From: Crocinitomicaceae bacterium
Lineage (GTDB): Bacteria > Bacteroidota > Bacteroidia > Flavobacteriales_D > Crocinitomicaceae
NCBI GenBank assembly: GCA_034680045.1
Contig: JAXITO010000003.1
Span: forward strand, 37,411 to 101,410
DNA length: 64,000 bases
Direction: 5' to 3'
The notes under the pieces were generated by a model that made no database searches, was not told the DNA's origin, and worked only from the letters and a program-made list of their open reading frames with translations. This document shows, piece after piece, positions 1 to 64,000 of the stretch. The position numbers were made by a program, and so were the translations under genes. Within the stretch, counting starts at the first letter, position 1. The number at the start of each line of letters is the position of its first letter.

Positions 1-1
1 T

Positions 2-814
2 TTGATAGACGATGCATCTTCCCCTGCCTACAAAACCATGAATCAATTTACCCATCCGAAAGTCCAATTGATTCAATTAGCTCACAATATAGGCAGATCC
101 AAAATCAGGAATGCATTTTTGCACTACACAAATGCAACGCACCTCCTCTTTTTAGATGGAGATAGCACCGTTGCCAATCCCTTCTTTCTTCAAAACTACA
201 GCAACTACCTCAATCAGCATCAAGACACTACTGTTTTGGTTGGAGCAAGTATATATCAAGTTGAAACGCCACCTGCTAATTACCGCTTGCGCTGGACGTA
301 CTCTACCATTAGAGAAAGCTTAACTTTTGAGCAGCGCAGCAAAGACGTACACGCTGGTTTTAAAACAAATAATTTTTTGATCCAAAAAAGCCTGTTGGAG
401 CAATTTCCTTTTGATGAGGAATTAACGGGTTATGGTCATGAGGACACTATTTTTGGCTTGCAAATCCTTGCGCACAACATCGAAATACAACACATCAATA
501 ATCCTGTCTGGAATTTAAAATTAGATACGAATACGGAATTCCTCCTTAAAACGGATAGCGCCTTATCTAATTTACTTTGGTTGCAACAGCAATACCCCAC
601 ACCCTTACTTTTAGACACCAATAAGTTGCTGCGTTACTTTCAGCTCGCCAATCGCTTTTTACTGACGCGGTGCCTTCTTTGGGGTTTATCTATTCAAACC
701 GCTTTGTATCGCCGCATTTTAAAAACGGGACGAGCGCCGTTATTTCTTTTTGATTTATATCGACTCGGAAGACTCTATCAATTAAATAAAGATGCGAAGC
801 GCAAGCGCAGCTAA
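2..814 (+). CDS. Glycosyltransferase family 2 (5' end probably cut by the window edge)
   Basis: DXD-type motif LFLDGDS and the GYGHEDTIFG segment are typical of GT2 / galactosyltransferase-C-like enzymes. The ORF runs to the left edge. The TTG at position 2 is only the first start-like codon in the window. Confidence 0.65.
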   Translation: MIDDASSPAYKTMNQFTHPKVQLIQLAHNIGRSKIRNAFLHYTNATHLLFLDGDSTVANPFFLQNYSNYLNQHQDTTVLVGASIYQVETPPANYRLRWTYSTIRESLTFEQRSKDVHAGFKTNNFLIQKSLLEQFPFDEELTGYGHEDTIFGLQILAHNIEIQHINNPVWNLKLDTNTEFLLKTDSALSNLLWLQQQYPTPLLLDTNKLLRYFQLANRFLLTRCLLWGLSIQTALYRRILKTGRAPLFLFDLYRLGRLYQLNKDAKRKRS

Positions 815-1906
815 CACCTCTTTATCAACACCCCAATGTTCTATTTCGGCCGCTTTTTTGCAATTTGCATTTAATTCTTGCAGGCGCTGTGGGTTGGCTA
901 AAAGTACATTAATACAACTAGCGATTGCTTCGGGAGAAACTGTGTCGATTAGTTCACCACAATCATGCTTTTGGATCAGGTGCTCAATTTCTACCAATCT
1001 ACTTGAAACAATTGGTGTCTGCGCCTGAATGTAGTCAAACACTTTATTGGGAAGTGCTAATTGATAATTTAGGCTAAGGGGTTTATCTAGTGCCAAACCT
1101 AAGTCAGCTGCCGCGGTGTAGCGCATTAATTCTGCATAGGGTAGTCGCGGCACAAAACGAACTTTTTCTTGTAGTGAATGGAGGGTAACAATTTTTTTAA
1201 TTTCAGGTATGACGTCTCCGTCACCCACTAAAAACAATACGGCATTTGAAATAGAAGCCATGGCAAGTACAGCCTCTTCAATCCCTCTTTGAACATTTAA
1301 ACCACTACCTTGAATAATGAGCATTTTTTGATCATGAGAGAGTCCAAGTTCGCTTTTTGAAAGGGTTGCAATTGATTCGAGTTTTTGAGGAACATTGCGC
1401 ACTACACTTACCTCTAATTTGTACTTGTTTTTAAATATGCTTGCAATGGATGCATTTACCGTAATGATTTCTTTCAATTGAGGAAGTATGCGCTTTTCAA
1501 AAGAAAGCCATATTTTTTGAATAGTGGTCCTTGAAGTAAGCTCCGGAACTTCGGTAAAAAGTTCATGACTATCGTATAAAATGGGTATGCGTTTGATCCG
1601 ACTCACTAGAAATGCAGCTGGTAGGGTGTCTAGGTCATTGGCAAAAATATATTCGTATTGATGGAAGAGTAAGATGAAAAACAAGCGTACATTGAGGTTT
1701 GCATAGAACAACGCACCTTTTTCAAAAAACAACTTGATGCGGCGCACGCTATAGGTGCGCTCGGGCATCTGCGGACTGCTTTTTTTCTGACGACCAATTA
1801 AATATACTTGAAAACCAAGCTCTTCCAAAACTGTGCAGCTGCGATGCACGCGGTTGTCTGTAGCGAGGTCGCTAGAGACGGTCATATAAACTCTTTTTTG
1901 GCGCAT
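782..1906 (-). CDS. Glycosyltransferase family 1/4
   Basis: GT-B features: N-terminal MTVSSDLATDNRVHRS..LGFQV, and a C-terminal LPNKVFDYIQAQTPIV (EX7E-like) region. I moved the start to the ATG at 1906 (MRQKRVY). The longer ORF, to 2032, covers two promoter-like boxes. The 3' end overlaps the convergent GT2 gene by 33 nt. Confidence 0.7.
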   Translation of the reverse strand: MRQKRVYMTVSSDLATDNRVHRSCTVLEELGFQVYLIGRQKKSSPQMPERTYSVRRIKLFFEKGALFYANLNVRLFFILLFHQYEYIFANDLDTLPAAFLVSRIKRIPILYDSHELFTEVPELTSRTTIQKIWLSFEKRILPQLKEIITVNASIASIFKNKYKLEVSVVRNVPQKLESIATLSKSELGLSHDQKMLIIQGSGLNVQRGIEEAVLAMASISNAVLFLVGDGDVIPEIKKIVTLHSLQEKVRFVPRLPYAELMRYTAAADLGLALDKPLSLNYQLALPNKVFDYIQAQTPIVSSRLVEIEHLIQKHDCGELIDTVSPEAIASCINVLLANPQRLQELNANCKKAAEIEHWGVDKEVLAALALRIFI

Positions 1907-1911
1907 TGAAA

Positions 1912-1919
1912 CAAAAGTA
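1912..1919 (-). promoter_or_regulatory. Candidate Bacteroidota -7 promoter box (TACTTTTG) for the GT1 gene
   Basis: The minus strand reads TACTTTTG-TTTCA-ATG, which matches TAnnTTTG. The start codon A lies 6 nt after the box. Confidence 0.35.
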
Positions 1920-1993
1920 ACGATTTCCCGTAAGTGTTGCCTGCAATTGGAAAAGAGCCACTGAATAGTTTGTATAAATTTTTTCAAAAACTC

Positions 1994-2023
1994 TTTGTGA
2001 TAAAAAAAAGTTTTGTACATTTG
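1994..2023 (+). promoter_or_regulatory. Candidate promoter of the tRNA-tuf cluster (-33 TTTG, 18-nt spacer, -7 TACATTTG)
   Basis: TTTG at 1994-1997 and TACATTTG at 2016-2023, about 73 nt upstream of the first tRNA. This matches the Bacteroides-type sigma-A consensus TTTG/TAnnTTTG. Confidence 0.45.
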
Positions 2024-2095
2024 CAATCCCAAAACGCAGGTTTAGGGGAACGTTCTTTCACAAAATGTGAATTACCAACATTCAAAACAATACAA

Positions 2096-2169
2096 GCCGA
2101 TGTAGCTCAGTTGGCCAGAGCAGCTGATTTGTAATCAGCTGGTCGGGGGTTCGAATCCCTCCATCGGCT
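2096..2169 (+). tRNA. tRNA-Thr (anticodon TGT)
   Basis: Cloverleaf read by eye. Acceptor GCCGATG/CATCGGC, D-arm TAGCTCAGTTGG, anticodon stem GCTGA/TCAGC with loop TTTGTAA, T-loop GGTTCGAATCC. CCA follows at 2170-2172. Confidence 0.9.
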
Positions 2170-2176
2170 CCATGTT

Positions 2177-2259
2177 GGGGAGATACTCAAGCGGCCAACG
2201 AGGGCAGACTGTAAATCTGCTGGTGTACACCTTCGCAGGTTCGAATCCTGCTCTCCCCA
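2177..2259 (+). tRNA. tRNA-Tyr (anticodon GTA)
   Basis: Acceptor GGGGAGA/TCTCCCC, anticodon loop CTGTAAA, long variable arm, T-loop GGTTCGAATCC. Confidence 0.9.
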
Positions 2260-2282
2260 CAAACACTAACAAAAGAATTTAA

Positions 2283-2355
2283 GCGGGAGTAGCTCAGTTG
2301 GTAGAGCGTCAGCCTTCCAAGCTGAACGTCGCGAGTTCGAATCTCGTCTCCCGCT
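2283..2355 (+). tRNA. tRNA-Gly (anticodon TCC)
   Basis: Acceptor GCGGGAG/CTCCCGC, anticodon loop CTTCCAA, T-loop AGTTCGAATCT. Confidence 0.9.
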
Positions 2356-2373
2356 CACTCTTTTTGTTTGAGC

Positions 2374-2445
2374 GCCGGTGTAGCTCAGGGGTAGAGCGCT
2401 TCCTTGGTAAGGAAGAGGTCACGAGTTCAATTCTCGTCATTGGCT
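2374..2445 (+). tRNA. tRNA-Thr (anticodon GGT)
   Basis: Acceptor GCCGGTG/CATTGGC (one G-T pair), anticodon stem CTTCC/GGAAG with loop TTGGTAA, T-loop AGTTCAATTCT. Confidence 0.9.
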
Positions 2446-2537
2446 CAATGTAAAATTGCATTTAAGTCCGTTACGCGTTGCGTCTCGGACCTTTATGATA
2501 GATAAGTATATTATTAACTAAGTAACAAATACACAAA

Positions 2538-3725
2538 ATGGCTAAGGAAAATTTTGACCGTTCCAAACCACACGTCAACATCGGTACCATCGGACACGTT
2601 GACCACGGTAAGACTACGTTGACTGCTGCTATCTCTAGCGTTCTTTCGAGCAAAGGATTGGCTCAGGCTCGTGACTTCTCCTCAATTGACAACGCTCCAG
2701 AAGAGAAAGAGCGTGGTATTACCATCAACACATCTCACATTGAGTATGAAACTGCTAACCGTCACTACGCGCACGTTGACTGTCCAGGTCACGCCGACTA
2801 CGTAAAGAACATGGTTACGGGTGCTGCTCAAATGGACGGTGCTATCCTCGTTGTAGCTGCAACAGACGGACCAATGCCGCAAACACGTGAGCACATCCTT
2901 CTTGGTCGTCAGGTAGGTGTTCCTCGCATGGTTGTCTTCATGAACAAAGTGGACATGGTAGACGATGCTGAATTATTAGAATTAGTTGAAATGGAAGTAC
3001 GTGAATTACTTTCTTTCTACAAATACGACGGTGACAACGCTCCAGTTATTCAAGGTTCTGCACTTGGTGCATTGAACGCTGAACCACAGTGGGTTGAGAA
3101 AATCGAAGAATTAATGGATGCAGTTGATACATACATCGAACTTCCTCCACGTGACGTTGACAAGCCATTCTTGATGCCAGTTGAAGACGTATTTACGATC
3201 ACTGGTCGTGGTACTGTTGCAACAGGTCGTATCGAAACAGGTGTAATCAACTCTGGTGAGCCAGTTGAAATCCTTGGTATGGGTGAAGTTAAATTGACTT
3301 CTACTGTAACAGGTGTTGAGATGTTCCGTAAGATCCTTGACCGCGGTGAAGCTGGTGACAACGTTGGTTTGTTACTTCGCGGAATTGAAAAATCGCAAAT
3401 CAAACGTGGAATGGTTATCTGTAAACCAGGTTCAACTACACCACACATCGAATTTAAAGCTGAGATCTACGTATTGAAGAAAGAAGAAGGTGGTCGCCAC
3501 ACTCCTTTCCACAACAAATACCGTCCTCAGTTCTATTTCCGTACAACTGACGTAACTGGTGAGATCTTCCTTAGCGATGGTCGCGAGATGGTTATGCCAG
3601 GTGACAACGTATCTATTAATGTTAAGTTGATCGTACCAGTTGCGATGGACAAAGGTCTTCGTTTCGCAATCCGCGAAGGTGGACGTACAGTAGGTGCGGG
3701 TCAGGTTACAGAAATCGTAGCTTAA
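2538..3725 (+). CDS. tuf: Translation elongation factor Tu
   Basis: 395 aa. [14 protein letters not shown] and NKVD GTPase motifs, with full-length EF-Tu similarity. Confidence 0.98.
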
Positions 3726-3749
3726 GATTCTACCAAAAGTAAAAAGTAA

Positions 3750-3773
3750 GGGGAGTTAACAGCTCCCCTTTTT
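3750..3773 (+). terminator. Hairpin plus T-run after tuf (intrinsic terminator or processing hairpin)
   Basis: GGGGAG-loop-CTCCCC followed by TTTTT. It ends 2 nt before tRNA-Trp. Confidence 0.45.
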
Positions 3774-3775
3774 AA

Positions 3776-3848
3776 ACGGGTGTAGCTCAGCTGGTAGAGT
3801 AGTGGTCTCCAAAACCATTGGTCGTGGGTTCGAACCCTACCGCCCGTG
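3776..3848 (+). tRNA. tRNA-Trp (anticodon CCA)
   Basis: Acceptor ACGGGTG/CGCCCGT, D-arm TAGCTCAGCTGGT, anticodon loop CTCCAAA, T-loop GGTTCGAACCC. Confidence 0.9.
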
Positions 3849-3868
3849 CACAATTAAAACAACTGTTC

Positions 3869-4090
3869 GTGTTAAAATTAAGATCATACATCATCGACAT
3901 CTACAACGAGATGGTTCATCAAGTAACCTGGCCTACATGGAAAGAGTTACAAAATAACACTATCCTTGTAGTCGTAGCATCTTTGCTTATCTCCCTAGTT
4001 ATCTTTGCCATGGACTTCACTTTCGGTATTACCGGAGAAGAAGGTTCATTATGGAAAGGTGTGCTTGGCTTTATCTACGGATCTTTCTAA
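3869..4090 (+). CDS. secE: Preprotein translocase subunit SecE
   Basis: Small protein with one C-terminal transmembrane helix and the VTWPTWKEL motif, in the conserved position between tRNA-Trp and nusG. The tracked ORF (3818) starts inside tRNA-Trp. I prefer the in-frame GTG at 3869; the ATG at MVHQ is the alternative. Confidence 0.7.
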   Translation: MLKLRSYIIDIYNEMVHQVTWPTWKELQNNTILVVVASLLISLVIFAMDFTFGITGEEGSLWKGVLGFIYGSF

Positions 4091-4103
4091 ACACTAAACT
4101 AGA

Positions 4104-4655
4104 ATGGCAGAAATAGCAAAGAAATGGTATGTTGTCCGTGCCGTAAGTGGTAAGGAGAAAAAAGTCAAGGAATACCTTGAACTCGAAATTGCACGTATGA
4201 AGCTTACTGATTATGTAAATCAGGTGCTCATTCCTACAGAAAAAGTTTTTAAAATCCAGAATGGTAAAAAAGTAAGCAAAGAAAAAGCTTTCTTACCAGG
4301 TTACGTCTTGATCGAAGCTGCATTAGTTGGTGAAGTATCTCACGTCATCAAAAGCATTCCAAATGTTATTGGTTTCTTGGGTACGGAAAAAGGCGGTGAG
4401 CCTGTTCCAATGAGAATGTCCGAAGTCAATCGTATTTTAGGCAAAGTAGATGAACTATCTATTACTGAAGAAGAACTCAAAATTCCATTTGTGATTGGCG
4501 AGTCTGTGAAAGTAATTGATGGTCCATTTAATAATTTTAGTGGTGTTGTCGACGAAATCAACGAAGACAAAAAGAAACTAAAAGTAATGGTCAAAATTTT
4601 TGGCCGCAAAAACTTGCTCGAGCTCAACTATATGCAGGTTGAGAAAGAGTCTTAA
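4104..4655 (+). CDS. nusG: Transcription termination/antitermination factor NusG
   Basis: N-terminal WYVVRAVSGKEKKV (NGN domain), a C-terminal KOW motif, and synteny with secE. Confidence 0.95.
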   Translation: MAEIAKKWYVVRAVSGKEKKVKEYLELEIARMKLTDYVNQVLIPTEKVFKIQNGKKVSKEKAFLPGYVLIEAALVGEVSHVIKSIPNVIGFLGTEKGGEPVPMRMSEVNRILGKVDELSITEEELKIPFVIGESVKVIDGPFNNFSGVVDEINEDKKKLKVMVKIFGRKNLLELNYMQVEKES

Positions 4656-4738
4656 AGTTGTATTAACCGTAGGAGTGGGCCTGATGACTAAAGCTTCCCG
4701 TCTAGTCGCCCACGTTTAACTACATAATTTGTATATAT
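4656..4738 (+). promoter_or_regulatory. Possible structured leader of the rplK-rplA operon (speculative)
   Basis: 83-nt gap containing a long-range stem GTGGGC...GCCCAC that encloses GATGACTAAAG. It sits where L1-mediated autoregulation acts in other bacteria. Confidence 0.2.
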
Positions 4739-5185
4739 ATGGCTAAAGAAGTAGCAGCATTGATCAAGTTACAGATCAAAGGAGGCGCAGCCAATCCATC
4801 TCCGCCAATTGGTCCGGCTCTCGGTGCCAAAGGTGTAAACATCATGGAGTTTTGTAAGCAGTTTAACGCGCGTACACAAGACAAAATGGGTAAGGTGGTA
4901 CCGGTTGTGATTACCGTTTACGGTGATAAATCTTTTGATTTCGTTCTCAAAACCCCGCCAGCAGCGGTACAAATCATTGAACATTCAAAAATTAAGAAAG
5001 GTTCGTCTGAGCCAAATCGTGTGAAAGTTGGTTCCGTAACTTGGGATCAAGTTCGTGCAATTGCCGAAGACAAACTTCCTGATTTGAATTGTTTCACTGT
5101 GGACTCTGCTATGCGCATGGTTGCAGGAACAGCAAGAAGTATGGGGGTTACCGTAAAAGGTGGCGAAGCTCCAAAATCCAAATAA
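4739..5185 (+). CDS. rplK: 50S ribosomal protein L11
   Basis: 148 aa. [20 protein letters not shown] is the L11 signature. Confidence 0.97.
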
Positions 5186-5194
5186 TCATTGACT

Positions 5195-5890
5195 ATGAAA
5201 AGAGTTTCTAAAAAAAGAAAAGAGATTTTGGCAAAACATGATTTGTCAAAAACTTTCACTCTAACAGATGCATGTGATTTGGTGAAGGGAATTTCTACCA
5301 CTAAATTCGATGCCTCTGTAGATATTTGTGTTCGTTTGGGTGTAGACCCGCGTAAAGCGAATCAAATGGTACGTGGAACCGTTGCCTTACCACATGGTAC
5401 TGGTAAAGATGTCAAAGTACTTGTACTTTGTACTCCAGACAAAGAAAAAGAAGCGCAAGATGCAGGTGCAGACTTCGTTGGTCTTGACGATTACATCGCC
5501 AAAATCAAAGCTGGCTGGACGGCAGTTGATGTCATCATCACTATGCCTTCTGTAATGGGTAAAGTAGGTGCGTTAGGTCGTATCCTCGGTCCACGCGGCT
5601 TAATGCCAAACCCGAAAACAGGTACTGTAACCATGGAAATTGGTAAAGCAGTTGAAGAGGTTAAAGCAGGTAAAATTGACTTTAAAGTTGATAAATACGG
5701 CATTATCCACGCTGGAATCGGTAAGGTAAGTTTTGAAGGTGAAAAAATTCGCGAGAATGCTTTCGAATTGATTCAAACCCTTCTTAAACTCAAGCCATCT
5801 GCTGCAAAAGGTACATACATTAAAAGTATTTACTTGAGCTCTACGATGAGTCCCGGAATACAAATTGACGCGAAGTCTGTTACTGCTTAA
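5195..5890 (+). CDS. rplA: 50S ribosomal protein L1
   Basis: L1 family similarity ([11 protein letters not shown]). The tracked start at 5189 is a TTG, so I chose the ATG at 5195. Confidence 0.95.
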
Positions 5891-5902
5891 TACTTAGAAC
5901 AC

Positions 5903-6424
5903 ATGACAAGAGAAGAAAAAGCACAGTACATCAGCGAATTAGCAGCACAATTATCTGCTACAAACGTTGTGTATTTGACAGACACTGCAGATTTGACCGT
6001 TGAGGCTGTGAACACTTTGCGCAGAAGATGTTTTCAATCAAACATCTCTATGCGCGTTGTAAAGAACGCTTTGCTTGAAAAAGCAATGGATCAAGTAGAA
6101 GGTAAAGAATTCGGTGCGTTACGCGACGTATTGAAAGGATCTACCTCAATAATGATTTCAGAAGTTGCAAATGCTCCTGCAAAATTGATTGCAGATTTCC
6201 GCAAGAAGTCTCCAAAACCACTTTTGAAAGGTGCATATATCGACGAAGCAATCTTTATCGGTGATGACCAACTAAGCGCATTAGAATCACTCAAAAGCAA
6301 AGAAGAGCTTATTGGTGACCTCATTGCCTTGTTGCAAAGCCCAGCGAAAAATGTATTGTCTGGTCTTCAAGGTGCTGGTGGCAAAATTGCTGGCATCCTT
6401 AAAACGCTCGAAGAACGAGCATAA
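5903..6424 (+). CDS. rplJ: 50S ribosomal protein L10
   Basis: 173 aa, in the L10 position between rplA and rplL, with N-terminal MTREEK... Confidence 0.93.
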   Translation: MTREEKAQYISELAAQLSATNVVYLTDTADLTVEAVNTLRRRCFQSNISMRVVKNALLEKAMDQVEGKEFGALRDVLKGSTSIMISEVANAPAKLIADFRKKSPKPLLKGAYIDEAIFIGDDQLSALESLKSKEELIGDLIALLQSPAKNVLSGLQGAGGKIAGILKTLEERA

Positions 6425-6460
6425 ACAATTAATTATTAAACCTTTTTAAATTTAAATAAA

Positions 6461-6838
6461 ATGGCTGATTTAAAGCAAATTGCAGAAACGTTGGTAAACC
6501 TTACAGTAAAAGAAGTAAGTGAATTGGCAACTATTATGAAAGACGAGTATGGCATCGAGCCTGCTGCTGCTGCTCCAGTAATGATGGCTGGTGCTGCTGT
6601 TGGTGGTGGCGAAGCTGCTGCTGAGCAAACTGAGTTTGATGTGATCCTCAAAGCTGGTGGTCCTAACAAACTTGCAGTAGTTAAACTTGTAAAAGAATTG
6701 ACTGGTAACGGTTTGAAAGAATCTAAAGACCTAGTTGATGCAGCACCTTCTACATTGAAAGAAGGCGTATCTAAAGATGAGGCTGAAGGCCTCAAAAAGT
6801 CTCTTGAAGAGGCTGGTGCTGAAGTAGAAGTTAAGTAA
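6461..6838 (+). CDS. rplL: 50S ribosomal protein L7/L12
   Basis: Ala-rich hinge [21 protein letters not shown] and a C-terminal domain [17 protein letters not shown]. Confidence 0.97.
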
Positions 6839-6853
6839 TTCGATTCAGGATAT

Positions 6854-6898
6854 ACAGGAAAGGCACCGCCGAAAGGCGGGTGCCTTGTCCTGTTTTTT
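6854..6898 (+). terminator. rplL-rpoB intergenic hairpin plus T-run (attenuator/terminator)
   Basis: CAGGA-AGGCACCGCC-GAAA-GGCGGGTGCCT-TCCTG followed by TTTTTT. It occupies the same position as the E. coli rplL-rpoB attenuator. Confidence 0.7.
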
Positions 6899-6943
6899 GC
6901 ATGTTGATTTCAACAGAGTACAAAACATTAAAAAAAACAAGCC

Positions 6944-9900
6944 TTGGCAACAACAACTAATTCAACCAGAATTAATTTTGCTTCAAGCAAAAACCAGTTT
7001 GAATATCCAGATTTTCTGGAAATTCAGTTAAAGTCCTTTCAGGAATTTTTCCAATTGGAAACAACTCCTGAGAACCGCGATAGCGAAGGACTTTTCAAAG
7101 TGTTTGCTGAAAACTTTCCAATTACGGATACCCGCAACCAATTTGTTCTAGAATTCCTGGATTATTTCATTGATCCACCTCGTTACACCATTGAAGAGTG
7201 TATCGAAAGAGGACTAACCTACAGTGTTCCTCTCAAAGCAAAACTGAAACTGTATTGTACTGACCCTGAGCACGAGGATTTCGAAACCATCGTTCAGGAT
7301 GTTTATTTAGGTACAATTCCTTATATGACACCGAAAGGTTCATTTGTGGTCAATGGCGCAGAACGCGTAATTGTTTCGCAATTGCACCGTTCGCCAGGTG
7401 TTTTCTTTGGACAGTCTCGCCACGCAAATGGCACTAAGTTATATTCGGCAAGAATCATTCCTTTCAAAGGTTCTTGGATCGAATTTGCTACGGATATCAA
7501 CAATATCATGTACGCTTACATTGACCGTAAAAAGAAATTACCTGTTACGACACTTTTCCGCGCCATCGGTTACGAAACAGACCGCGATATCCTTGATATC
7601 TTTGGTCTTGCAGACGAAGTGAAGGTAAGTAAAACCAACCTCAAGAAACTTATTGGTCGTCGTTTGGCGGCAAGGGTTCTTAAAACTTGGATCGAAGATT
7701 TCGTAGATGAAGATACTGGAGAAGTAGTTTCTATCGAGCGCAATGAAGTTATTTTAGACCGCGAGCTATTGATCGGCGAGGAGCACCTCGACGCTATTAT
7801 GGATTCCGGTGCGAAATCACTTATTTTGCACAAAGAAGATGGCAACTCAACTGACTACACCATCATCTACAATACCCTACAAAAAGATACTTCCAATTCT
7901 GAAAAAGAAGCGGTTGAACACATCTACCGTCAGTTACGTAACGCAGATCCACCCGACTACGAAACGGCAAAAGGAGTTTTTGAAAAATTATTCTTCTCTG
8001 ACGCTCGTTACGATTTAGGCGAAGTTGGTCGTTACCGTATCAATAAAAAACTCAACCTTGAGTCTACTGAAGAGTCACGCGTTTTAACGAAAAACGATAT
8101 CATTTCAATCATCAAATATTTGATTGAACTGATCAACTCTAAGGCGGACATCGATGATATCGACCACTTATCAAATCGTCGTGTTCGTACGGTTGGTGAG
8201 CAACTTTATGCACAATTTGGCGTTGGTTTGGCCCGTATGGCTCGTACCATCCGCGAACGCATGAATGTCCGCGACAACGAAGTCTTTACACCAATTGATC
8301 TCATTAACGCGAAGACCTTATCTTCTGTGATCAACTCATTCTTTGGAACCAATCAGCTTTCTCAGTTCATGGACCAAACCAACCCGCTATCGGAAGTTAC
8401 GCACAAGCGTCGTCTTTCTGCTCTTGGGCCAGGCGGTCTATCCCGTGAACGCGCCGGATTCGAAGTACGTGACGTTCACTACACGCACTACGGTCGTTTG
8501 TGTACCATTGAAACACCTGAAGGTCCAAACATCGGACTCATCTCTTCACTTTGTGTATTTGCAAAAGTGAACAAACTTGGTTTCATCGAAACGCCTTACC
8601 GTCGTGTAGACAACGGTCGTGTTGTTTTTGAAGAAAGTCCAATTTACTTAGCTGCCGAAGAAGAAGATTCTAAAACAATTGCACAGGCCAACGCTAAAAT
8701 CGACGACAAAGGAAACTTCCTTTCTGACTTGGTTAAAGCGCGTTATGAAGGTGACTTCCCAGTTGTTGCCCCAGGCGACCTCAGTTTGATGGATGTTGGT
8801 GCCAACCAAATTGCATCCATCGCGGCATCTTCCATTCCATTCCTCGAACACGATGATGCCAACCGTGCACTCATGGGCTCTAACATGCAGCGTCAAGCTG
8901 TTCCGTTGTTGCGTCCAAATGCCCCAATTGTAGGTACAGGTATCGAGCAACTTGTTGCTAGAGATTCACGCGTACTTATCAACGCAGAAGGTTTTGGAAC
9001 TGTAGAATACGTAGATGCAAATGAAATCGTTATCCGTTACGACTGGAACGATCAAGATAAATTAGTGAGTTTTGACAGCGAAGTAACCCGTTACTCCCTT
9101 ACTAAATTCATGAAAACCAACCAAAGTACTTGTATCAACCTCAAGCCAATTGTACAAAAAGGCGATCGCGTTGAAAAAGGACAAGTTCTTTGTGAAGGTT
9201 ACGCAACACAATCTGGTGAACTCGCACTCGGTCAAAACCTTAAGGTGGCTTTCATGCCTTGGAAAGGGTACAACTTCGAGGATGCGATTGTAATTTCAGA
9301 AAAAGTGGTGCGCAACGACATCTTTACGTCTATTCACATCGATGAATATTCTTTGGAAGTACGCGATACCAAACGCGGTATGGAAGAGTTGACCTCTGAC
9401 ATTCCAAACGTTTCTGAAGAGGCTACCAAAGACCTCGACGAAAACGGCTTGATCCGCATTGGTGCAGAAATCAAAGAAGGCGACATCCTAATTGGTAAAA
9501 TCACACCAAAAGGAGAGACAGACCCATCTCCAGAAGAAAAACTTTTACGTGCCATCTTTGGTGACAAAGCAGGCGACGTCAAAGACGCTTCTTTGAAAGC
9601 CGGGCCATCATTGCGCGGTGTTGTGATCGAGAAGAAATTATTCTCGAGAGCTGTCAAAGACCGCAAATCTAAATCTCAAGATAAGCCTGTACTCGAAGCA
9701 CTCGACGCAGATTACCAAAGAGATTTCGCTGCACTTCGCGACAAATTAGTCGATAAATTATTGCTTATTCTCGGCGAACAAAAGTCTGCTGGTGTATTCA
9801 ATAACTTTAAAGAAGAGTTGATCAAAAAAGGAACTAAATTCAGTAACAAAGCACTTAGTGCGCTAGATTACTCTATTGTAAATCCGCTCAACTGGACAGC

Positions 9901-10753
9901 TGACACCGAAACCAACCAATTGATTTCACGTGTTATCCACAACTTTAATATCAAAGCCAACGATTTACTCGGTATCTACAAACGCAAAAAATTCCATATT
10001 TCTGTCGGAGACGAACTCCCTGCCGGAATTGTGAAATTAGCGAAGGTATATGTTGCCAAAAAACGCAAGTTGAAAGTTGGTGACAAGATGGCGGGTCGTC
10101 ACGGTAACAAAGGTATTGTGGCCAACATCGTTCGTCAAGAAGATATGCCATTCCTAGAAGACGGCACTCCTGTTGACATCGTTCTCAATCCACTAGGGGT
10201 ACCATCTCGTATGAACCTTGGTCAGATTTACGAAACAGTTCTTGCTTGGGCTGGTGAAAAACTAGGTGTTAAGTTTGCTACGCCAATTTTTGATGGTGCT
10301 AAACCAGAAGAAATCAACGAATGGACAGACAAAGCAGGCGTTCCACGTTCAGGTAAAACTTACCTCTACGACGGCGGAACCGGCGAGCGTTTCCACCAAC
10401 CTGCAACAGTTGGTATCATCTACATGTTGAAACTTTCTCACATGGTAGACGACAAAATGCACGCGCGTTCTATCGGTCCATACTCTCTTATTACCCAACA
10501 ACCATTGGGTGGTAAAGCACAGTTTGGTGGTCAGCGTTTTGGTGAGATGGAAGTTTGGGCATTGGAAGCATTTGGTGCTGCCAATATCCTACAGGAAATC
10601 CTTACCGTGAAATCCGATGACGTCATGGGCCGTGCTAAAGCTTATGAATCTATTGTAAAAGGCGACAACATTCCAGAACCAGGTATTCCTGAGTCCTTCA
10701 ATGTATTGTTACACGAATTACGTGGCTTGTGCCTTAACGTATCAATGGATTAA
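6944..10753 (+). CDS. rpoB: DNA-directed RNA polymerase subunit beta
   Basis: 1269 aa with full-length RpoB similarity. The only start-like codon between the in-frame stop (6929-6931) and the conserved RINFAS motif is the TTG at 6944. Confidence 0.98.
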
Positions 10754-10785
10754 TTCAAAATACTAACGTAAATAGTCGAGATCAA

Positions 10786-15084
<4,299 letters not shown>

Positions 15085-15104
15085 GCCAAATGATTTATAA
15101 GTTT

Positions 15105-15135
15105 AAAAGGCGGTCTGCAAAGACCGCCTTTTTTT
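15105..15135. terminator. Bidirectional intrinsic terminator shared by rpoC and recG
   Basis: AAAA-GGCGGTCT-GCAA-AGACCGCC-TTTTTTT. The recG stop codon lies within the T-run. Confidence 0.8.
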
Positions 15136-17230
15136 ATGAGATTCTTCCCCAGTTGGGTTTGTTCTTCAACACTTCTCGCAATGCCTGATTCAGTAAGGCG
15201 TTTTCGGGCGCAACCAGTTGGGCATCAGTTGCAAGAATTGCGCGTGCTTTTTCGCGTGCCAACTGAACTAATTGACCATCTTTTGCTAAATCGGCAATTT
15301 TGAGGGCGAGTGCGCCGCTTTGTTGGGTTCCCATGAGGTCGCCAGGGCCTCGCAATTGCAAGTCTACTTCTGCGAGAACGAAGCCATCATTACTGGCCAC
15401 CATCGTATCCATTCGCTTTTGTGCTTCTTTGGAAATGCCGTCACCGGTCATTAAAATACAATAGGATTTTTCGGCGCCACGGCCCACGCGTCCGCGCAAT
15501 TGGTGCAATTGGGAGAGGCCAAAACGCTCTGCACTTTCAATGACCATAACCGATGCGTTCGGGACATTTACCCCCACTTCAATCACAGTAGTGGCAACCA
15601 TAATATGCTTTTGGCCCTGCACAAATTCTTGCATGGCTGCTTCTTTGTCAGCAGGTTTCATTTTGCCATGTACCATACTGATTTGATAACCTAAGGGCTT
15701 GAAGAACTCCTCAATTTGAGCATAACCATCCTCTAAATTTTTAAAGTCAAGTTTTTCAGATTCTTGGATCAGTGGATAGACAATATAGGCCTGCCTACCC
15801 AATTGCAGTTGTTCATGGATAAACGTCAGGAGTTTGTCGCGGTGGTTTTCGCGGCGGTGAATCGTATGAATAGGCTTTCTTCCGGGTGGCAATTCATCAA
15901 TTACAGAAACATCAAGATCGCCGTAAAAGGTCATGGCGAGGGTTCTCGGGATGGGTGTGGCAGTCATGATCAGGACATGTGGAGGCGTTGTGTTTTTACG
16001 CCACATTTTCGCGCGTTGAGCTACTCCAAATCGATGTTGTTCATCGATGACAACCAAACCTAGATTTTTAAATTGAACGGTGTCTTCTAGCAAGGCATGG
16101 GTGCCAATAAGTAAGTCAATTTCGCCAGATAACAAGCCTTCATGAATTCTAGTGCGTTCTGCTTTTTTAGTTGACCCTGTAAGAAGGGCAACTTTGATAT
16201 CCATATCTCTGAGTAGTTCTGAAATACCAATAAAATGTTGGTTGGCTAAGATCTCGGTAGGTGCCATAAGCGCTCCTTGAAGCTCGTTTCCTTTGGCTAA
16301 TAGCAGGCAAAGCAAGGCAACGAGTGTTTTGCCACTGCCAACATCACCTTGAAGTAAGCGGTTCATGTGCGTGCCTTCACCTAGGTCTTTTCTGATTTCT
16401 TTTAAAACCCTTTTTTGTGCGCCCGTTAGTTCAAAAGGTAGATGGTGCTCATAAAAATCCATAAAAGCGTCACCAACTTCTTTGATCGGGTATCCCTTCA
16501 GTTTTTGGCTGCGCACCCCTTTGCGCAATAATAATTCGAGTTGTAAAAAGAATAATTCTTCCCACTTGAGTCGATACCGAGCTGCTTTGATAAGGGTTTC
16601 TGAACTCGGCTGATGAATTTCTCGGAGTGCCTTGATGCGCGGCAGCAAGTTGAGTTCCGTACAAATTAGAGGTGGGAGTGTTTCAGGAATTTGATTGGCG
16701 AGTTGTTCAAATAGATTGCCAACGAGTTTACTTAATCCTTTGCTGTGCAATCCTATGTGTTGGCATTTTTCAGTACTAGGGTAAAAAGCTTCAAAACCTT
16801 TTCGTTCCAATCCGGGTACAACTTTGAGCAATTCAGGATGCGGAATATTCCAGTTATTTTGGAAAAACTTGGGCTTGCCAAAAACAATATATTCGTCTTG
16901 GACATTGAGGTTTCCCTTGATCCACTGAAAACCCTGAAACCAAACTAGGTCGATGGTTCCTGAGCCATCGCTGAAACGCCCAAGAAGTTTTTTTTGTCGG
17001 CCGCTGCCTATTTCACTAATGTGGGTCAGACGACCTTTAAGTTGGACGTATTGATCTTCGGCATTGATGAGCGCAATGTCATGGAAAGCACTACGGTCTT
17101 GGTAGCGGTAAGGGAAATGATAGAGTAAATCTTGGAACGTATAAATTCCGAGTTCGTCTTGAAGTACTTGCGCTTTTTGGGGCCCAACTCCTTTTAAATA
17201 GGCAATAGGCGTTGCGAGTAGCGCGTTCAT
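15134..17230 (-). CDS. recG: ATP-dependent DNA helicase RecG
   Basis: 698 aa. Walker A GDVGSGKT, DEQHRFG box, and a wedge-domain N-terminus. Confidence 0.95.
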   Translation of the reverse strand: MNALLATPIAYLKGVGPQKAQVLQDELGIYTFQDLLYHFPYRYQDRSAFHDIALINAEDQYVQLKGRLTHISEIGSGRQKKLLGRFSDGSGTIDLVWFQGFQWIKGNLNVQDEYIVFGKPKFFQNNWNIPHPELLKVVPGLERKGFEAFYPSTEKCQHIGLHSKGLSKLVGNLFEQLANQIPETLPPLICTELNLLPRIKALREIHQPSSETLIKAARYRLKWEELFFLQLELLLRKGVRSQKLKGYPIKEVGDAFMDFYEHHLPFELTGAQKRVLKEIRKDLGEGTHMNRLLQGDVGSGKTLVALLCLLLAKGNELQGALMAPTEILANQHFIGISELLRDMDIKVALLTGSTKKAERTRIHEGLLSGEIDLLIGTHALLEDTVQFKNLGLVVIDEQHRFGVAQRAKMWRKNTTPPHVLIMTATPIPRTLAMTFYGDLDVSVIDELPPGRKPIHTIHRRENHRDKLLTFIHEQLQLGRQAYIVYPLIQESEKLDFKNLEDGYAQIEEFFKPLGYQISMVHGKMKPADKEAAMQEFVQGQKHIMVATTVIEVGVNVPNASVMVIESAERFGLSQLHQLRGRVGRGAEKSYCILMTGDGISKEAQKRMDTMVASNDGFVLAEVDLQLRGPGDLMGTQQSGALALKIADLAKDGQLVQLAREKARAILATDAQLVAPENALLNQALREVLKNKPNWGRIS

Positions 17231-17239
17231 AGTTAGGGT

Positions 17240-18196
17240 TTATTTCCAGAAGCCCATTTGGTTGAACTTTTCGATGCGTTCGTCGATGCGTTCGTCCGGA
17301 TTTTTGGCATCTAGTTCTTTCAAGTAACCGTGTAGTTTTTCACGGAGTATACTGAACATTTCGTCTTGAGCTCTATGTGCACCATTACTCGGTTCGGAAA
17401 TGACGTCGTCCACAAGGCCATTTTGTTTCATGTCTGTGGAAGTAAGTTTGAGCGCAGAGGCAGCGATTTCTTTGTAATTCCAGGAGCGCCATAAAATGGA
17501 GGAGCAACTTTCTGGTGAAATGACAGAATACCATGTATTCTCGAGCATGACTACTTTGTCTCCGACGCCTATGCCGAGTGCGCCACCCGAAGCTCCTTCG
17601 CCGATGATCACACAAATGACAGGTACTTTCAAGCGCATCATTTCGTAAATGTTGCGCGCAATGGCTTCTCCTTGACCGCGTTCTTCCGCCTCAAGACCTG
17701 GAAATGCTCCGGGTGTATCGATGAAAGTAACAATAGGCTTGTTGAATTTCTCTGCTAATTTCATGAGGCGCAAAGCCTTGCGGTAGCCTTCAGGATTTGG
17801 CATACCGAAGTTGCGGTATTGACGCATTTTGGTATTAATGCCTTTTTGTTGACCTATGAACATTACGCTGCGGCCGTCTAGGAGTCCGAAACCACCCACC
17901 ATTGCTTTGTCGTCTTTAACGTTGCGGTCACCATGGAGTTCTTGGAACTGGCCATTGGTAAGCGCATTGATGTAAGCTAAGGTGTAAGGTCTGTCCGGAT
18001 GGCGCGAGAGTTGCACGCGTTGCCAAGGGGTGAGGTTGGCAAATACTTCTTTGGTTTTGGCTGCAAGTACCTCTTCAAGTTCTGAGATTTTATCTTGCAT
18101 GTCTACGTCTGTCTGAGTAGCAAGCGTACGCGTTTGTTCGATTTGTTCTTCTAGTTCGCGTAGCGGTTCTTCAAAATCCAAATAGGTAGTGCTCAT
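17240..18196 (-). CDS. accA: Acetyl-CoA carboxylase carboxyltransferase subunit alpha
   Basis: [15 protein letters not shown] start and the IDTPGAFPG motif. I moved the start to the ATG at 18196, because a -7 box lies inside the longer ORF. Confidence 0.93.
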
Positions 18197-18216
18197 AATT
18201 TTCTTGTTTCGTGCAA

Positions 18217-18224
18217 CAAAAATA
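18217..18224 (-). promoter_or_regulatory. Candidate -7 promoter box (TATTTTTG) for accA
   Basis: The minus strand reads TATTTTTG, 20 nt upstream of the ATG at 18196. Confidence 0.4.
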
Positions 18225-18255
18225 AGGATTTTCACCAATTGCTTATCTTTACAAC

Positions 18256-19062
18256 ATGATCTTGTATCCTCCTGCAAAAATCAACCTCGGTTTACACATC
18301 CTCGCCAAGCGCCCTGACGGCTATCACGAGATAGAAACCATCATGGCTGCAATTCCTTTTTGCGACATTTTAGAAATCACGGTTGCCGATGAAGATGCTT
18401 TTATTCAAACGGGCATTGAGGTGCCTTCGGATGGTCAACCCAACTTGTGTCAAAGAGCAGTAACCCTTTTGCGCCACAAGCAAGATTTCCCTAATGTGCG
18501 CATTCATTTGCGCAAACAAATCCCAGTGGGTGCAGGGCTCGGCGGTGGTTCGGCAGATGCCAGCTACACGCTTTCAGGTCTTAATGAACTTTTTAACTTG
18601 GGTTATTCCGAAAATGAGCTCGAAAATTTTGCTGCGCACTTGGGCAGTGATTGTCCTTTCTTCATCAAAGGTGGCTTGCAATTGGCCAAGGGAAGGGGTG
18701 AGCGCTTACAACCATTGCTGCCAATAGGTAGAGCAGTCCAATTGGTGCTTTGCAATCCGCAGATACATGTTTCAACTGCTCAAGCTTATGGCGGCGTTAA
18801 GCCCAATAATTCAAGGCCAACGATAGAAAACCTGAGTAAAATAGGTCTTGATCAACTTCAAAATGATTTTGAAGAAAGTGTTTTTGAGGTCTTGCCGCAA
18901 ATAGGCCACCTGAAAAAGGAATTACTGAAATCAGGTGCGTTTTACGCCGCCATGTCAGGGAGTGGCTCTTCAGTCTATGGTCTGTTTGAAGCAGATTACA
19001 AAATAATTCTTTCTGAGCAGCTTGAGCGTTACGTAATATACGTTGGTGAGTGGTCGTTTTAG
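18256..19062 (+). CDS. ispE: 4-diphosphocytidyl-2-C-methyl-D-erythritol kinase
   Basis: [11 protein letters not shown]-terminus and the GHMP kinase motif [13 protein letters not shown]. Confidence 0.93.
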
Positions 19063-19148
19063 GCCTCTTCTTACCCATTTAACTCAAATACTTTTCAAGT
19101 ATCGGCTTTAAATTAATATCGAATTTACTTGAATTAGAAATATTTTTA

Positions 19149-19156
19149 TATTTTTG
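19149..19156 (+). promoter_or_regulatory. Candidate -7 promoter box (TATTTTTG) for the first PUL gene
   Basis: Matches TAnnTTTG, 50 nt upstream of the ATG at 19206. Confidence 0.4.
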
Positions 19157-19160
19157 AACT

Positions 19161-19173
19161 TGTCAAATTGACA
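19161..19173. promoter_or_regulatory. Palindrome TGTCA-AAT-TGACA (candidate operator)
   Basis: Perfect 5+5 inverted repeat (6+6 with a 1-nt centre), 4 nt downstream of the -7 box. The same TGTCA-N3-TGACA architecture recurs upstream of susC. Confidence 0.4.
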
Positions 19174-19205
19174 CTAAGTATTATTAACCTATTAATTTTT
19201 TAACT

Positions 19206-20357
19206 ATGAAGAAAATTTTTACACTTTCTTTGCTCGCTATGGTGAGCTTTTTCTCCAATGCCCAGGTTATGGGTATTTGTGGTGCCTTTACAGGATGGGG
19301 TTCTACTCCAGGAACTGATATTGTCATGACTTCCGCTGATGGTATTCAGTGGAATGCCTCAGCTGTAACAATTACCGTTGATGGTGGTTTAAAGTTCCGT
19401 TTGGACGAGTTGTGGGATTCAAATTGGGGTCATGACGGTACGGCTGGTTTTCCTTCGGGCACAGCTGTTGCTGGTGGCTTTGGTAATGATATCCCGGGAG
19501 TTGCTGGAACTTATGATGTTTCTTTTAACACATCAACATTGGCATATGAATTTACAGCAGTTTCGTCTGGTTACGATAATGTAGGCTTTAATGGAGGTTT
19601 TAACTCCTTTGGTGCACCAGTTGAAATGATCACTGCGAATGGAATTCAATATGGCAAATCTGATTACTATTTTAACGCCAATGGTGTAAAGTTTGTTAAC
19701 TCTACTACTAACGAAACATTCGGAGGAACTATGTTCCCGATGGGGGGCGCTGTTCTTAATGGTTCTGAAATTCCATTAACATCGGGTTACTATAATGTTG
19801 GTTTTGATAAAGCAATCCCTGGTTATGCTTTTCAGCAATCATTTGTCGGAATAATTGGAAGTGCGATTCCAAATACTGGTTGGGACACTTGTGTTACAAT
19901 GACTTCAATCGATGGTGGTGTGACAAATACATTGTTAGGTTTCACTATTAATGACGGCGCAGTTAAATTCAGAGTTAATGGAACTTGGACTACTGCTTGG
20001 GGTGGAACTGACTTTCCTAGTGGCACAGCGTCTTCTTCAGCAGGAGACTTGCCTGTTGCTGCTGGAACTTATAACATTACATTCAATCGTTTGACTGGTG
20101 AATACGATTTTGCGGTTGCAAGTATTCAAGAAAATATTGCAGTAAAAGTAACTGTTGCGCCAAACCCAGCAAAAGAGGTTGTAACTTTTAATGTTGATGC
20201 AGCTGATTTCAATATTTCAATAATTGATTTAAGTGGTAAAATTGTTTCCACTTCAACTACATCTGAAATGAATATTTCTAACTTAAACAATGGTCTTTAC
20301 ACATACATAGTAAAAACTTCAAATGGAGTTGCTACTGGTAAATTGATCAAACAATAA
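19206..20357 (+). CDS. Secreted SusE/SusF-like glycan-binding protein: three tandem modules of ~95 aa plus a T9SS C-terminal sorting domain
   Basis: Signal peptide MKKIFTLSLLAMVSFFSNAQ. Modules 1 and 3 share the pattern GWG/GWD..VxMTS.DG....G.KFR....W...WG...FPSGTA...GD.P..AGTY...FN....Y.F, and module 2 is degenerate. The C-terminus VTVAPNPAKEVVTF...LNNGLYTYIVKT is a Por/T9SS tail. Confidence 0.6.
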   Translation: MKKIFTLSLLAMVSFFSNAQVMGICGAFTGWGSTPGTDIVMTSADGIQWNASAVTITVDGGLKFRLDELWDSNWGHDGTAGFPSGTAVAGGFGNDIPGVAGTYDVSFNTSTLAYEFTAVSSGYDNVGFNGGFNSFGAPVEMITANGIQYGKSDYYFNANGVKFVNSTTNETFGGTMFPMGGAVLNGSEIPLTSGYYNVGFDKAIPGYAFQQSFVGIIGSAIPNTGWDTCVTMTSIDGGVTNTLLGFTINDGAVKFRVNGTWTTAWGGTDFPSGTASSSAGDLPVAAGTYNITFNRLTGEYDFAVASIQENIAVKVTVAPNPAKEVVTFNVDAADFNISIIDLSGKIVSTSTTSEMNISNLNNGLYTYIVKTSNGVATGKLIKQ

Positions 20358-20380
20358 GCCAAAAACAATATTTTTAAGAA

Positions 20381-20408
20381 GCCTGGGTGTTTGCACCCGG
20401 GCTTTTTT
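20381..20408 (+). terminator. Hairpin plus T-run after the binding-protein gene
   Basis: GCCTGGGTG-TTTG-CACCCGGGC (one G-T pair) followed by TTTTTT. No clear TAnnTTTG box lies before the next gene, so partial read-through is likely. Confidence 0.6.
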
Positions 20409-20444
20409 AGTCTTTACTTGAACCTTTTTATAAAATTCTTTGTG

Positions 20445-23228
20445 ATGAAAAAGCAACTTTTTTTATTCTTTTCTTTCCTATCAAGCGTCACTTTTTTACA
20501 AGCGCAAGTCTTAGAATTGAATCTGGCTTTTCCGACGGTGAACGATGTTGTAACCATCACCTATGATGCCACACAAGGAAATGCTGCGTTGGTTGGTCAA
20601 TCACAAATTTATTGTCATGCCGGGCTCATCACTTCTGCCAGCACTTCGCCTACCAACTGGCAATTTGTTCAAGGAAACTGGGGAGTAGCTGATCCAGAAG
20701 TAGCCATGACCAATATTGGCAACAATAAACACACTATTACAATAGACATCGATCAATTTTATGGTTTCCCTGTCGGAACAAATGTTTTGAAATTTGCATT
20801 TGTTTTCAGAACTGCAAACGGTAGTTTGGTCGGTAGATCTGCAGATGGTAGCGACATCTATTATGACATCTATCCCGTCAATGCGGGTTTACTTGCCAGT
20901 TTCTTTCACCCGACGGCTGGTACAATTTTAGATATCAATGAACAACTTGCCATTGATGCTGCGGCTAACCAGCCTTCAACACTAACGTTAAAAGAAGACG
21001 GCGTTGTTTTGCAAACGTTGAGCAATGCGACCCAACTCAATTACAACCTTACGGCCACAAGTGCCGGAACACATCTTTTAGAATTCATTGCCGACAACGG
21101 CACAACACAAATCATCGATACTGCATATTACACCGTGAACCCTATTGTGGTTCCTCAAAACCCTCCTTATAGCAATTTGCAAAACGGAATCAACTACATC
21201 AACGATACAACTGTCGTTTTGCAATTACATGCTCCTCAGAAAGAACATATTTATGTCATTGGAGATTTCAATTCTTGGACACCAACGACGAACTATCATA
21301 TGAACCTCTCCACCAACAATACTACTTGGTGGTTGGAAATAACTGGCCTCACGGCTGGTCAAAAATACGGGTATCAATACCTCATCGACGGCAATATGCG
21401 TTTTGCCGACCCACTGAGCACGCTCATTTTGGATCCAAATAACGACAACAACATAGGCGCTGCAACCAATCCTACACCGCATCCATATCCAACTGGTCAA
21501 ACAACAGGTTTTGTCACTGTTATGCAACCAGGTGCAACACCTTATAACTGGGTGGTTCCAAACTATGCTGCTCCAGCGAATAAAGATTTAGTAATTTATG
21601 AATTGTTGGTTCGTGACTTCGTCGCTAAACACAATTACCAAACACTTATTGACACACTAGATTACCTTAGCAAACTAGGTATCAACGCCATTGAACTCAT
21701 GCCTCCAGGAGAATTTGAAAACAACGAGAGTTGGGGCTACAATCCTTCATTCCACATGGCACTGGACAAATACTATGGCACTCCCGAAAAGTTTAAAGAA
21801 TTTGTAGATTCATGTCATGCACGTGGCATTGCAGTAATTGTCGATATGGTACTTAATCATGCATTTGGTCAAAACCCAATGGTAAACATGTATTGGGATG
21901 CTGCTAATTCCCGCCCAGCAGCAAATAACCCTTGGTTTAACGCTATTTGCCCGCATGAGCCCTATTGCTGGGGTTATGATTTTGACCACACAAGACCTGT
22001 AGTTCAACAATACATCGATCAAGTGAATCGCTATTGGGTAGAAACCTACAACATTGATGGCTTCCGTTTCGACTACACAAAAGGATTTATCAATAATGCC
22101 AACGGCTACAGTATGGAGCGCATCAATTTGCTCAAGCGCATGGCCGACGAAATTTGGGCTTACAAACCAAATACGTATATCATTTTAGAGCATTGGTGCG
22201 ACAACTCCGAGGAAGAGCAACTAGCTGATTACGGCATGATGCTCTGGGGAAATGTAACACATGGATATCAAGAAGCACTGATGGGCTACACCAGCACGAG
22301 TAATATAAGTTCAGGTATTTATACGAACCGAGGCTGGGCTTTGCCGCATTTAGTAAGCTACGCAGAGAGTCACGACGAAGAACGCACCATGTTTAAAGCA
22401 TTAACCTATGGAAATAATACCAATAGTTCTCACAATGCACGTGAATTATACACTGCATTGGGCAGAGCTCAAGCACTAGGCGTCATTTTTCTCACGCAAC
22501 CTGGTCCACGAATGCTCTGGCAATTTCAAGAATTAGGCTATGATATCTCTATAGATGTACCATGTAGGGTATGCAATAAGCCTATTTTGTGGAATTATTA
22601 TACACAAGCAAGAAGAAGACAACTCTATGATGTTTATGCGGCAACGCTTGCCCTTAGAAATGATTACGAAACCTTCCGTTCATTGAATTTTCAATATAGT
22701 CTGACAGGAGCAATTAAGCGCGTCAACATGAATCATAGCAGCATGAATGGTGTCTCTTTGGCTAATTTTGCCGTTACAACTCAAAGTGGCAGTGCTAATT
22801 TTCAGCATGCCGGATGGTGGTATGAGTACTTTAGCGGGGATAGCCTCAATGTAATAACAACAACCGATCCAATTAGTCTTGAACCAGGTGAATTCCGCAT
22901 TTATACAGATGTCAAGTTGGCTCAACCTGAGATTACCGATGCGCCTGTATCTGTAGATGAATTAATGGTGTCTGCATTTGAATTGAAGGTATTCCCTAAC
23001 CCAACAAGCGAAAGTATTAAAATTAGTTTTTCATCCCTTGGAATAGCTCCTTTTGATATCTTACTTTTAAATCAGTCCGGTCAAGTTGTATTGCAACGAA
23101 AAGGCACGAGTAACAATGGCGAAAACCTAATTTCTTTTGATTTAAAAGATTTTCCTGCTGGCGACTACCACTTTTTGGTAAAAGTGGGGAATGCAACTGC
23201 CAATGAAGGCTTTATTAAAATAGAATAA
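20445..23228 (+). CDS. GH13 alpha-amylase-family enzyme with an N-terminal accessory domain, a CBM48/E-set-like module and a T9SS C-terminal sorting domain
   Basis: Start moved to MKKQLFLFFSFLSSVTFLQAQ (signal peptide). GH13 regions: I VDMVLNHA, II GFRFDYTKG, III ILEHW, IV YAESHDE. C-terminal tail FPNPTSESIKISF...GDYHFLVKV. Confidence 0.85.
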   Translation: MKKQLFLFFSFLSSVTFLQAQVLELNLAFPTVNDVVTITYDATQGNAALVGQSQIYCHAGLITSASTSPTNWQFVQGNWGVADPEVAMTNIGNNKHTITIDIDQFYGFPVGTNVLKFAFVFRTANGSLVGRSADGSDIYYDIYPVNAGLLASFFHPTAGTILDINEQLAIDAAANQPSTLTLKEDGVVLQTLSNATQLNYNLTATSAGTHLLEFIADNGTTQIIDTAYYTVNPIVVPQNPPYSNLQNGINYINDTTVVLQLHAPQKEHIYVIGDFNSWTPTTNYHMNLSTNNTTWWLEITGLTAGQKYGYQYLIDGNMRFADPLSTLILDPNNDNNIGAATNPTPHPYPTGQTTGFVTVMQPGATPYNWVVPNYAAPANKDLVIYELLVRDFVAKHNYQTLIDTLDYLSKLGINAIELMPPGEFENNESWGYNPSFHMALDKYYGTPEKFKEFVDSCHARGIAVIVDMVLNHAFGQNPMVNMYWDAANSRPAANNPWFNAICPHEPYCWGYDFDHTRPVVQQYIDQVNRYWVETYNIDGFRFDYTKGFINNANGYSMERINLLKRMADEIWAYKPNTYIILEHWCDNSEEEQLADYGMMLWGNVTHGYQEALMGYTSTSNISSGIYTNRGWALPHLVSYAESHDEERTMFKALTYGNNTNSSHNARELYTALGRAQALGVIFLTQPGPRMLWQFQELGYDISIDVPCRVCNKPILWNYYTQARRRQLYDVYAATLALRNDYETFRSLNFQYSLTGAIKRVNMNHSSMNGVSLANFAVTTQSGSANFQHAGWWYEYFSGDSLNVITTTDPISLEPGEFRIYTDVKLAQPEITDAPVSVDELMVSAFELKVFPNPTSESIKISFSSLGIAPFDILLLNQSGQVVLQRKGTSNNGENLISFDLKDFPAGDYHFLVKVGNATANEGFIKIE

Positions 23229-23233
23229 AGTTC

Positions 23234-24661
23234 ATGTTCTACAGGTTCCGGTTTTTACCTCTTTTATTTTTTTGGACGAAGTTTATCTCGGCTCAAATTC
23301 CGCAACCGGCTTTTAATTGGGCATTTATCCAAGGTGAAGTGGCAACTGTTCATATAGACATTGACCCTGACTCCTTGAATTTATTACTCGGAGATAGCTT
23401 ATATGCCGCGCACGAATTTATGGCTACCGTTAGCTATCAAAGTTCACTCTTGAACCAAACCATCGATAGTATTGGTTTTAGGGCACGCGGCAACACCTCC
23501 TTGGCTTCTCAAAAAAAGTCCTTTAAAGTCGATTTCAATAGGTTTATTTCGGGTCAGAAATTCCAAGGTTTGGAAGAAATGAATTTGAATGGCGAACACA
23601 ACGATGTCTCTATTATGCGCACCTACCTCGCGCAGCATTTGATGAGAGGTGCAGGGGTGCCTTCGTCCAGAACGAGCTATATTCAACTTTATGTCAATAA
23701 CGAATACAAAGGCTTATATATCAACCTAGAGCACATCGACGACGAATTTTTAGACCTCCGCTTTCCGGGCCAAGCCAATGGCAATCTTTGGAAATGTGCT
23801 TATGGCGCAGATTTGAATTGGTGGGGTTCTAATCCGACGAGTTATCAGGATGTTTATGACTTGAAGACCAATCAAGACAGCGCAGATTATACTGCGCTTG
23901 TTCATTTCATTGACGTGCTAAATAATACGCCGGCAAGTAGTTTTGTTTGTGCCATCCAAGAAGTCATGGATGTAGATTTATTCATACGCACGATTGCGTT
24001 GGAAATACTCATGGGGCAATGGGACGGCTATGCCTACAATAAAAACAATTACTTTTTGTACCAGCGCGAGAGCGATGGCAAGATGGTTTACCTTTCCTAT
24101 GATCTAGACAATACTTTTGGAATCGATTGGTTTGGTATCAATTGGGCTTTGCGCAACATTTACAATTGGGCGCCAAGTAACCAAGCGCGGCCGCTCTACA
24201 CCAAATTATTGGCCGTACCATATTTTAAAGATCGGTTTACCTACCACCTTACCGATATTTTAAGTTCTGTTTGGGATGTATCAAGTTTACAAACAGTTCT
24301 TGAGCAAAAACAACAATTGATAAGCCCTGCCGCGCTAGCCGACGACTACAAAGGCTATGATTACGGCTTTACAGACCAAGATTTTTTAGATGCCCTTCAA
24401 GTGACTTGGGGTGCACATGTCAAGTCAGGGATCATTCCCTATTTACAAAACCGCAAAACAAGCGCGCTTTCGCAACTCAATACTTATCAGGCCTTGCCAA
24501 ATCCTTGTACAATTGGTTTGGATGAAAATGCAGGAACGAATGTAAAATTACTTTTTGTAACCGATATTTTGGGCAGAGAAATTGATCCAAACACCAAAAA
24601 TTGCATTAAAATTTTGAACTTTGAAAATGGAACCCAACAACGCATTTATGAAATGGATTAA
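23234..24661 (+). CDS. CotH-family protein (atypical kinase fold), secreted, with a probable short T9SS-type C-terminal tail
   Basis: Signal peptide ending ISAQ. CotH hallmark blocks: FRARGNTSLASQKKSFKVDF, VSIMRTYLAQHLMRGAGVPSSRTSYIQLYVNNEYKGLYINLEHIDDEFL, and NNYFLYQRESDGKMVYLSYDLDNTFG. The C-terminus VKLLFVTDILGREI...ILNFENGTQQRIY resembles a sorting tail. Confidence 0.75.
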   Translation: MFYRFRFLPLLFFWTKFISAQIPQPAFNWAFIQGEVATVHIDIDPDSLNLLLGDSLYAAHEFMATVSYQSSLLNQTIDSIGFRARGNTSLASQKKSFKVDFNRFISGQKFQGLEEMNLNGEHNDVSIMRTYLAQHLMRGAGVPSSRTSYIQLYVNNEYKGLYINLEHIDDEFLDLRFPGQANGNLWKCAYGADLNWWGSNPTSYQDVYDLKTNQDSADYTALVHFIDVLNNTPASSFVCAIQEVMDVDLFIRTIALEILMGQWDGYAYNKNNYFLYQRESDGKMVYLSYDLDNTFGIDWFGINWALRNIYNWAPSNQARPLYTKLLAVPYFKDRFTYHLTDILSSVWDVSSLQTVLEQKQQLISPAALADDYKGYDYGFTDQDFLDALQVTWGAHVKSGIIPYLQNRKTSALSQLNTYQALPNPCTIGLDENAGTNVKLLFVTDILGREIDPNTKNCIKILNFENGTQQRIYEMD

Positions 24662-26543
24662 CCTTACACTTTGTCTTCTTTTTACTTTCTTAGCTTATAC
24701 CCAAGGATTCAAACACGTAGAACCAAGCAATTGGTGGGTAGGGATGGAGCACCATCGCGTACAGGTATTGCTACACGGTCAAGAAATTGCAAAATATAAA
24801 GTGGAGGTTTCAGGCCTCACTATCCTAGAAGAAATCCGAACAGAAAACCCCAACTATATTTTTGTCACGCTCGAAACAAAAGACAAGGTTGCGGGCACGT
24901 ATCCAATTCGTCTAATGGATAAGAAAAAAATCATCGCAACGCATGATTTTAAGCTAGAAGAACGCATTGAAAATAGCAAGTATCGCCAGAGTTTCAATAG
25001 TTCAGATGTCATGTATTTGTTAATGCCAGATCGTTTTGCAAATGCCAATGAGGGTTTAGATACGCATCCTGATACCAAAGAGGCCGCTGACCGTTCCAAC
25101 CCAAGCGGGCGCCATGGCGGCGACATCATAGGAATCGTGCAGCGTTTAAGTTACATCAAAGAATTGGGTGCCACCACCATCTGGACCACTCCCTTACTCG
25201 AGGACAACGAACCAACTTATTCTTATCATGGTTATGCGCAATCTGATTTGTATAAAATTGATCCACGATATGGCAATAATTCTTGGTTTAAGGAAATGGT
25301 CTTGGAAGCGCACCGTCAAGGCTTGAAGGTCATCAAGGATGAAGTGCCAAACCATTGGTCGAGCAAGCACTGGATGATTCAAGATCTGCCCACTGCCACC
25401 TGGATTCATCAGTTTGATCAGTTTACGCGTTCAAGCTACCGCACCACCACGCAATTTGACCCTTATGCTTCCAAAGCAGATCAAAAAGCATCTGCCGATG
25501 GTTGGTTTGATACGACCATGCCTGATATGAATCAGCAAAATCCGTTGTTGCTGACTTATCTGATTCAAAATACCATTTGGTGGATAGAATACGCCCATCT
25601 GGATGGCTTGCGCGTCGATACCTACTCGTATAATGACAAAGATGCAGTTGCTCAATGGACAGAAGCCATCATGAACGAATATCCCAACTTGAATATCGTT
25701 GGCGAAGTCTGGATGCACGACCAAGCACAAATGTCATTTTGGCAAAAGGACAGCCCACTAGGTGCGCTTCAAGGTTTCAATAGCCAAATGCCTTCTGTCA
25801 TGGATTTCACCTTACACGACGCCATGATGCAAGCATGGAAAGAACAAGAGCAAGGTTGGGACCAAGGCATGGTGCGTTTTTATGAGAATTTTACGCAAGA
25901 TTACCTTTATGCAAATCCACAAAACTTGTTGGTTTTCATGGAGAACCACGATACGCAAAGATTCAATGAATCTTACCCAGATATCGCTGATTACAAAATG
26001 GCCCTGGCTTTGATTGCCACTACTAGAGGGATTCCACAAATTTATTACGGTTCTGAAATCGGCATGAAAGGAAGCAAAGCAGTTGGCGATGCAGATATCC
26101 GCAGAGACTTTCCAGGTGGTTGGGCGTCAGATCAGCATACTGCATTTTGCAGCAATGAAGACACAAAATGCAGGGCGTATCAGACCGGAAGAACACCTGA
26201 AGAAGAAGCTTATTTTCAGTATACCAAAGCATTGCTCAACTGGAGAAAAGGTCAAAAGGTTATTCACGAAGGAAAGCTCTTGCAATATGTGCCCCAAAAC
26301 AACGTGTATGTGTATTTCCGCTACCTAGAGCCCATTAAAGAAATGGGTCAGCCAGCTGAGGTGGTTATGGTGGTCATCAATAATTCGACTAAAGAGCAAA
26401 CGCTTTCATGGTCTCGCTTTGCAGAGGGTTTGCATGGATTTGAAAAAGGGAAGGACGTACTCAACAACCAAACCTTTGACTTCGAACAGCCCAGCGGTAC
26501 CATCCCGGCCAAAACTTCTTATATCATCATACTACACAATTGA
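24648..26543 (+). CDS. GH13 alpha-amylase / neopullulanase-like enzyme (cyclomaltodextrinase-type N-domain), probably periplasmic
   Basis: Start moved to MKWINLTLCLLFTFLAYTQG. N-domain EPSNWWVGM. GH13 regions: I DEVPNH, II GLRVDTYSY, III VGEVW, IV FMENHDTQR. The start overlaps the CotH stop by 14 nt. Confidence 0.85.
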   Translation: MKWINLTLCLLFTFLAYTQGFKHVEPSNWWVGMEHHRVQVLLHGQEIAKYKVEVSGLTILEEIRTENPNYIFVTLETKDKVAGTYPIRLMDKKKIIATHDFKLEERIENSKYRQSFNSSDVMYLLMPDRFANANEGLDTHPDTKEAADRSNPSGRHGGDIIGIVQRLSYIKELGATTIWTTPLLEDNEPTYSYHGYAQSDLYKIDPRYGNNSWFKEMVLEAHRQGLKVIKDEVPNHWSSKHWMIQDLPTATWIHQFDQFTRSSYRTTTQFDPYASKADQKASADGWFDTTMPDMNQQNPLLLTYLIQNTIWWIEYAHLDGLRVDTYSYNDKDAVAQWTEAIMNEYPNLNIVGEVWMHDQAQMSFWQKDSPLGALQGFNSQMPSVMDFTLHDAMMQAWKEQEQGWDQGMVRFYENFTQDYLYANPQNLLVFMENHDTQRFNESYPDIADYKMALALIATTRGIPQIYYGSEIGMKGSKAVGDADIRRDFPGGWASDQHTAFCSNEDTKCRAYQTGRTPEEEAYFQYTKALLNWRKGQKVIHEGKLLQYVPQNNVYVYFRYLEPIKEMGQPAEVVMVVINNSTKEQTLSWSRFAEGLHGFEKGKDVLNNQTFDFEQPSGTIPAKTSYIIILHN

Positions 26544-26544
26544 T

Positions 26545-29007
26545 ATGCGTTTCAGTTTTATATTTTTTCTCATATTATTTGGGCTGAATACGGTCGTTGC
26601 CCAAAATTCAAACCGCCAGTTTGTAAAAATCGAACTTACCGAAAAAGGCGCAGAAATTCAGGTTTCTGATGGCAAATATGTTGTGGCTTTGCTTTCTGAG
26701 CATATCATCCAAACCACTTTCTTTCCGATAGGAAGCGCTGAAAAAATGGACAGTTCACATGCGGTGCTTTTGCAAGCTCAAGTAAATCCTTGGGAACTTA
26801 AAGAAATACAAACCGAAGCCGTAAAAGAAGGTAAAACCAAAATGTACATTCTTAAAAGTGGCGCTATTGGGGTTAAGATCATTACAAATCCGTTTGAGGT
26901 TTCCTATTTCTATAAAACCACCGAAGTATCCGAAGCGCAGGGCTATTATTTTGACCAAACCCCAAAAATTGAATTCGATTTAAGTGCCGAGGAGCAACTC
27001 ATGGGCGCCGGTGCACGCGTGTTGGGCATGAACCGCCGTGGTTATCGCTTGCAACTTTATAACCGCGCACACTACGGTTACGAGACCCATTCAGAGCTCA
27101 TGAATTTCACGATGCCTATTGTGCTTTCGGATAAGGGCTACGCCATACATTTTGATAATCCGCAAATTGGTTGGCTCGACCTCGATTCAAAAAAGCAAAA
27201 CAAACTTACTTATGAAGTCATTGGAGGGCCTTTGCGTTATCAGGTGGTTTTTTCAGACGATTGGAAAGACCTTACCAACTCCCTAACGTCTATGCTGGGC
27301 CGTCAGCCGCTTCCCGCACGCTGGACACTCGGAAATTTTGCCAGTCGCTTTGGCTACCATTCTGAAACCGAAGCAAAGCAGGTTGTTGCCGAATTTAGAA
27401 AACTGCAAATTCCTTTAGACGCTATTATTTTTGACCTTTATTGGTTTGGGAAAGACATTCAAGGTACGCTTGGCAACTTGGAATTCTTTAGAGATTCATT
27501 TCCGAATGGAGAACAAATGATCGCCGATTTCAGAAGTCAGAATGTCAAGACTATTCTCATCACCGAACCGTTCATCCTCACAACTTCCAAAAAATGGCAA
27601 GAAGCCGACCGCATGAAGTTGCTTGGCATGGATACACTTGGCAATTCATACCGCTACGATTTTTATTTTGGCAACACAGGTCTTGTTGACCTGTACAAGC
27701 CGGAAGCACGCGTTTGGTTTTGGGATATTTACAAACAGTTTCACGCCTACGGCGCAGCTGGTTTTTGGGGAGACCTCGGCGAACCAGAAGTGCATCCGAC
27801 CAAATTAAAGCATGGCGACAAATGGGCCGATGAAGTTCATAACATTTACGGCCACGACTGGGCGCGTTTGCTTTATGAAGGCTACAGAAAAGACTATCCC
27901 ACAGAAAGGCCCTTCATTTTAATGCGCGCCGGTTATTCTGGCTCGCAGCAATACGGAATGGTGCCATGGTCCGGAGACGTCAGCAGAACCTGGGGCGGTC
28001 TCAAACCACAAATGGAAATTACATTGCAAATGGGTCTGCAAGGAATGGCCTACATGCACTCCGACTTAGGTGGTTTTGCAGGTGCCAACAAAGACCCAGA
28101 GCTCTATGTGCGTTGGTTGCAATACGGAGTTTTCCAGCCGGTTTTTAGACCACATGCCCAGCAAGAAGAGCCGAGCGAAGCTATTTTTAAAGATGCCCAG
28201 ACCAAAGCATTGGCTAAAGCAGCCATTGAGTTGCGCTATCAAATGTTGCCATACAATTATAGTCTTGCCTACGAAAATCACAAGGCTGGTACACCGCTGC
28301 TCAGACCTATTTTCATGGAATTCCCAACGGCTAAATGGTCATTTTCACAAACAGAAACCTATATGTGGGGACCATCATTTTTGGTGCACGCCATTACCGA
28401 TTCAATAACATCTTCAAAGGAAAAGGATTATCAAACAAAGGTCCCTGCGGATGCATCCTGGTTTGATTTTCATACAGGTCGTTTGGTTGTGAAATCAAAA
28501 GTAAATATGACCAATAATGGAAACTACAATGTAGTGTCTACAACAAAAACGCTCGATCATATTCCAATTTTTGTCCGCTCTGGATCTTTTATTCCGATGA
28601 GCCCAATTATTCAAAGTACAGAGCAATACCGAGATTCAGCCGCAATTTTACATTTTTATATCGATCCAAATGTGGGTTCTGAATCGACTTCGTTTGTTTG
28701 GTACGAAGACGACGGTGCTACTTATGATGCTGAGGCAAAGGGTTTAGCTAAGAAACTACATTGTGCTGCCACTACCCAAAGCAAAAGTTGTTCGCTTACC
28801 TTTACCCCAGAATTGGGCGCCAATCTTTGGGAGAACTATTTTCAGTTTTCATTGCTTATCCATACGCCGGTATGTCCCAAAGAAGTGATCCTAAATGGTC
28901 AGAAAGCAGCTTTCAAGTTTGATAAAGAAGCAAAAAAAGTAAGCATTAGTGATTTTCCAAAATTGAAAATTGAACAAAAACCAATGCAATTGATGTTGAA
29001 ATGGTGA
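26545..29007 (+). CDS. GH31 alpha-glucosidase (SusB-like)
   Basis: Start moved to MRFSFIFFLILFGLNTVVAQ, 1 nt after the upstream stop. GH31 motifs: GFWGDLGEPE (nucleophile region), PWSGDV, and HSDLGGF. Confidence 0.85.
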   Translation: MRFSFIFFLILFGLNTVVAQNSNRQFVKIELTEKGAEIQVSDGKYVVALLSEHIIQTTFFPIGSAEKMDSSHAVLLQAQVNPWELKEIQTEAVKEGKTKMYILKSGAIGVKIITNPFEVSYFYKTTEVSEAQGYYFDQTPKIEFDLSAEEQLMGAGARVLGMNRRGYRLQLYNRAHYGYETHSELMNFTMPIVLSDKGYAIHFDNPQIGWLDLDSKKQNKLTYEVIGGPLRYQVVFSDDWKDLTNSLTSMLGRQPLPARWTLGNFASRFGYHSETEAKQVVAEFRKLQIPLDAIIFDLYWFGKDIQGTLGNLEFFRDSFPNGEQMIADFRSQNVKTILITEPFILTTSKKWQEADRMKLLGMDTLGNSYRYDFYFGNTGLVDLYKPEARVWFWDIYKQFHAYGAAGFWGDLGEPEVHPTKLKHGDKWADEVHNIYGHDWARLLYEGYRKDYPTERPFILMRAGYSGSQQYGMVPWSGDVSRTWGGLKPQMEITLQMGLQGMAYMHSDLGGFAGANKDPELYVRWLQYGVFQPVFRPHAQQEEPSEAIFKDAQTKALAKAAIELRYQMLPYNYSLAYENHKAGTPLLRPIFMEFPTAKWSFSQTETYMWGPSFLVHAITDSITSSKEKDYQTKVPADASWFDFHTGRLVVKSKVNMTNNGNYNVVSTTKTLDHIPIFVRSGSFIPMSPIIQSTEQYRDSAAILHFYIDPNVGSESTSFVWYEDDGATYDAEAKGLAKKLHCAATTQSKSCSLTFTPELGANLWENYFQFSLLIHTPVCPKEVILNGQKAAFKFDKEAKKVSISDFPKLKIEQKPMQLMLKW

Positions 29008-29021
29008 TAACTTTTTCTTTG

Positions 29022-29034
29022 TGTCAAGATGACA
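29022..29034. promoter_or_regulatory. Palindrome TGTCA-AGA-TGACA (candidate operator)
   Basis: Perfect 5+5 inverted repeat with a 3-nt spacer, 16 nt upstream of the susC -7 box. The half-sites are the same as at 19161-19173. Confidence 0.4.
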
Positions 29035-29050
29035 TTTACAAAAAATCAAA

Positions 29051-29058
29051 TATATTTG
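29051..29058 (+). promoter_or_regulatory. Candidate -7 promoter box (TATATTTG) for susC/susD
   Basis: Matches TAnnTTTG, 37 nt upstream of the ATG at 29095. Confidence 0.45.
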
Positions 29059-29094
29059 GGTGATTAATCTGTTATAAACGCTAAAACAAGAACT

Positions 29095-32000
29095 ATGCAA
29101 AAGAAAACTACTACAAGTTTTTTTGCCTTCTTGGTGTTTTTTAGTTTTTCGATTTTTGCTTTTGCACAAACCGGAATACGAGGAATCATCACAGATGCTG
29201 CAGGCACTCCACTCTTTAATGCCTCGGTGTTAGTAGAAGGTCAGGGTAAGGGTGCTGTATCCGATGACAAAGGATACTATGAAATTACAGGCCTCAAGGC
29301 CGGAACTTATAACTTAGTTTATAAGTTTATGGGCTTTTCGCCTCAAAATGATCAAGTTACGGTTGTTGCCAATCAAATGACCACGAATGATTTTCAGTTC
29401 GCCTCCAAAATTCAAGATGTAGGTGATGTAGTCGTGATTGGATACGGTACCCAGCGCACTAAAGACCTTACTGGTTCGGCAACTGTCATCAACGAGAAAA
29501 ACTTTGTACAAGGATCTTTAGCCACGCCAGAACAACTCGTTATGGGTAAAGTAGCTGGATTAAAAGTTACCTCAAACGACGGTGCGCCTGGTTCAGGAAG
29601 CACACTACGTTTACGCGGCGGAACCTCCATCAATGCTTCCAATGATCCGCTGATTGTAGTAGATGGTGTTCCTTTAGATAATGGTGGTATTGCCGGTGCA
29701 GCCAATCCATTGTCTTTGATTAACCCGAACGATATTGCTTCATTTGTGGTTTTAAAAGATGCTTCTGCGACAGCAATTTACGGTTCTAGGGCAGCAAATG
29801 GGGTTATACTCATTACCACTAAACGTGGCGCTGCGTCAAACAATGTAAAAGTTGTACTAGACTCCAAAACTTCGGTTTCTACGATCGCTAAATATTTTGA
29901 TGTTCTAAGTGCAGACTCACTTCGAAATCTCGTCAATGCCATCGGATCCAATCAACAAAAAGGATTGCTCGGAGACGCAAGCACAGATTGGCAAAGACAA
30001 GTTTTTCGCAGCGCTGTCGTGACCGACAACAACGTGTCTATTACTGGAGGGATTAAAAACTTCCCATATCGTTTATCGGTCGGTAACCGCATCGACAACG
30101 GTATATTGAAAAGAGACCAATTTGCGCGCACCACGGTAAGCCTCAACATGAACCCAAGTTTGCTAGATAAAACCTTACAAATCGAAGCAAACATGAAATA
30201 TGTTCAGACCGCATCTTTTTTTGCAAATCGCGGTGCATTGGGTGCAGCTTTTTTTGACCCAACGCAGCCTGTTTATTCTGGTTCAGAAGCATATGGCGGT
30301 TACTTTGAATGGATCGATGGCAACAAACCAAATACTCTTTCAGCTCGCAACCCACTTGGTCTTATTGAACAATCTACTGATCAAAGCAAAGTTAACCGTG
30401 CAATCGCTAATGCCAAACTCACCTATCATTTACCTTCGCTTCCAGCTTTGAAAGCCACGGTCAATGTTGGTGGAGATTTCTCCGAAGGTACAGGCTACAA
30501 TATCACACCTGCATCATCTGCCTCTGGTTACTTTTCTCAAGGAAGATATTCTGAATACCGAACCACTAAGACAAACAAGTTGTTTGAATCTTACTTGAGC
30601 TATAATTCTGGGGCTAAATGGGAAAAACAAACCCTAGAGCTAGTTGGTGGTTATTCTTACCAAGATTGGGATACCTACAGCCCGAATAACCCAACATGGA
30701 ATGAAGTCCAAGATAGTATTATCTCACCTGAGGCTCCTTTTCCATTCTATACTCGAAATGTTTTGATGTCATACTATGGCCGAGCAATTTATAATTACAA
30801 CGGCAAGTATGTAGTCAATGTTTCTGTGCGTCGTGACGGTTCGTCTCGTTTCAGCCCCGCTACACGTTGGGGTGTTTTCCCTGCTGCTTCAGCTGCATGG
30901 CTTATTTCCGAAGAAAAGTTCCTTAAGAATAGCAAAGTTGTCAATATGCTCAAGCTTCGAGCAGGTTGGGGTATGACCGGACAGCAAGATGGTATTGGAG
31001 ATTACGCCTATATCGGAAATTATTTCCAGGGTGCTACAAATGCTCAATATGCTTTCGGCGGTCAATATTATCAAGTTCTTCGCCCTGCCGGATTCGATGC
31101 GAATCTGAAGTGGGAAACCACCACCTCGTATAACTTTGGTTTAGATTTCGGATTTAAAAATGACCGCTTCTCTGGGAGTCTAGATGTCTATCAAAAAGAT
31201 ACCAAAGATTTACTTGCCACTGTACCTGTTCCTGCCGGGACAAATTTCACCAATGAGATTTTAACTAACGTCGGTGCGATGCAAAACCGCGGTTTAGAAA
31301 TTTCAGTGAATACTGGCATCATTGCTAAAAAAGACATGCGTCTAGATTGGTCAATCAATGGAACTTACAATCAAAATACAGTAGTTAGATTGTCTCAGGT
31401 CAATGACAGCACTTCACCAGGTGTGCTGATCGGTGGCATCGGAGGAGGTATTGGCAATACCGTACAAGTTCATCAAATTGGTTATCCAACTTATACTTTC
31501 TTTGTCCTAGAACAACAATACGATTCTCAAGGTCGAATCATAGAAGTAGGTTCTTTAGCTAATATCGACTTAAACGGCGATGGTCAGATTACAACTTTGG
31601 ATAAATGGAAAGACACCAATGCTTTTGTGGATCAAAATGGCGATGGTATTATCAATGTAAAAGACCGCTACTATGCTGGTCAAGCTGCACCAAAAATGTT
31701 CTTTGGAACGGCCCTAAATTTCCAATATAAAAAATGGTATGTAGGTTTCTCAGCGCGTGCTGAACTCGGTGCAACAATTTATAACAACATTCATTCCAAT
31801 AGCGCGACTTTCATGACAGTTGATGGTACTAAAAAGTATTTAAACAACATCAGCTCCCTTTATTACCAAGATGAAGTCCAACGTACGACTTCTAATCAAT
31901 TAATGAGTGACCATTACCTCGAAAAAGCCAATTTCTTGCGTATGGACTTCATCAATGTTGGTTATAATTTTGGAAAGCTTGGCTTGGCCAAAGAAAAAGT

Positions 32001-32145
32001 CGGGCTTAATGTAAACTTTGTAGTTCAGAATGCATTTGTACTCACCCAATATTTAGGTCAGGATCCTGAAGTTGGTGGCGGAATCGACAACAATTTTTAC
32101 CCTCGTCCGCGCGTATATTCAGTTAACCTTACTTTTGATTTCTAA
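29095..32145 (+). CDS. susC: SusC/RagA-family TonB-dependent outer-membrane transporter
   Basis: 1016 aa. Signal peptide, a carboxypeptidase-regulatory-like N-domain (GIITDAAGTPLFNASVLVEG), the TonB box/plug VVVIGYGTQRTKDLTGS, and a terminal ...NLTFDF. Confidence 0.9.
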   Translation: MQKKTTTSFFAFLVFFSFSIFAFAQTGIRGIITDAAGTPLFNASVLVEGQGKGAVSDDKGYYEITGLKAGTYNLVYKFMGFSPQNDQVTVVANQMTTNDFQFASKIQDVGDVVVIGYGTQRTKDLTGSATVINEKNFVQGSLATPEQLVMGKVAGLKVTSNDGAPGSGSTLRLRGGTSINASNDPLIVVDGVPLDNGGIAGAANPLSLINPNDIASFVVLKDASATAIYGSRAANGVILITTKRGAASNNVKVVLDSKTSVSTIAKYFDVLSADSLRNLVNAIGSNQQKGLLGDASTDWQRQVFRSAVVTDNNVSITGGIKNFPYRLSVGNRIDNGILKRDQFARTTVSLNMNPSLLDKTLQIEANMKYVQTASFFANRGALGAAFFDPTQPVYSGSEAYGGYFEWIDGNKPNTLSARNPLGLIEQSTDQSKVNRAIANAKLTYHLPSLPALKATVNVGGDFSEGTGYNITPASSASGYFSQGRYSEYRTTKTNKLFESYLSYNSGAKWEKQTLELVGGYSYQDWDTYSPNNPTWNEVQDSIISPEAPFPFYTRNVLMSYYGRAIYNYNGKYVVNVSVRRDGSSRFSPATRWGVFPAASAAWLISEEKFLKNSKVVNMLKLRAGWGMTGQQDGIGDYAYIGNYFQGATNAQYAFGGQYYQVLRPAGFDANLKWETTTSYNFGLDFGFKNDRFSGSLDVYQKDTKDLLATVPVPAGTNFTNEILTNVGAMQNRGLEISVNTGIIAKKDMRLDWSINGTYNQNTVVRLSQVNDSTSPGVLIGGIGGGIGNTVQVHQIGYPTYTFFVLEQQYDSQGRIIEVGSLANIDLNGDGQITTLDKWKDTNAFVDQNGDGIINVKDRYYAGQAAPKMFFGTALNFQYKKWYVGFSARAELGATIYNNIHSNSATFMTVDGTKKYLNNISSLYYQDEVQRTTSNQLMSDHYLEKANFLRMDFINVGYNFGKLGLAKEKVGLNVNFVVQNAFVLTQYLGQDPEVGGGIDNNFYPRPRVYSVNLTFDF

Positions 32146-32155
32146 TAGTTGAACG

Positions 32156-33793
32156 ATGAAAAGATTTGTAACATACACTATTCTTGCTAGCGTCCTTTTA
32201 TTAGGCGCTTGCGGCAAAAACCTCAACCAATCGCCAAAATATGGTCTCAATGCTGAGGCTGTTTACAGCGACCCTGATAACTATATTAGAGTGCTTGCTA
32301 AATTATATGCTGGAATGTCCATGACCGGTAATCAAGGCCCAGCTGGTCAGGCTGATATCGCTGGTATTGACGAAGGTTTTTCTGCCTATATGCGCGTGCT
32401 TTGGAATCTTCAAGAATTACCAACCGACGAGGCTAAATGTACTTGGACTGATCCAGGAATTCCTGAATTGAATAAAATCCAATGGAATGCCGATAACGTT
32501 TGGGTTAAAGGAATGTATTACCGCATTTTTTATCAGATTACGCTTTGCAACGAGTTCATCTGGCAGGCGAGTGATGAAAGACTCAATACACGTGGATTTT
32601 CTGCCGCACAACTCAATTCCATCAAGCAAATGCAAATTGAAGCCCGTTATTTACGTGCTTTGTCTTACTACCATGCTATGGATTTATTTGGAAATGTTCC
32701 TTTCGTTACCGAAAAAGATCGCGTTGGTGCATTTTATCCAGAACAAATTCAACGCGCCGATTTATTTGCCTACATAGAATCTGAGCTCAAAGCAATTGAA
32801 GATTTATTGGTTCCAGCTTCTCAAGTGGTATATGGTAGAGCTTCTCAAAGTGCTGCTCATGCCCTAATGGCAAAAATGTATTTGAACGCTGAAACGTATT
32901 TAGGTGCTGGTAATAGTCGAAATACCGAATGTGCTGCCTACTGCGAGAAAATCATCAACTCTAATCAGTTTCAATTAGATGATGTTTATCAAGATCTATT
33001 TTTAGCAGACAACCATACTTCACCTGAAATTATCTTTCCGGTTGTTTACGACGGCTTGTATGCTCAAACATGGGGTGGAACAACCTTCTTAGTGTGCTCT
33101 ACACTTGGCGGTTCCATGAACGCAGCTGAATATGGTGTAAATGGTAAATGGGCAGGCAACCGCACAACACGTTCTTTAGTTCGCTTGTTCAAAGAAGATT
33201 TTGACCAATACTACACATCGCAAGAAATAGAAACAGGTTTTCCAGATATGAAAAATCCTAAACCAATAGATTCTCGTTGGTTGTTCTACACTAAAGGCCA
33301 AAATCCAAATATGCTAAGTTTATCAACCTTTGCACAAGGTTATCCAAATCCAAAATTTAAGAACAAAACAAAAGCTGGTTTGAATGGGTCAAACAATGCG
33401 ACTTCAGCACACGTAGACATCGATTTACCATTATTTCGTTTAGGAGATGTATTCTTAATGTATGCTGAAGCAAAATTCCGTTCAGGTGATGAAGCCACCG
33501 CTCTTCTTTATATGAATAAAATTAGAGAGCGCGCTTATGGCAATACTGCTTACAATTATTCTTCTCTTACTTTAAAAGATTTTCTTGATGAAAGAGCAAG
33601 AGAATTGAATTGGGAGGGTACCCGTAGAACTGACCTTATTCGTTTCAATAAGTTTACAAGTTCCGATTACGTTTGGGCCTTCAAAGGAGGAGATGCTTCA
33701 GGAATGGGTGTAAGTGATAAATACAATCTTTACCCGCTCCCAACCGCAGATATCGTACTTAATCCGAATTTACAACAGAATCCGGGTTACTAA
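32156..33793 (+). CDS. susD: SusD/RagB-family glycan-binding lipoprotein
   Basis: Lipoprotein signal LLLGAC. SusD-like TPR core (RALSYYHAMDLFGNVPF, FLMYAEA) directly downstream of susC. Confidence 0.9.
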   Translation: MKRFVTYTILASVLLLGACGKNLNQSPKYGLNAEAVYSDPDNYIRVLAKLYAGMSMTGNQGPAGQADIAGIDEGFSAYMRVLWNLQELPTDEAKCTWTDPGIPELNKIQWNADNVWVKGMYYRIFYQITLCNEFIWQASDERLNTRGFSAAQLNSIKQMQIEARYLRALSYYHAMDLFGNVPFVTEKDRVGAFYPEQIQRADLFAYIESELKAIEDLLVPASQVVYGRASQSAAHALMAKMYLNAETYLGAGNSRNTECAAYCEKIINSNQFQLDDVYQDLFLADNHTSPEIIFPVVYDGLYAQTWGGTTFLVCSTLGGSMNAAEYGVNGKWAGNRTTRSLVRLFKEDFDQYYTSQEIETGFPDMKNPKPIDSRWLFYTKGQNPNMLSLSTFAQGYPNPKFKNKTKAGLNGSNNATSAHVDIDLPLFRLGDVFLMYAEAKFRSGDEATALLYMNKIRERAYGNTAYNYSSLTLKDFLDERARELNWEGTRRTDLIRFNKFTSSDYVWAFKGGDASGMGVSDKYNLYPLPTADIVLNPNLQQNPGY

Positions 33794-33818
33794 TATAAAA
33801 GATGTTGATTGATGGAAA

Positions 33819-33850
33819 GGGGGGAGTTTTCGAACTCTCCCTTTTTTTAT
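33819..33850. terminator. Bidirectional hairpin between the convergent susD and DUF2490-like genes
   Basis: GGGAGTT-TTCG-AACT(CT)CCC followed by TTTTTTT on the plus strand, with AAA on the other side. Confidence 0.6.
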
Positions 33851-33868
33851 GCAGGAAATTGATATAGA

Positions 33869-34549
33869 CTAGAGTTGGATGCCATAAGAAATCCTTCCCA
33901 AAGGCTGGATTCCACTAGAACGTTCCCGCAAACCAATTTGTAATTTGAGACTTTGTTTTTTGGGTAGTTCTATTTGTGTGCCGATAAAATAGCGCCATTG
34001 CACGGTTGAACCGGTTACTAAAACCTCAGTTGGTGTGTATACGACATTTGCATTCCAGCGGTAAAAATGTTCGGCGCTGATTTGTGGACTCAATGGAAAA
34101 TTTTTGATATCATAGCTCAGGCTGAGTTTATTGCGCCAGATACTACTCATTTGTTTGCCAGTTTGTATGCTCCACTGTTGCGTAGAGCTCCAAGAAAGGT
34201 CTAGGCGCTTAGGGCCAAAGTCAAAAGCATCTAAAATAGAGATATCAGTACCAATTTGAAATCTTTGAGATAAGCGATCGGCTTGGAGTACAAACTGATC
34301 TCCTTTTTCATTGCTCACCAAACGGTAGGCACCCGTGATTTTGATTCCGTCGAGCACTTGATAAGTAGGCCCAACTTCAATATAAAGCCGGTCAAAACCT
34401 ACTCCTAGATTTTGACGTTCGCCAATTTCAAAGGAAGTCTTGAATGCTTTATTCCATTTTTTTGTGATACCTGCATCCAGCCAAAGACCGGTTTGCGCAC
34501 TCGCAATTTGGCAATAAAATAGGATGGGAAGGAGTAATTTTTTCATCAA
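33869..34549 (-). CDS. Predicted outer-membrane beta-barrel protein (DUF2490-like)
   Basis: Signal peptide ending ASAQ, alternating beta-strand pattern, aromatic-rich strands, ends ...ISYGIQL. The DUF2490 assignment is from memory of the family pattern and is not verified. Confidence 0.5.
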   Translation of the reverse strand: MMKKLLLPILFYCQIASAQTGLWLDAGITKKWNKAFKTSFEIGERQNLGVGFDRLYIEVGPTYQVLDGIKITGAYRLVSNEKGDQFVLQADRLSQRFQIGTDISILDAFDFGPKRLDLSWSSTQQWSIQTGKQMSSIWRNKLSLSYDIKNFPLSPQISAEHFYRWNANVVYTPTEVLVTGSTVQWRYFIGTQIELPKKQSLKLQIGLRERSSGIQPLGRISYGIQL

Positions 34550-35325
34550 AAGTAAATTTGAAGTTGCCCAATATCTTTGATGCTTTCTTTTACTTCGATG
34601 AGTACATTCTGACTCACTTCTTCAGGCATATTTGAGCTATTTGCTTGATCGCCTACAACATAAACCTTATAGTTGCCTACTTGCAGATTTTCAAAAATAA
34701 ATTCTCCATTTGGATTTGTCCGTACATCTTCGCTTGGATTGGTGTCGTCTCCATAGCAGATATAAACACGTTTTTCGGCTATAGGCACAAGCGCTGTGCT
34801 TACAAAATTTGCACTGCCTTGATTGGCGACATCCGTTGCGAAATTGGTTGTTCCGTTGTCGAGGTCAGCAATGTCATTGGCTTGCTTGTATACCAAAGTG
34901 AGCATATCTTGACTCAAGGTCATAGTGAAATTTAATGGGCTAATTGTAGCCAATTTATTTTTGACAGCTTGCGCAATTTCTAAATTAGAGTCGCTGTAAT
35001 TAAATACAACTTCAAGACCGATTCTTCCTGCAAGTCCGGGATCAGCAGCGGAAACCCAATTTGGGTTTTTAAAATAAATGTAATAGTTGTCGTTGTTACT
35101 CACCTTATTGAGTAAGAAATAATCACCGTGTTCGAGTTGCCCTCCTCCGGTAAAAATAAGTTGCTGAATTTCGACTTCGCCAGGGATAAATTCCTTCCCT
35201 ATAACCTTGCCTTTAATAGCTGAAGTTCCGCCAGGGCCTGGATTCTTCTTTACACAAGATGTCGTGTTGGTCAGTAATAGGATGCTGAACAGTGCTATGA
35301 AGCTATTGTTTACTAATTTTTTCAT
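34546..35325 (-). CDS. Lipoprotein of unknown function with carboxypeptidase-regulatory-like beta-sandwich elements
   Basis: Lipobox LLTNTTSC. IKGKVIG near the N-terminus and TNPNGEFIFENLQVGNYKVYVVG near the C-terminus. There is a 4-nt ATGA overlap with the downstream gene. Confidence 0.55.
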   Translation of the reverse strand: MKKLVNNSFIALFSILLLTNTTSCVKKNPGPGGTSAIKGKVIGKEFIPGEVEIQQLIFTGGGQLEHGDYFLLNKVSNNDNYYIYFKNPNWVSAADPGLAGRIGLEVVFNYSDSNLEIAQAVKNKLATISPLNFTMTLSQDMLTLVYKQANDIADLDNGTTNFATDVANQGSANFVSTALVPIAEKRVYICYGDDTNPSEDVRTNPNGEFIFENLQVGNYKVYVVGDQANSSNMPEEVSQNVLIEVKESIKDIGQLQIYF

Positions 35326-37468
35326 GAATGCCTTTATTGGGTTCTGAAATAAAATATATTCCGTTTTTGAGCAGACTCATATCCAAATCAATGGAATTTG
35401 ACTGGTAAGGAATCGTTGATACTTTTTTACCAAATACATCAATTATATTCAATTCTCCTTGGTTAGGTAAACCGGAAATTGTCACTATGGATGAAGTTGG
35501 ATTTGGAAACAATTTAATGGACTCATAATTGAATTCAGAAATACTGGCTGTGCAAGTTCCAAACATATTGGCGTCCATCCAGGCAGTTCGGTTTTGAATC
35601 CAGGTTTTGAGGTAGTTGACCTCAGCTTGATAACTCGTGCCGACAAAGTTGTTGGGCCAAACATATGTGCCTAGAATTGGCCATTTTTGATAGTGGCGCT
35701 CTGCAGGAACAGCTAGAATGGAAGCCATTGAATCGATGTAGTTGAGTAATGACGAATCACTTAAAACAGTTTGTCTGAGGTCTGTCCAGCGGCACTTGAC
35801 CTCATTGGCATAAAGTGGATCTTCGAGCAATCGGTTCCACCAAAATGGATTTTGAAGTTCGCCGCTTCCGCCACAAATGCTGTTAAAGTTAATTTCCCAA
35901 CCAGTTGTATTGCCTCCTTGACAGTAATTGGCGTTGCCCCATGCGATGTTGTAATCCCATAAAGGGCCCGCAACAAGTTTGCCACCTTCGCTAAAGCGCT
36001 GCTTGTGTAAAAAGGTTGAAATGCGGTAGCCGTCTACGTTTTTGGAGAGTTCAGTAATCAAAAAATAGTCAATAAAAGAAGCTACATCGATATATGGTTT
36101 GTAACCTGTCACTGGATTGGTGAAGTTTGGGCTTTTGAGTGCGACTTCCCAGTCTGTAATGTATGCTTGAATGTAAGCTTTTTGTGAGGGATGTATGCTG
36201 TCTATTTCTGGATCGTGAAGCTGATAATGAATAGGGCCCGTGCCTGGTGCTTGGCAGGTGTAAGGTGAGGTCCAGGCGATGACGCCACCGGCTGTGGTTT
36301 TGTCTACCTTGACGATGTATCCGCCGGTTAGATGGTTGTCTAGGGTATCGTTGAAGGTGAGGGGATCAATGTTTACGCGCCCAGGATTGGTTTTGATGCG
36401 TTCCATTAAGACATAAATGCCAATATAGTTGCCATTGAGTACTACCTCGCAAAACTGCGTACGCGGCGTCCAGCGTCCTAATTCATTGCCGAGTTTATAG
36501 GTTAAAACGTTGCGCATGAGTGCTTTGTCGGTATAAGGCGCATAGAGGATCCAGTCGTTGTCTGATGGCCAATCAAAGAGTGATACATTGTAATTGACGG
36601 AGTCGGGCCCACGTGTTTCTAAGCCATAAGATTGCTGTGGAAAGCCACCAGACGACGAACCCCGTTTTTCAATGGCGATTTGGCCATAAAATTCATTGAA
36701 ATTGTCGTTGATTTGATTGACTTGCCCAGGTCCGTTATAAATAATGCCCATCATTGCATCAATTTTAGGCTCATCAGGAATGGCGATGCCGTCGGTGTCG
36801 ATCACGACAATTGGCAACGTTGAGCTGTCAAAAATTGTAGGTGCCACAAACCAAGAAGGTGTTGTGTAAAATGTTTGGTTTGTATTGGATGTGCCGATGC
36901 TCAAAAACGGCCTGCACGTGAAGTCTGAGGAGTTTGTCGTTTGATTGAAAACGGCAATGCATAGCGTATTGTTCCCAGAAAGCAAGATGTTCTGAAATTG
37001 GCTCGGGGCTAGTAAACTAAGTTCAGGTTGTCCATTTTGATACAATTGTGCTTCGTGGGAGATATTTGCCAATGTTGAATAGCTTGGCACTCCTGTTGGA
37101 ATACCGTTTCGGGCTATTTCCGTACCATTGAGATAAACAATGTAGCCGTCGTCGTAGTCCATGTGAATAGCGAGCGCTAGAATGGAGCTAAGGTTGTTAA
37201 TTGTGAAAGATTTGCGCAGAAAAACTGCGGAGGTATTGCTGGGCAGAACCGTAAAATCATCGTTATCGCCAAAGCCAAAACCTCCTTTTGCGCTGATCCA
37301 AGTAGCGTCGTTGAAATTACTACTCTGCCAGTTGTTGGGTGTATTGACATTCGGAATTTGGTATTTCCAAGTGGTGGAATCGTAAAGAATGGTTTCCCAG
37401 TGGTTGAGTTGAGCAAAGCCATTGGCTAAGTTGCTTAAACAGAAAAGGAAAATCAGGATGTAGCGCAT
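35303..37468 (-). CDS. CotH-family protein with an N-terminal jelly-roll-like domain and a T9SS C-terminal sorting domain
   Basis: 721 aa with a signal peptide. N-domain W..F.D..W..GGFGFGD...VFLRKSF...DDGYIVYLNGTEI. CotH blocks IEKRGSSSGGFPQQSYGLE, ALMRNVLTYKLGNELGRWTPRTQFCEVVLNGNYIGIYVLMERIK and GPLWDYNIAWG. Tail IKLFPNPTSSIVTISG...KNGIYFI. Confidence 0.8.
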   Translation of the reverse strand: MRYILIFLFCLSNLANGFAQLNHWETILYDSTTWKYQIPNVNTPNNWQSSNFNDATWISAKGGFGFGDNDDFTVLPSNTSAVFLRKSFTINNLSSILALAIHMDYDDGYIVYLNGTEIARNGIPTGVPSYSTLANISHEAQLYQNGQPELSLLAPSQFQNILLSGNNTLCIAVFNQTTNSSDFTCRPFLSIGTSNTNQTFYTTPSWFVAPTIFDSSTLPIVVIDTDGIAIPDEPKIDAMMGIIYNGPGQVNQINDNFNEFYGQIAIEKRGSSSGGFPQQSYGLETRGPDSVNYNVSLFDWPSDNDWILYAPYTDKALMRNVLTYKLGNELGRWTPRTQFCEVVLNGNYIGIYVLMERIKTNPGRVNIDPLTFNDTLDNHLTGGYIVKVDKTTAGGVIAWTSPYTCQAPGTGPIHYQLHDPEIDSIHPSQKAYIQAYITDWEVALKSPNFTNPVTGYKPYIDVASFIDYFLITELSKNVDGYRISTFLHKQRFSEGGKLVAGPLWDYNIAWGNANYCQGGNTTGWEINFNSICGGSGELQNPFWWNRLLEDPLYANEVKCRWTDLRQTVLSDSSLLNYIDSMASILAVPAERHYQKWPILGTYVWPNNFVGTSYQAEVNYLKTWIQNRTAWMDANMFGTCTASISEFNYESIKLFPNPTSSIVTISGLPNQGELNIIDVFGKKVSTIPYQSNSIDLDMSLLKNGIYFISEPNKGIHEKISKQ

Positions 37469-39108
37469 TATTCTTGCAATTTACGGGAATTCTTTGCTTT
37501 ATTCATGAAAAATATACTGAATGCGAATAAAATCCAAGATAGAGAAAGCCCTGCAGGCCAGTCGCCATATTTGGTATAAAAAGTTTTGAATGATTGCAAG
37601 GTTACTGTTTGCGCGAAGGAGGTTTTGGTCCAATAGGGTGTTTTCTTGATGATCTTCCCCCTTGGATCAATACTACCGCTCGTACCGGTGTTTGCACTGC
37701 GCAAAACCCAGCGACGGGTTTCAATGGCGCGCAGTCGGGCAAACGAAAAGTGTTGTTTGTAGCCGGGGGTGTTGCCCCACCAACCGTCGTTGGTCAAGAT
37801 ACACAATACTTGCGCACCTTTTTGTACTTGCTGGCGCACGAAATCGCCGTAAATGGACTCATAGCAAATGATGGGCGCCAAAGCAATAGCTGTTTTTTGT
37901 GTAGTATTGAACTTATCGTTATGGATTTGCATTGAAACTTCTAAAACTTTCGGTTCTATTTCTATACCCAAGGTACCCGATGTGCCGCCATTTTCGATGG
38001 CAAGCGCCGAGAGAAAGGGGAGATAAGCAGAAAATGGCACGAGCTCTACACCTGGTACTAATTTGGATTTGTGAGCATACTGTGGCGCTTCTTGTTTGGT
38101 GAGTAACAACGAAGCATTATAGCTTTCATACCACTCGCTCGTATTTGGGATGGGTGTGCTCGCTACAGATTGTTTGTGGTCAAGGATTTGAACTGTTGAG
38201 GCGCCAATGAGTAAGTTGGCACGGTCCCATTTTTGAACTTGATCAGCGAGGCTTTGACCAAAATTATATGTGTGGAGACGGTCTTCTTGAAAAGAAAGTG
38301 GCAAGGCTGTTTCAGGAGCAATGACGAGGTTTGTTTCTGAGGTGACGTGTCGATTGGCAAGCTTGATCAAAGAATCGGCGAAGGCTTCGTTACTTGCACT
38401 CGCTGCAAATTTTTCGGTATACGGATTAATATTGGGTTGGAGAACTACAGCATTTAAATAGTTAGGTTTTTTAACTGCGAAAGATGTAGCAAAGGGAATC
38501 AGGATTTGACTAACCACAATTGGCAAAAGCAAAACACCTATGATGCTGAAAATATGTTGGTTTCTTTTGGGTACGTCTCGATACACATTATATAAACGAA
38601 ACACCAAAAGATTTACCAATAAAACCCAGGCACTGCCGCCGAGCGTTCCGGTCCATTCATACCACTGCACCCAGCCGGTGCGCACCGAAAAATAGTTGCC
38701 TAAAGTGAGCCAAGGCCAAGAGAGGTCCCAGCGGTGGTGGCCGAATTCAAATAAGATCCAGATAGGGATGAGCAGAAGAAAGGAATAACGCGTATTGATT
38801 TTTCTGTCGATGAAACTCCAGGATCCAAATACAAGGGTCATGAGCAGTGCGTTCACAGTGAAGGCAAAAATGCCACCGCTTAATGAGGCATTGGCCACCC
38901 ACCAGGTAGTGCCTAAATTCCAAATTAAGAATGAAAGGTAAATCCAGAGCGCAAGTTTCCAAGGTTTTGCGCCACTCGCTAAAAATTGTTGACGCAATAA
39001 TAAAAGCGGTACAAAGCCAATAAATACGAAAGGTGTAAAACTACCCGTATAGGGAAAGCTTAAAATGAGCAGTGTACTTGATAGGAGTGCAAGGAGGTAA
39101 TTTTTCAT
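37468..39108 (-). CDS. lnt: Apolipoprotein N-acyltransferase
   Basis: 546 aa. Multi-transmembrane N-terminal half plus a CN-hydrolase domain (APIICYESIYGDF, NDGWWGNTPG). The stop codon shares one base with the CotH ATG (TAATG). Confidence 0.88.
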   Translation of the reverse strand: MKNYLLALLSSTLLILSFPYTGSFTPFVFIGFVPLLLLRQQFLASGAKPWKLALWIYLSFLIWNLGTTWWVANASLSGGIFAFTVNALLMTLVFGSWSFIDRKINTRYSFLLLIPIWILFEFGHHRWDLSWPWLTLGNYFSVRTGWVQWYEWTGTLGGSAWVLLVNLLVFRLYNVYRDVPKRNQHIFSIIGVLLLPIVVSQILIPFATSFAVKKPNYLNAVVLQPNINPYTEKFAASASNEAFADSLIKLANRHVTSETNLVIAPETALPLSFQEDRLHTYNFGQSLADQVQKWDRANLLIGASTVQILDHKQSVASTPIPNTSEWYESYNASLLLTKQEAPQYAHKSKLVPGVELVPFSAYLPFLSALAIENGGTSGTLGIEIEPKVLEVSMQIHNDKFNTTQKTAIALAPIICYESIYGDFVRQQVQKGAQVLCILTNDGWWGNTPGYKQHFSFARLRAIETRRWVLRSANTGTSGSIDPRGKIIKKTPYWTKTSFAQTVTLQSFKTFYTKYGDWPAGLSLSWILFAFSIFFMNKAKNSRKLQE

Positions 39109-39125
39109 TCAAGGAAGCGTCTGTC

Positions 39126-39133
39126 CAAAATTA
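39126..39133 (-). promoter_or_regulatory. Candidate -7 promoter box (TAATTTTG) for the lnt operon
   Basis: The minus strand reads TAATTTTG, 17 nt upstream of the lnt ATG. Confidence 0.4.
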
Positions 39134-39184
39134 AGGAATATACTGAGAAACGCGCTTGCTTTTCAACTGAGAAAAAGGAAGGCA

Positions 39185-39214
39185 TAAAAAAAGCTCCCGG
39201 TGGGGGAGCTTTTC
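39185..39214 (-). terminator. Intrinsic terminator after rpmA
   Basis: The minus strand reads AGCTCCC-CCACC-GGGAGCT followed by TTTTTTT. Confidence 0.75.
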
Positions 39215-39232
39215 AATGGGGTGTTATTTGTA

Positions 39233-39502
39233 TTAAGCTTGTGTTGCCTCAAAAGGTACAACTGATACAAATGAACGATTGTCTTTCTTTTTGCGGAATT
39301 CGACAAGACCGTCTGAAAGCGCAAACAAGGTGTGGTCTTTGCCAATACCTACGTTGTTGCCTGGGTGGTGTTGTGTACCACGCTGACGCACGATGATGTT
39401 ACCTGCAATGGCAGCTTGACCACCAAAGATTTTAACACCTAAGCGCTTGCTATGCGATTCACGACCGTTTTTCGAACTACCGACTCCTTTCTTGTGTGCC
39501 AT
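39233..39502 (-). CDS. rpmA: 50S ribosomal protein L27
   Basis: [24 protein letters not shown] is the L27 signature. Confidence 0.97.
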
Positions 39503-39534
39503 GGTTTCTTCTATTTAATTCCTGTAAAAGGAAG

Positions 39535-39846
39535 TTATGCTTTGATACTTTTGATTGTGATTGCAGTAAATTGCTGACGGTGTCCGTTCTTCACACGGTA
39601 ACCTTTACGACGTTTTTTCTTGAAAACGATGACTTTGTCACCTTTCACGTGGTCAATAACTTCTGCGGTGATTTTAGCACCTTCTATAGCTGGGGCGCCA
39701 AGGGTTACTTTGCCAGCGTCTTCGATCAATAAAACACGGTCAAATTCTAATTTCTGACCTGCTTCGGCGTCTAGACGGTGTACAAAAACCTTTTGGTCTT
39801 TTTGCACTTTGAACTGCTGCCCTGCTATCTCTACAATTGCGTACAT
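39535..39846 (-). CDS. rplU: 50S ribosomal protein L21
   Basis: [14 protein letters not shown] is the L21 signature. It sits upstream of rpmA. Confidence 0.96.
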
Positions 39847-39886
39847 ATAGCTTTATTTAATTGTTAAATAATCCAAAATTGGAGTG

Positions 39887-39894
39887 CAAATATA
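39887..39894 (-). promoter_or_regulatory. Candidate -7 promoter box (TATATTTG) for rplU-rpmA
   Basis: The minus strand reads TATATTTG, 40 nt upstream of the rplU ATG. Confidence 0.45.
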
Positions 39895-39946
39895 GTGTTT
39901 TAAACGTGTACTCCAAAGATTTATCGAGCTTTTCTTACGCCTTTTC

Positions 39947-40858
39947 TTAATTTTTGTTGCTTTTACGCCAATTTATATTGACTAAAAGCACACCTGTAAT
40001 GATCACGAGCATGGCTAATAATTGTTGCCAAACGAAGCGCTCGCCATTCCAAATGCCAATTCCGACCGCAATTATAGGGATGAAATAAGTGACTGTACTA
40101 GCGGCAACTGCTGTTGTTTGTGCAATGATGCGATTGAAAAGAATGACGGCAAAAGCGGTACCGATGAGTCCTAAAATAGCGATATAACCAAAACTCGAAA
40201 GCGCTGCTGTGTTTTGAGAAAAAACTTGAGGCGCATCAAAAATAAAGAGACCTAAAAATGCGGGCAGAAAGGCCATGCTGAAACCTCCTGTTGCGACCTG
40301 CACAGCGCTATACTGACTGAGTTTGTGTTTGATGGTATTCAAGCTAAAGCCGTACAACAACGTAGCGAGTAAAATGGCTAAGGCCGGTGTCAATTGAAAG
40401 CCGCTTTTGACAGGGCTACTCAATAAAATAAGCCAAGAAATACCGCAAAAACCAATGAGTGTTCCAACTATTTGCTGCGAATTGATTTTTGTTTGAAAAA
40501 ACAGCACACCAACAATTATGGTGAAAATAGGCGTGAAGCTGTTCATGATGCCGGCTATTCCGGAGTCCAGGGTTTGTTCGGCATAGGTAAATAAATATGC
40601 TGGAATAAGGTTGCCCCCGAGACCAACAATTGCGAAGAAAAGGAGGTCTCTTTTTTGGTTTAAACTGCGCAACAATTTGGGGAGAAAGGGCAGAAAAACA
40701 ACACTGGCTAGAAAGATCCGGATGCTGGCTACTTGTGCGGAACTAAAAACACTGTGTCCTTCGCTGCTAAACATACCGCGTTTCATCAGGATAAATGAGC
40801 TGCCCCAGATGCATGCTAGGAGCGGAATAAGCAGGTAGCTGAGTTGTTTCTTTTGCAT
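39947..40858 (-). CDS. EamA/DMT-family transporter
   Basis: About 10 predicted transmembrane helices in two EamA-like halves. The tracked start (40864) is a TTG, so I chose the ATG at 40858 (MQKKQLSY). Confidence 0.75.
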   Translation of the reverse strand: MQKKQLSYLLIPLLACIWGSSFILMKRGMFSSEGHSVFSSAQVASIRIFLASVVFLPFLPKLLRSLNQKRDLLFFAIVGLGGNLIPAYLFTYAEQTLDSGIAGIMNSFTPIFTIIVGVLFFQTKINSQQIVGTLIGFCGISWLILLSSPVKSGFQLTPALAILLATLLYGFSLNTIKHKLSQYSAVQVATGGFSMAFLPAFLGLFIFDAPQVFSQNTAALSSFGYIAILGLIGTAFAVILFNRIIAQTTAVAASTVTYFIPIIAVGIGIWNGERFVWQQLLAMLVIITGVLLVNINWRKSNKN

Positions 40859-40861
40859 CTG

Positions 40862-40869
40862 CAAATTTA
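40862..40869 (-). promoter_or_regulatory. Candidate -7 promoter box (TAAATTTG) abutting the EamA start codon
   Basis: The minus strand reads TAAATTTG-CAG-ATG. Confidence 0.3.
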
Positions 40870-40930
40870 GTGTAAATGCGGCGTGAACAAACGGGTTTAA
40901 AATCGGATATTAACAAATTGTTGAAAAAAC

Positions 40931-40946
40931 TCCCACAAATTCCCAC
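40931..40946. repeat. Direct repeat TCCCAC x2 with a 10-bp period (GTGGGA on the minus strand)
   Basis: TCCCACAAATTCCCAC in the EamA/mraZ divergent region. Confidence 0.6.
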
Positions 40947-40984
40947 TTAAGGGTGTCAACCTATTGTAAAACAACGGAATTAGC

Positions 40985-41004
40985 TTGTTAATAATTGTTA
41001 ATAT
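40985..41004. repeat. Tandem 10-bp direct repeat TTGTTAATAA/TTGTTAATAT
   Basis: Read directly. It lies about 100 nt upstream of mraZ. Confidence 0.6.
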
Positions 41005-41055
41005 GTAACCTTTAATGGCTCTATACGTTAGAAGTTATCAACAATACAAAAAAGC

Positions 41056-41072
41056 AGTGGTAAAAAGTGGTA
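41056..41072 (+). promoter_or_regulatory. Direct repeat AGTGGTA x2 with a 10-bp period (candidate MraZ boxes)
   Basis: AGTGGTAAAAAGTGGTA, 32 nt upstream of the mraZ ATG. The GTGG-type repeats and their phasing resemble described MraZ operators. Confidence 0.45.
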
Positions 41073-41103
41073 GGAATCTACTAATTTTACCCATTATAAC
41101 GCT

Positions 41104-41562
41104 ATGTCAGGACTAGTAGGTGAATTTGAGGTAAAAATGGATGATAAGGGGCGCTTCCTCTTTCCATCTGGTTTGCGCAAACAATTGCCTGCTGTTTCCC
41201 ATCGCGATTTCATGCTCAACAAGGGTTTTGAAGATTGCCTGACCTTATTCCCACTTTCAGATTGGGAACGCATCAGTCAGAAGCTTTCAAAAATGAACTT
41301 GTTCAAACCCAAAAACCGAATGTTCTACAGGTTGTTTCATCAGGGTGCCAAGCAGGTTGCTCTTGATAACGCTGGTCGTATTTTGGTTCCTGCCGCTTTA
41401 ATGGAGCGGGTTGGATTGGTTGCTGAGGTAATGCTTATTGCCTACAACGACCGCATTGAAATTTGGGATAAGTCTAAGTACTTCGAAATGATCGAAGGCA
41501 ACATGGCAGATTTCGCTGATTTAGCGGATGAAGTAATGGGTGATTTAGACAATGAAGATTAA
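41104..41562 (+). CDS. mraZ: Transcriptional regulator MraZ
   Basis: 152 aa. Two SpoVT/AbrB-like halves (DDKGRFLFPSGLR and DNAGRILVPAAL). First gene of the dcw cluster. Confidence 0.93.
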   Translation: MSGLVGEFEVKMDDKGRFLFPSGLRKQLPAVSHRDFMLNKGFEDCLTLFPLSDWERISQKLSKMNLFKPKNRMFYRLFHQGAKQVALDNAGRILVPAALMERVGLVAEVMLIAYNDRIEIWDKSKYFEMIEGNMADFADLADEVMGDLDNED

Positions 41563-42466
41563 TACCGACTATCACATTCCCGTCATGTTGCAACCTTGCC
41601 TAGAAGGCTTAGCTCTTCAGGCCAACGGCATTTATGTCGATGTCACCTTTGGCGGAGGCGGTCATTCACGCGCTATTTTTGAACAACTTTCACCAAAAGG
41701 AAAATTAGTTGTCTTTGATCAAGACCCTGATGCGCTTAACAATACCTGGGAGGCGCCTAATTTTCATTTTGTTCCGGCTAATTTTGCTTTTCTAAGAAAT
41801 CACTTGCGCGCACTTGGTATGCCACAGGTCGATGGCATCATTGCAGACCTCGGGGTTTCTTCACATCAGTTTGATACCGCACAGCGCGGTTTTAGCATCC
41901 GCGAAGACGCACCTCTAGACATGCGCATGAACCGCAATGGCGGCCAAACGGCAGCAGCGCTTATTGCCAGTGCCGACGAACAAAAGCTTGCTTCTATTTT
42001 ATACGAATACGGAGAGCTCCGAAACTCAAGAGCTTTGGCGGCGGCCCTCGTGCGCCAGCGCGATAACGCAGCTATTCTTACCACTTTTGATTTGATCAAA
42101 GCTTTAGCGCGCTTTGCTCCCAAGTTTAAAGACCATAAATTTTATGCGCAGGTTTTTCAAGCTTTTCGCATAGAAGTCAATCAAGAAATGCAGGTACTCA
42201 AAGATTTTTTGGAGCAAGCTGCACAAATTCTCAAGCCAGATGGGCGCTTGGTGGTGATGTCCTACCACTCTCTTGAAGACCGCTTAGTCAAGAATTTCAT
42301 GAAAAGAGGCAGTTTTTCAGGTGAAATCGAAAAAGATTTTTTCGGCAATGTTCAAAAGCCGCTCACTGAAGTGAACCGCCATCCGATTATTGCCGATGCA
42401 ACGGAGTGCGAGCGCAACTCCAGAGCCCGTAGTGCCAAACTTAGAATTGCAAAGAAAAATGGCTAA
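41552..42466 (+). CDS. rsmH: 16S rRNA (cytosine1402-N4)-methyltransferase
   Basis: HIPVML, DVTFGGGGHS and DLGVSSHQ motifs. Confidence 0.95.
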   Translation: MKINTDYHIPVMLQPCLEGLALQANGIYVDVTFGGGGHSRAIFEQLSPKGKLVVFDQDPDALNNTWEAPNFHFVPANFAFLRNHLRALGMPQVDGIIADLGVSSHQFDTAQRGFSIREDAPLDMRMNRNGGQTAAALIASADEQKLASILYEYGELRNSRALAAALVRQRDNAAILTTFDLIKALARFAPKFKDHKFYAQVFQAFRIEVNQEMQVLKDFLEQAAQILKPDGRLVVMSYHSLEDRLVKNFMKRGSFSGEIEKDFFGNVQKPLTEVNRHPIIADATECERNSRARSAKLRIAKKNG

Positions 42467-42827
42467 AACACAGGATGCTACAACGAAAAGTCGCAAAGGC
42501 GGAAAGGTAAATGCATTTGCACAAATCCTGAATGGAGATTTCCTGACCAAATCATTCGTTTTAGACAACCTCAATTATATCTTTTTCATCATGTTTTTGC
42601 TATTAGTGCTCATTTCAAAAGGCTACTATGGCAAACAACTCAACAAAGACACCGACGCCGCACAGCGCAACCTAGACCAACACTCCGCAGAGTTCATAGA
42701 AGCTAAAGCAAGATTGGAATTGGTAACCCGCCGCTTCAAAATGGCAGAAAGACTGGCCTCACGAGAGCTCAAAGAAACCCAGAATGCTACTAAAGTGATT
42801 CGCATCAAAGAAAAAATCAATGAGTAA
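42459..42827 (+). CDS. ftsL: FtsL-like cell-division protein
   Basis: Small bitopic protein (transmembrane helix YIFFIMFLLLVLI) followed by a coiled-coil, in the conserved position between rsmH and ftsI. Start moved to the ATG at 42459. Confidence 0.7.
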   Translation: MAKTQDATTKSRKGGKVNAFAQILNGDFLTKSFVLDNLNYIFFIMFLLLVLISKGYYGKQLNKDTDAAQRNLDQHSAEFIEAKARLELVTRRFKMAERLASRELKETQNATKVIRIKEKINE

Positions 42828-44931
42828 GGATAGAAAATACCTCTATTACCGTGCTTACCTGATTTATTTTGGGTTTGTCTTCCTGATGGTGGCTGTCTTG
42901 TACTCTACCATCAAGTTACAACTGAATGGCCCTGGGGTGGCATTTGAAACCAAAGAAGGTGAACTTCCTACACGTGTTGCCGACCGCATTCCGCGCATGG
43001 GTCAAATTCTAGATCACAATGAAGTTCCGCTCGTTACGAGTATTACTTTTTACGACATCTACATGGATCCAACAGTCGTAGAAGATGACATTTTTGACGA
43101 AAAGGTCGGAGCGTTGAGCCAAGGTTTACATCGCTTGTATCCAGATAAACCGGCATATCAATACGAAAGTCAAATAAGGAAAGCCAGGGCTAATGGAGTG
43201 CGTTACCTTCTTATTCGTAGAAAAGTAACCAACGCAGCCCGCAAGAAATTACGCAAATTACCCATTTTTGACCTCGGACAAATGAAAGGTGGCATCATTG
43301 ACAACGTGGAGGTCATTATGCGCAAAAAGCCATTTGGCAACCTTTTAAATAGAACACTCGGTTATTATAAAATCAACGATGCTGCTGATACACTCCGTGT
43401 TGGTATTGAAGGCGCATATTACGATTACTTGAAAGGTGAAGAAGGCAAAGAAATAGAGCAACGCATTTCTTCAGGCTGGAAACGCACAGGTAAAATCATC
43501 AAAGATGCAGTAGAGGGTGCCGATGTCGTGACCACCATCGATAAAGAAATTCAAGAGGTGGCGCACTCCGAGCTCGAAAAGCAAATGATCTTTATGGATG
43601 CACAGCACGGCAGCGTGATCTTAATGGAAGTGCAAACTGGTTATGTGAGAGCAATCGCCAACCTGACAAAAATCAGCAAGGGTAAATATGCCGAAAATTT
43701 CAATTACGCAATTGGGCATCTGGAGGTTCCGGGCTCAACTTTTAAATTGGCTTCCATTATGGCTGGGCTCGAAGACGAGCGCTTTCAAATTACAGATAAA
43801 GTAAATGCATCGGGCCGTTACAATGTAGGCGGCGACGGCATGTCTGACTCTAATCACGGCATGGGGTATGGCGTCATCACCATACAGAAAGCCTTTGAAA
43901 AATCGTCGAATGTAATTTTGCAATTGATCAACCGCTCTTATAAAAACGACCCTGAAGTTTTTATCAAGCGCTTAGAACAATTTGGCCTCACCGAAAAATT
44001 AGGCATAGACTTAGAAGGTGAGCCACGTCCGAAGGTAACCAAGCCGGGCGACTCCAATTGGTCTGCGCTTTCTTTGCCTTGGCAAGCAGTTGGTTATGAA
44101 GTCATGCAAACCCCGCTTCAAACATTGTCTTTTTACAATGCAGTTGCCAACAAAGGGAAATTGGTTCGTCCTTTATTTGTAGAGAAAATCAAAAGACACG
44201 GCCAAGTCATCAAAACCTTCAATCCGGTTGTGCTCAATCCTGAAATTTGTTCGAGCCATACGCTTCAAATTTTGCAGCGTTGTTTGGAGGGTGTCATGAT
44301 TCGTGGAACTGGTAAACAATTGAAAAGTTCGTTGTTCACCATCGCAGGTAAAACAGGAACAGCCGTATTGCGAGGCGATGGCGGCTATCGCAACAACACC
44401 GAAGCGAAGTCTTACCAAGCTTCTTTTGTGGGTTATTTCCCTGCTAAAAAACCTATTTATTCCTGTATTGTCGTGATTGCTCGTCCTGTGCGTGCTTACT
44501 ACGGCGCAGCTGTATCCGGGACCGTTTTTGCAGAAATAGCCAATAAAATTTATGCGTCTTCTTTGCAATACCATCGCGCCATCAACGACCCCCGTAATCC
44601 TATGGCTAGTGATGTGCCTTCTTTCAAAAGTGGCAATAGCAAAGACCTCACGTATCTGCTCAAGCAGCTCAATGTTCGCTACCAACAAAACGCATCTAGT
44701 GAATGGGTGCAGTCCGACACAACAGACAAACGCTTGCAAATTCAACGCAAAGCGATCCTCGATAAAAAAGTACCGAATGTCAGTGGCATGAGTGCCAAAG
44801 ATGCGGTTTACTTGCTAGAGTCGAGAGGTTTAATTGTTCGCCTCAGCGGTAAAGGAAAAGTCGTTAACCAATCATTGTCTCCGGGTTCAGCACTCGTTAA
44901 CGGGCAATTGATTCATATCAAATTAAATTAA
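42820..44931 (+). CDS. ftsI: Penicillin-binding protein (FtsI/PBP3-type transpeptidase) with a C-terminal PASTA domain
   Basis: N-terminal transmembrane helix, SxxK motif GSTFK, KTGT motif, and a C-terminal VPNVSGMSAKDAVYLLESRGL PASTA-like segment. Confidence 0.92.
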   Translation: MSKDRKYLYYRAYLIYFGFVFLMVAVLYSTIKLQLNGPGVAFETKEGELPTRVADRIPRMGQILDHNEVPLVTSITFYDIYMDPTVVEDDIFDEKVGALSQGLHRLYPDKPAYQYESQIRKARANGVRYLLIRRKVTNAARKKLRKLPIFDLGQMKGGIIDNVEVIMRKKPFGNLLNRTLGYYKINDAADTLRVGIEGAYYDYLKGEEGKEIEQRISSGWKRTGKIIKDAVEGADVVTTIDKEIQEVAHSELEKQMIFMDAQHGSVILMEVQTGYVRAIANLTKISKGKYAENFNYAIGHLEVPGSTFKLASIMAGLEDERFQITDKVNASGRYNVGGDGMSDSNHGMGYGVITIQKAFEKSSNVILQLINRSYKNDPEVFIKRLEQFGLTEKLGIDLEGEPRPKVTKPGDSNWSALSLPWQAVGYEVMQTPLQTLSFYNAVANKGKLVRPLFVEKIKRHGQVIKTFNPVVLNPEICSSHTLQILQRCLEGVMIRGTGKQLKSSLFTIAGKTGTAVLRGDGGYRNNTEAKSYQASFVGYFPAKKPIYSCIVVIARPVRAYYGAAVSGTVFAEIANKIYASSLQYHRAINDPRNPMASDVPSFKSGNSKDLTYLLKQLNVRYQQNASSEWVQSDTTDKRLQIQRKAILDKKVPNVSGMSAKDAVYLLESRGLIVRLSGKGKVVNQSLSPGSALVNGQLIHIKLN

Positions 44932-44932
44932 A

Positions 44933-46390
44933 ATGCTTCAGTTCAAACAGTTATTGGTAGCGCTTGCGCATACATTGCAGCAAGGAAACTTGGAGCAAAC
45001 CATTACTGAACTCGTTTTTGATTCAAGGAAAGCAAAAGAAGGTGCTTTGTTTTGTTGCATTGTGGGCACACAAACCGATGGCCATCAGTATGCGCAGCAG
45101 GCCTACCAACAAGGTTGTCGCGTATTTGTGGTTCAGCAAACCATTGATTTGCCTCAAGATGCCACAATTGTCAAAGTGACAAATACCAACTTTGCTTTGG
45201 CCGAGTTAGCTTGTGCTTTTTACGGTAATCCTTCACAGCAACTCACGCTGGTGGGTGTTACCGGAACAAATGGCAAAACTACTACGGCCACTTTACTCCA
45301 CGATTTATTCACTCAATTGGGTTTTTATTGTGGTTTGCTTTCCACGGTTGTCAATAAGATTGGTACGCAAGCAATTACTGCAACCCATACCACGCCAGAC
45401 CCTGTTGCGCTCAATGCTTTGCTCCGCGAAATGGTGAGTGCGGGCTGTCAATATTGCTTCATGGAGGTAAGTTCGCATGCCATTGATCAGGGTCGCATTG
45501 GCGGTTTGCACTTTGCCGCAGCTGGTTTTACAAACATCACCCACGACCACCTCGACTACCACCATACCTTCGCCGAATATTTGCGCGTGAAAAAAGCATT
45601 TTTTGACGGGCTCACTGCTCAAGCAATTACACTTGTTAATACCGACGATAAAAACGGGATGGTGATGCTGCAAAACACGCGCGCCAAAAAAATGACTTAT
45701 GCGCTCAAGACCCCTGCCGATTTCAAAGGTAAAATCATCGAAAATAGCCTGGGTGGTTTGGTGCTGCAAATAAACGGCAATGAAGTGCATACGCGTTTGG
45801 TGGGTGCTTTCAATGCATCCAACTTACTTTTAGTATATGGCTTAGCTACTGGTTTAGGTCAAGAACCTATGGAAGTGTTGCGCGTTTTGAGTCAGCTCAC
45901 ACACGTGGCTGGGCGCTTTGAGCACCTCACGAGTCCAAAAGGCATTACGGCTATTGTCGATTACGCACATACACCAGATGCACTCGAAAACGTGCTCGCT
46001 ACAATTGCTGCTTTTCAGAAAAATAATAAAGTCATTACGGTTGTTGGCTGTGGCGGAGACCGCGACAAAGAGAAGCGGCCAAAAATGGCGGCCATTGCTG
46101 CAGCGCGCAGTCAGCAAGTGGTACTTACTTCTGATAACCCACGCACCGAAGATCCGCAGCAAATTATTGCCGACATGGAAGCAGGCTTAGATGTAGCAGC
46201 TGCAAGCCGCACGCTGGCCGTCCTCGACCGCAAACAAGCAATTAAAACCGCCTTGCTCTTAGCAAACCCAGGCGATATCCTGCTCATTGCAGGCAAGGGT
46301 CACGAGACCTACCAAGAAATCAACGGCGTCCGAACTGATTTTGACGACGTCGCTGTCACTAAAGCACTTTTTAACCAACTCGATAAGTAA
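44933..46390 (+). CDS. murE: UDP-N-acetylmuramoyl-L-alanyl-D-glutamate--2,6-diaminopimelate ligase
   Basis: [12 protein letters not shown]-loop and DNPR(T)ED motif, in the dcw position. Confidence 0.93.
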
Positions 46391-46391
46391 C

Positions 46392-47636
46392 ATGTTGTAT
46401 TATTTATTTTCCTGGCTCGATCAAATCAATTTTCCTGGTGCAGGTTTGTTTCAGTTTATCTCTTTTCGTGCCTCTTTAGCGCTCATCACCTCTTTGATCG
46501 TTTCGGTGGTAATAGGCAAGCGCATCATTGCCCGCCTTCGTTACCAACAAATTGGCGAAACCGTTCGCGATCTCGGTTTGGCTGGGCAATTAGAAAAATC
46601 CGGAACACCAACAATGGGTGGGCTCATCATTCTTGCAGCTATCCTCATTCCAACATTGCTTTTTGCTAAACTGCAAAATGTATATGTCATTACCATGGTC
46701 ATTGCCACTATTTGGTTGGGTTTGATTGGCTTTCTCGACGACTACATTAAAGTTTTCAAGAAGAACAAAGAAGGTTTAAAAGGTACCTCCAAAATTATTG
46801 GTCAAATTGGCGTGGGCCTTATTGTGGGCGGTATTTTATACTTCTCCAACGATGTAGTGGTGCATAAAAGAGTTGCTTCTAACTACAAGCTTCAAGCTGA
46901 CGAAACTTTTGTAACCCACGAGCACGCGCAAAATGCTGGGGAAAATTACAAATGGATCCGCACCGACGACATGACCACCACTATTCCTTTTTTCAAAGGC
47001 AATGAATTCAATTACAACTGGCTCATTGGCGATATCAATAAATCCTACGGCTGGCTCATTTTTATTCCAATCGTCATTTTTATCGTCATTGCTGTTTCAA
47101 ATGGTGCCAACATGACCGATGGCCTAGATGGTTTGGCAACAGGAACCTCTGCTATTATCGGAATTGCTTTGGCTGTTTTGGCTTACGTGAGTTCTCACGC
47201 CAAATTTGCCGATTACCTCAATGTAATGTATATCCCAGAAGCAGAAGAGTTAGTCATCTTTATTGCGGCCTTTGTTGGCGCATGCGTAGGTTTTCTTTGG
47301 TACAATGCCTTTCCAGCGCAAGTTTTCATGGGTGATACCGGCAGCCTCGCTTTGGGTGGCATCATCGCTGTTTTTGCAATTGCCATTCGCAAAGAATTGC
47401 TTATCCCTGTTTTGTGCGGCATTTTTCTAATTGAAAATGTATCGGTGATGATGCAGGTAGGCTATTTCAAATACACCAAAAAGCGCTACGGCGAGGGTAG
47501 GCGGGTCCTGTTAATGGCGCCTCTGCATCACCACTACCAAAAACAAGGAATCCACGAAGCTAAAATTGTTGCCCGCTTCTGGATTGTAGCTGTATTGTTG
47601 GCCGTGATCACAATTGTAACGCTCAAATTACGCTAA
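46392..47636 (+). CDS. mraY: Phospho-N-acetylmuramoyl-pentapeptide transferase
   Basis: Start moved to MLYYLFSWL. Motifs [13 protein letters not shown] and [11 protein letters not shown]. Confidence 0.95.
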
Positions 47637-47637
47637 A

Positions 47638-48984
47638 ATGGAGGCTCAAAATCGCTTGCTTGTTATTTTAGGCGCTGGTGAATCTGGCGTTGGAGCAGCT
47701 ATTTTGGCGCAGGCGAAAGGATGGCGCGTTTTTGTTTCGGATGGCGCAAACGTCAAACCTTCTTTTCAACAAGAATTAAACAAGCAGCGCATCGCTTTTG
47801 AGTCAGGTTCACATGATTTATCTCGAATCCTTAGCGCCAATCTAATTATAAAATCTCCAGGAATTCCAGAGAAGGCGGCAATCATGCAGGCCATTCGCCA
47901 AAAGGGAATTCAAGTCATTTCAGAAATCGAGTTTGGCGGCTATTACTCCAATGCAAAGCATATTTGTATTACGGGTAGCAACGGCAAAACCACGACTACC
48001 ATGTGGTGTTACCATATGCTGAAAAAGGCAGGTTTAAATGTCGGTTTAGCTGGCAATGTTGGGCAAAGTTTTGCCAAGCAAATTGCCACTGAGGCTTTCG
48101 ATATTTATGTTTTGGAGCTCAGTTCTTTTCAGCTAGACGACATGTATGCCTTTCGAGCAGATATCGCTATTCTAACCAATATTACGCCCGACCACCTCGA
48201 CCGCTACGATTACCAAATGGACAACTACGTGCGTTCGAAATTCCGCATACTTCAAAACCAAACGGCCGCAGATCATTTCATCTACAATGCCGATGATGCC
48301 ACGATCAATTCCTACTTAAAAGGAATATCAACCAATGCCCAATTAGCACCTTTTTCACTGACAACAGTTCAGGAGAACGGGGGCTACGCAGACCAGCAAC
48401 AACTATACATCAACATAAACAAACAACAACTCACCATGTCTATTCACGATTTAGCTCTCAAAGGAAAGCACAACACCCAAAATGCGCTTGCAGCAGGGAT
48501 TGCAGCAAGGCTTGTAGAAATCCGAACGGATTCCGTGCGCGAAAGTTTACAAGATTTTACCAATGTCGAGCACCGCATGGAATTTGTGGCTAAAGTCAAC
48601 GGGATTGAATTCATCAATGACTCTAAAGCTACCAATGTCAATGCAGCTTGGTTTGCGCTTGAATCCATGGACAAACCAACCGTTTGGATTGTTGGTGGTG
48701 TAGACAAAGGCAATGATTACAGTGAATTAGAGGAACTCGTTTCTCAAAAAGTGAAGTCAATTGTTTGTCTTGGTGTAGATAACCAAAAAATCATCGAAGC
48801 CTTTACTGGTAAAGTAGAGGTGATTGTGGAGGCCAAAACCGCGCACGAAGCAGTTGCTTTTGCCTACCAATTGGCAAGAAAAGAGGAAACCGTACTTCTA
48901 TCTCCGGCTTGTGCAAGTTTTGATTTATTCGCAGACTATGAGGACAGAGGTCAGCAATTTAAACAAGCAGTTCGCATGTTATAA
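47638..48984 (+). CDS. murD: UDP-N-acetylmuramoylalanine--D-glutamate ligase
   Basis: GAGESGVGAA N-terminus and the ITGSNGKTTTT P-loop. Confidence 0.94.
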   Translation: MEAQNRLLVILGAGESGVGAAILAQAKGWRVFVSDGANVKPSFQQELNKQRIAFESGSHDLSRILSANLIIKSPGIPEKAAIMQAIRQKGIQVISEIEFGGYYSNAKHICITGSNGKTTTTMWCYHMLKKAGLNVGLAGNVGQSFAKQIATEAFDIYVLELSSFQLDDMYAFRADIAILTNITPDHLDRYDYQMDNYVRSKFRILQNQTAADHFIYNADDATINSYLKGISTNAQLAPFSLTTVQENGGYADQQQLYININKQQLTMSIHDLALKGKHNTQNALAAGIAARLVEIRTDSVRESLQDFTNVEHRMEFVAKVNGIEFINDSKATNVNAAWFALESMDKPTVWIVGGVDKGNDYSELEELVSQKVKSIVCLGVDNQKIIEAFTGKVEVIVEAKTAHEAVAFAYQLARKEETVLLSPACASFDLFADYEDRGQQFKQAVRML

Positions 48985-48993
48985 TTTGGTGAA

Positions 48994-50187
48994 ATGAGAA
49001 CTTACCTTTCTTATCTCAAAGGCGATCCCGTCATTTGGATCATTACTTTGCTAATGATGGCATTTTCGTTGGTCACGGTGTATAGTTTCGTGCCTATCTT
49101 GATCAAGATAGAGGGAGGTTCTCCATTTTTTTATTTATTCAAACATCTTATTTATGTCGTACTAGGTTTTGGTGCAATGTACGGCATCCATAGGGTACCA
49201 GCAAAATACATTAGCCAAACTGCTAAGTTCGCTTATTATTTGGGCTTAGGACTTTTGTTGTTTACTTGGTTTTTTGGTGCAGAAGTCAATGGCGCAGGTC
49301 GTTGGATCCGCATTCCTTTTATCAATTTAACTTTTCAATCTTCAGATTTTGCCAAGTTGGCACTCATCATTTACGTGAGTAAATTATTGGTGAAGAAGCA
49401 GCAAAAACTCGATAGCTGGCGAGACGGCATCGTACCTTTATTGTTGCCAATTGGGGCAACTTGTGTACTTATTCTAAAGGATAATTTCTCGACTTCAGCC
49501 ATGCTATTTATGTTGAGCATGATCATGCTGTATATAGGTCGGGTACCCATATTAAAATTGCTTACGCTTGCAGGAGCTGGAATAGTGGCAGTGTTGCTGA
49601 TTGTCGGTGCACATTTGGCCTTGCCAGAGGCTGAAATCTTGCCGCGCTACGATACCTGGATGAACCGTATCAATAACCGTGTAGACACCGCAGAACAAAG
49701 TGTGGAAAGTTTGCAAGCCAATCAGCAGGCCAACAATGCAAAGTTGGCTATCTCCGTAGGCTCCATATTCGGACAAGGTGTGGGTGACGGCAAGCTCAAG
49801 GAGTTTCTTCCTGAAGCCTATGCCGATTTTTACTACGCCACTTTTGTGGAAGAATTTGGTTTTGCATCAGCTTTCTTCTTGGTGCTCATGTACCTGATTT
49901 TACTTTTTCGCATGATCCGTTTTGCACTCAAGACCACCGATTTATTTCAAAGTTATGTAGCGCTTGGTATTGGCATTCACTTGCTGACCCAAGCGAGTAT
50001 CAATATGTTGGTCTGTACAGGTGTTTTTCCTGTAACAGGTCAAAACATGCCTTTTTTGGCAATGGGAGGTTCTGCATTGGTCATGGCTTGTGTCTCCATT
50101 GGTGTGGTGCAGTCTTTTGCCAAAGAACTTCCGAAGAATGAGCAAGAGAATCAATTTGCAAGCCCTCAAGAAAATGAAATTGACTAA
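48994..50187 (+). CDS. ftsW: SEDS-family cell-division protein FtsW
   Basis: About 10 transmembrane helices, a SEDS signature (PVTGQNMPFLAMGGSA), in the dcw position. Confidence 0.9.
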   Translation: MRTYLSYLKGDPVIWIITLLMMAFSLVTVYSFVPILIKIEGGSPFFYLFKHLIYVVLGFGAMYGIHRVPAKYISQTAKFAYYLGLGLLLFTWFFGAEVNGAGRWIRIPFINLTFQSSDFAKLALIIYVSKLLVKKQQKLDSWRDGIVPLLLPIGATCVLILKDNFSTSAMLFMLSMIMLYIGRVPILKLLTLAGAGIVAVLLIVGAHLALPEAEILPRYDTWMNRINNRVDTAEQSVESLQANQQANNAKLAISVGSIFGQGVGDGKLKEFLPEAYADFYYATFVEEFGFASAFFLVLMYLILLFRMIRFALKTTDLFQSYVALGIGIHLLTQASINMLVCTGVFPVTGQNMPFLAMGGSALVMACVSIGVVQSFAKELPKNEQENQFASPQENEID

Positions 50188-51277
50188 AGTAATCATCTCT
50201 GGCGGTGGCACAGGTGGCCATATTTTTCCAGCTTTGGCCATTGCCGATGAAATCAAACGCAGCAATAGCAATGCAGACATTTTGTTTATTGGCGCCGAAG
50301 GAAAAATGGAAATGGAAAAAGTGCCACAAGCTGGTTATCCGATTGTAGGATTACCCATCATGGGCTTGCAGCGCAAACTGACTTTGAAAAACCTGTTATT
50401 GCCATTTAAAATTGTCCAGAGTTTGCTCAAAGCATTTTTTGTCATCCGGCGCTTTAAGCCTGAATTGGTGATTGGTGTGGGTGGTTATGCGAGCGGACCA
50501 ACCTTACAAATGGCCCAATTACTGGGTGTTCCGACTTTATTACAAGAACAAAATTCCTTTCCAGGAAAAACCAACCAAATACTAGCACGTAAAGCGAAGG
50601 CAATTTGTGTGGCTTATCCTAACATGGAAAAATTCTTTGACCCGAAAAAAATCACACTTACTGGTAATCCGGTGCGGGCCTATTTGCTGCAAGACCTCTC
50701 TGTGCTCAGAGCGGAAGCAGCACAGCATTTTGGCCTCGATCCAAATAAGGCCACCCTATTTGTCATGGGCGGGAGTCTAGGTGCTAAAACATTAAACATA
50801 GCGCTTCGTGCGGCGCTTCCTACTTTTGAAGCGGGAACCATACAAGTATTATGGCAATGCGGGAAGTCCTATGAGCAAGAATTAGCTTCATTCGAAGCAG
50901 GTTTACCTGCCAACGTGAAGGTCTTTCCATTTATCCAAAGAATGGACCTCGCTTATGCGCTATCCACCGTTATTATTTCTCGTGCAGGCGCACTTTCAGT
51001 AAGTGAGTTAGCACTCGTAGCGAAGCCCACCATTTTAGTTCCCTCGCCAAATGTTGCCGAAGACCACCAAACAAAAAATGCCCGCGCACTCGTGGACCGT
51101 TCTGCTGCTCTTTTAGTAAGCGATGCGCAAGCTTCTGAAAAATTAGTGGTTACTGCCATGGATTTAATTTCAGATCTTGCTCAACAACAACAGTTGTCAG
51201 CCGCAATAACTTCATTTGCACTTCCGAACGCTACAAAAGCAATTGTTGAAGTCTGTCTAAATAGCGCAAAGTCATGA
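50174..51277 (+). CDS. murG: UDP-GlcNAc:lipid I N-acetylglucosaminyltransferase
   Basis: Start moved to MKLTKVIISGGGTGGHIFPALA. It overlaps the ftsW end by 14 nt. Confidence 0.94.
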   Translation: MKLTKVIISGGGTGGHIFPALAIADEIKRSNSNADILFIGAEGKMEMEKVPQAGYPIVGLPIMGLQRKLTLKNLLLPFKIVQSLLKAFFVIRRFKPELVIGVGGYASGPTLQMAQLLGVPTLLQEQNSFPGKTNQILARKAKAICVAYPNMEKFFDPKKITLTGNPVRAYLLQDLSVLRAEAAQHFGLDPNKATLFVMGGSLGAKTLNIALRAALPTFEAGTIQVLWQCGKSYEQELASFEAGLPANVKVFPFIQRMDLAYALSTVIISRAGALSVSELALVAKPTILVPSPNVAEDHQTKNARALVDRSAALLVSDAQASEKLVVTAMDLISDLAQQQQLSAAITSFALPNATKAIVEVCLNSAKS

Positions 51278-52653
51278 GGTCAATTCAGCAATTCGAGCAG
51301 GTGTATTTTGTTGGTATTGGTGGCATTGGTATGAGTGCCTTAGCGCGCTTTTTTAAATTCAGCGGTAGAGAGGTAGCGGGCTACGATAAAGTAGAAACTA
51401 CGCTTACGCAGCAATTGAGTCAAGAGGGCATTGCGATACATTACGAAGATTTACACGAAAATATTCCAACTGGTTTTCAAAATCCAGACACAACATTGGT
51501 GGTGTACACACCAGCAATTAAGTCACTGGGTGAGTTGGTATTTTTTCAGGCCAACAATTTTCAAATTTTAAAGAGGGCAGAAGTGCTTGGTGTGCTTACC
51601 AAAACATTTCAAGGACTTTGTGTGGCAGGCACCCATGGTAAAACAACCACAAGTTCGCTACTTGCTCATCTTTTAACAGAGTTAGGCGTGGGTTGCACCG
51701 CATTTTTAGGCGGAATTGCGAGCAATTTTGATTCAAATTTGGTCCTGCATGCCCAAAGCCCCTATGCAGTTATTGAGGCCGATGAATTTGATCGAAGTTT
51801 TTTACAGCTTTCTCCTTTTGCTGCCATCATTACCGCCGCAGACCCTGACCACCTCGATATTTACGGAAGCGCCGATTCCTTTGTAGAAGGTTTCAGGCAA
51901 TTTTCTATGCGCATCGATCCGAAAGGATTTTGCGTTCAAAAAGAAGGACTAGCACTTGCGAGTTTAGCCAAAGTGTTTACCTATGCAGTTGATTCATCAA
52001 CCGCAATATATAGCCTTTCGAATTTGCGCTATGCGCATGGTTTTCAGGTAGCCGATTTACGAATCGGTCAAGATATTTTTCCAAATATAGAATTGGGTTT
52101 ACCAGGTATTCACAATGCAGAAAACGCTTTAGGTTGTATCTCCTTACTACATCTTTTGGGTTTTGAAGTCGCTGACTTACGGCCCGCACTGAAAAGTTTT
52201 AAGGGTGTCAAGCGCCGTTTTGAGTACCAGCTTCGGTCCGAAGAATTGGTGTATATCGATGATTACGCGCATCATCCGACCGAAATCAATGCACTGATTT
52301 CTTCGGTTCGGTCTATGTATCCAGGTTGGCCAATTATCGGTGTTTTTCAGCCGCATTTGTTTTCGCGCACCAAAGATTTTGCCCAAGAATTTGCCGTCTC
52401 TTTGGCTGCCCTAGACCAGCTCTATTTATTGCCGATATATCCAGCGCGAGAACTTCCTATACCAGGTGTGACCAGCGAGTGGCTAAGGGATATAACCCCA
52501 ATGGAAACAAAGGTGGTCTTGCAAGCGCATGAGGTCTTAATGGCTTTGAGAACAATCAAAAAAGGAGTCGTGCTTACCATCGGCGCAGGCGACATTGATC
52601 GTTTGGTAGCGCCACTCACTGAATTACTAAAAATGCAAATCACAGAACCATGA
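51274..52653 (+). CDS. murC: UDP-N-acetylmuramate--L-alanine ligase
   Basis: FVGIGGIGMSALA and GTHGKTTT motifs. ATGA overlap with murG. Confidence 0.94.
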   Translation: MRSIQQFEQVYFVGIGGIGMSALARFFKFSGREVAGYDKVETTLTQQLSQEGIAIHYEDLHENIPTGFQNPDTTLVVYTPAIKSLGELVFFQANNFQILKRAEVLGVLTKTFQGLCVAGTHGKTTTSSLLAHLLTELGVGCTAFLGGIASNFDSNLVLHAQSPYAVIEADEFDRSFLQLSPFAAIITAADPDHLDIYGSADSFVEGFRQFSMRIDPKGFCVQKEGLALASLAKVFTYAVDSSTAIYSLSNLRYAHGFQVADLRIGQDIFPNIELGLPGIHNAENALGCISLLHLLGFEVADLRPALKSFKGVKRRFEYQLRSEELVYIDDYAHHPTEINALISSVRSMYPGWPIIGVFQPHLFSRTKDFAQEFAVSLAALDQLYLLPIYPARELPIPGVTSEWLRDITPMETKVVLQAHEVLMALRTIKKGVVLTIGAGDIDRLVAPLTELLKMQITEP

Positions 52654-53444
52654 AAATTTGGCTTTTAAGAATTTTTTGGCTGCTCTTATTTATTGGAGTA
52701 GTAGTGGTTTTTTATTTTGCGGGTCAAGCAGAACAAAATAAAGTATTGCGAACACCCCTCATTTCCATTCATGCCGATGACGAGAATACCTTTTTGACAG
52801 ACGAGGAGTTGAAAGATAGATTGCAATTGCGCAAACTTTTCAGAAAAAAAATGTTGGCAAATGAGCTCAATGTACGCTCCATTGAACGCGCTATTTCCGC
52901 AATGGCTGAGGTCAAGGAAGTTAATGTTTATAAGCATTTGGGCGATAAATGGGAAATCAAATTAGCGCTCAGAAAACCAATTGCCCGCATCTTTAATACA
53001 AGCGGCCAAAGCTATTACCTTGATCAAGACGGTTTTATGATGTACAGATCGACCTTGCACACGGCCCGAGTTTTGGTTTTTTCTGGCGCAATTAGAGACG
53101 TCTACAACCCTCATCTGAACTGCGATTTTATTAACAATCCAAATTTGAAAAGTTCTCAAAAAATTAGTCAAATCTACCGCATTTCAAATTATGTTTGTAA
53201 TGATCCATTAATGCACAAATTAATCGGTCAAGTTTACCTTCAACCCAACGGCGATTTCATCCTCATACCGTTGGTCGGAGAGCAACAAATTGTCTTTGGT
53301 CCTGCGCGCAGCACCAAAGAAGTTTCGGACAAATTTGAACGTCTGACCCATTTTTACAAAGAAGCCCTGCCTCACGAAGGCTGGAATAAATACAAAGAAA
53401 TAAGTGTCAAATATGAAGGACAAATCGTTTGCAGAAAAAAATAA
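52650..53444 (+). CDS. ftsQ: Cell-division protein FtsQ
   Basis: N-terminal transmembrane helix plus POTRA-like region, in the dcw position. ATGA overlap with murC. Confidence 0.8.
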   Translation: MKIWLLRIFWLLLFIGVVVVFYFAGQAEQNKVLRTPLISIHADDENTFLTDEELKDRLQLRKLFRKKMLANELNVRSIERAISAMAEVKEVNVYKHLGDKWEIKLALRKPIARIFNTSGQSYYLDQDGFMMYRSTLHTARVLVFSGAIRDVYNPHLNCDFINNPNLKSSQKISQIYRISNYVCNDPLMHKLIGQVYLQPNGDFILIPLVGEQQIVFGPARSTKEVSDKFERLTHFYKEALPHEGWNKYKEISVKYEGQIVCRKK

Positions 53445-54795
53445 CAACACCGAAGTGAAGCGCACCCGCGTAGTTGTTGGTTTGGACATCGGCACTACCA
53501 AAATTGCATGTTTTGTTGGTCGTAAAAATGAACACAACAAAATTGAAATCATCGCCATGGGCAAAAGCGAGTCTTTAGGCGTGATGCGCGGTGTGGTTTC
53601 CAATATCGAACGCACGGTTCAATCCATCAATTCGGCAGTAGAAGCAACACAAAATGCTGTTGAAGGCAACCTTAAAATCAAAAATGTGCACGTCGGCATC
53701 GCTGGCCAACATATCAAGAGCATGCAGCACCGCGGTATTTATACCCGCCGCACCACCAACGGTGAAATCTCCCAAGTTGATATCGATGCTTTTGTCGACG
53801 ACATGTACCAAATGGTCATGAACCCAGGTGAAGAAATCATTACAGTTATTCCGCAAGAATACATCGTCGATGGCGAACCTGAAATCAAAGATCCAATTGG
53901 CATGGGTGGTGTGCGTTTAGAAGCCAATTTCCACATCATCAGTGGGCAGGTTACAAACGTACAGAACATCACGCGTTGCGTCGATCGTTCAGGCCTTAGT
54001 GTCAAAGACATCATTTTAGAGCCAATTGCTTCCGCCGAGGCTGTGCTTTCCGACGAAGAGAAAGAAGCCGGAGTAGTACTTGTCGATATCGGTGGTGGCA
54101 CAACCGACGTCGCTATTTTCCACGACAGCCTCATTCGCCATACCGCAGTCATTCCTTTCGGTGGTAATGTCATCACGCAAGACATCAAAGAAGGTTGCCG
54201 CATTATGCAGCGCCAAGCCGAAATGTTGAAAGTGAAGTTCGGTAGCGCTTTGGCTTCTGAAAGCAAAGAAAACGAAGTAGTTTGTATTCCAGGTTTGCGC
54301 GGACGCGATCCAAAGGAAATCACTTTGCGCAATTTAGCGAGTATCATTCAAGCCAGAATGGAAGAAATCATCGAACTCGTTAACCTCGAAATCAAAAACT
54401 CTGGTTACGAGAAAAAACTCATCGGCGGAATTGTCGTTACGGGTGGTGGTTCACAACTCAAGCACCTCACCCAACTCATCGAATACCTCACTGGTATGGA
54501 TGCCCGCATTGGTTACCCAACAGAACACCTTGCAAATTCCAACGACATCGAGTCTTTAACAAGCCCGATGTTTGCTACCGGAATCGGACTTGTGCTCAAA
54601 GGCTTTGAAAGCTTGGAGGCGGTTCAGCCTTGGGAGCAAGCGGCAGTGGTGCAACAAGACGAAGTAACGCGTGAGCAACAAGTCACAGAAAAACAAGAGA
54701 TCATCAAAACGCATTCGAACGCAGAACGTAGGGGAGTGTTTTTTGACCGCATTTTAGGTCCGGTCAAGAAATTCTTTGACGATTCTGAAGATTAA
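53404..54795 (+). CDS. ftsA: Cell-division protein FtsA
   Basis: Actin-like ATPase motifs VGLDIGTTKIA and VDIGGGTTDVA. The start is uncertain (53404 or 53413). It overlaps the ftsQ 3' end. Confidence 0.92.
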   Translation: MSNMKDKSFAEKNNNTEVKRTRVVVGLDIGTTKIACFVGRKNEHNKIEIIAMGKSESLGVMRGVVSNIERTVQSINSAVEATQNAVEGNLKIKNVHVGIAGQHIKSMQHRGIYTRRTTNGEISQVDIDAFVDDMYQMVMNPGEEIITVIPQEYIVDGEPEIKDPIGMGGVRLEANFHIISGQVTNVQNITRCVDRSGLSVKDIILEPIASAEAVLSDEEKEAGVVLVDIGGGTTDVAIFHDSLIRHTAVIPFGGNVITQDIKEGCRIMQRQAEMLKVKFGSALASESKENEVVCIPGLRGRDPKEITLRNLASIIQARMEEIIELVNLEIKNSGYEKKLIGGIVVTGGGSQLKHLTQLIEYLTGMDARIGYPTEHLANSNDIESLTSPMFATGIGLVLKGFESLEAVQPWEQAAVVQQDEVTREQQVTEKQEIIKTHSNAERRGVFFDRILGPVKKFFDDSED

Positions 54796-54831
54796 AATAT
54801 TTTGACAAACTAGGTTATACACAGCAGTATT

Positions 54832-56523
54832 ATGGAATTTGATCTACCCAAACACGAAACACCACAAGCAGCTTCTATCATTAAAGTGATCGGAGTTGGA
54901 GGCGGCGGTTCAAATGCCGTGAACCACATGTACCTGCAAGGAATTGCAGGCGTGGATTTCATCGTATGCAACACCGATTGCCAAGCATTGGAGCTTTCAC
55001 CAGTTCCGCACAAAATTCAATTAGGACCAACTCTTACCGAAGGGCGCGGCGCAGGCATGATTCCCGATGTAGGCATGAACGCCGCCATGGAGAACATCCA
55101 AGAAATTCGCGAGCTCCTTTCCAAAGACACCAAAATGGTATTTGTAACCGCTGGTATGGGTGGTGGAACCGGTACGGGTGCTGCTCCAGTCATTGCACAA
55201 GTTGCCAAAGACCTCGGTATCCTTACCGTTGGAATCGTAACCGTTCCTTTTAATTTTGAAGGTCGTAAAAGACGCCAACAAGCAGAAGAAGGTTTGGAGC
55301 GCATGCGTCAGAACGTAGACACACTCCTTATTATCAACAACGAGCGTTTGCGCGAATTCGGCAAAAACATGTCGTTGTCAGAGGCCTTTTCTCATGCCGA
55401 CGACGTTCTAACTGTTGCTGCAAAAGGCATTGCTGAAGTCATTTCTGTAACAGGCGCTATCAACGTCGATTTCAACGACGTCAATACCGTTATGCGCAAT
55501 TCAGGTCATGCCATTATGGGTAGTGCAATTGCTTCAGGTGATGACCGCGCAGTTGTTGCTGTTAAAAATGCCCTCACATCCCCATTGCTCTACGACAACG
55601 ACATCAACGGTGCACGTTATGTATTGCTCAACATTACCTACGGTGACCGCGAAGTCATGATGGACGAAATCACCGATATCACTGATTACATTCAAGAAGC
55701 CGCAGGTTCTACAGCCGACGTCATTTGGGGTCATGGTCACGATGCTTCTCTGGGTGATCAACTTAGCCTTACTATCATCGCTACTGGTTTTACAGCTTCT
55801 CCTCTTACAGGTTTTGAAAGAAGCCCAGAGCGAACTGTTGTTGTTCTCGAAGAAGAAAAGAAGCAAGAAATCACAGCTCCTTTAACCTCTCCTTTTGAAA
55901 CAATTGCAGTAGCACCGATTGAAACGAGCACGCCAGAACCCTTCATGAAACAAGTGGAAGCGCCGCTCGTGAATCCATTTCAAGTGCAAGTGCAACCAAT
56001 AGACGCTGTTGCAGCAAGCGCCAAAACGACTTTTAATCTCTACGACGAGCAAGAAGAAGTTGCCTCAAATAACCAAGCTTCCATGAGTTGGGAGGTTTTT
56101 GACGTGCAACCAGAGCCTGTACAACAAGCGCCTGTTCAACCAGTAGAATTTACAGCTCCGGTTCAAGCTACTCCAGTGCAAGCAACTCCAGTTCAGCAAC
56201 ATGTTGTGAAACATGTACTTGAAGACGACAGCATTCAACGTGTCGAAATGGAGCAACCAAAGCGCATTTTGAGCCCTGAAGAACAACAACGCAAGGTACA
56301 AGAGCGTGTTTCTCGCATTCAAGAGTTTACTTCTAAACTTCAAAAGCCAGATGGCCTTTTGGAATTCGAAAACGAACCTGCATTTGTGCGCAGAAACATT
56401 CATTTGCAACAACAAGCGCCAAGCACACAAGAAAACATCTCTCGTTTTGGTGTAGGCACTGACGCACATGGCCAACCAACCTTGCGCAATGGGAATAATT
56501 TTTTGCACGATAACGTAGATTAA
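54832..56523 (+). CDS. ftsZ: Cell-division GTPase FtsZ (long C-terminal linker)
   Basis: Tubulin signature GGGTGTGAAPV and the N-terminal IKVIGVGGGGSNAVN. 563 aa, with a Q/P/V-rich linker and an EPAFVRRN peptide. Confidence 0.97.
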   Translation: MEFDLPKHETPQAASIIKVIGVGGGGSNAVNHMYLQGIAGVDFIVCNTDCQALELSPVPHKIQLGPTLTEGRGAGMIPDVGMNAAMENIQEIRELLSKDTKMVFVTAGMGGGTGTGAAPVIAQVAKDLGILTVGIVTVPFNFEGRKRRQQAEEGLERMRQNVDTLLIINNERLREFGKNMSLSEAFSHADDVLTVAAKGIAEVISVTGAINVDFNDVNTVMRNSGHAIMGSAIASGDDRAVVAVKNALTSPLLYDNDINGARYVLLNITYGDREVMMDEITDITDYIQEAAGSTADVIWGHGHDASLGDQLSLTIIATGFTASPLTGFERSPERTVVVLEEEKKQEITAPLTSPFETIAVAPIETSTPEPFMKQVEAPLVNPFQVQVQPIDAVAASAKTTFNLYDEQEEVASNNQASMSWEVFDVQPEPVQQAPVQPVEFTAPVQATPVQATPVQQHVVKHVLEDDSIQRVEMEQPKRILSPEEQQRKVQERVSRIQEFTSKLQKPDGLLEFENEPAFVRRNIHLQQQAPSTQENISRFGVGTDAHGQPTLRNGNNFLHDNVD

Positions 56524-56525
56524 GG

Positions 56526-56975
56526 ATGACATTCACAGAGCGCATCAACCTCGATATCAAAAATGCAATGCTTGCCAAAGAAAAGGAGAAGCTTGCTGCC
56601 TTGCGCGATATCAAATCTAAATTATTGCTAGAGGCAACCTCTGGTGCAGACGCCGAAGTATCGGAAGAAACCGCCATTAAAATCTGCATGAAGTTGCACA
56701 AACAGCGCATGGAGACCTACACCCTCTACAACCAACAAGAGCGCCCAGACCTTGCAGCGGAAGAACTCTATCAAGCGCAAGTTATAGAGGCCTATTTACC
56801 CAAAATGCTAACCGAAGACGAAATCCGTGCTGAAGTTCAAGCTGCAATTACCCAAACAGGCGCAACTGGCCCCCAAGACATGGGTAAGGTAATGGGTATT
56901 TTATCTGGAAAATTAGCAGGAAAAGCTGACGGCAAAGTTATTGCTGCACTTGTCAAAGAGACCCTCGCCAACTAA
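56526..56975 (+). CDS. GatB/YqeY-domain protein
   Basis: 149 aa. INLDIKNAMLAKEKEKLAALRDIKS and MGKVMG...GKADGK are typical of the YqeY family. Confidence 0.85.
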   Translation: MTFTERINLDIKNAMLAKEKEKLAALRDIKSKLLLEATSGADAEVSEETAIKICMKLHKQRMETYTLYNQQERPDLAAEELYQAQVIEAYLPKMLTEDEIRAEVQAAITQTGATGPQDMGKVMGILSGKLAGKADGKVIAALVKETLAN

Positions 56976-57556
56976 TGAAAGCCGCATTCGCACAACTTAT
57001 CCGCACTTTAAATGCGAGGGGTTGGTCGCCGGCCACCTCTACCAACTATTCATTTATTGACGAGCACCAACAATGTTGGGTATCTCGATCTGGAGTGCAT
57101 AAATCCGATTTCACGGAGCAAGACTTCATGACCATAGATTCAACTGGCATTGGAACAGGTATGTTTCATGGCACTAAGCCTTCCGACGAAACACAGATTC
57201 ACCTTTGGATTTACAAAAACTTTCCAGAGGCGCAGGTTGTGTTGCACAGTCATGGTAAATATCCAGTGCTCATCTCCCAATTCAACGAAGATTTTTTTCC
57301 GGTGCAGGGCTACGAAATCCAAAAAGGATTCAAAGGTTGCCTGAGTCATCTCGAAAGCTTAGAAATACCAATCGTCGATAACCAACAAGACATGACTTTG
57401 CTATGTCAGCAATTAGAAGAGCGCGTCTCCGCCATTCAGCAACATTGCTTTATTATAGCAGGTCACGGTACCTATGCATGGGGCGCAACACTTTTTGAAG
57501 CGCAACGGCACCTCGAGACCCTCGATTACCTTTGCGAATGTGAATTTTTATTATAG
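56975..57556 (+). CDS. mtnB: Methylthioribulose-1-phosphate dehydratase (class II aldolase/adducin fold)
   Basis: RGWSPATSTNYS, VSRSGVHK and VLHSH motifs. The start shares one base with the yqeY stop (TAATG). Confidence 0.8.
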   Translation: MKAAFAQLIRTLNARGWSPATSTNYSFIDEHQQCWVSRSGVHKSDFTEQDFMTIDSTGIGTGMFHGTKPSDETQIHLWIYKNFPEAQVVLHSHGKYPVLISQFNEDFFPVQGYEIQKGFKGCLSHLESLEIPIVDNQQDMTLLCQQLEERVSAIQQHCFIIAGHGTYAWGATLFEAQRHLETLDYLCECEFLL

Positions 57557-57559
57557 CAA

Positions 57560-58105
57560 ATGGCCATTCTTTCAATTCCAGATGAAGCTGTTCAAATTCA
57601 AGACCCGCTTCAAATTAAGACCTATTTAGCACAATACGGCGTGTTTTTTGATCAATGGACCTGCGGTGTTCAATTCAACGACGACGCTAGCCAAGAAGAA
57701 ATTCTAGCTGCCTACGCCAAAGACCTCAAGCCATTCATGGAAAACGGTGGATACCAAAGTGCAGATGTCATTTCCATTCATGCACTTACCCCGAATTACG
57801 ACCAGATACGAGCAAAATTTCTTGCCGAGCATACCCACGATGAAGACGAAATAAGATTTTTTGTCGACGGGCAGGGCTTGTTTTGGTTCCATCTTCAAGA
57901 TGCCCCAATTTTCAATGTACTGTGTCAAAGAGGAGACCTCATCAGTGTGCCTACCGGAACCAAACATTGGTTTGATGCCGGAGCCACAGCACCTTTTGTG
58001 AAGGCCATTCGCATTTTTACCGACATGACCGGTTGGACACCCCACTATACTCAATCAGGCGTAGAAACCAAATACGAAAATTTTAAAGCACCAACTGTTG
58101 GATAA
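57560..58105 (+). CDS. mtnD: Acireductone dioxygenase (ARD, cupin)
   Basis: EHTHDEDEIRFFVDGQGLFWFH and VPTGTKHWF are the ARD metal-binding motifs. Confidence 0.88.
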   Translation: MAILSIPDEAVQIQDPLQIKTYLAQYGVFFDQWTCGVQFNDDASQEEILAAYAKDLKPFMENGGYQSADVISIHALTPNYDQIRAKFLAEHTHDEDEIRFFVDGQGLFWFHLQDAPIFNVLCQRGDLISVPTGTKHWFDAGATAPFVKAIRIFTDMTGWTPHYTQSGVETKYENFKAPTVG

Positions 58106-58781
58106 GCGCATCAAATACATCTTAACGGATATCGAAGGAACCACTAGCTCTGTACATTTTGTATACGAAGTCTTGTTTCCTTATTTCAGAACCCACCTCA
58201 ACGACCTCACCAAACATGCACAAATCAATGAGGTGAAACAAGCTTTTTCAGAAGTGATAGAAATTGCCGCTCAAGAAGAAGGTCGTCACCTCACCACTAC
58301 CGAAGAGGTGCTTGCTTGTCTGCACAAATGGAGCGAGGAAGACAGAAAACTAACACCGTTGAAAGCGTTGCAAGGTGTCATTTGGAAGAACGCTTATGAA
58401 ACGGGCGCTATAACAGGGCACGTCTATGATGATGTACCCACTGCACTCAATCAATGGCGCACTATGGGCTTAAAGATTGGCGTATTCTCCTCCGGATCCA
58501 TTGCTGCTCAAAAGTTACTTTTTCAGTTCAGCGATTTTGGTGATTTATCAGGACATTTTTCCAATCATTTTGACACTACTACCGGCAGTAAAAAGGAGCT
58601 AGCGACCTATCAAAAAATCACTCAGTTTTTAGGTTTCGAAGCAGAACAGATTTTATTTTTGTCAGATATTTCAGCTGAACTCGAGGCCGCCGCCGCCGCA
58701 GGAATGCAAACCATTCAGTTGCTCAGGACATGTACTACAGAGAGTTGGCCACATACTGCTACCAACTTTTTAGACATTTAA
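58098..58781 (+). CDS. mtnC: Enolase-phosphatase E1 (HAD superfamily)
   Basis: ILTDIEGTTSS motif I and SSGS motif. The only start-like codon upstream of motif I is the TTG at 58098, which gives an 8-nt overlap with mtnD. Confidence 0.82.
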   Translation: MDKRIKYILTDIEGTTSSVHFVYEVLFPYFRTHLNDLTKHAQINEVKQAFSEVIEIAAQEEGRHLTTTEEVLACLHKWSEEDRKLTPLKALQGVIWKNAYETGAITGHVYDDVPTALNQWRTMGLKIGVFSSGSIAAQKLLFQFSDFGDLSGHFSNHFDTTTGSKKELATYQKITQFLGFEAEQILFLSDISAELEAAAAAGMQTIQLLRTCTTESWPHTATNFLDI

Positions 58782-58799
58782 TTTAAATGGATACAAACT

Positions 58800-58830
58800 A
58801 AAAAAGCCACTCCGAAGAGTGGCTTTTTTA
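58800..58830. terminator. Bidirectional intrinsic terminator (end of the dcw-mtn array and of the convergent DUF1573 gene)
   Basis: AAAAA-GCCACTC-CGAA-GAGTGGC-TTTTTT. Confidence 0.85.
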
Positions 58831-58847
58831 ATAAATGGTTATTTGGA

Positions 58848-59291
58848 TTAGTTGTTGGTAGGCGCGCCTGCGTTGTTAACTGGCATACCGCTTTCTGGAG
58901 CTGGACCAACTTCACCTTTGATGCGGATCACTTTATTTGGTTCGTTGAGCGCATTTGAAGTAATGGTAACGCTTTTGTTGATTGGGCCCGGACGATTCGT
59001 GTCGTATTTCACACGGATTGTTCCTTTTGCTCCTGGAGCAATTGGCTCTTTAGGCCACTCCGGAACTGTACAACCGCAAGAACCTTTGGCGTTAGAGATG
59101 ATCAACGGCTCGTCGCCTGTGTTTTTGAACTCAAAAGAACAATAAGGCTCACCACCATATTTGATGTTACCGTAGTCATGTACTTCTTTGTTAAATTCAA
59201 TTTTAGCACCTTTTTCAATTTGTGCATTGACGCTGTTGAGGCCAAGTACAGCCATGAAAACAACACCAAAAGAAAGCAATAATTTTTTCAT
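58848..59291 (-). CDS. DUF1573-domain secreted protein
   Basis: Signal peptide, then HDYGNIKYGGEPYCSFEFKNTGDEPLIISNAKGSCGCTVPEWPKEPIAPG, which is typical of DUF1573. Confidence 0.8.
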   Translation of the reverse strand: MKKLLLSFGVVFMAVLGLNSVNAQIEKGAKIEFNKEVHDYGNIKYGGEPYCSFEFKNTGDEPLIISNAKGSCGCTVPEWPKEPIAPGAKGTIRVKYDTNRPGPINKSVTITSNALNEPNKVIRIKGEVGPAPESGMPVNNAGAPTNN

Positions 59292-59364
59292 ATGTATCAG
59301 TTTAACTTTCCGAAAGATAAGGAGCTTATTTTCGAGTTGAAGGTATTTAACACTTCATTAACAT

Positions 59365-60372
59365 CTAATCTCGCTTGAGCCAACCGCGCTTCATAAAGAA
59401 GAGTAGCAAGCTAAAACTCAGCACGAACATAAAGCCAACAACGGCATAATAGCCATACCGGTAGCCTAATTCTGGCATGTGTTCGAAATTCATGCCGTAC
59501 ACACCAACGATAAATGTGAGTGGAATAAAAATACTACTGACTACGGTTAATACTTTCATGATGTGGTTCATGCGTTGCCCTTGAACGGCATAATATAAAT
59601 TGGCGAGACCGTCTAAAATTTGTTTGTGCGCTTCAATGTCTTCAAGTAGACTCACACAGCTATTGCGAAGATTTTTATAGTAATGTTTATTGCTGCTTTC
59701 AATCAGGGCGTTGTCCATGGATTCTAGAACGGCAAGCAGATCTTTAATAGGTTGCACTATCTTTCTCAAATTAATGAGTTGTCTTTTTTGGAGTTCGATT
59801 TCACGTAAAAGGTCAGCCTGCATTTGGGAATGGATGCGTTTGTCTATGCGGTCTATCTCATCCGATACTTCGGTCGTATATTGAAAAAGTTCATCTAGCA
59901 AAGTATCTAGCAAACGAAATAACAAGAAGTCTGCTTTTTGATTGCGAATTTTTCCTTTTGATTTCTCAATGCGCTCTCGCACCTCTCCAAAATGTAGTCC
60001 TTCATTTGTTTGAAATGAAAGCAAGTAATGAGCGCTTAGAACAAAAGTAATTTGATCCGTTAGCTCGGTGTCTTGGCTATTGTTGCGAAGCGTATGTAAT
60101 TGGAAAAACAAATAGGTGGGGTATTCTTCTACTTTAGCACGACGGAGCGGCAAGAAAATACTTTCAATGCTGAGTTTATCGAGGCCAATTTTCTGACAGA
60201 GTTTTTCAATGCTAATGCGGTCGTCTAGGTTGTGAAAATTGAGCCAATAAACGTTGTCGGCATCTATTAAATCGGGATTGAATTCGTTTGCAAAATCAGA
60301 GGCCTCAGCTGTTTTGACTGAAAAGAAATCTTGGCCATATTGATAGGCTTGTGCCTTATGTTTGAGTTTCAT
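59365..60372 (-). CDS. corA: CorA-family magnesium/cobalt transporter
   Basis: YGMNF signature (GVYGMNFEHMPEL) followed by the final transmembrane helix. The tracked start at 60423 is a TTG, so I chose the ATG at 60372. Confidence 0.88.
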   Translation of the reverse strand: MKLKHKAQAYQYGQDFFSVKTAEASDFANEFNPDLIDADNVYWLNFHNLDDRISIEKLCQKIGLDKLSIESIFLPLRRAKVEEYPTYLFFQLHTLRNNSQDTELTDQITFVLSAHYLLSFQTNEGLHFGEVRERIEKSKGKIRNQKADFLLFRLLDTLLDELFQYTTEVSDEIDRIDKRIHSQMQADLLREIELQKRQLINLRKIVQPIKDLLAVLESMDNALIESSNKHYYKNLRNSCVSLLEDIEAHKQILDGLANLYYAVQGQRMNHIMKVLTVVSSIFIPLTFIVGVYGMNFEHMPELGYRYGYYAVVGFMFVLSFSLLLFFMKRGWLKRD

Positions 60373-60523
60373 TAGAATGCTTTGGCGTGAGTCCGCAACC
60401 TTTACAATGAGTTTGCTGTGCAAAAAACAATTGGTAGTAGTAGCGCAGTAAAAAAATGACTGCCAAAAGAACTATGGATATGACCAACAATTGTTGCATA
60501 ATCGAAAGTTAATGAATTTGTGC

Positions 60524-62464
60524 TTAGATCAGTAGTTGATATACAAAAAATGCACTTAAATAGGCTACACAACCCATGAATACCAGTTGGAGTATAGGCC
60601 ATTTCCAAGAATTGGTTTCGCGTTTCACTACGGCTAATGTGGCCATACATTGCATGGCAAAAACGTAAAACACGAGTAGAGAAGCTCCAGTAGCCAAACT
60701 GTACACAACCTGTCCGCGGTCGTTTTTTTCGTCGCGTAGTTTTTGAACCAGACGCTTGTTGTTGTCGGTGTCGTCGCCAACAGCATAAATAGTGGCAAGC
60801 GATCCTACAAAAACTTCTCGAGCAGCAAAAGAACTGAGAAGGGCAATGCCTATTTTCCAGTCGTACCCGAGTGGTGCAATGGCAGGTTCCATCCATTTGC
60901 CAAAATGCCCGATATATGATTGTGATAGCAAAAGTGAATTCTCTTGCTCTTGTTGTTCTAAACTTGTTGCTTGAATATAAGCTGTTTGCTGATGGAGTGC
61001 TTTTAATTTTTGATCTCTGGAACTCGGGCCAAAGGTGGCCAATGCCCAAAGTAAAATTGAAATAGCTACAATGATTTTACCTGCATCTAAAATAAATATC
61101 TTGACTTTTTCGTAAACGGCAATGCCCACATTGTAGAGCCTAGGTGCTTTATATTCTGGCAATTCCATTAAGTGAAACCCGGGTTTACCGCTCCTGACGA
61201 GAAGTCTGAGGATGAATGCGGTGCCGAGTGCAAAGAAGATGCCAAGTGCATACAAGCCAAAAAGCACGAGTCCTTGGAGGTTGATGATGCCGCCGATATA
61301 GCTTTTGGGGATCACCAAACTAATGAGTAAAGTATAAACAGGAATTCTTGCCGAGCAACTCATAAAGGGTGCCACTAGAATTGTGATGAGGCGCTCTTTC
61401 CAATCGGAAATTGTTCTAGCGGACATAATGCCGGGAATGGCGCAAGCAACACTTGAAAGCAACGGTACAACACTCTTGCCATTGAGGCCAAAAGGTCGCA
61501 TGATGCGGTCCATGATGAATACAACCCTTGACAAATAACCACTTTCTTCTAGGAGTGCAATAAAGAAAAATAAGATGGCGATTTGGGGTACAAAAACGAA
61601 AACGCCGCCAATACCGGGAATGAGTCCTTGGGAGATGAGTTTGCTAAGCAAGCCTTCTGGAAGGCTGTCTGCAACCCAAGCACTGAGACGCACAAACTGA
61701 CCATCGATGAAGTCCATGGGGATACTCGCAAAACTGAAGATAAATTGAAAGATGACCAGCAAGACTGCAGTAAAAATCAGGTAACCGTAGATGCGGTGTG
61801 TCAAAATGCGATCTAGGCGCATGGAGGTGTTTACAGCAGTTGTTGGCGCGCTTTGGACCAGGCCTAGGTTGCGCAATTTATCGAGCCGCGCGTTGGTGTT
61901 TTCAGTTTGAGCGCTGTCGGTTTGTAGCATAGTGAGGTCGAGGTCATGAAAGGCGGTTCTTTCTTGGCTTGGAAGCTCATCTAGCGCTTGAAGAATACGG
62001 TCTTTACCGATGGCAACTCTTGCGTTTGCGGTAACGATTGCCGCTGCAGGAAACTGTTTTTGAAGAAGTTCAACATTGATACGTAGGCCTTTGCGCTGTG
62101 CGCGATCCCACATATTGAGAACTAAAAGTATAGGAAAGCCTAGGTCGTATAACTGGCTAAAAAACAAAAGGTTTCGCTCTAAGTTAGCGGCGTCAGCCAC
62201 GTATATAACGGCATCTGGGAAGTCTGGGTGTTGTTTGTTGGTCAGGACGTCCTGGACAACTTGTTCGTCTAGCGAGCGCGCAAATATGCTGTAGGTGCCT
62301 GGAAAGTCAAGGAGTTGTTGGGTGTGGTTGGGCGTCTTGACGCTGCCTTGCTTTTTATCGACAGTTACGCCGGGGAAATTTCCAACTTGTTGGCGCAAAC
62401 CAGTAAGCATATTGAAAACGGTGCTTTTGCCAGTATTGGGATTGCCGAGTAGTGCGATTTTCAT
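60524..62464 (-). CDS. feoB: Ferrous iron transporter FeoB
   Basis: N-terminal G-domain GNPNTGKST plus polytopic gate domains. 646 aa. Confidence 0.95.
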   Translation of the reverse strand: MKIALLGNPNTGKSTVFNMLTGLRQQVGNFPGVTVDKKQGSVKTPNHTQQLLDFPGTYSIFARSLDEQVVQDVLTNKQHPDFPDAVIYVADAANLERNLLFFSQLYDLGFPILLVLNMWDRAQRKGLRINVELLQKQFPAAAIVTANARVAIGKDRILQALDELPSQERTAFHDLDLTMLQTDSAQTENTNARLDKLRNLGLVQSAPTTAVNTSMRLDRILTHRIYGYLIFTAVLLVIFQFIFSFASIPMDFIDGQFVRLSAWVADSLPEGLLSKLISQGLIPGIGGVFVFVPQIAILFFFIALLEESGYLSRVVFIMDRIMRPFGLNGKSVVPLLSSVACAIPGIMSARTISDWKERLITILVAPFMSCSARIPVYTLLISLVIPKSYIGGIINLQGLVLFGLYALGIFFALGTAFILRLLVRSGKPGFHLMELPEYKAPRLYNVGIAVYEKVKIFILDAGKIIVAISILLWALATFGPSSRDQKLKALHQQTAYIQATSLEQQEQENSLLLSQSYIGHFGKWMEPAIAPLGYDWKIGIALLSSFAAREVFVGSLATIYAVGDDTDNNKRLVQKLRDEKNDRGQVVYSLATGASLLVFYVFAMQCMATLAVVKRETNSWKWPILQLVFMGCVAYLSAFFVYQLLI

Positions 62465-62490
62465 GACTTACAAAGCTACAGAAATTTGCT

Positions 62491-62718
62491 TTAAGCCATA
62501 TGGACTTCTACTTGCATGGCCTCTTCTTTGCGCATCGAGATGATATTGCCATTGATTTCATAGGCGATAGGATCTCCGAAAGGTGCTTTAAAGATGGCTT
62601 TGATTTTTTGCCCTTTGGTAAGACCCATTTCAGAAAGTTTTGGGGCAATTGCCGAACTTGCGATGGCAGAAATTTCTACGAGCTGATGCAATGAAATAGA
62701 ATCGAGTGTCTGGGACAT
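62491..62718 (-). CDS. feoA: FeoA-family protein
   Basis: About 75-aa SH3-like FeoA (LSEMGLTKGQKIK...GDPIAYEINGNIISMRKEEA) directly upstream of feoB. I chose the ATG at 62718. Confidence 0.85.
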   Translation of the reverse strand: MSQTLDSISLHQLVEISAIASSAIAPKLSEMGLTKGQKIKAIFKAPFGDPIAYEINGNIISMRKEEAMQVEVHMA

Positions 62719-62721
62719 ATG

Positions 62722-62729
62722 CAAATGTA
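62722..62729 (-). promoter_or_regulatory. Candidate -7 promoter box (TACATTTG) abutting the feoA start codon
   Basis: The minus strand reads TACATTTG-CAT-ATG. Confidence 0.35.
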
Positions 62730-62795
62730 TGACCGATTCTTGAATTTTTACATACCACTTTTGCGGTATTTTGAATCAATCTAAATAAGTTAACC

Positions 62796-64000
62796 CTATT
62801 TTGGTTGTAAAACCAAGCGGGCTGTGGTGCGTGTTTGCTGACTTACCAAACTGGTTTTATTACTGCACATTTCAGCAAGAATGGCTTCGTTGTAATGACG
62901 AATGGTCACGAGTTCGAGGTTTTCGTTGTAACGTATGTGGTAGGTGTCGCCGAGTAGCTGTTGCAATTGGGCTACGTCTACTTTTTTACGATCAAGTAGC
63001 ACTGAAAAGTTGAGCGCTGAATTTTGCATGACATTGATGTGCGCCTGCATTTTAGCTAGTGCAGCAAAAATTTCAGAAAGTTGTTTTTCAGCAATAAAAG
63101 AAAAATCCTTTGTGCTGAAAGTAACGAGTACTTGATTGAATTTGACAATGTATGATGGAATTTGAGCATCGCGCTCTGCATTGGCAGAAATAGTGGTTCC
63201 GGGTGCTTCAGGATCTAAAAACGAACGCACATACAACGGGATATTTTTTTGTTGAAGTGGTTGTACGGTTTTGGGATGGATCACACTTGCGCCGTAATAA
63301 GACAACTCAATGGCTTCTTTGAAAGAGATTTGAGAGAGCAATTGGGTTTTTTCAAAATATTTTGGATCGGCATTGAGCATACCCGGTACATCTTTCCAAA
63401 TAGTTACACTCTCTGCCTCGCAGCAGTAGGCGAGAATGCCTGCGCTGTAATCGGAGCCCTCTCGGCCTAGTGTGGTGGTGAATCCTTCTGAAGTATGCCC
63501 GATGAAGCCTTGTGTAATGGCAATTGCTGTGTTTTGCAACAACGGCAATACTTTTTGTGCGCACAATTCTTTGGTTTTAGACCAGTCTACCTGTGCTTCT
63601 TGATATTGGTTATCGGTGCGAATGATAGACTTGGCATCTAGCCATGCTGCGCTGTAGCCTTGGTCTTTGAGGAAGGCCGCCAACATTTTACTCGAAATAA
63701 GCTCGCCAAATGCAATAATTTGATCGTATTGAAACGAACGATTGTCGGCTAAAGGTTTGAAAAATAATTGTGACAAATGCTCAAATATATCTTCGAGCAC
63801 TTTGTAAATATGGAAATGTTTTTCAGCGAATAATCCGGCAGCTATTTCATAGTGGTAGGCTTTGATATCATCTAGAAGTCCTGCGTAAATACGGTGATCC
63901 TGAGCATACAAGGCCTCGATGAGTTCTTCGAGTTTGTTGGTGGTTTTGCCCATTGCTGAAACAACGACCACTAATTTTTGATTCGGAAAACGCGCTAGAA
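62796..64000 (-). CDS. Aspartate kinase (N-terminus cut by the right window edge)
   Basis: VVVVSAMGKTTN kinase motif, C-terminal ACT-like region. The reading frame stays open upstream of the tracked GTG (..LARFPNQKLVVVVSAMG) up to position 64000, so the gene is truncated by the window. Confidence 0.88.
   Translation of the reverse strand, partial: LARFPNQKLVVVVSAMGKTTNKLEELIEALYAQDHRIYAGLLDDIKAYHYEIAAGLFAEKHFHIYKVLEDIFEHLSQLFFKPLADNRSFQYDQIIAFGELISSKMLAAFLKDQGYSAAWLDAKSIIRTDNQYQEAQVDWSKTKELCAQKVLPLLQNTAIAITQGFIGHTSEGFTTTLGREGSDYSAGILAYCCEAESVTIWKDVPGMLNADPKYFEKTQLLSQISFKEAIELSYYGASVIHPKTVQPLQQKNIPLYVRSFLDPEAPGTTISANAERDAQIPSYIVKFNQVLVTFSTKDFSFIAEKQLSEIFAALAKMQAHINVMQNSALNFSVLLDRKKVDVAQLQQLLGDTYHIRYNENLELVTIRHYNEAILAEMCSNKTSLVSQQTRTTARLVLQPK

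Follow-up and report, generated by a model that had tools for sequence, protein, structure and literature searches.

What role does a kinase-like protein of the CotH family play in a locus for starch use? PUL models comprise transporters, binding proteins, glycoside hydrolases and regulators, and a kinase-like enzyme has no place in them. The question is raised by the window, the whole stretch of 64,000 nucleotides of Crocinitomicaceae DNA that was analysed, in which a CotH-family gene is set among genes for alpha-glucan breakdown. Positions are those of the window, and the features discussed are collected in Table 1.

A CotH-family gene in a Sus-like locus

The first-pass annotation, made from the letters of the DNA, had assigned the open reading frame to the CotH family and had proposed a profile search against PF08757 and a structural model as checks. 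Both were run and both matched CotH. The reading frame scored 210.6 bits against the Pfam profile PF08757 (E=5.4e-62, cut-off 23.8), with residues 83-384 aligned to profile positions 2-300 of 322, and PF08757 was the sole domain reported by the Pfam search. The sequence of B. cereus CotH (PDB 5jd9) was matched at E=2e-19. An AlphaFold model of the protein (pLDDT 83, pTM 0.80) aligned with 5jd9/5jda in Foldseek at E=8e-18, with a TM score of 0.84-0.85 normalised to the target, and in this predicted model the protein matches the atypical protein-kinase-like fold of the solved CotH. All three sequence blocks that had been quoted as CotH hallmarks are present in the protein and are invariant across its orthologues.

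The Pfam domains of its neighbours confirmed that the gene lies in a SusC/SusD starch locus, with a GH13 gene on either side. An adjacent SusC/SusD pair, two GH13 genes and one GH31 gene together make the locus a Sus-like alpha-glucan PUL, and we are highly confident that the reading frame encodes a CotH-family protein belonging to it. The 383-aa protein encoded upstream may bind glucan at the cell surface, in the manner of SusE/F; its orthologue in locus L004 gave a faint SusF_SusE match. No regulator gene was seen adjoining the PUL, and an Rfam search of the window returned five tRNAs and nothing else.

The spacing of the genes was also as first described. The TAA stop codon of the upstream GH13 ends at 23228, 5 nt before the CotH start at 23234, and the ATG of the next GH13 at 24648, in the frame ending at 26543, gives an overlap of 14 nt with CotH, whose stop codon occupies 24659-24661. 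Were this SusA-like GH13 to start instead at the TTG at 24621, the overlap would grow to 41 nt. The SusA-like GH13 and GH31 genes are separated by 1 nt. No terminator-like site was found at the junctions from the T9SS-tagged GH13 to GH31 by a pattern scan whose total was at chance level. Because the genes are tightly packed and junction terminators are absent, CotH is probably co-transcribed and translationally coupled with the GH13 genes. Upstream of this block lies a terminator-like hairpin, which is only suggestive, as such sites were in total no more frequent than in shuffled sequence. A sigma-70 promoter scan gave results no different from shuffled sequence, the sigma-70 model being ill-suited to Bacteroidota promoters.

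Table 1 Features of the CotH gene and the surrounding alpha-glucan PUL, in window coordinates
Feature	Position	Strand	Evidence
383-aa protein with T9SS type A C-terminal domain	19206..20357	+	Por_Secre_tail E=7e-11, TIGR04183 E=8e-11
Terminator-like hairpin (14-bp stem, then T run) preceding the GH13-CotH-GH13-GH31 block	20376..20407	+	Pattern scan
Secreted GH13 alpha-glucanase with CBM48 and T9SS domain	20445..23228	+	Alpha-amylase 3.6e-23, CBM_48, Por_Secre_tail 5.6e-8, TIGR04183 4e-7
CotH-family kinase-like gene (475 aa plus stop codon, ATG start)	23234..24661	+	PF08757 match
Predicted Sec signal peptide, aa 1-20	23234..23293	+	Inspection only
Lys94-Lys95 of KKSF motif, candidate ATP-binding lysines	23513..23518	+	Aligned to B. 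cereus CotH chain K55/K56
Catalytic-loop equivalent, Asp264 to Asn272 (WDGYAYNKNN)	24023..24049	+	Alignment to B. cereus CotH chain
Asp290-Leu-Asp292 (YDLDNTFG), metal-binding DFG equivalent	24101..24109	+	D290 aligned to B. cereus chain D247
Conserved C-terminal tail, aa 420-475 (NPC..D.LGR.I..KN..NG), putative shortened T9SS domain remnant	24491..24658	+	hhalign, orthologue alignment
SusA-like GH13 (cyclomaltodextrinase/neopullulanase type) with signal peptide	24648..26543	+	Alpha-amylase 1.9e-47, Cyc-maltodext_N, Cyc-maltodext_C
GH31 alpha-glucosidase, SusB-like	26545..29007	+	Glyco_hydro_31 1.2e-78
SusC-like TonB-dependent transporter	29095..32145	+	Plug, TonB_dep_Rec_b-barrel, CarboxypepD_reg
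SusD-like glycan-binding lipoprotein	32156..33793	+	SusD_RagB 6.6e-33, SusD-like_3

Conservation and long-form relatives

Short-form CotH genes, like that of the window, were compared in loci L001-L069, L071, L076 and L160. Conservation in related PULs had been set beforehand as a test that could tell against a role in the locus, and the gene came through it strongly: each short-form locus, down to 48% identity, carries CotH in the same place, even where the upstream GH13 is absent. Synteny was identical in loci whose CotH shares 54% and 65% identity with that of the window. A GH13 gene immediately follows CotH in every Crocinitomicaceae-type locus with enough flank, and in all short forms the gene that follows is the SusA-like GH13. 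Of 57 genome loci flanked by 1.5 kb or more of sequence, 51 had GH13 directly adjacent to CotH, every short form included. CotH is a fixed component of this alpha-glucan PUL across Crocinitomicaceae-type genomes, which are freshwater Bacteroidota.

The dN/dS of the window CotH was 0.08-0.10, against 0.03-0.12 for neighbouring genes, a sign that CotH and the genes around it are under equally strong purifying selection. A truncated pseudogene was considered and rejected: a length of 472-475 aa and the tail motifs are kept in more than 60 orthologues, at a dN/dS of about 0.09.

The closest relatives of the kinase domain, at 43-46% identity, are Bacteroidota proteins of about 750 aa in which CotH is followed by a lamin-tail domain (LTD) and Por_Secre_tail (for example L083:9983-12229, L072:9986-12220 and L074:5908-8166). 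They carry the same catalytic residues as the window CotH and are about 270 aa longer, possessing besides the lamin-tail domain a T9SS sorting domain that is complete. The short form derives from this larger CotH-LTD-T9SS clade. The long-form genes are often adjacent to GH13 or lie inside SusC/SusD starch loci, as in the window, although some, unlike the window gene, adjoin GH92, GH20, GH29 or unrelated genes.

Among long-form loci flanked by 3 kb or more, 15 of 40 had a GH13, GH92 or GH20 gene next to CotH on the same strand. When five GH families were screened, about 60% of the long-form relatives had no adjacent gene from any of them, and many adjoined unrelated housekeeping genes; members of the CotH family thus also occur away from glycan loci. 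CotHs beside GH13, GH92 and GH20 are about equally similar (44-62% identity to the L074 protein) and interleave in a neighbour-joining tree built without support values. GH adjacency was seen in Saprospiraceae, Bacteroidales and Flavobacteriales, with differing gene orders, and appears to have arisen independently in these groups. Shared ancestry within one genus was rejected as the sole source of the association, which recurs with other gene orders in Saprospiraceae, Bacteroidales and other Flavobacteriales.

Export and the C-terminal tail

The signal peptide proposed in the first-pass annotation agrees, on inspection, with the hydrophobic N-terminus: the first 20 residues are variable, hydrophobic and modelled with pLDDT <50, and are followed by Gln21, which is invariant in 36 orthologues. 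The mature protein would start at this glutamine. We infer export by Sec with cleavage before Gln21, which would make the window CotH active outside the cytoplasm.

A C-terminal segment resembling a T9SS sorting tail had also been described, and this was confirmed only in part. The tail motifs NPC, D.LGR.I, KN and NG are conserved across orthologues of 48-96% identity. Cys239 and Cys425 are invariant as well, and might form a disulfide that tethers the tail. In hhalign, 63 orthologous tails aligned with the C-terminal domains of long-form CotHs (probability 89%, E=2.4e-6) over the first 43 columns only, and the window tail as a single sequence reached E=14 against the L083 domain in BLASTP. 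PF18962 and TIGR04183 failed to match either the whole window CotH or its 63-aa tail alone, even at E<=10. From NPC to the end the tail spans about 50 aa, with three strands predicted by AlphaFold. Type A T9SS C-terminal domains have about 70-100 aa and a seven-strand fold, and their last strands are required for secretion. A complete domain of about 70-100 aa with C-terminal strands is thus not present in the window protein. The alignments suggest that the tail is what remains of a T9SS C-terminal domain after shortening, no longer recognisable as one; the window form has lost the lamin-tail domain and, it seems, most of the T9SS domain. An origin by copying from the C-terminal domain of a neighbouring GH13 was rejected, as the profile of the CotH tail met the GH13 domains with an hhalign probability of 3%.

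Because the sorting domain is truncated, the window CotH probably stays in the periplasm or envelope with the SusA-like GH13 that always follows it. Alternatively, the short tail could be a working secretion signal, with CotH acting on the cell surface alongside the 383-aa protein and the T9SS-tagged GH13; being a question of where CotH acts, this reading is compatible with any catalytic model. The two upstream genes do encode T9SS cargo, the tail motifs are conserved, and the tail aligns to genuine C-terminal domains of the long-form relatives. That alignment, however, ends before the C-terminal part of the domain, and the missing PF18962/TIGR04183 match and the small number of residues and strands also count against secretion, so that we doubt it while giving it some weight.

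Catalytic residues, candidate functions and precedents

Retention of the catalytic residues, whose loss together with a lack of conservation in related PULs had been named as evidence against the first reading, was borne out by alignment with B. cereus CotH, to which the window protein is identical at the Lys, Asp, Asn and Asp positions. D264 aligns with D224 of the B. cereus chain and N272 with N229, and B. cereus CotH, 36 short-form orthologues and nine long-form relatives all have the same residues at K94/K95, E166, D264, N272, D290 and D292. These residues are invariant over orthologues of 48-96% identity, long forms of 43-46% and B. cereus CotH at 24%. The B. subtilis CotH mutants D228Q and D251A are inactive (PMC7821199), and by alignment and the 23-residue spacing D264 and D290 of the window protein would correspond to D228 and D251. 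Residues 264-267 of the catalytic loop were modelled with pLDDT <50.

Since the catalytic residues are intact and invariant, a purely structural protein is not expected, and the window CotH would be an active phosphotransferase rather than a passive module. On balance we think it probable, judging from the sequence, that the protein is catalytically competent and extracytoplasmic. We know of no ATP source in the periplasm or outside the cell, which makes ATP-dependent kinase activity there problematic; cellulosomal CotH poses the same puzzle.

An extracytoplasmic site without ATP would suit a non-catalytic module, in which the kinase fold binds or scaffolds substrate, nucleotide or partner enzymes, or adheres to eukaryotic or algal surfaces. 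The CotH invasins of Mucorales are surface ligands (PMC9973265), a structural role has also been considered in a review of cellulosomal CotH (PMC12484212), and a paralogue in L079 appears to be without K94, D264 and N272. Such a module is nevertheless unlikely to account for the window gene, as every catalytic-site residue is invariant in its orthologues, in the long forms and in B. cereus CotH. The L079 paralogue suggests in its own right that non-catalytic CotH copies exist beside PULs.

For an active window CotH, a generic role is favoured because the GH13-, GH92- and GH20-adjacent CotHs interleave in the tree: the enzyme may phosphorylate those envelope or secreted proteins of the machinery for degradation that are expressed along with it, by analogy with the patterning of the spore coat by CotH and the presumed role of cellulosomal CotH. 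A protein rather than a glycan as substrate is proposed tentatively. The account as a whole, mechanism included, of an exported phosphotransferase that serves glycan breakdown is given a chance a little short of even.

A glycan-specific reaction is less likely than this generic role. The CotH domain would in that case phosphorylate the alpha-glucan or imported malto-oligosaccharides directly, and might loosen granular starch, like plant glucan-water dikinase, or tag oligosaccharides for retention. The strict adjacency of CotH to GH13 genes, the repeated adjacency of its relatives to other GH genes and the intact catalytic residues are consistent with such an enzyme. CotH is also distantly related to the Fam20 family (PMC7821199), which includes the xylose kinase Fam20B and whose ancestral activity is considered to be that of a glycan kinase (PMC7948968). 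Yet the equal similarity and interleaving of CotHs beside GH13, GH92 and GH20 are hard to square with sugar-specific active sites, and the sole biochemically shown activity of a CotH is phosphorylation of protein serine (PMC7821199). In addition, no phosphatase or phospho-sugar enzyme was seen by Pfam among the genes of the locus. The lack of any extracytoplasmic ATP donor known to us weighs here too, and we consider direct phosphorylation of the glycan distinctly improbable. The same small chance is given to its extension to the wider Bacteroidota CotH-LTD-CTD clade, as extracytoplasmic phosphotransferases acting on glycan itself with a donor possibly other than cytoplasmic ATP. If true, an equivalent of plant glucan-water dikinase or of Fam20B-type glycan kinases would for the first time be known from bacteria, and PUL models would gain a new enzymatic step. 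In a related version of this reading, CotH would be a kinase for secreted proteins in general, assembling or stabilising the surface machinery of glycan degradation in PULs and cellulosomes alike.

Many long-form relatives adjoin unrelated housekeeping genes, as expected of a passenger trapped by chance in the operon with no role in glycan use, but the retention of CotH in one and the same place throughout the short-form loci (down to 48% identity), even without the upstream GH13, a dN/dS of about 0.09 and the independent GH adjacency in Saprospiraceae, Bacteroidales and Flavobacteriales with different gene orders leave that idea very little credit.

Bacillus CotH (B. subtilis; B. cereus PDB 5JD9/5JDA) shares the Pfam family, the fold and the Lys/Asp/Asn/Asp positions with the window CotH, and acts, with ATP available in the mother-cell cytoplasm, on two Ser-rich coat proteins, CotB and CotG (PMC7821199). 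The window CotH differs in its predicted signal peptide, its C-terminal tail of about 55 aa and its glycan-utilisation operon; identity is only 24%, and the window organism, unlike Bacillus, is no spore-former.

A role for CotH in glycan use had been called undescribed. A literature search for CotH linked to PULs, starch enzymes, T9SS or Bacteroidetes found nothing relevant, which agrees for PULs; elsewhere there are precedents, in that dockerin-fused CotH modules are known from bacterial and fungal cellulosomes (PMC12484212) and in Ruminococcus albus 7 cellulose induces a CBM37-CotH, which is co-regulated with glycoside hydrolases (PMC4300822). These modules, found in clostridia, ruminococci and anaerobic fungi, are the closest precedent, as extracytoplasmic CotHs tied to a polysaccharide-degrading apparatus. 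They are recruited by dockerin or CBM, in Gram-positive bacteria and fungi acting on plant cell walls, whereas recruitment in the window would be by membership of an operon in a Bacteroidota SusC/SusD alpha-glucan locus, with a T9SS-derived targeting domain. Pfam found no dockerin or CBM on the window CotH, and the likeness is only functional and contextual.

The Fam20 kinases (the protein kinase Fam20C, the xylose kinase Fam20B and the pseudokinase Fam20A) are distant CotH kin with an atypical fold, an extracytoplasmic site and secreted-protein or glycan targets (PMC7821199, PMC7948968). They belong to the eukaryotic Golgi, where transporters provide their ATP, and no sequence similarity to the window CotH is detectable. 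The PDB matches of its model in Foldseek were headed by CotH, HipA, PI3K and CtkA, not Fam20.

The window gene links PULs with cellulosomes and CBM37 systems, three extracellular glycan-degrading systems with the same unexplained CotH accessory. The extracellular role of CotH in polysaccharide breakdown, and its phosphate donor, can now be approached in Bacteroidota, with simple operons and defined substrates. Should CotH prove to modify glucans or proteins of the PUL, carbohydrate turnover in freshwater and elsewhere would gain a new biochemical step.

The Sus of Bacteroides thetaiotaomicron (SusA-G) and the window PUL have in common SusC, SusD, a SusA-like GH13, a SusB-like alpha-glucosidase, an outer amylase and surface binding proteins. 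To our knowledge, the canonical system contains no kinase-like component. The outer enzyme and binding protein of the window PUL are T9SS cargo rather than lipoproteins, and its alpha-glucosidase belongs to GH31, in place of the GH97 enzyme of canonical Sus.

CotH gene in its starch locus

The first-pass annotation had placed the CotH gene between two GH13 genes of a starch polysaccharide utilisation locus (PUL), and Pfam assignments bore out this position. The ORF begins with ATG, 5 nt (AGTTC) beyond the TAA that ends the T9SS-tagged GH13 gene at 23228, as had been described, and encodes 475 aa. The reported 14-nt overlap of the CotH stop codon (24659-24661) with the next GH13 gene was found with the in-frame ATG at 24648 (where the gene begins MKWINLTLCLLFTFLAYTQG); with the alternative TTG start at 24621 the overlap would be 41 nt. 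The CotH gene is tightly packed in its operon, and the earlier description of the locus is correct, far above chance level.

Features of the PUL and its surroundings in the window
Feature	Position	Strand	Evidence or remark
Five tRNAs, then ORFs	2096-15084		conserved block 5' of the PUL
T9SS C-terminal domain only	19206-20357		Pfam
Terminator-like hairpin	20376-20407		14-bp stem, 7 GC pairs, T run
GH13 + CBM48 + T9SS C-terminal domain	20445-23228		Pfam
CotH	23234-24661	+	PF08757, E=5.4e-62, 210.6 bits
GH13, cyclomaltodextrinase-type (SusA-like)	24648-26543		Pfam
GH31	26545-29007		Pfam
SusC	29095-32145		Pfam
SusD	32156-33793		Pfam
DUF2490	33869-34549	-	also follows the PUL in relatives

The T9SS C-terminal domain is the sole Pfam domain of the 383-aa protein encoded at the start of the locus. 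In most of the related loci, conservation extends over only about a quarter of its length (tblastn coverage 0.20-0.27), and one orthologue gave a faint SusE/SusF match; the protein probably binds glucan at the cell surface and evolves fast. The strong hairpin between its gene and the GH13-CotH-GH13-GH31 block suggests a separate or attenuated transcription unit for the binding-protein gene. The block preceding the PUL is an ordinary one, whose ORFs we take to be tuf-secE-nusG-rplKAJL-rpoB-rpoC; Pfam recognised rpoC in related loci, and the other names are assumed from the standard arrangement.

Fold, catalytic residues and termini of CotH

A PDB sequence search with the window protein returned B. 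cereus CotH only (5jd9/5jda, E=2e-19). An AlphaFold model built from 36 orthologues (mean pLDDT 83, pTM 0.80) matched the same structures in Foldseek (E=8e-18, TM 0.84-0.85 normalised to the target), with the kinases HipA, PI3K, MavQ and CtkA as runners-up, all at E>1e-3. The proposed CotH family membership and fold were thereby confirmed, and the catalytic residues are retained: in HMMER and MAFFT alignments K94/K95 (KKSF), E166, D264 (WDGY), N272, D290 and D292 (YDLDNTFG) are the same in B. cereus CotH. They are also invariant among 36 short-form orthologues (472-475 aa, like the window protein) and 9 relatives of a long form that additionally carries a lamin-tail domain and a T9SS C-terminal domain. 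The catalytic loop 264-267 was modelled at low confidence. D264 and D290 correspond to D224 and D247 of the B. cereus chain, which lie 23 residues apart; by this matching spacing they are probably equivalent to B. subtilis D228 and D251, whose replacement in the D228Q and D251A mutants abolishes activity (PMC7821199). The gene is under purifying selection, with dN/dS of 0.08-0.10 against its two closest orthologues (0.03-0.12 for the neighbouring enzymes), and judged by its sequence it is functional, with its kinase machinery under selection. A non-catalytic role for CotH, to which a paralogue seemingly devoid of catalytic residues in a Saprospiraceae starch locus lends some support, is weakened because these residues are invariant.

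Residues 1-20 are hydrophobic and variable among orthologues, and the Gln21 that follows is invariant. Signal peptidase I substrates with an N-terminal Gln are common in Bacteroidota, and the CotH N-terminus fits such a substrate; no lipoprotein cysteine was seen there on inspection. The signal peptide claimed at first reading is, by this inspection, a probable one, and CotH would be exported. Cys239 in the kinase domain and Cys425 in the NPC motif that opens the tail are both invariant in every short-form orthologue; a disulfide between them would tether the tail and be consistent with a location outside the cytoplasm.

The motifs NPC, D.LGR.I, KN and NG in residues 420-475 are kept in every orthologue. 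The T9SS-like tail that had been proposed was matched by no T9SS C-terminal-domain model, but a profile of 63 tails aligned with the C-terminal domains of the long form (hhalign probability 89%, E=2.4e-6), over the first 43 columns only (PNP to the G motif). With those of the neighbouring GH13 genes the profile did not align. The tail forms three strands in the AlphaFold model. It is probably a T9SS sorting domain reduced to a remnant, one that appears, from its conserved motifs, to be still under selection. The CotH of the window descends from T9SS cargo.

CotH loci in genomes and metagenomes

More than 1,100 CotH homologues were found; the best-matching proteins come from MAGs of Crocinitomicaceae and Flavobacteriales and are 472-475 aa long. 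For two orthologues, 54% and 65% identical, the gene order is exactly the same: rpoC / recG / accA / ispE / T9SS protein / GH13-T9SS / CotH / GH13 / GH31 / SusC / SusD, and the rpoC-recG-accA-ispE-PUL synteny is maintained to ~50% CotH identity. Among 80 genome loci, a SusA-like GH13 gene lies directly 3' of CotH in every short-form locus having downstream sequence, even where the upstream T9SS-GH13 gene is missing and CotH heads the block. CotH is a conserved PUL member: of the 57 loci that extend 1.5 kb or more to each side of it, 51 have GH13 as its direct neighbour.

Identities within the PUL form a mosaic when the window is compared with the related loci L006, L007, L008 and L025. The SusA-like GH13 is 74% identical to L006 and 96-98% to L007 and L025, GH31 is 88% identical to L006 and 68% to L008, and for CotH and the T9SS-GH13 the identity to each of the four is 80-92%, which suggests recombination or allele exchange inside the PUL (20445-33793). 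Several MAG records with a Bacteroidota-type SusC/SusD starch locus (L015, L018, L023, L034, L042, L053, L054, L057, L072) are titled Sphingomonadales, Polynucleobacter, Akkermansia, Comamonadaceae or 'Chitinophaga pinensis', and are likely mis-binned or mislabelled.

Long-form relatives (43-46% identity, ~745-800 aa) comprise CotH, a lamin-tail domain (LTD, PF00932) and Por_Secre_tail. They are found in starch loci too, though the genes are ordered differently there. The Saprospiraceae loci L083 and L079 read SusC-SusD-...-GH13(T9SS)-CotH-GH13, with overlapping stops and starts again in L083; L070, L072 and L077 read CotH-GH13(T9SS)-SusC-SusD, and in Bacteroidales L074 a 4-nt gap separates CotH from CBM48-GH13. 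A metagenome scan by long-form alignment yielded 80 further loci, whose ORFs were screened by phmmer with GH13, GH31, GH92, GH20, GH29 and SusC/D queries. Flanks of 3 kb or more on each side were available for 40 long-form loci, and in 15 of these a same-strand glycoside hydrolase gene lies no more than 150 nt away. By Pfam, these arrangements include GH92-GH92-CotH (L145, L165), GH92-CotH (L154), CotH-GH20-GH92 (L137) and CotH-GH20-GH29 (L113); other neighbours are unrelated (methyltransferase, PFOR, RF-1), plus one divergent GH9. The CotH family is thus a recurrent, non-obligatory companion of extracytoplasmic glycan-degrading operons. In neighbour-joining trees without support values, the short form is a single clade, sister to the starch-PUL long forms L070, L072 and L077, and long forms beside GH13, GH20 and GH92 interleave. 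The window gene is a reduced form of the family, fixed in one starch PUL.

L079 carries three CotH genes, at 4369-7173 (+), 9998-12247 (+) and 14470-15873 (-). Its 934-aa paralogue (LTD-CHB_HEX_C-CotH-CTD, the last being the T9SS C-terminal domain) is without equivalents of K94/K95, D264 and N272 in the MAFFT alignment, and may be a pseudokinase beside an intact kinase, recalling the Fam20A/Fam20C pair. In L111, a locus otherwise unrelated to the window, a DUF2490 gene (12315-13097, +) lies directly 3' of a long-form CotH, and in L129 (13164-13985) a long-form CotH lies ~1 kb upstream, on the same strand, of a glycogen/starch synthase gene (Glyco_transf_5), an alpha-glucan-related but cytoplasmic neighbour.

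Possible role of CotH outside the cytoplasm

For activity and substrate, we infer and favour a generic role, in which CotH would be an active phosphotransferase outside the cytoplasm, most likely phosphorylating proteins of the degradation machinery that are co-expressed with it and either belong to the envelope or are secreted. This role is favoured because CotH has been proven only to phosphorylate Ser in proteins, an activity that patterns a supramolecular assembly (PMC7821199), and because CotHs that are close relatives serve loci for glycans of different chemistry. For direct phosphorylation of the glycan, the Fam20 family offers a precedent: Fam20B is a xylose kinase, and this activity is considered ancestral (PMC7948968). 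The glycan-kinase idea is nevertheless weakened because CotHs from GH13, GH20 and GH92 contexts interleave in the tree. All catalytic models share one main difficulty: we know of no ATP supply outside the cytoplasm, a difficulty that cellulosomal CotH meets equally.

The first-pass observation was confirmed and its reading of the gene supported, and its statement that CotH has no described role in glycan use held in part. A literature search, incomplete in coverage and so leaving absence unproven, did not find CotH linked to PULs, SusC/D, GH13 or T9SS; however, CotH modules of unclear function are documented in cellulosomes of bacteria and fungi (PMC12484212), and R. albus 7 upregulates a CBM37-CotH ~4-fold on cellulose (PMC4300822). 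These represent the same unexplained accessory protein as in the window PUL. Whereas the known systems recruit CotH through a dockerin or CBM, the window protein is recruited through operon membership and a T9SS-type domain.
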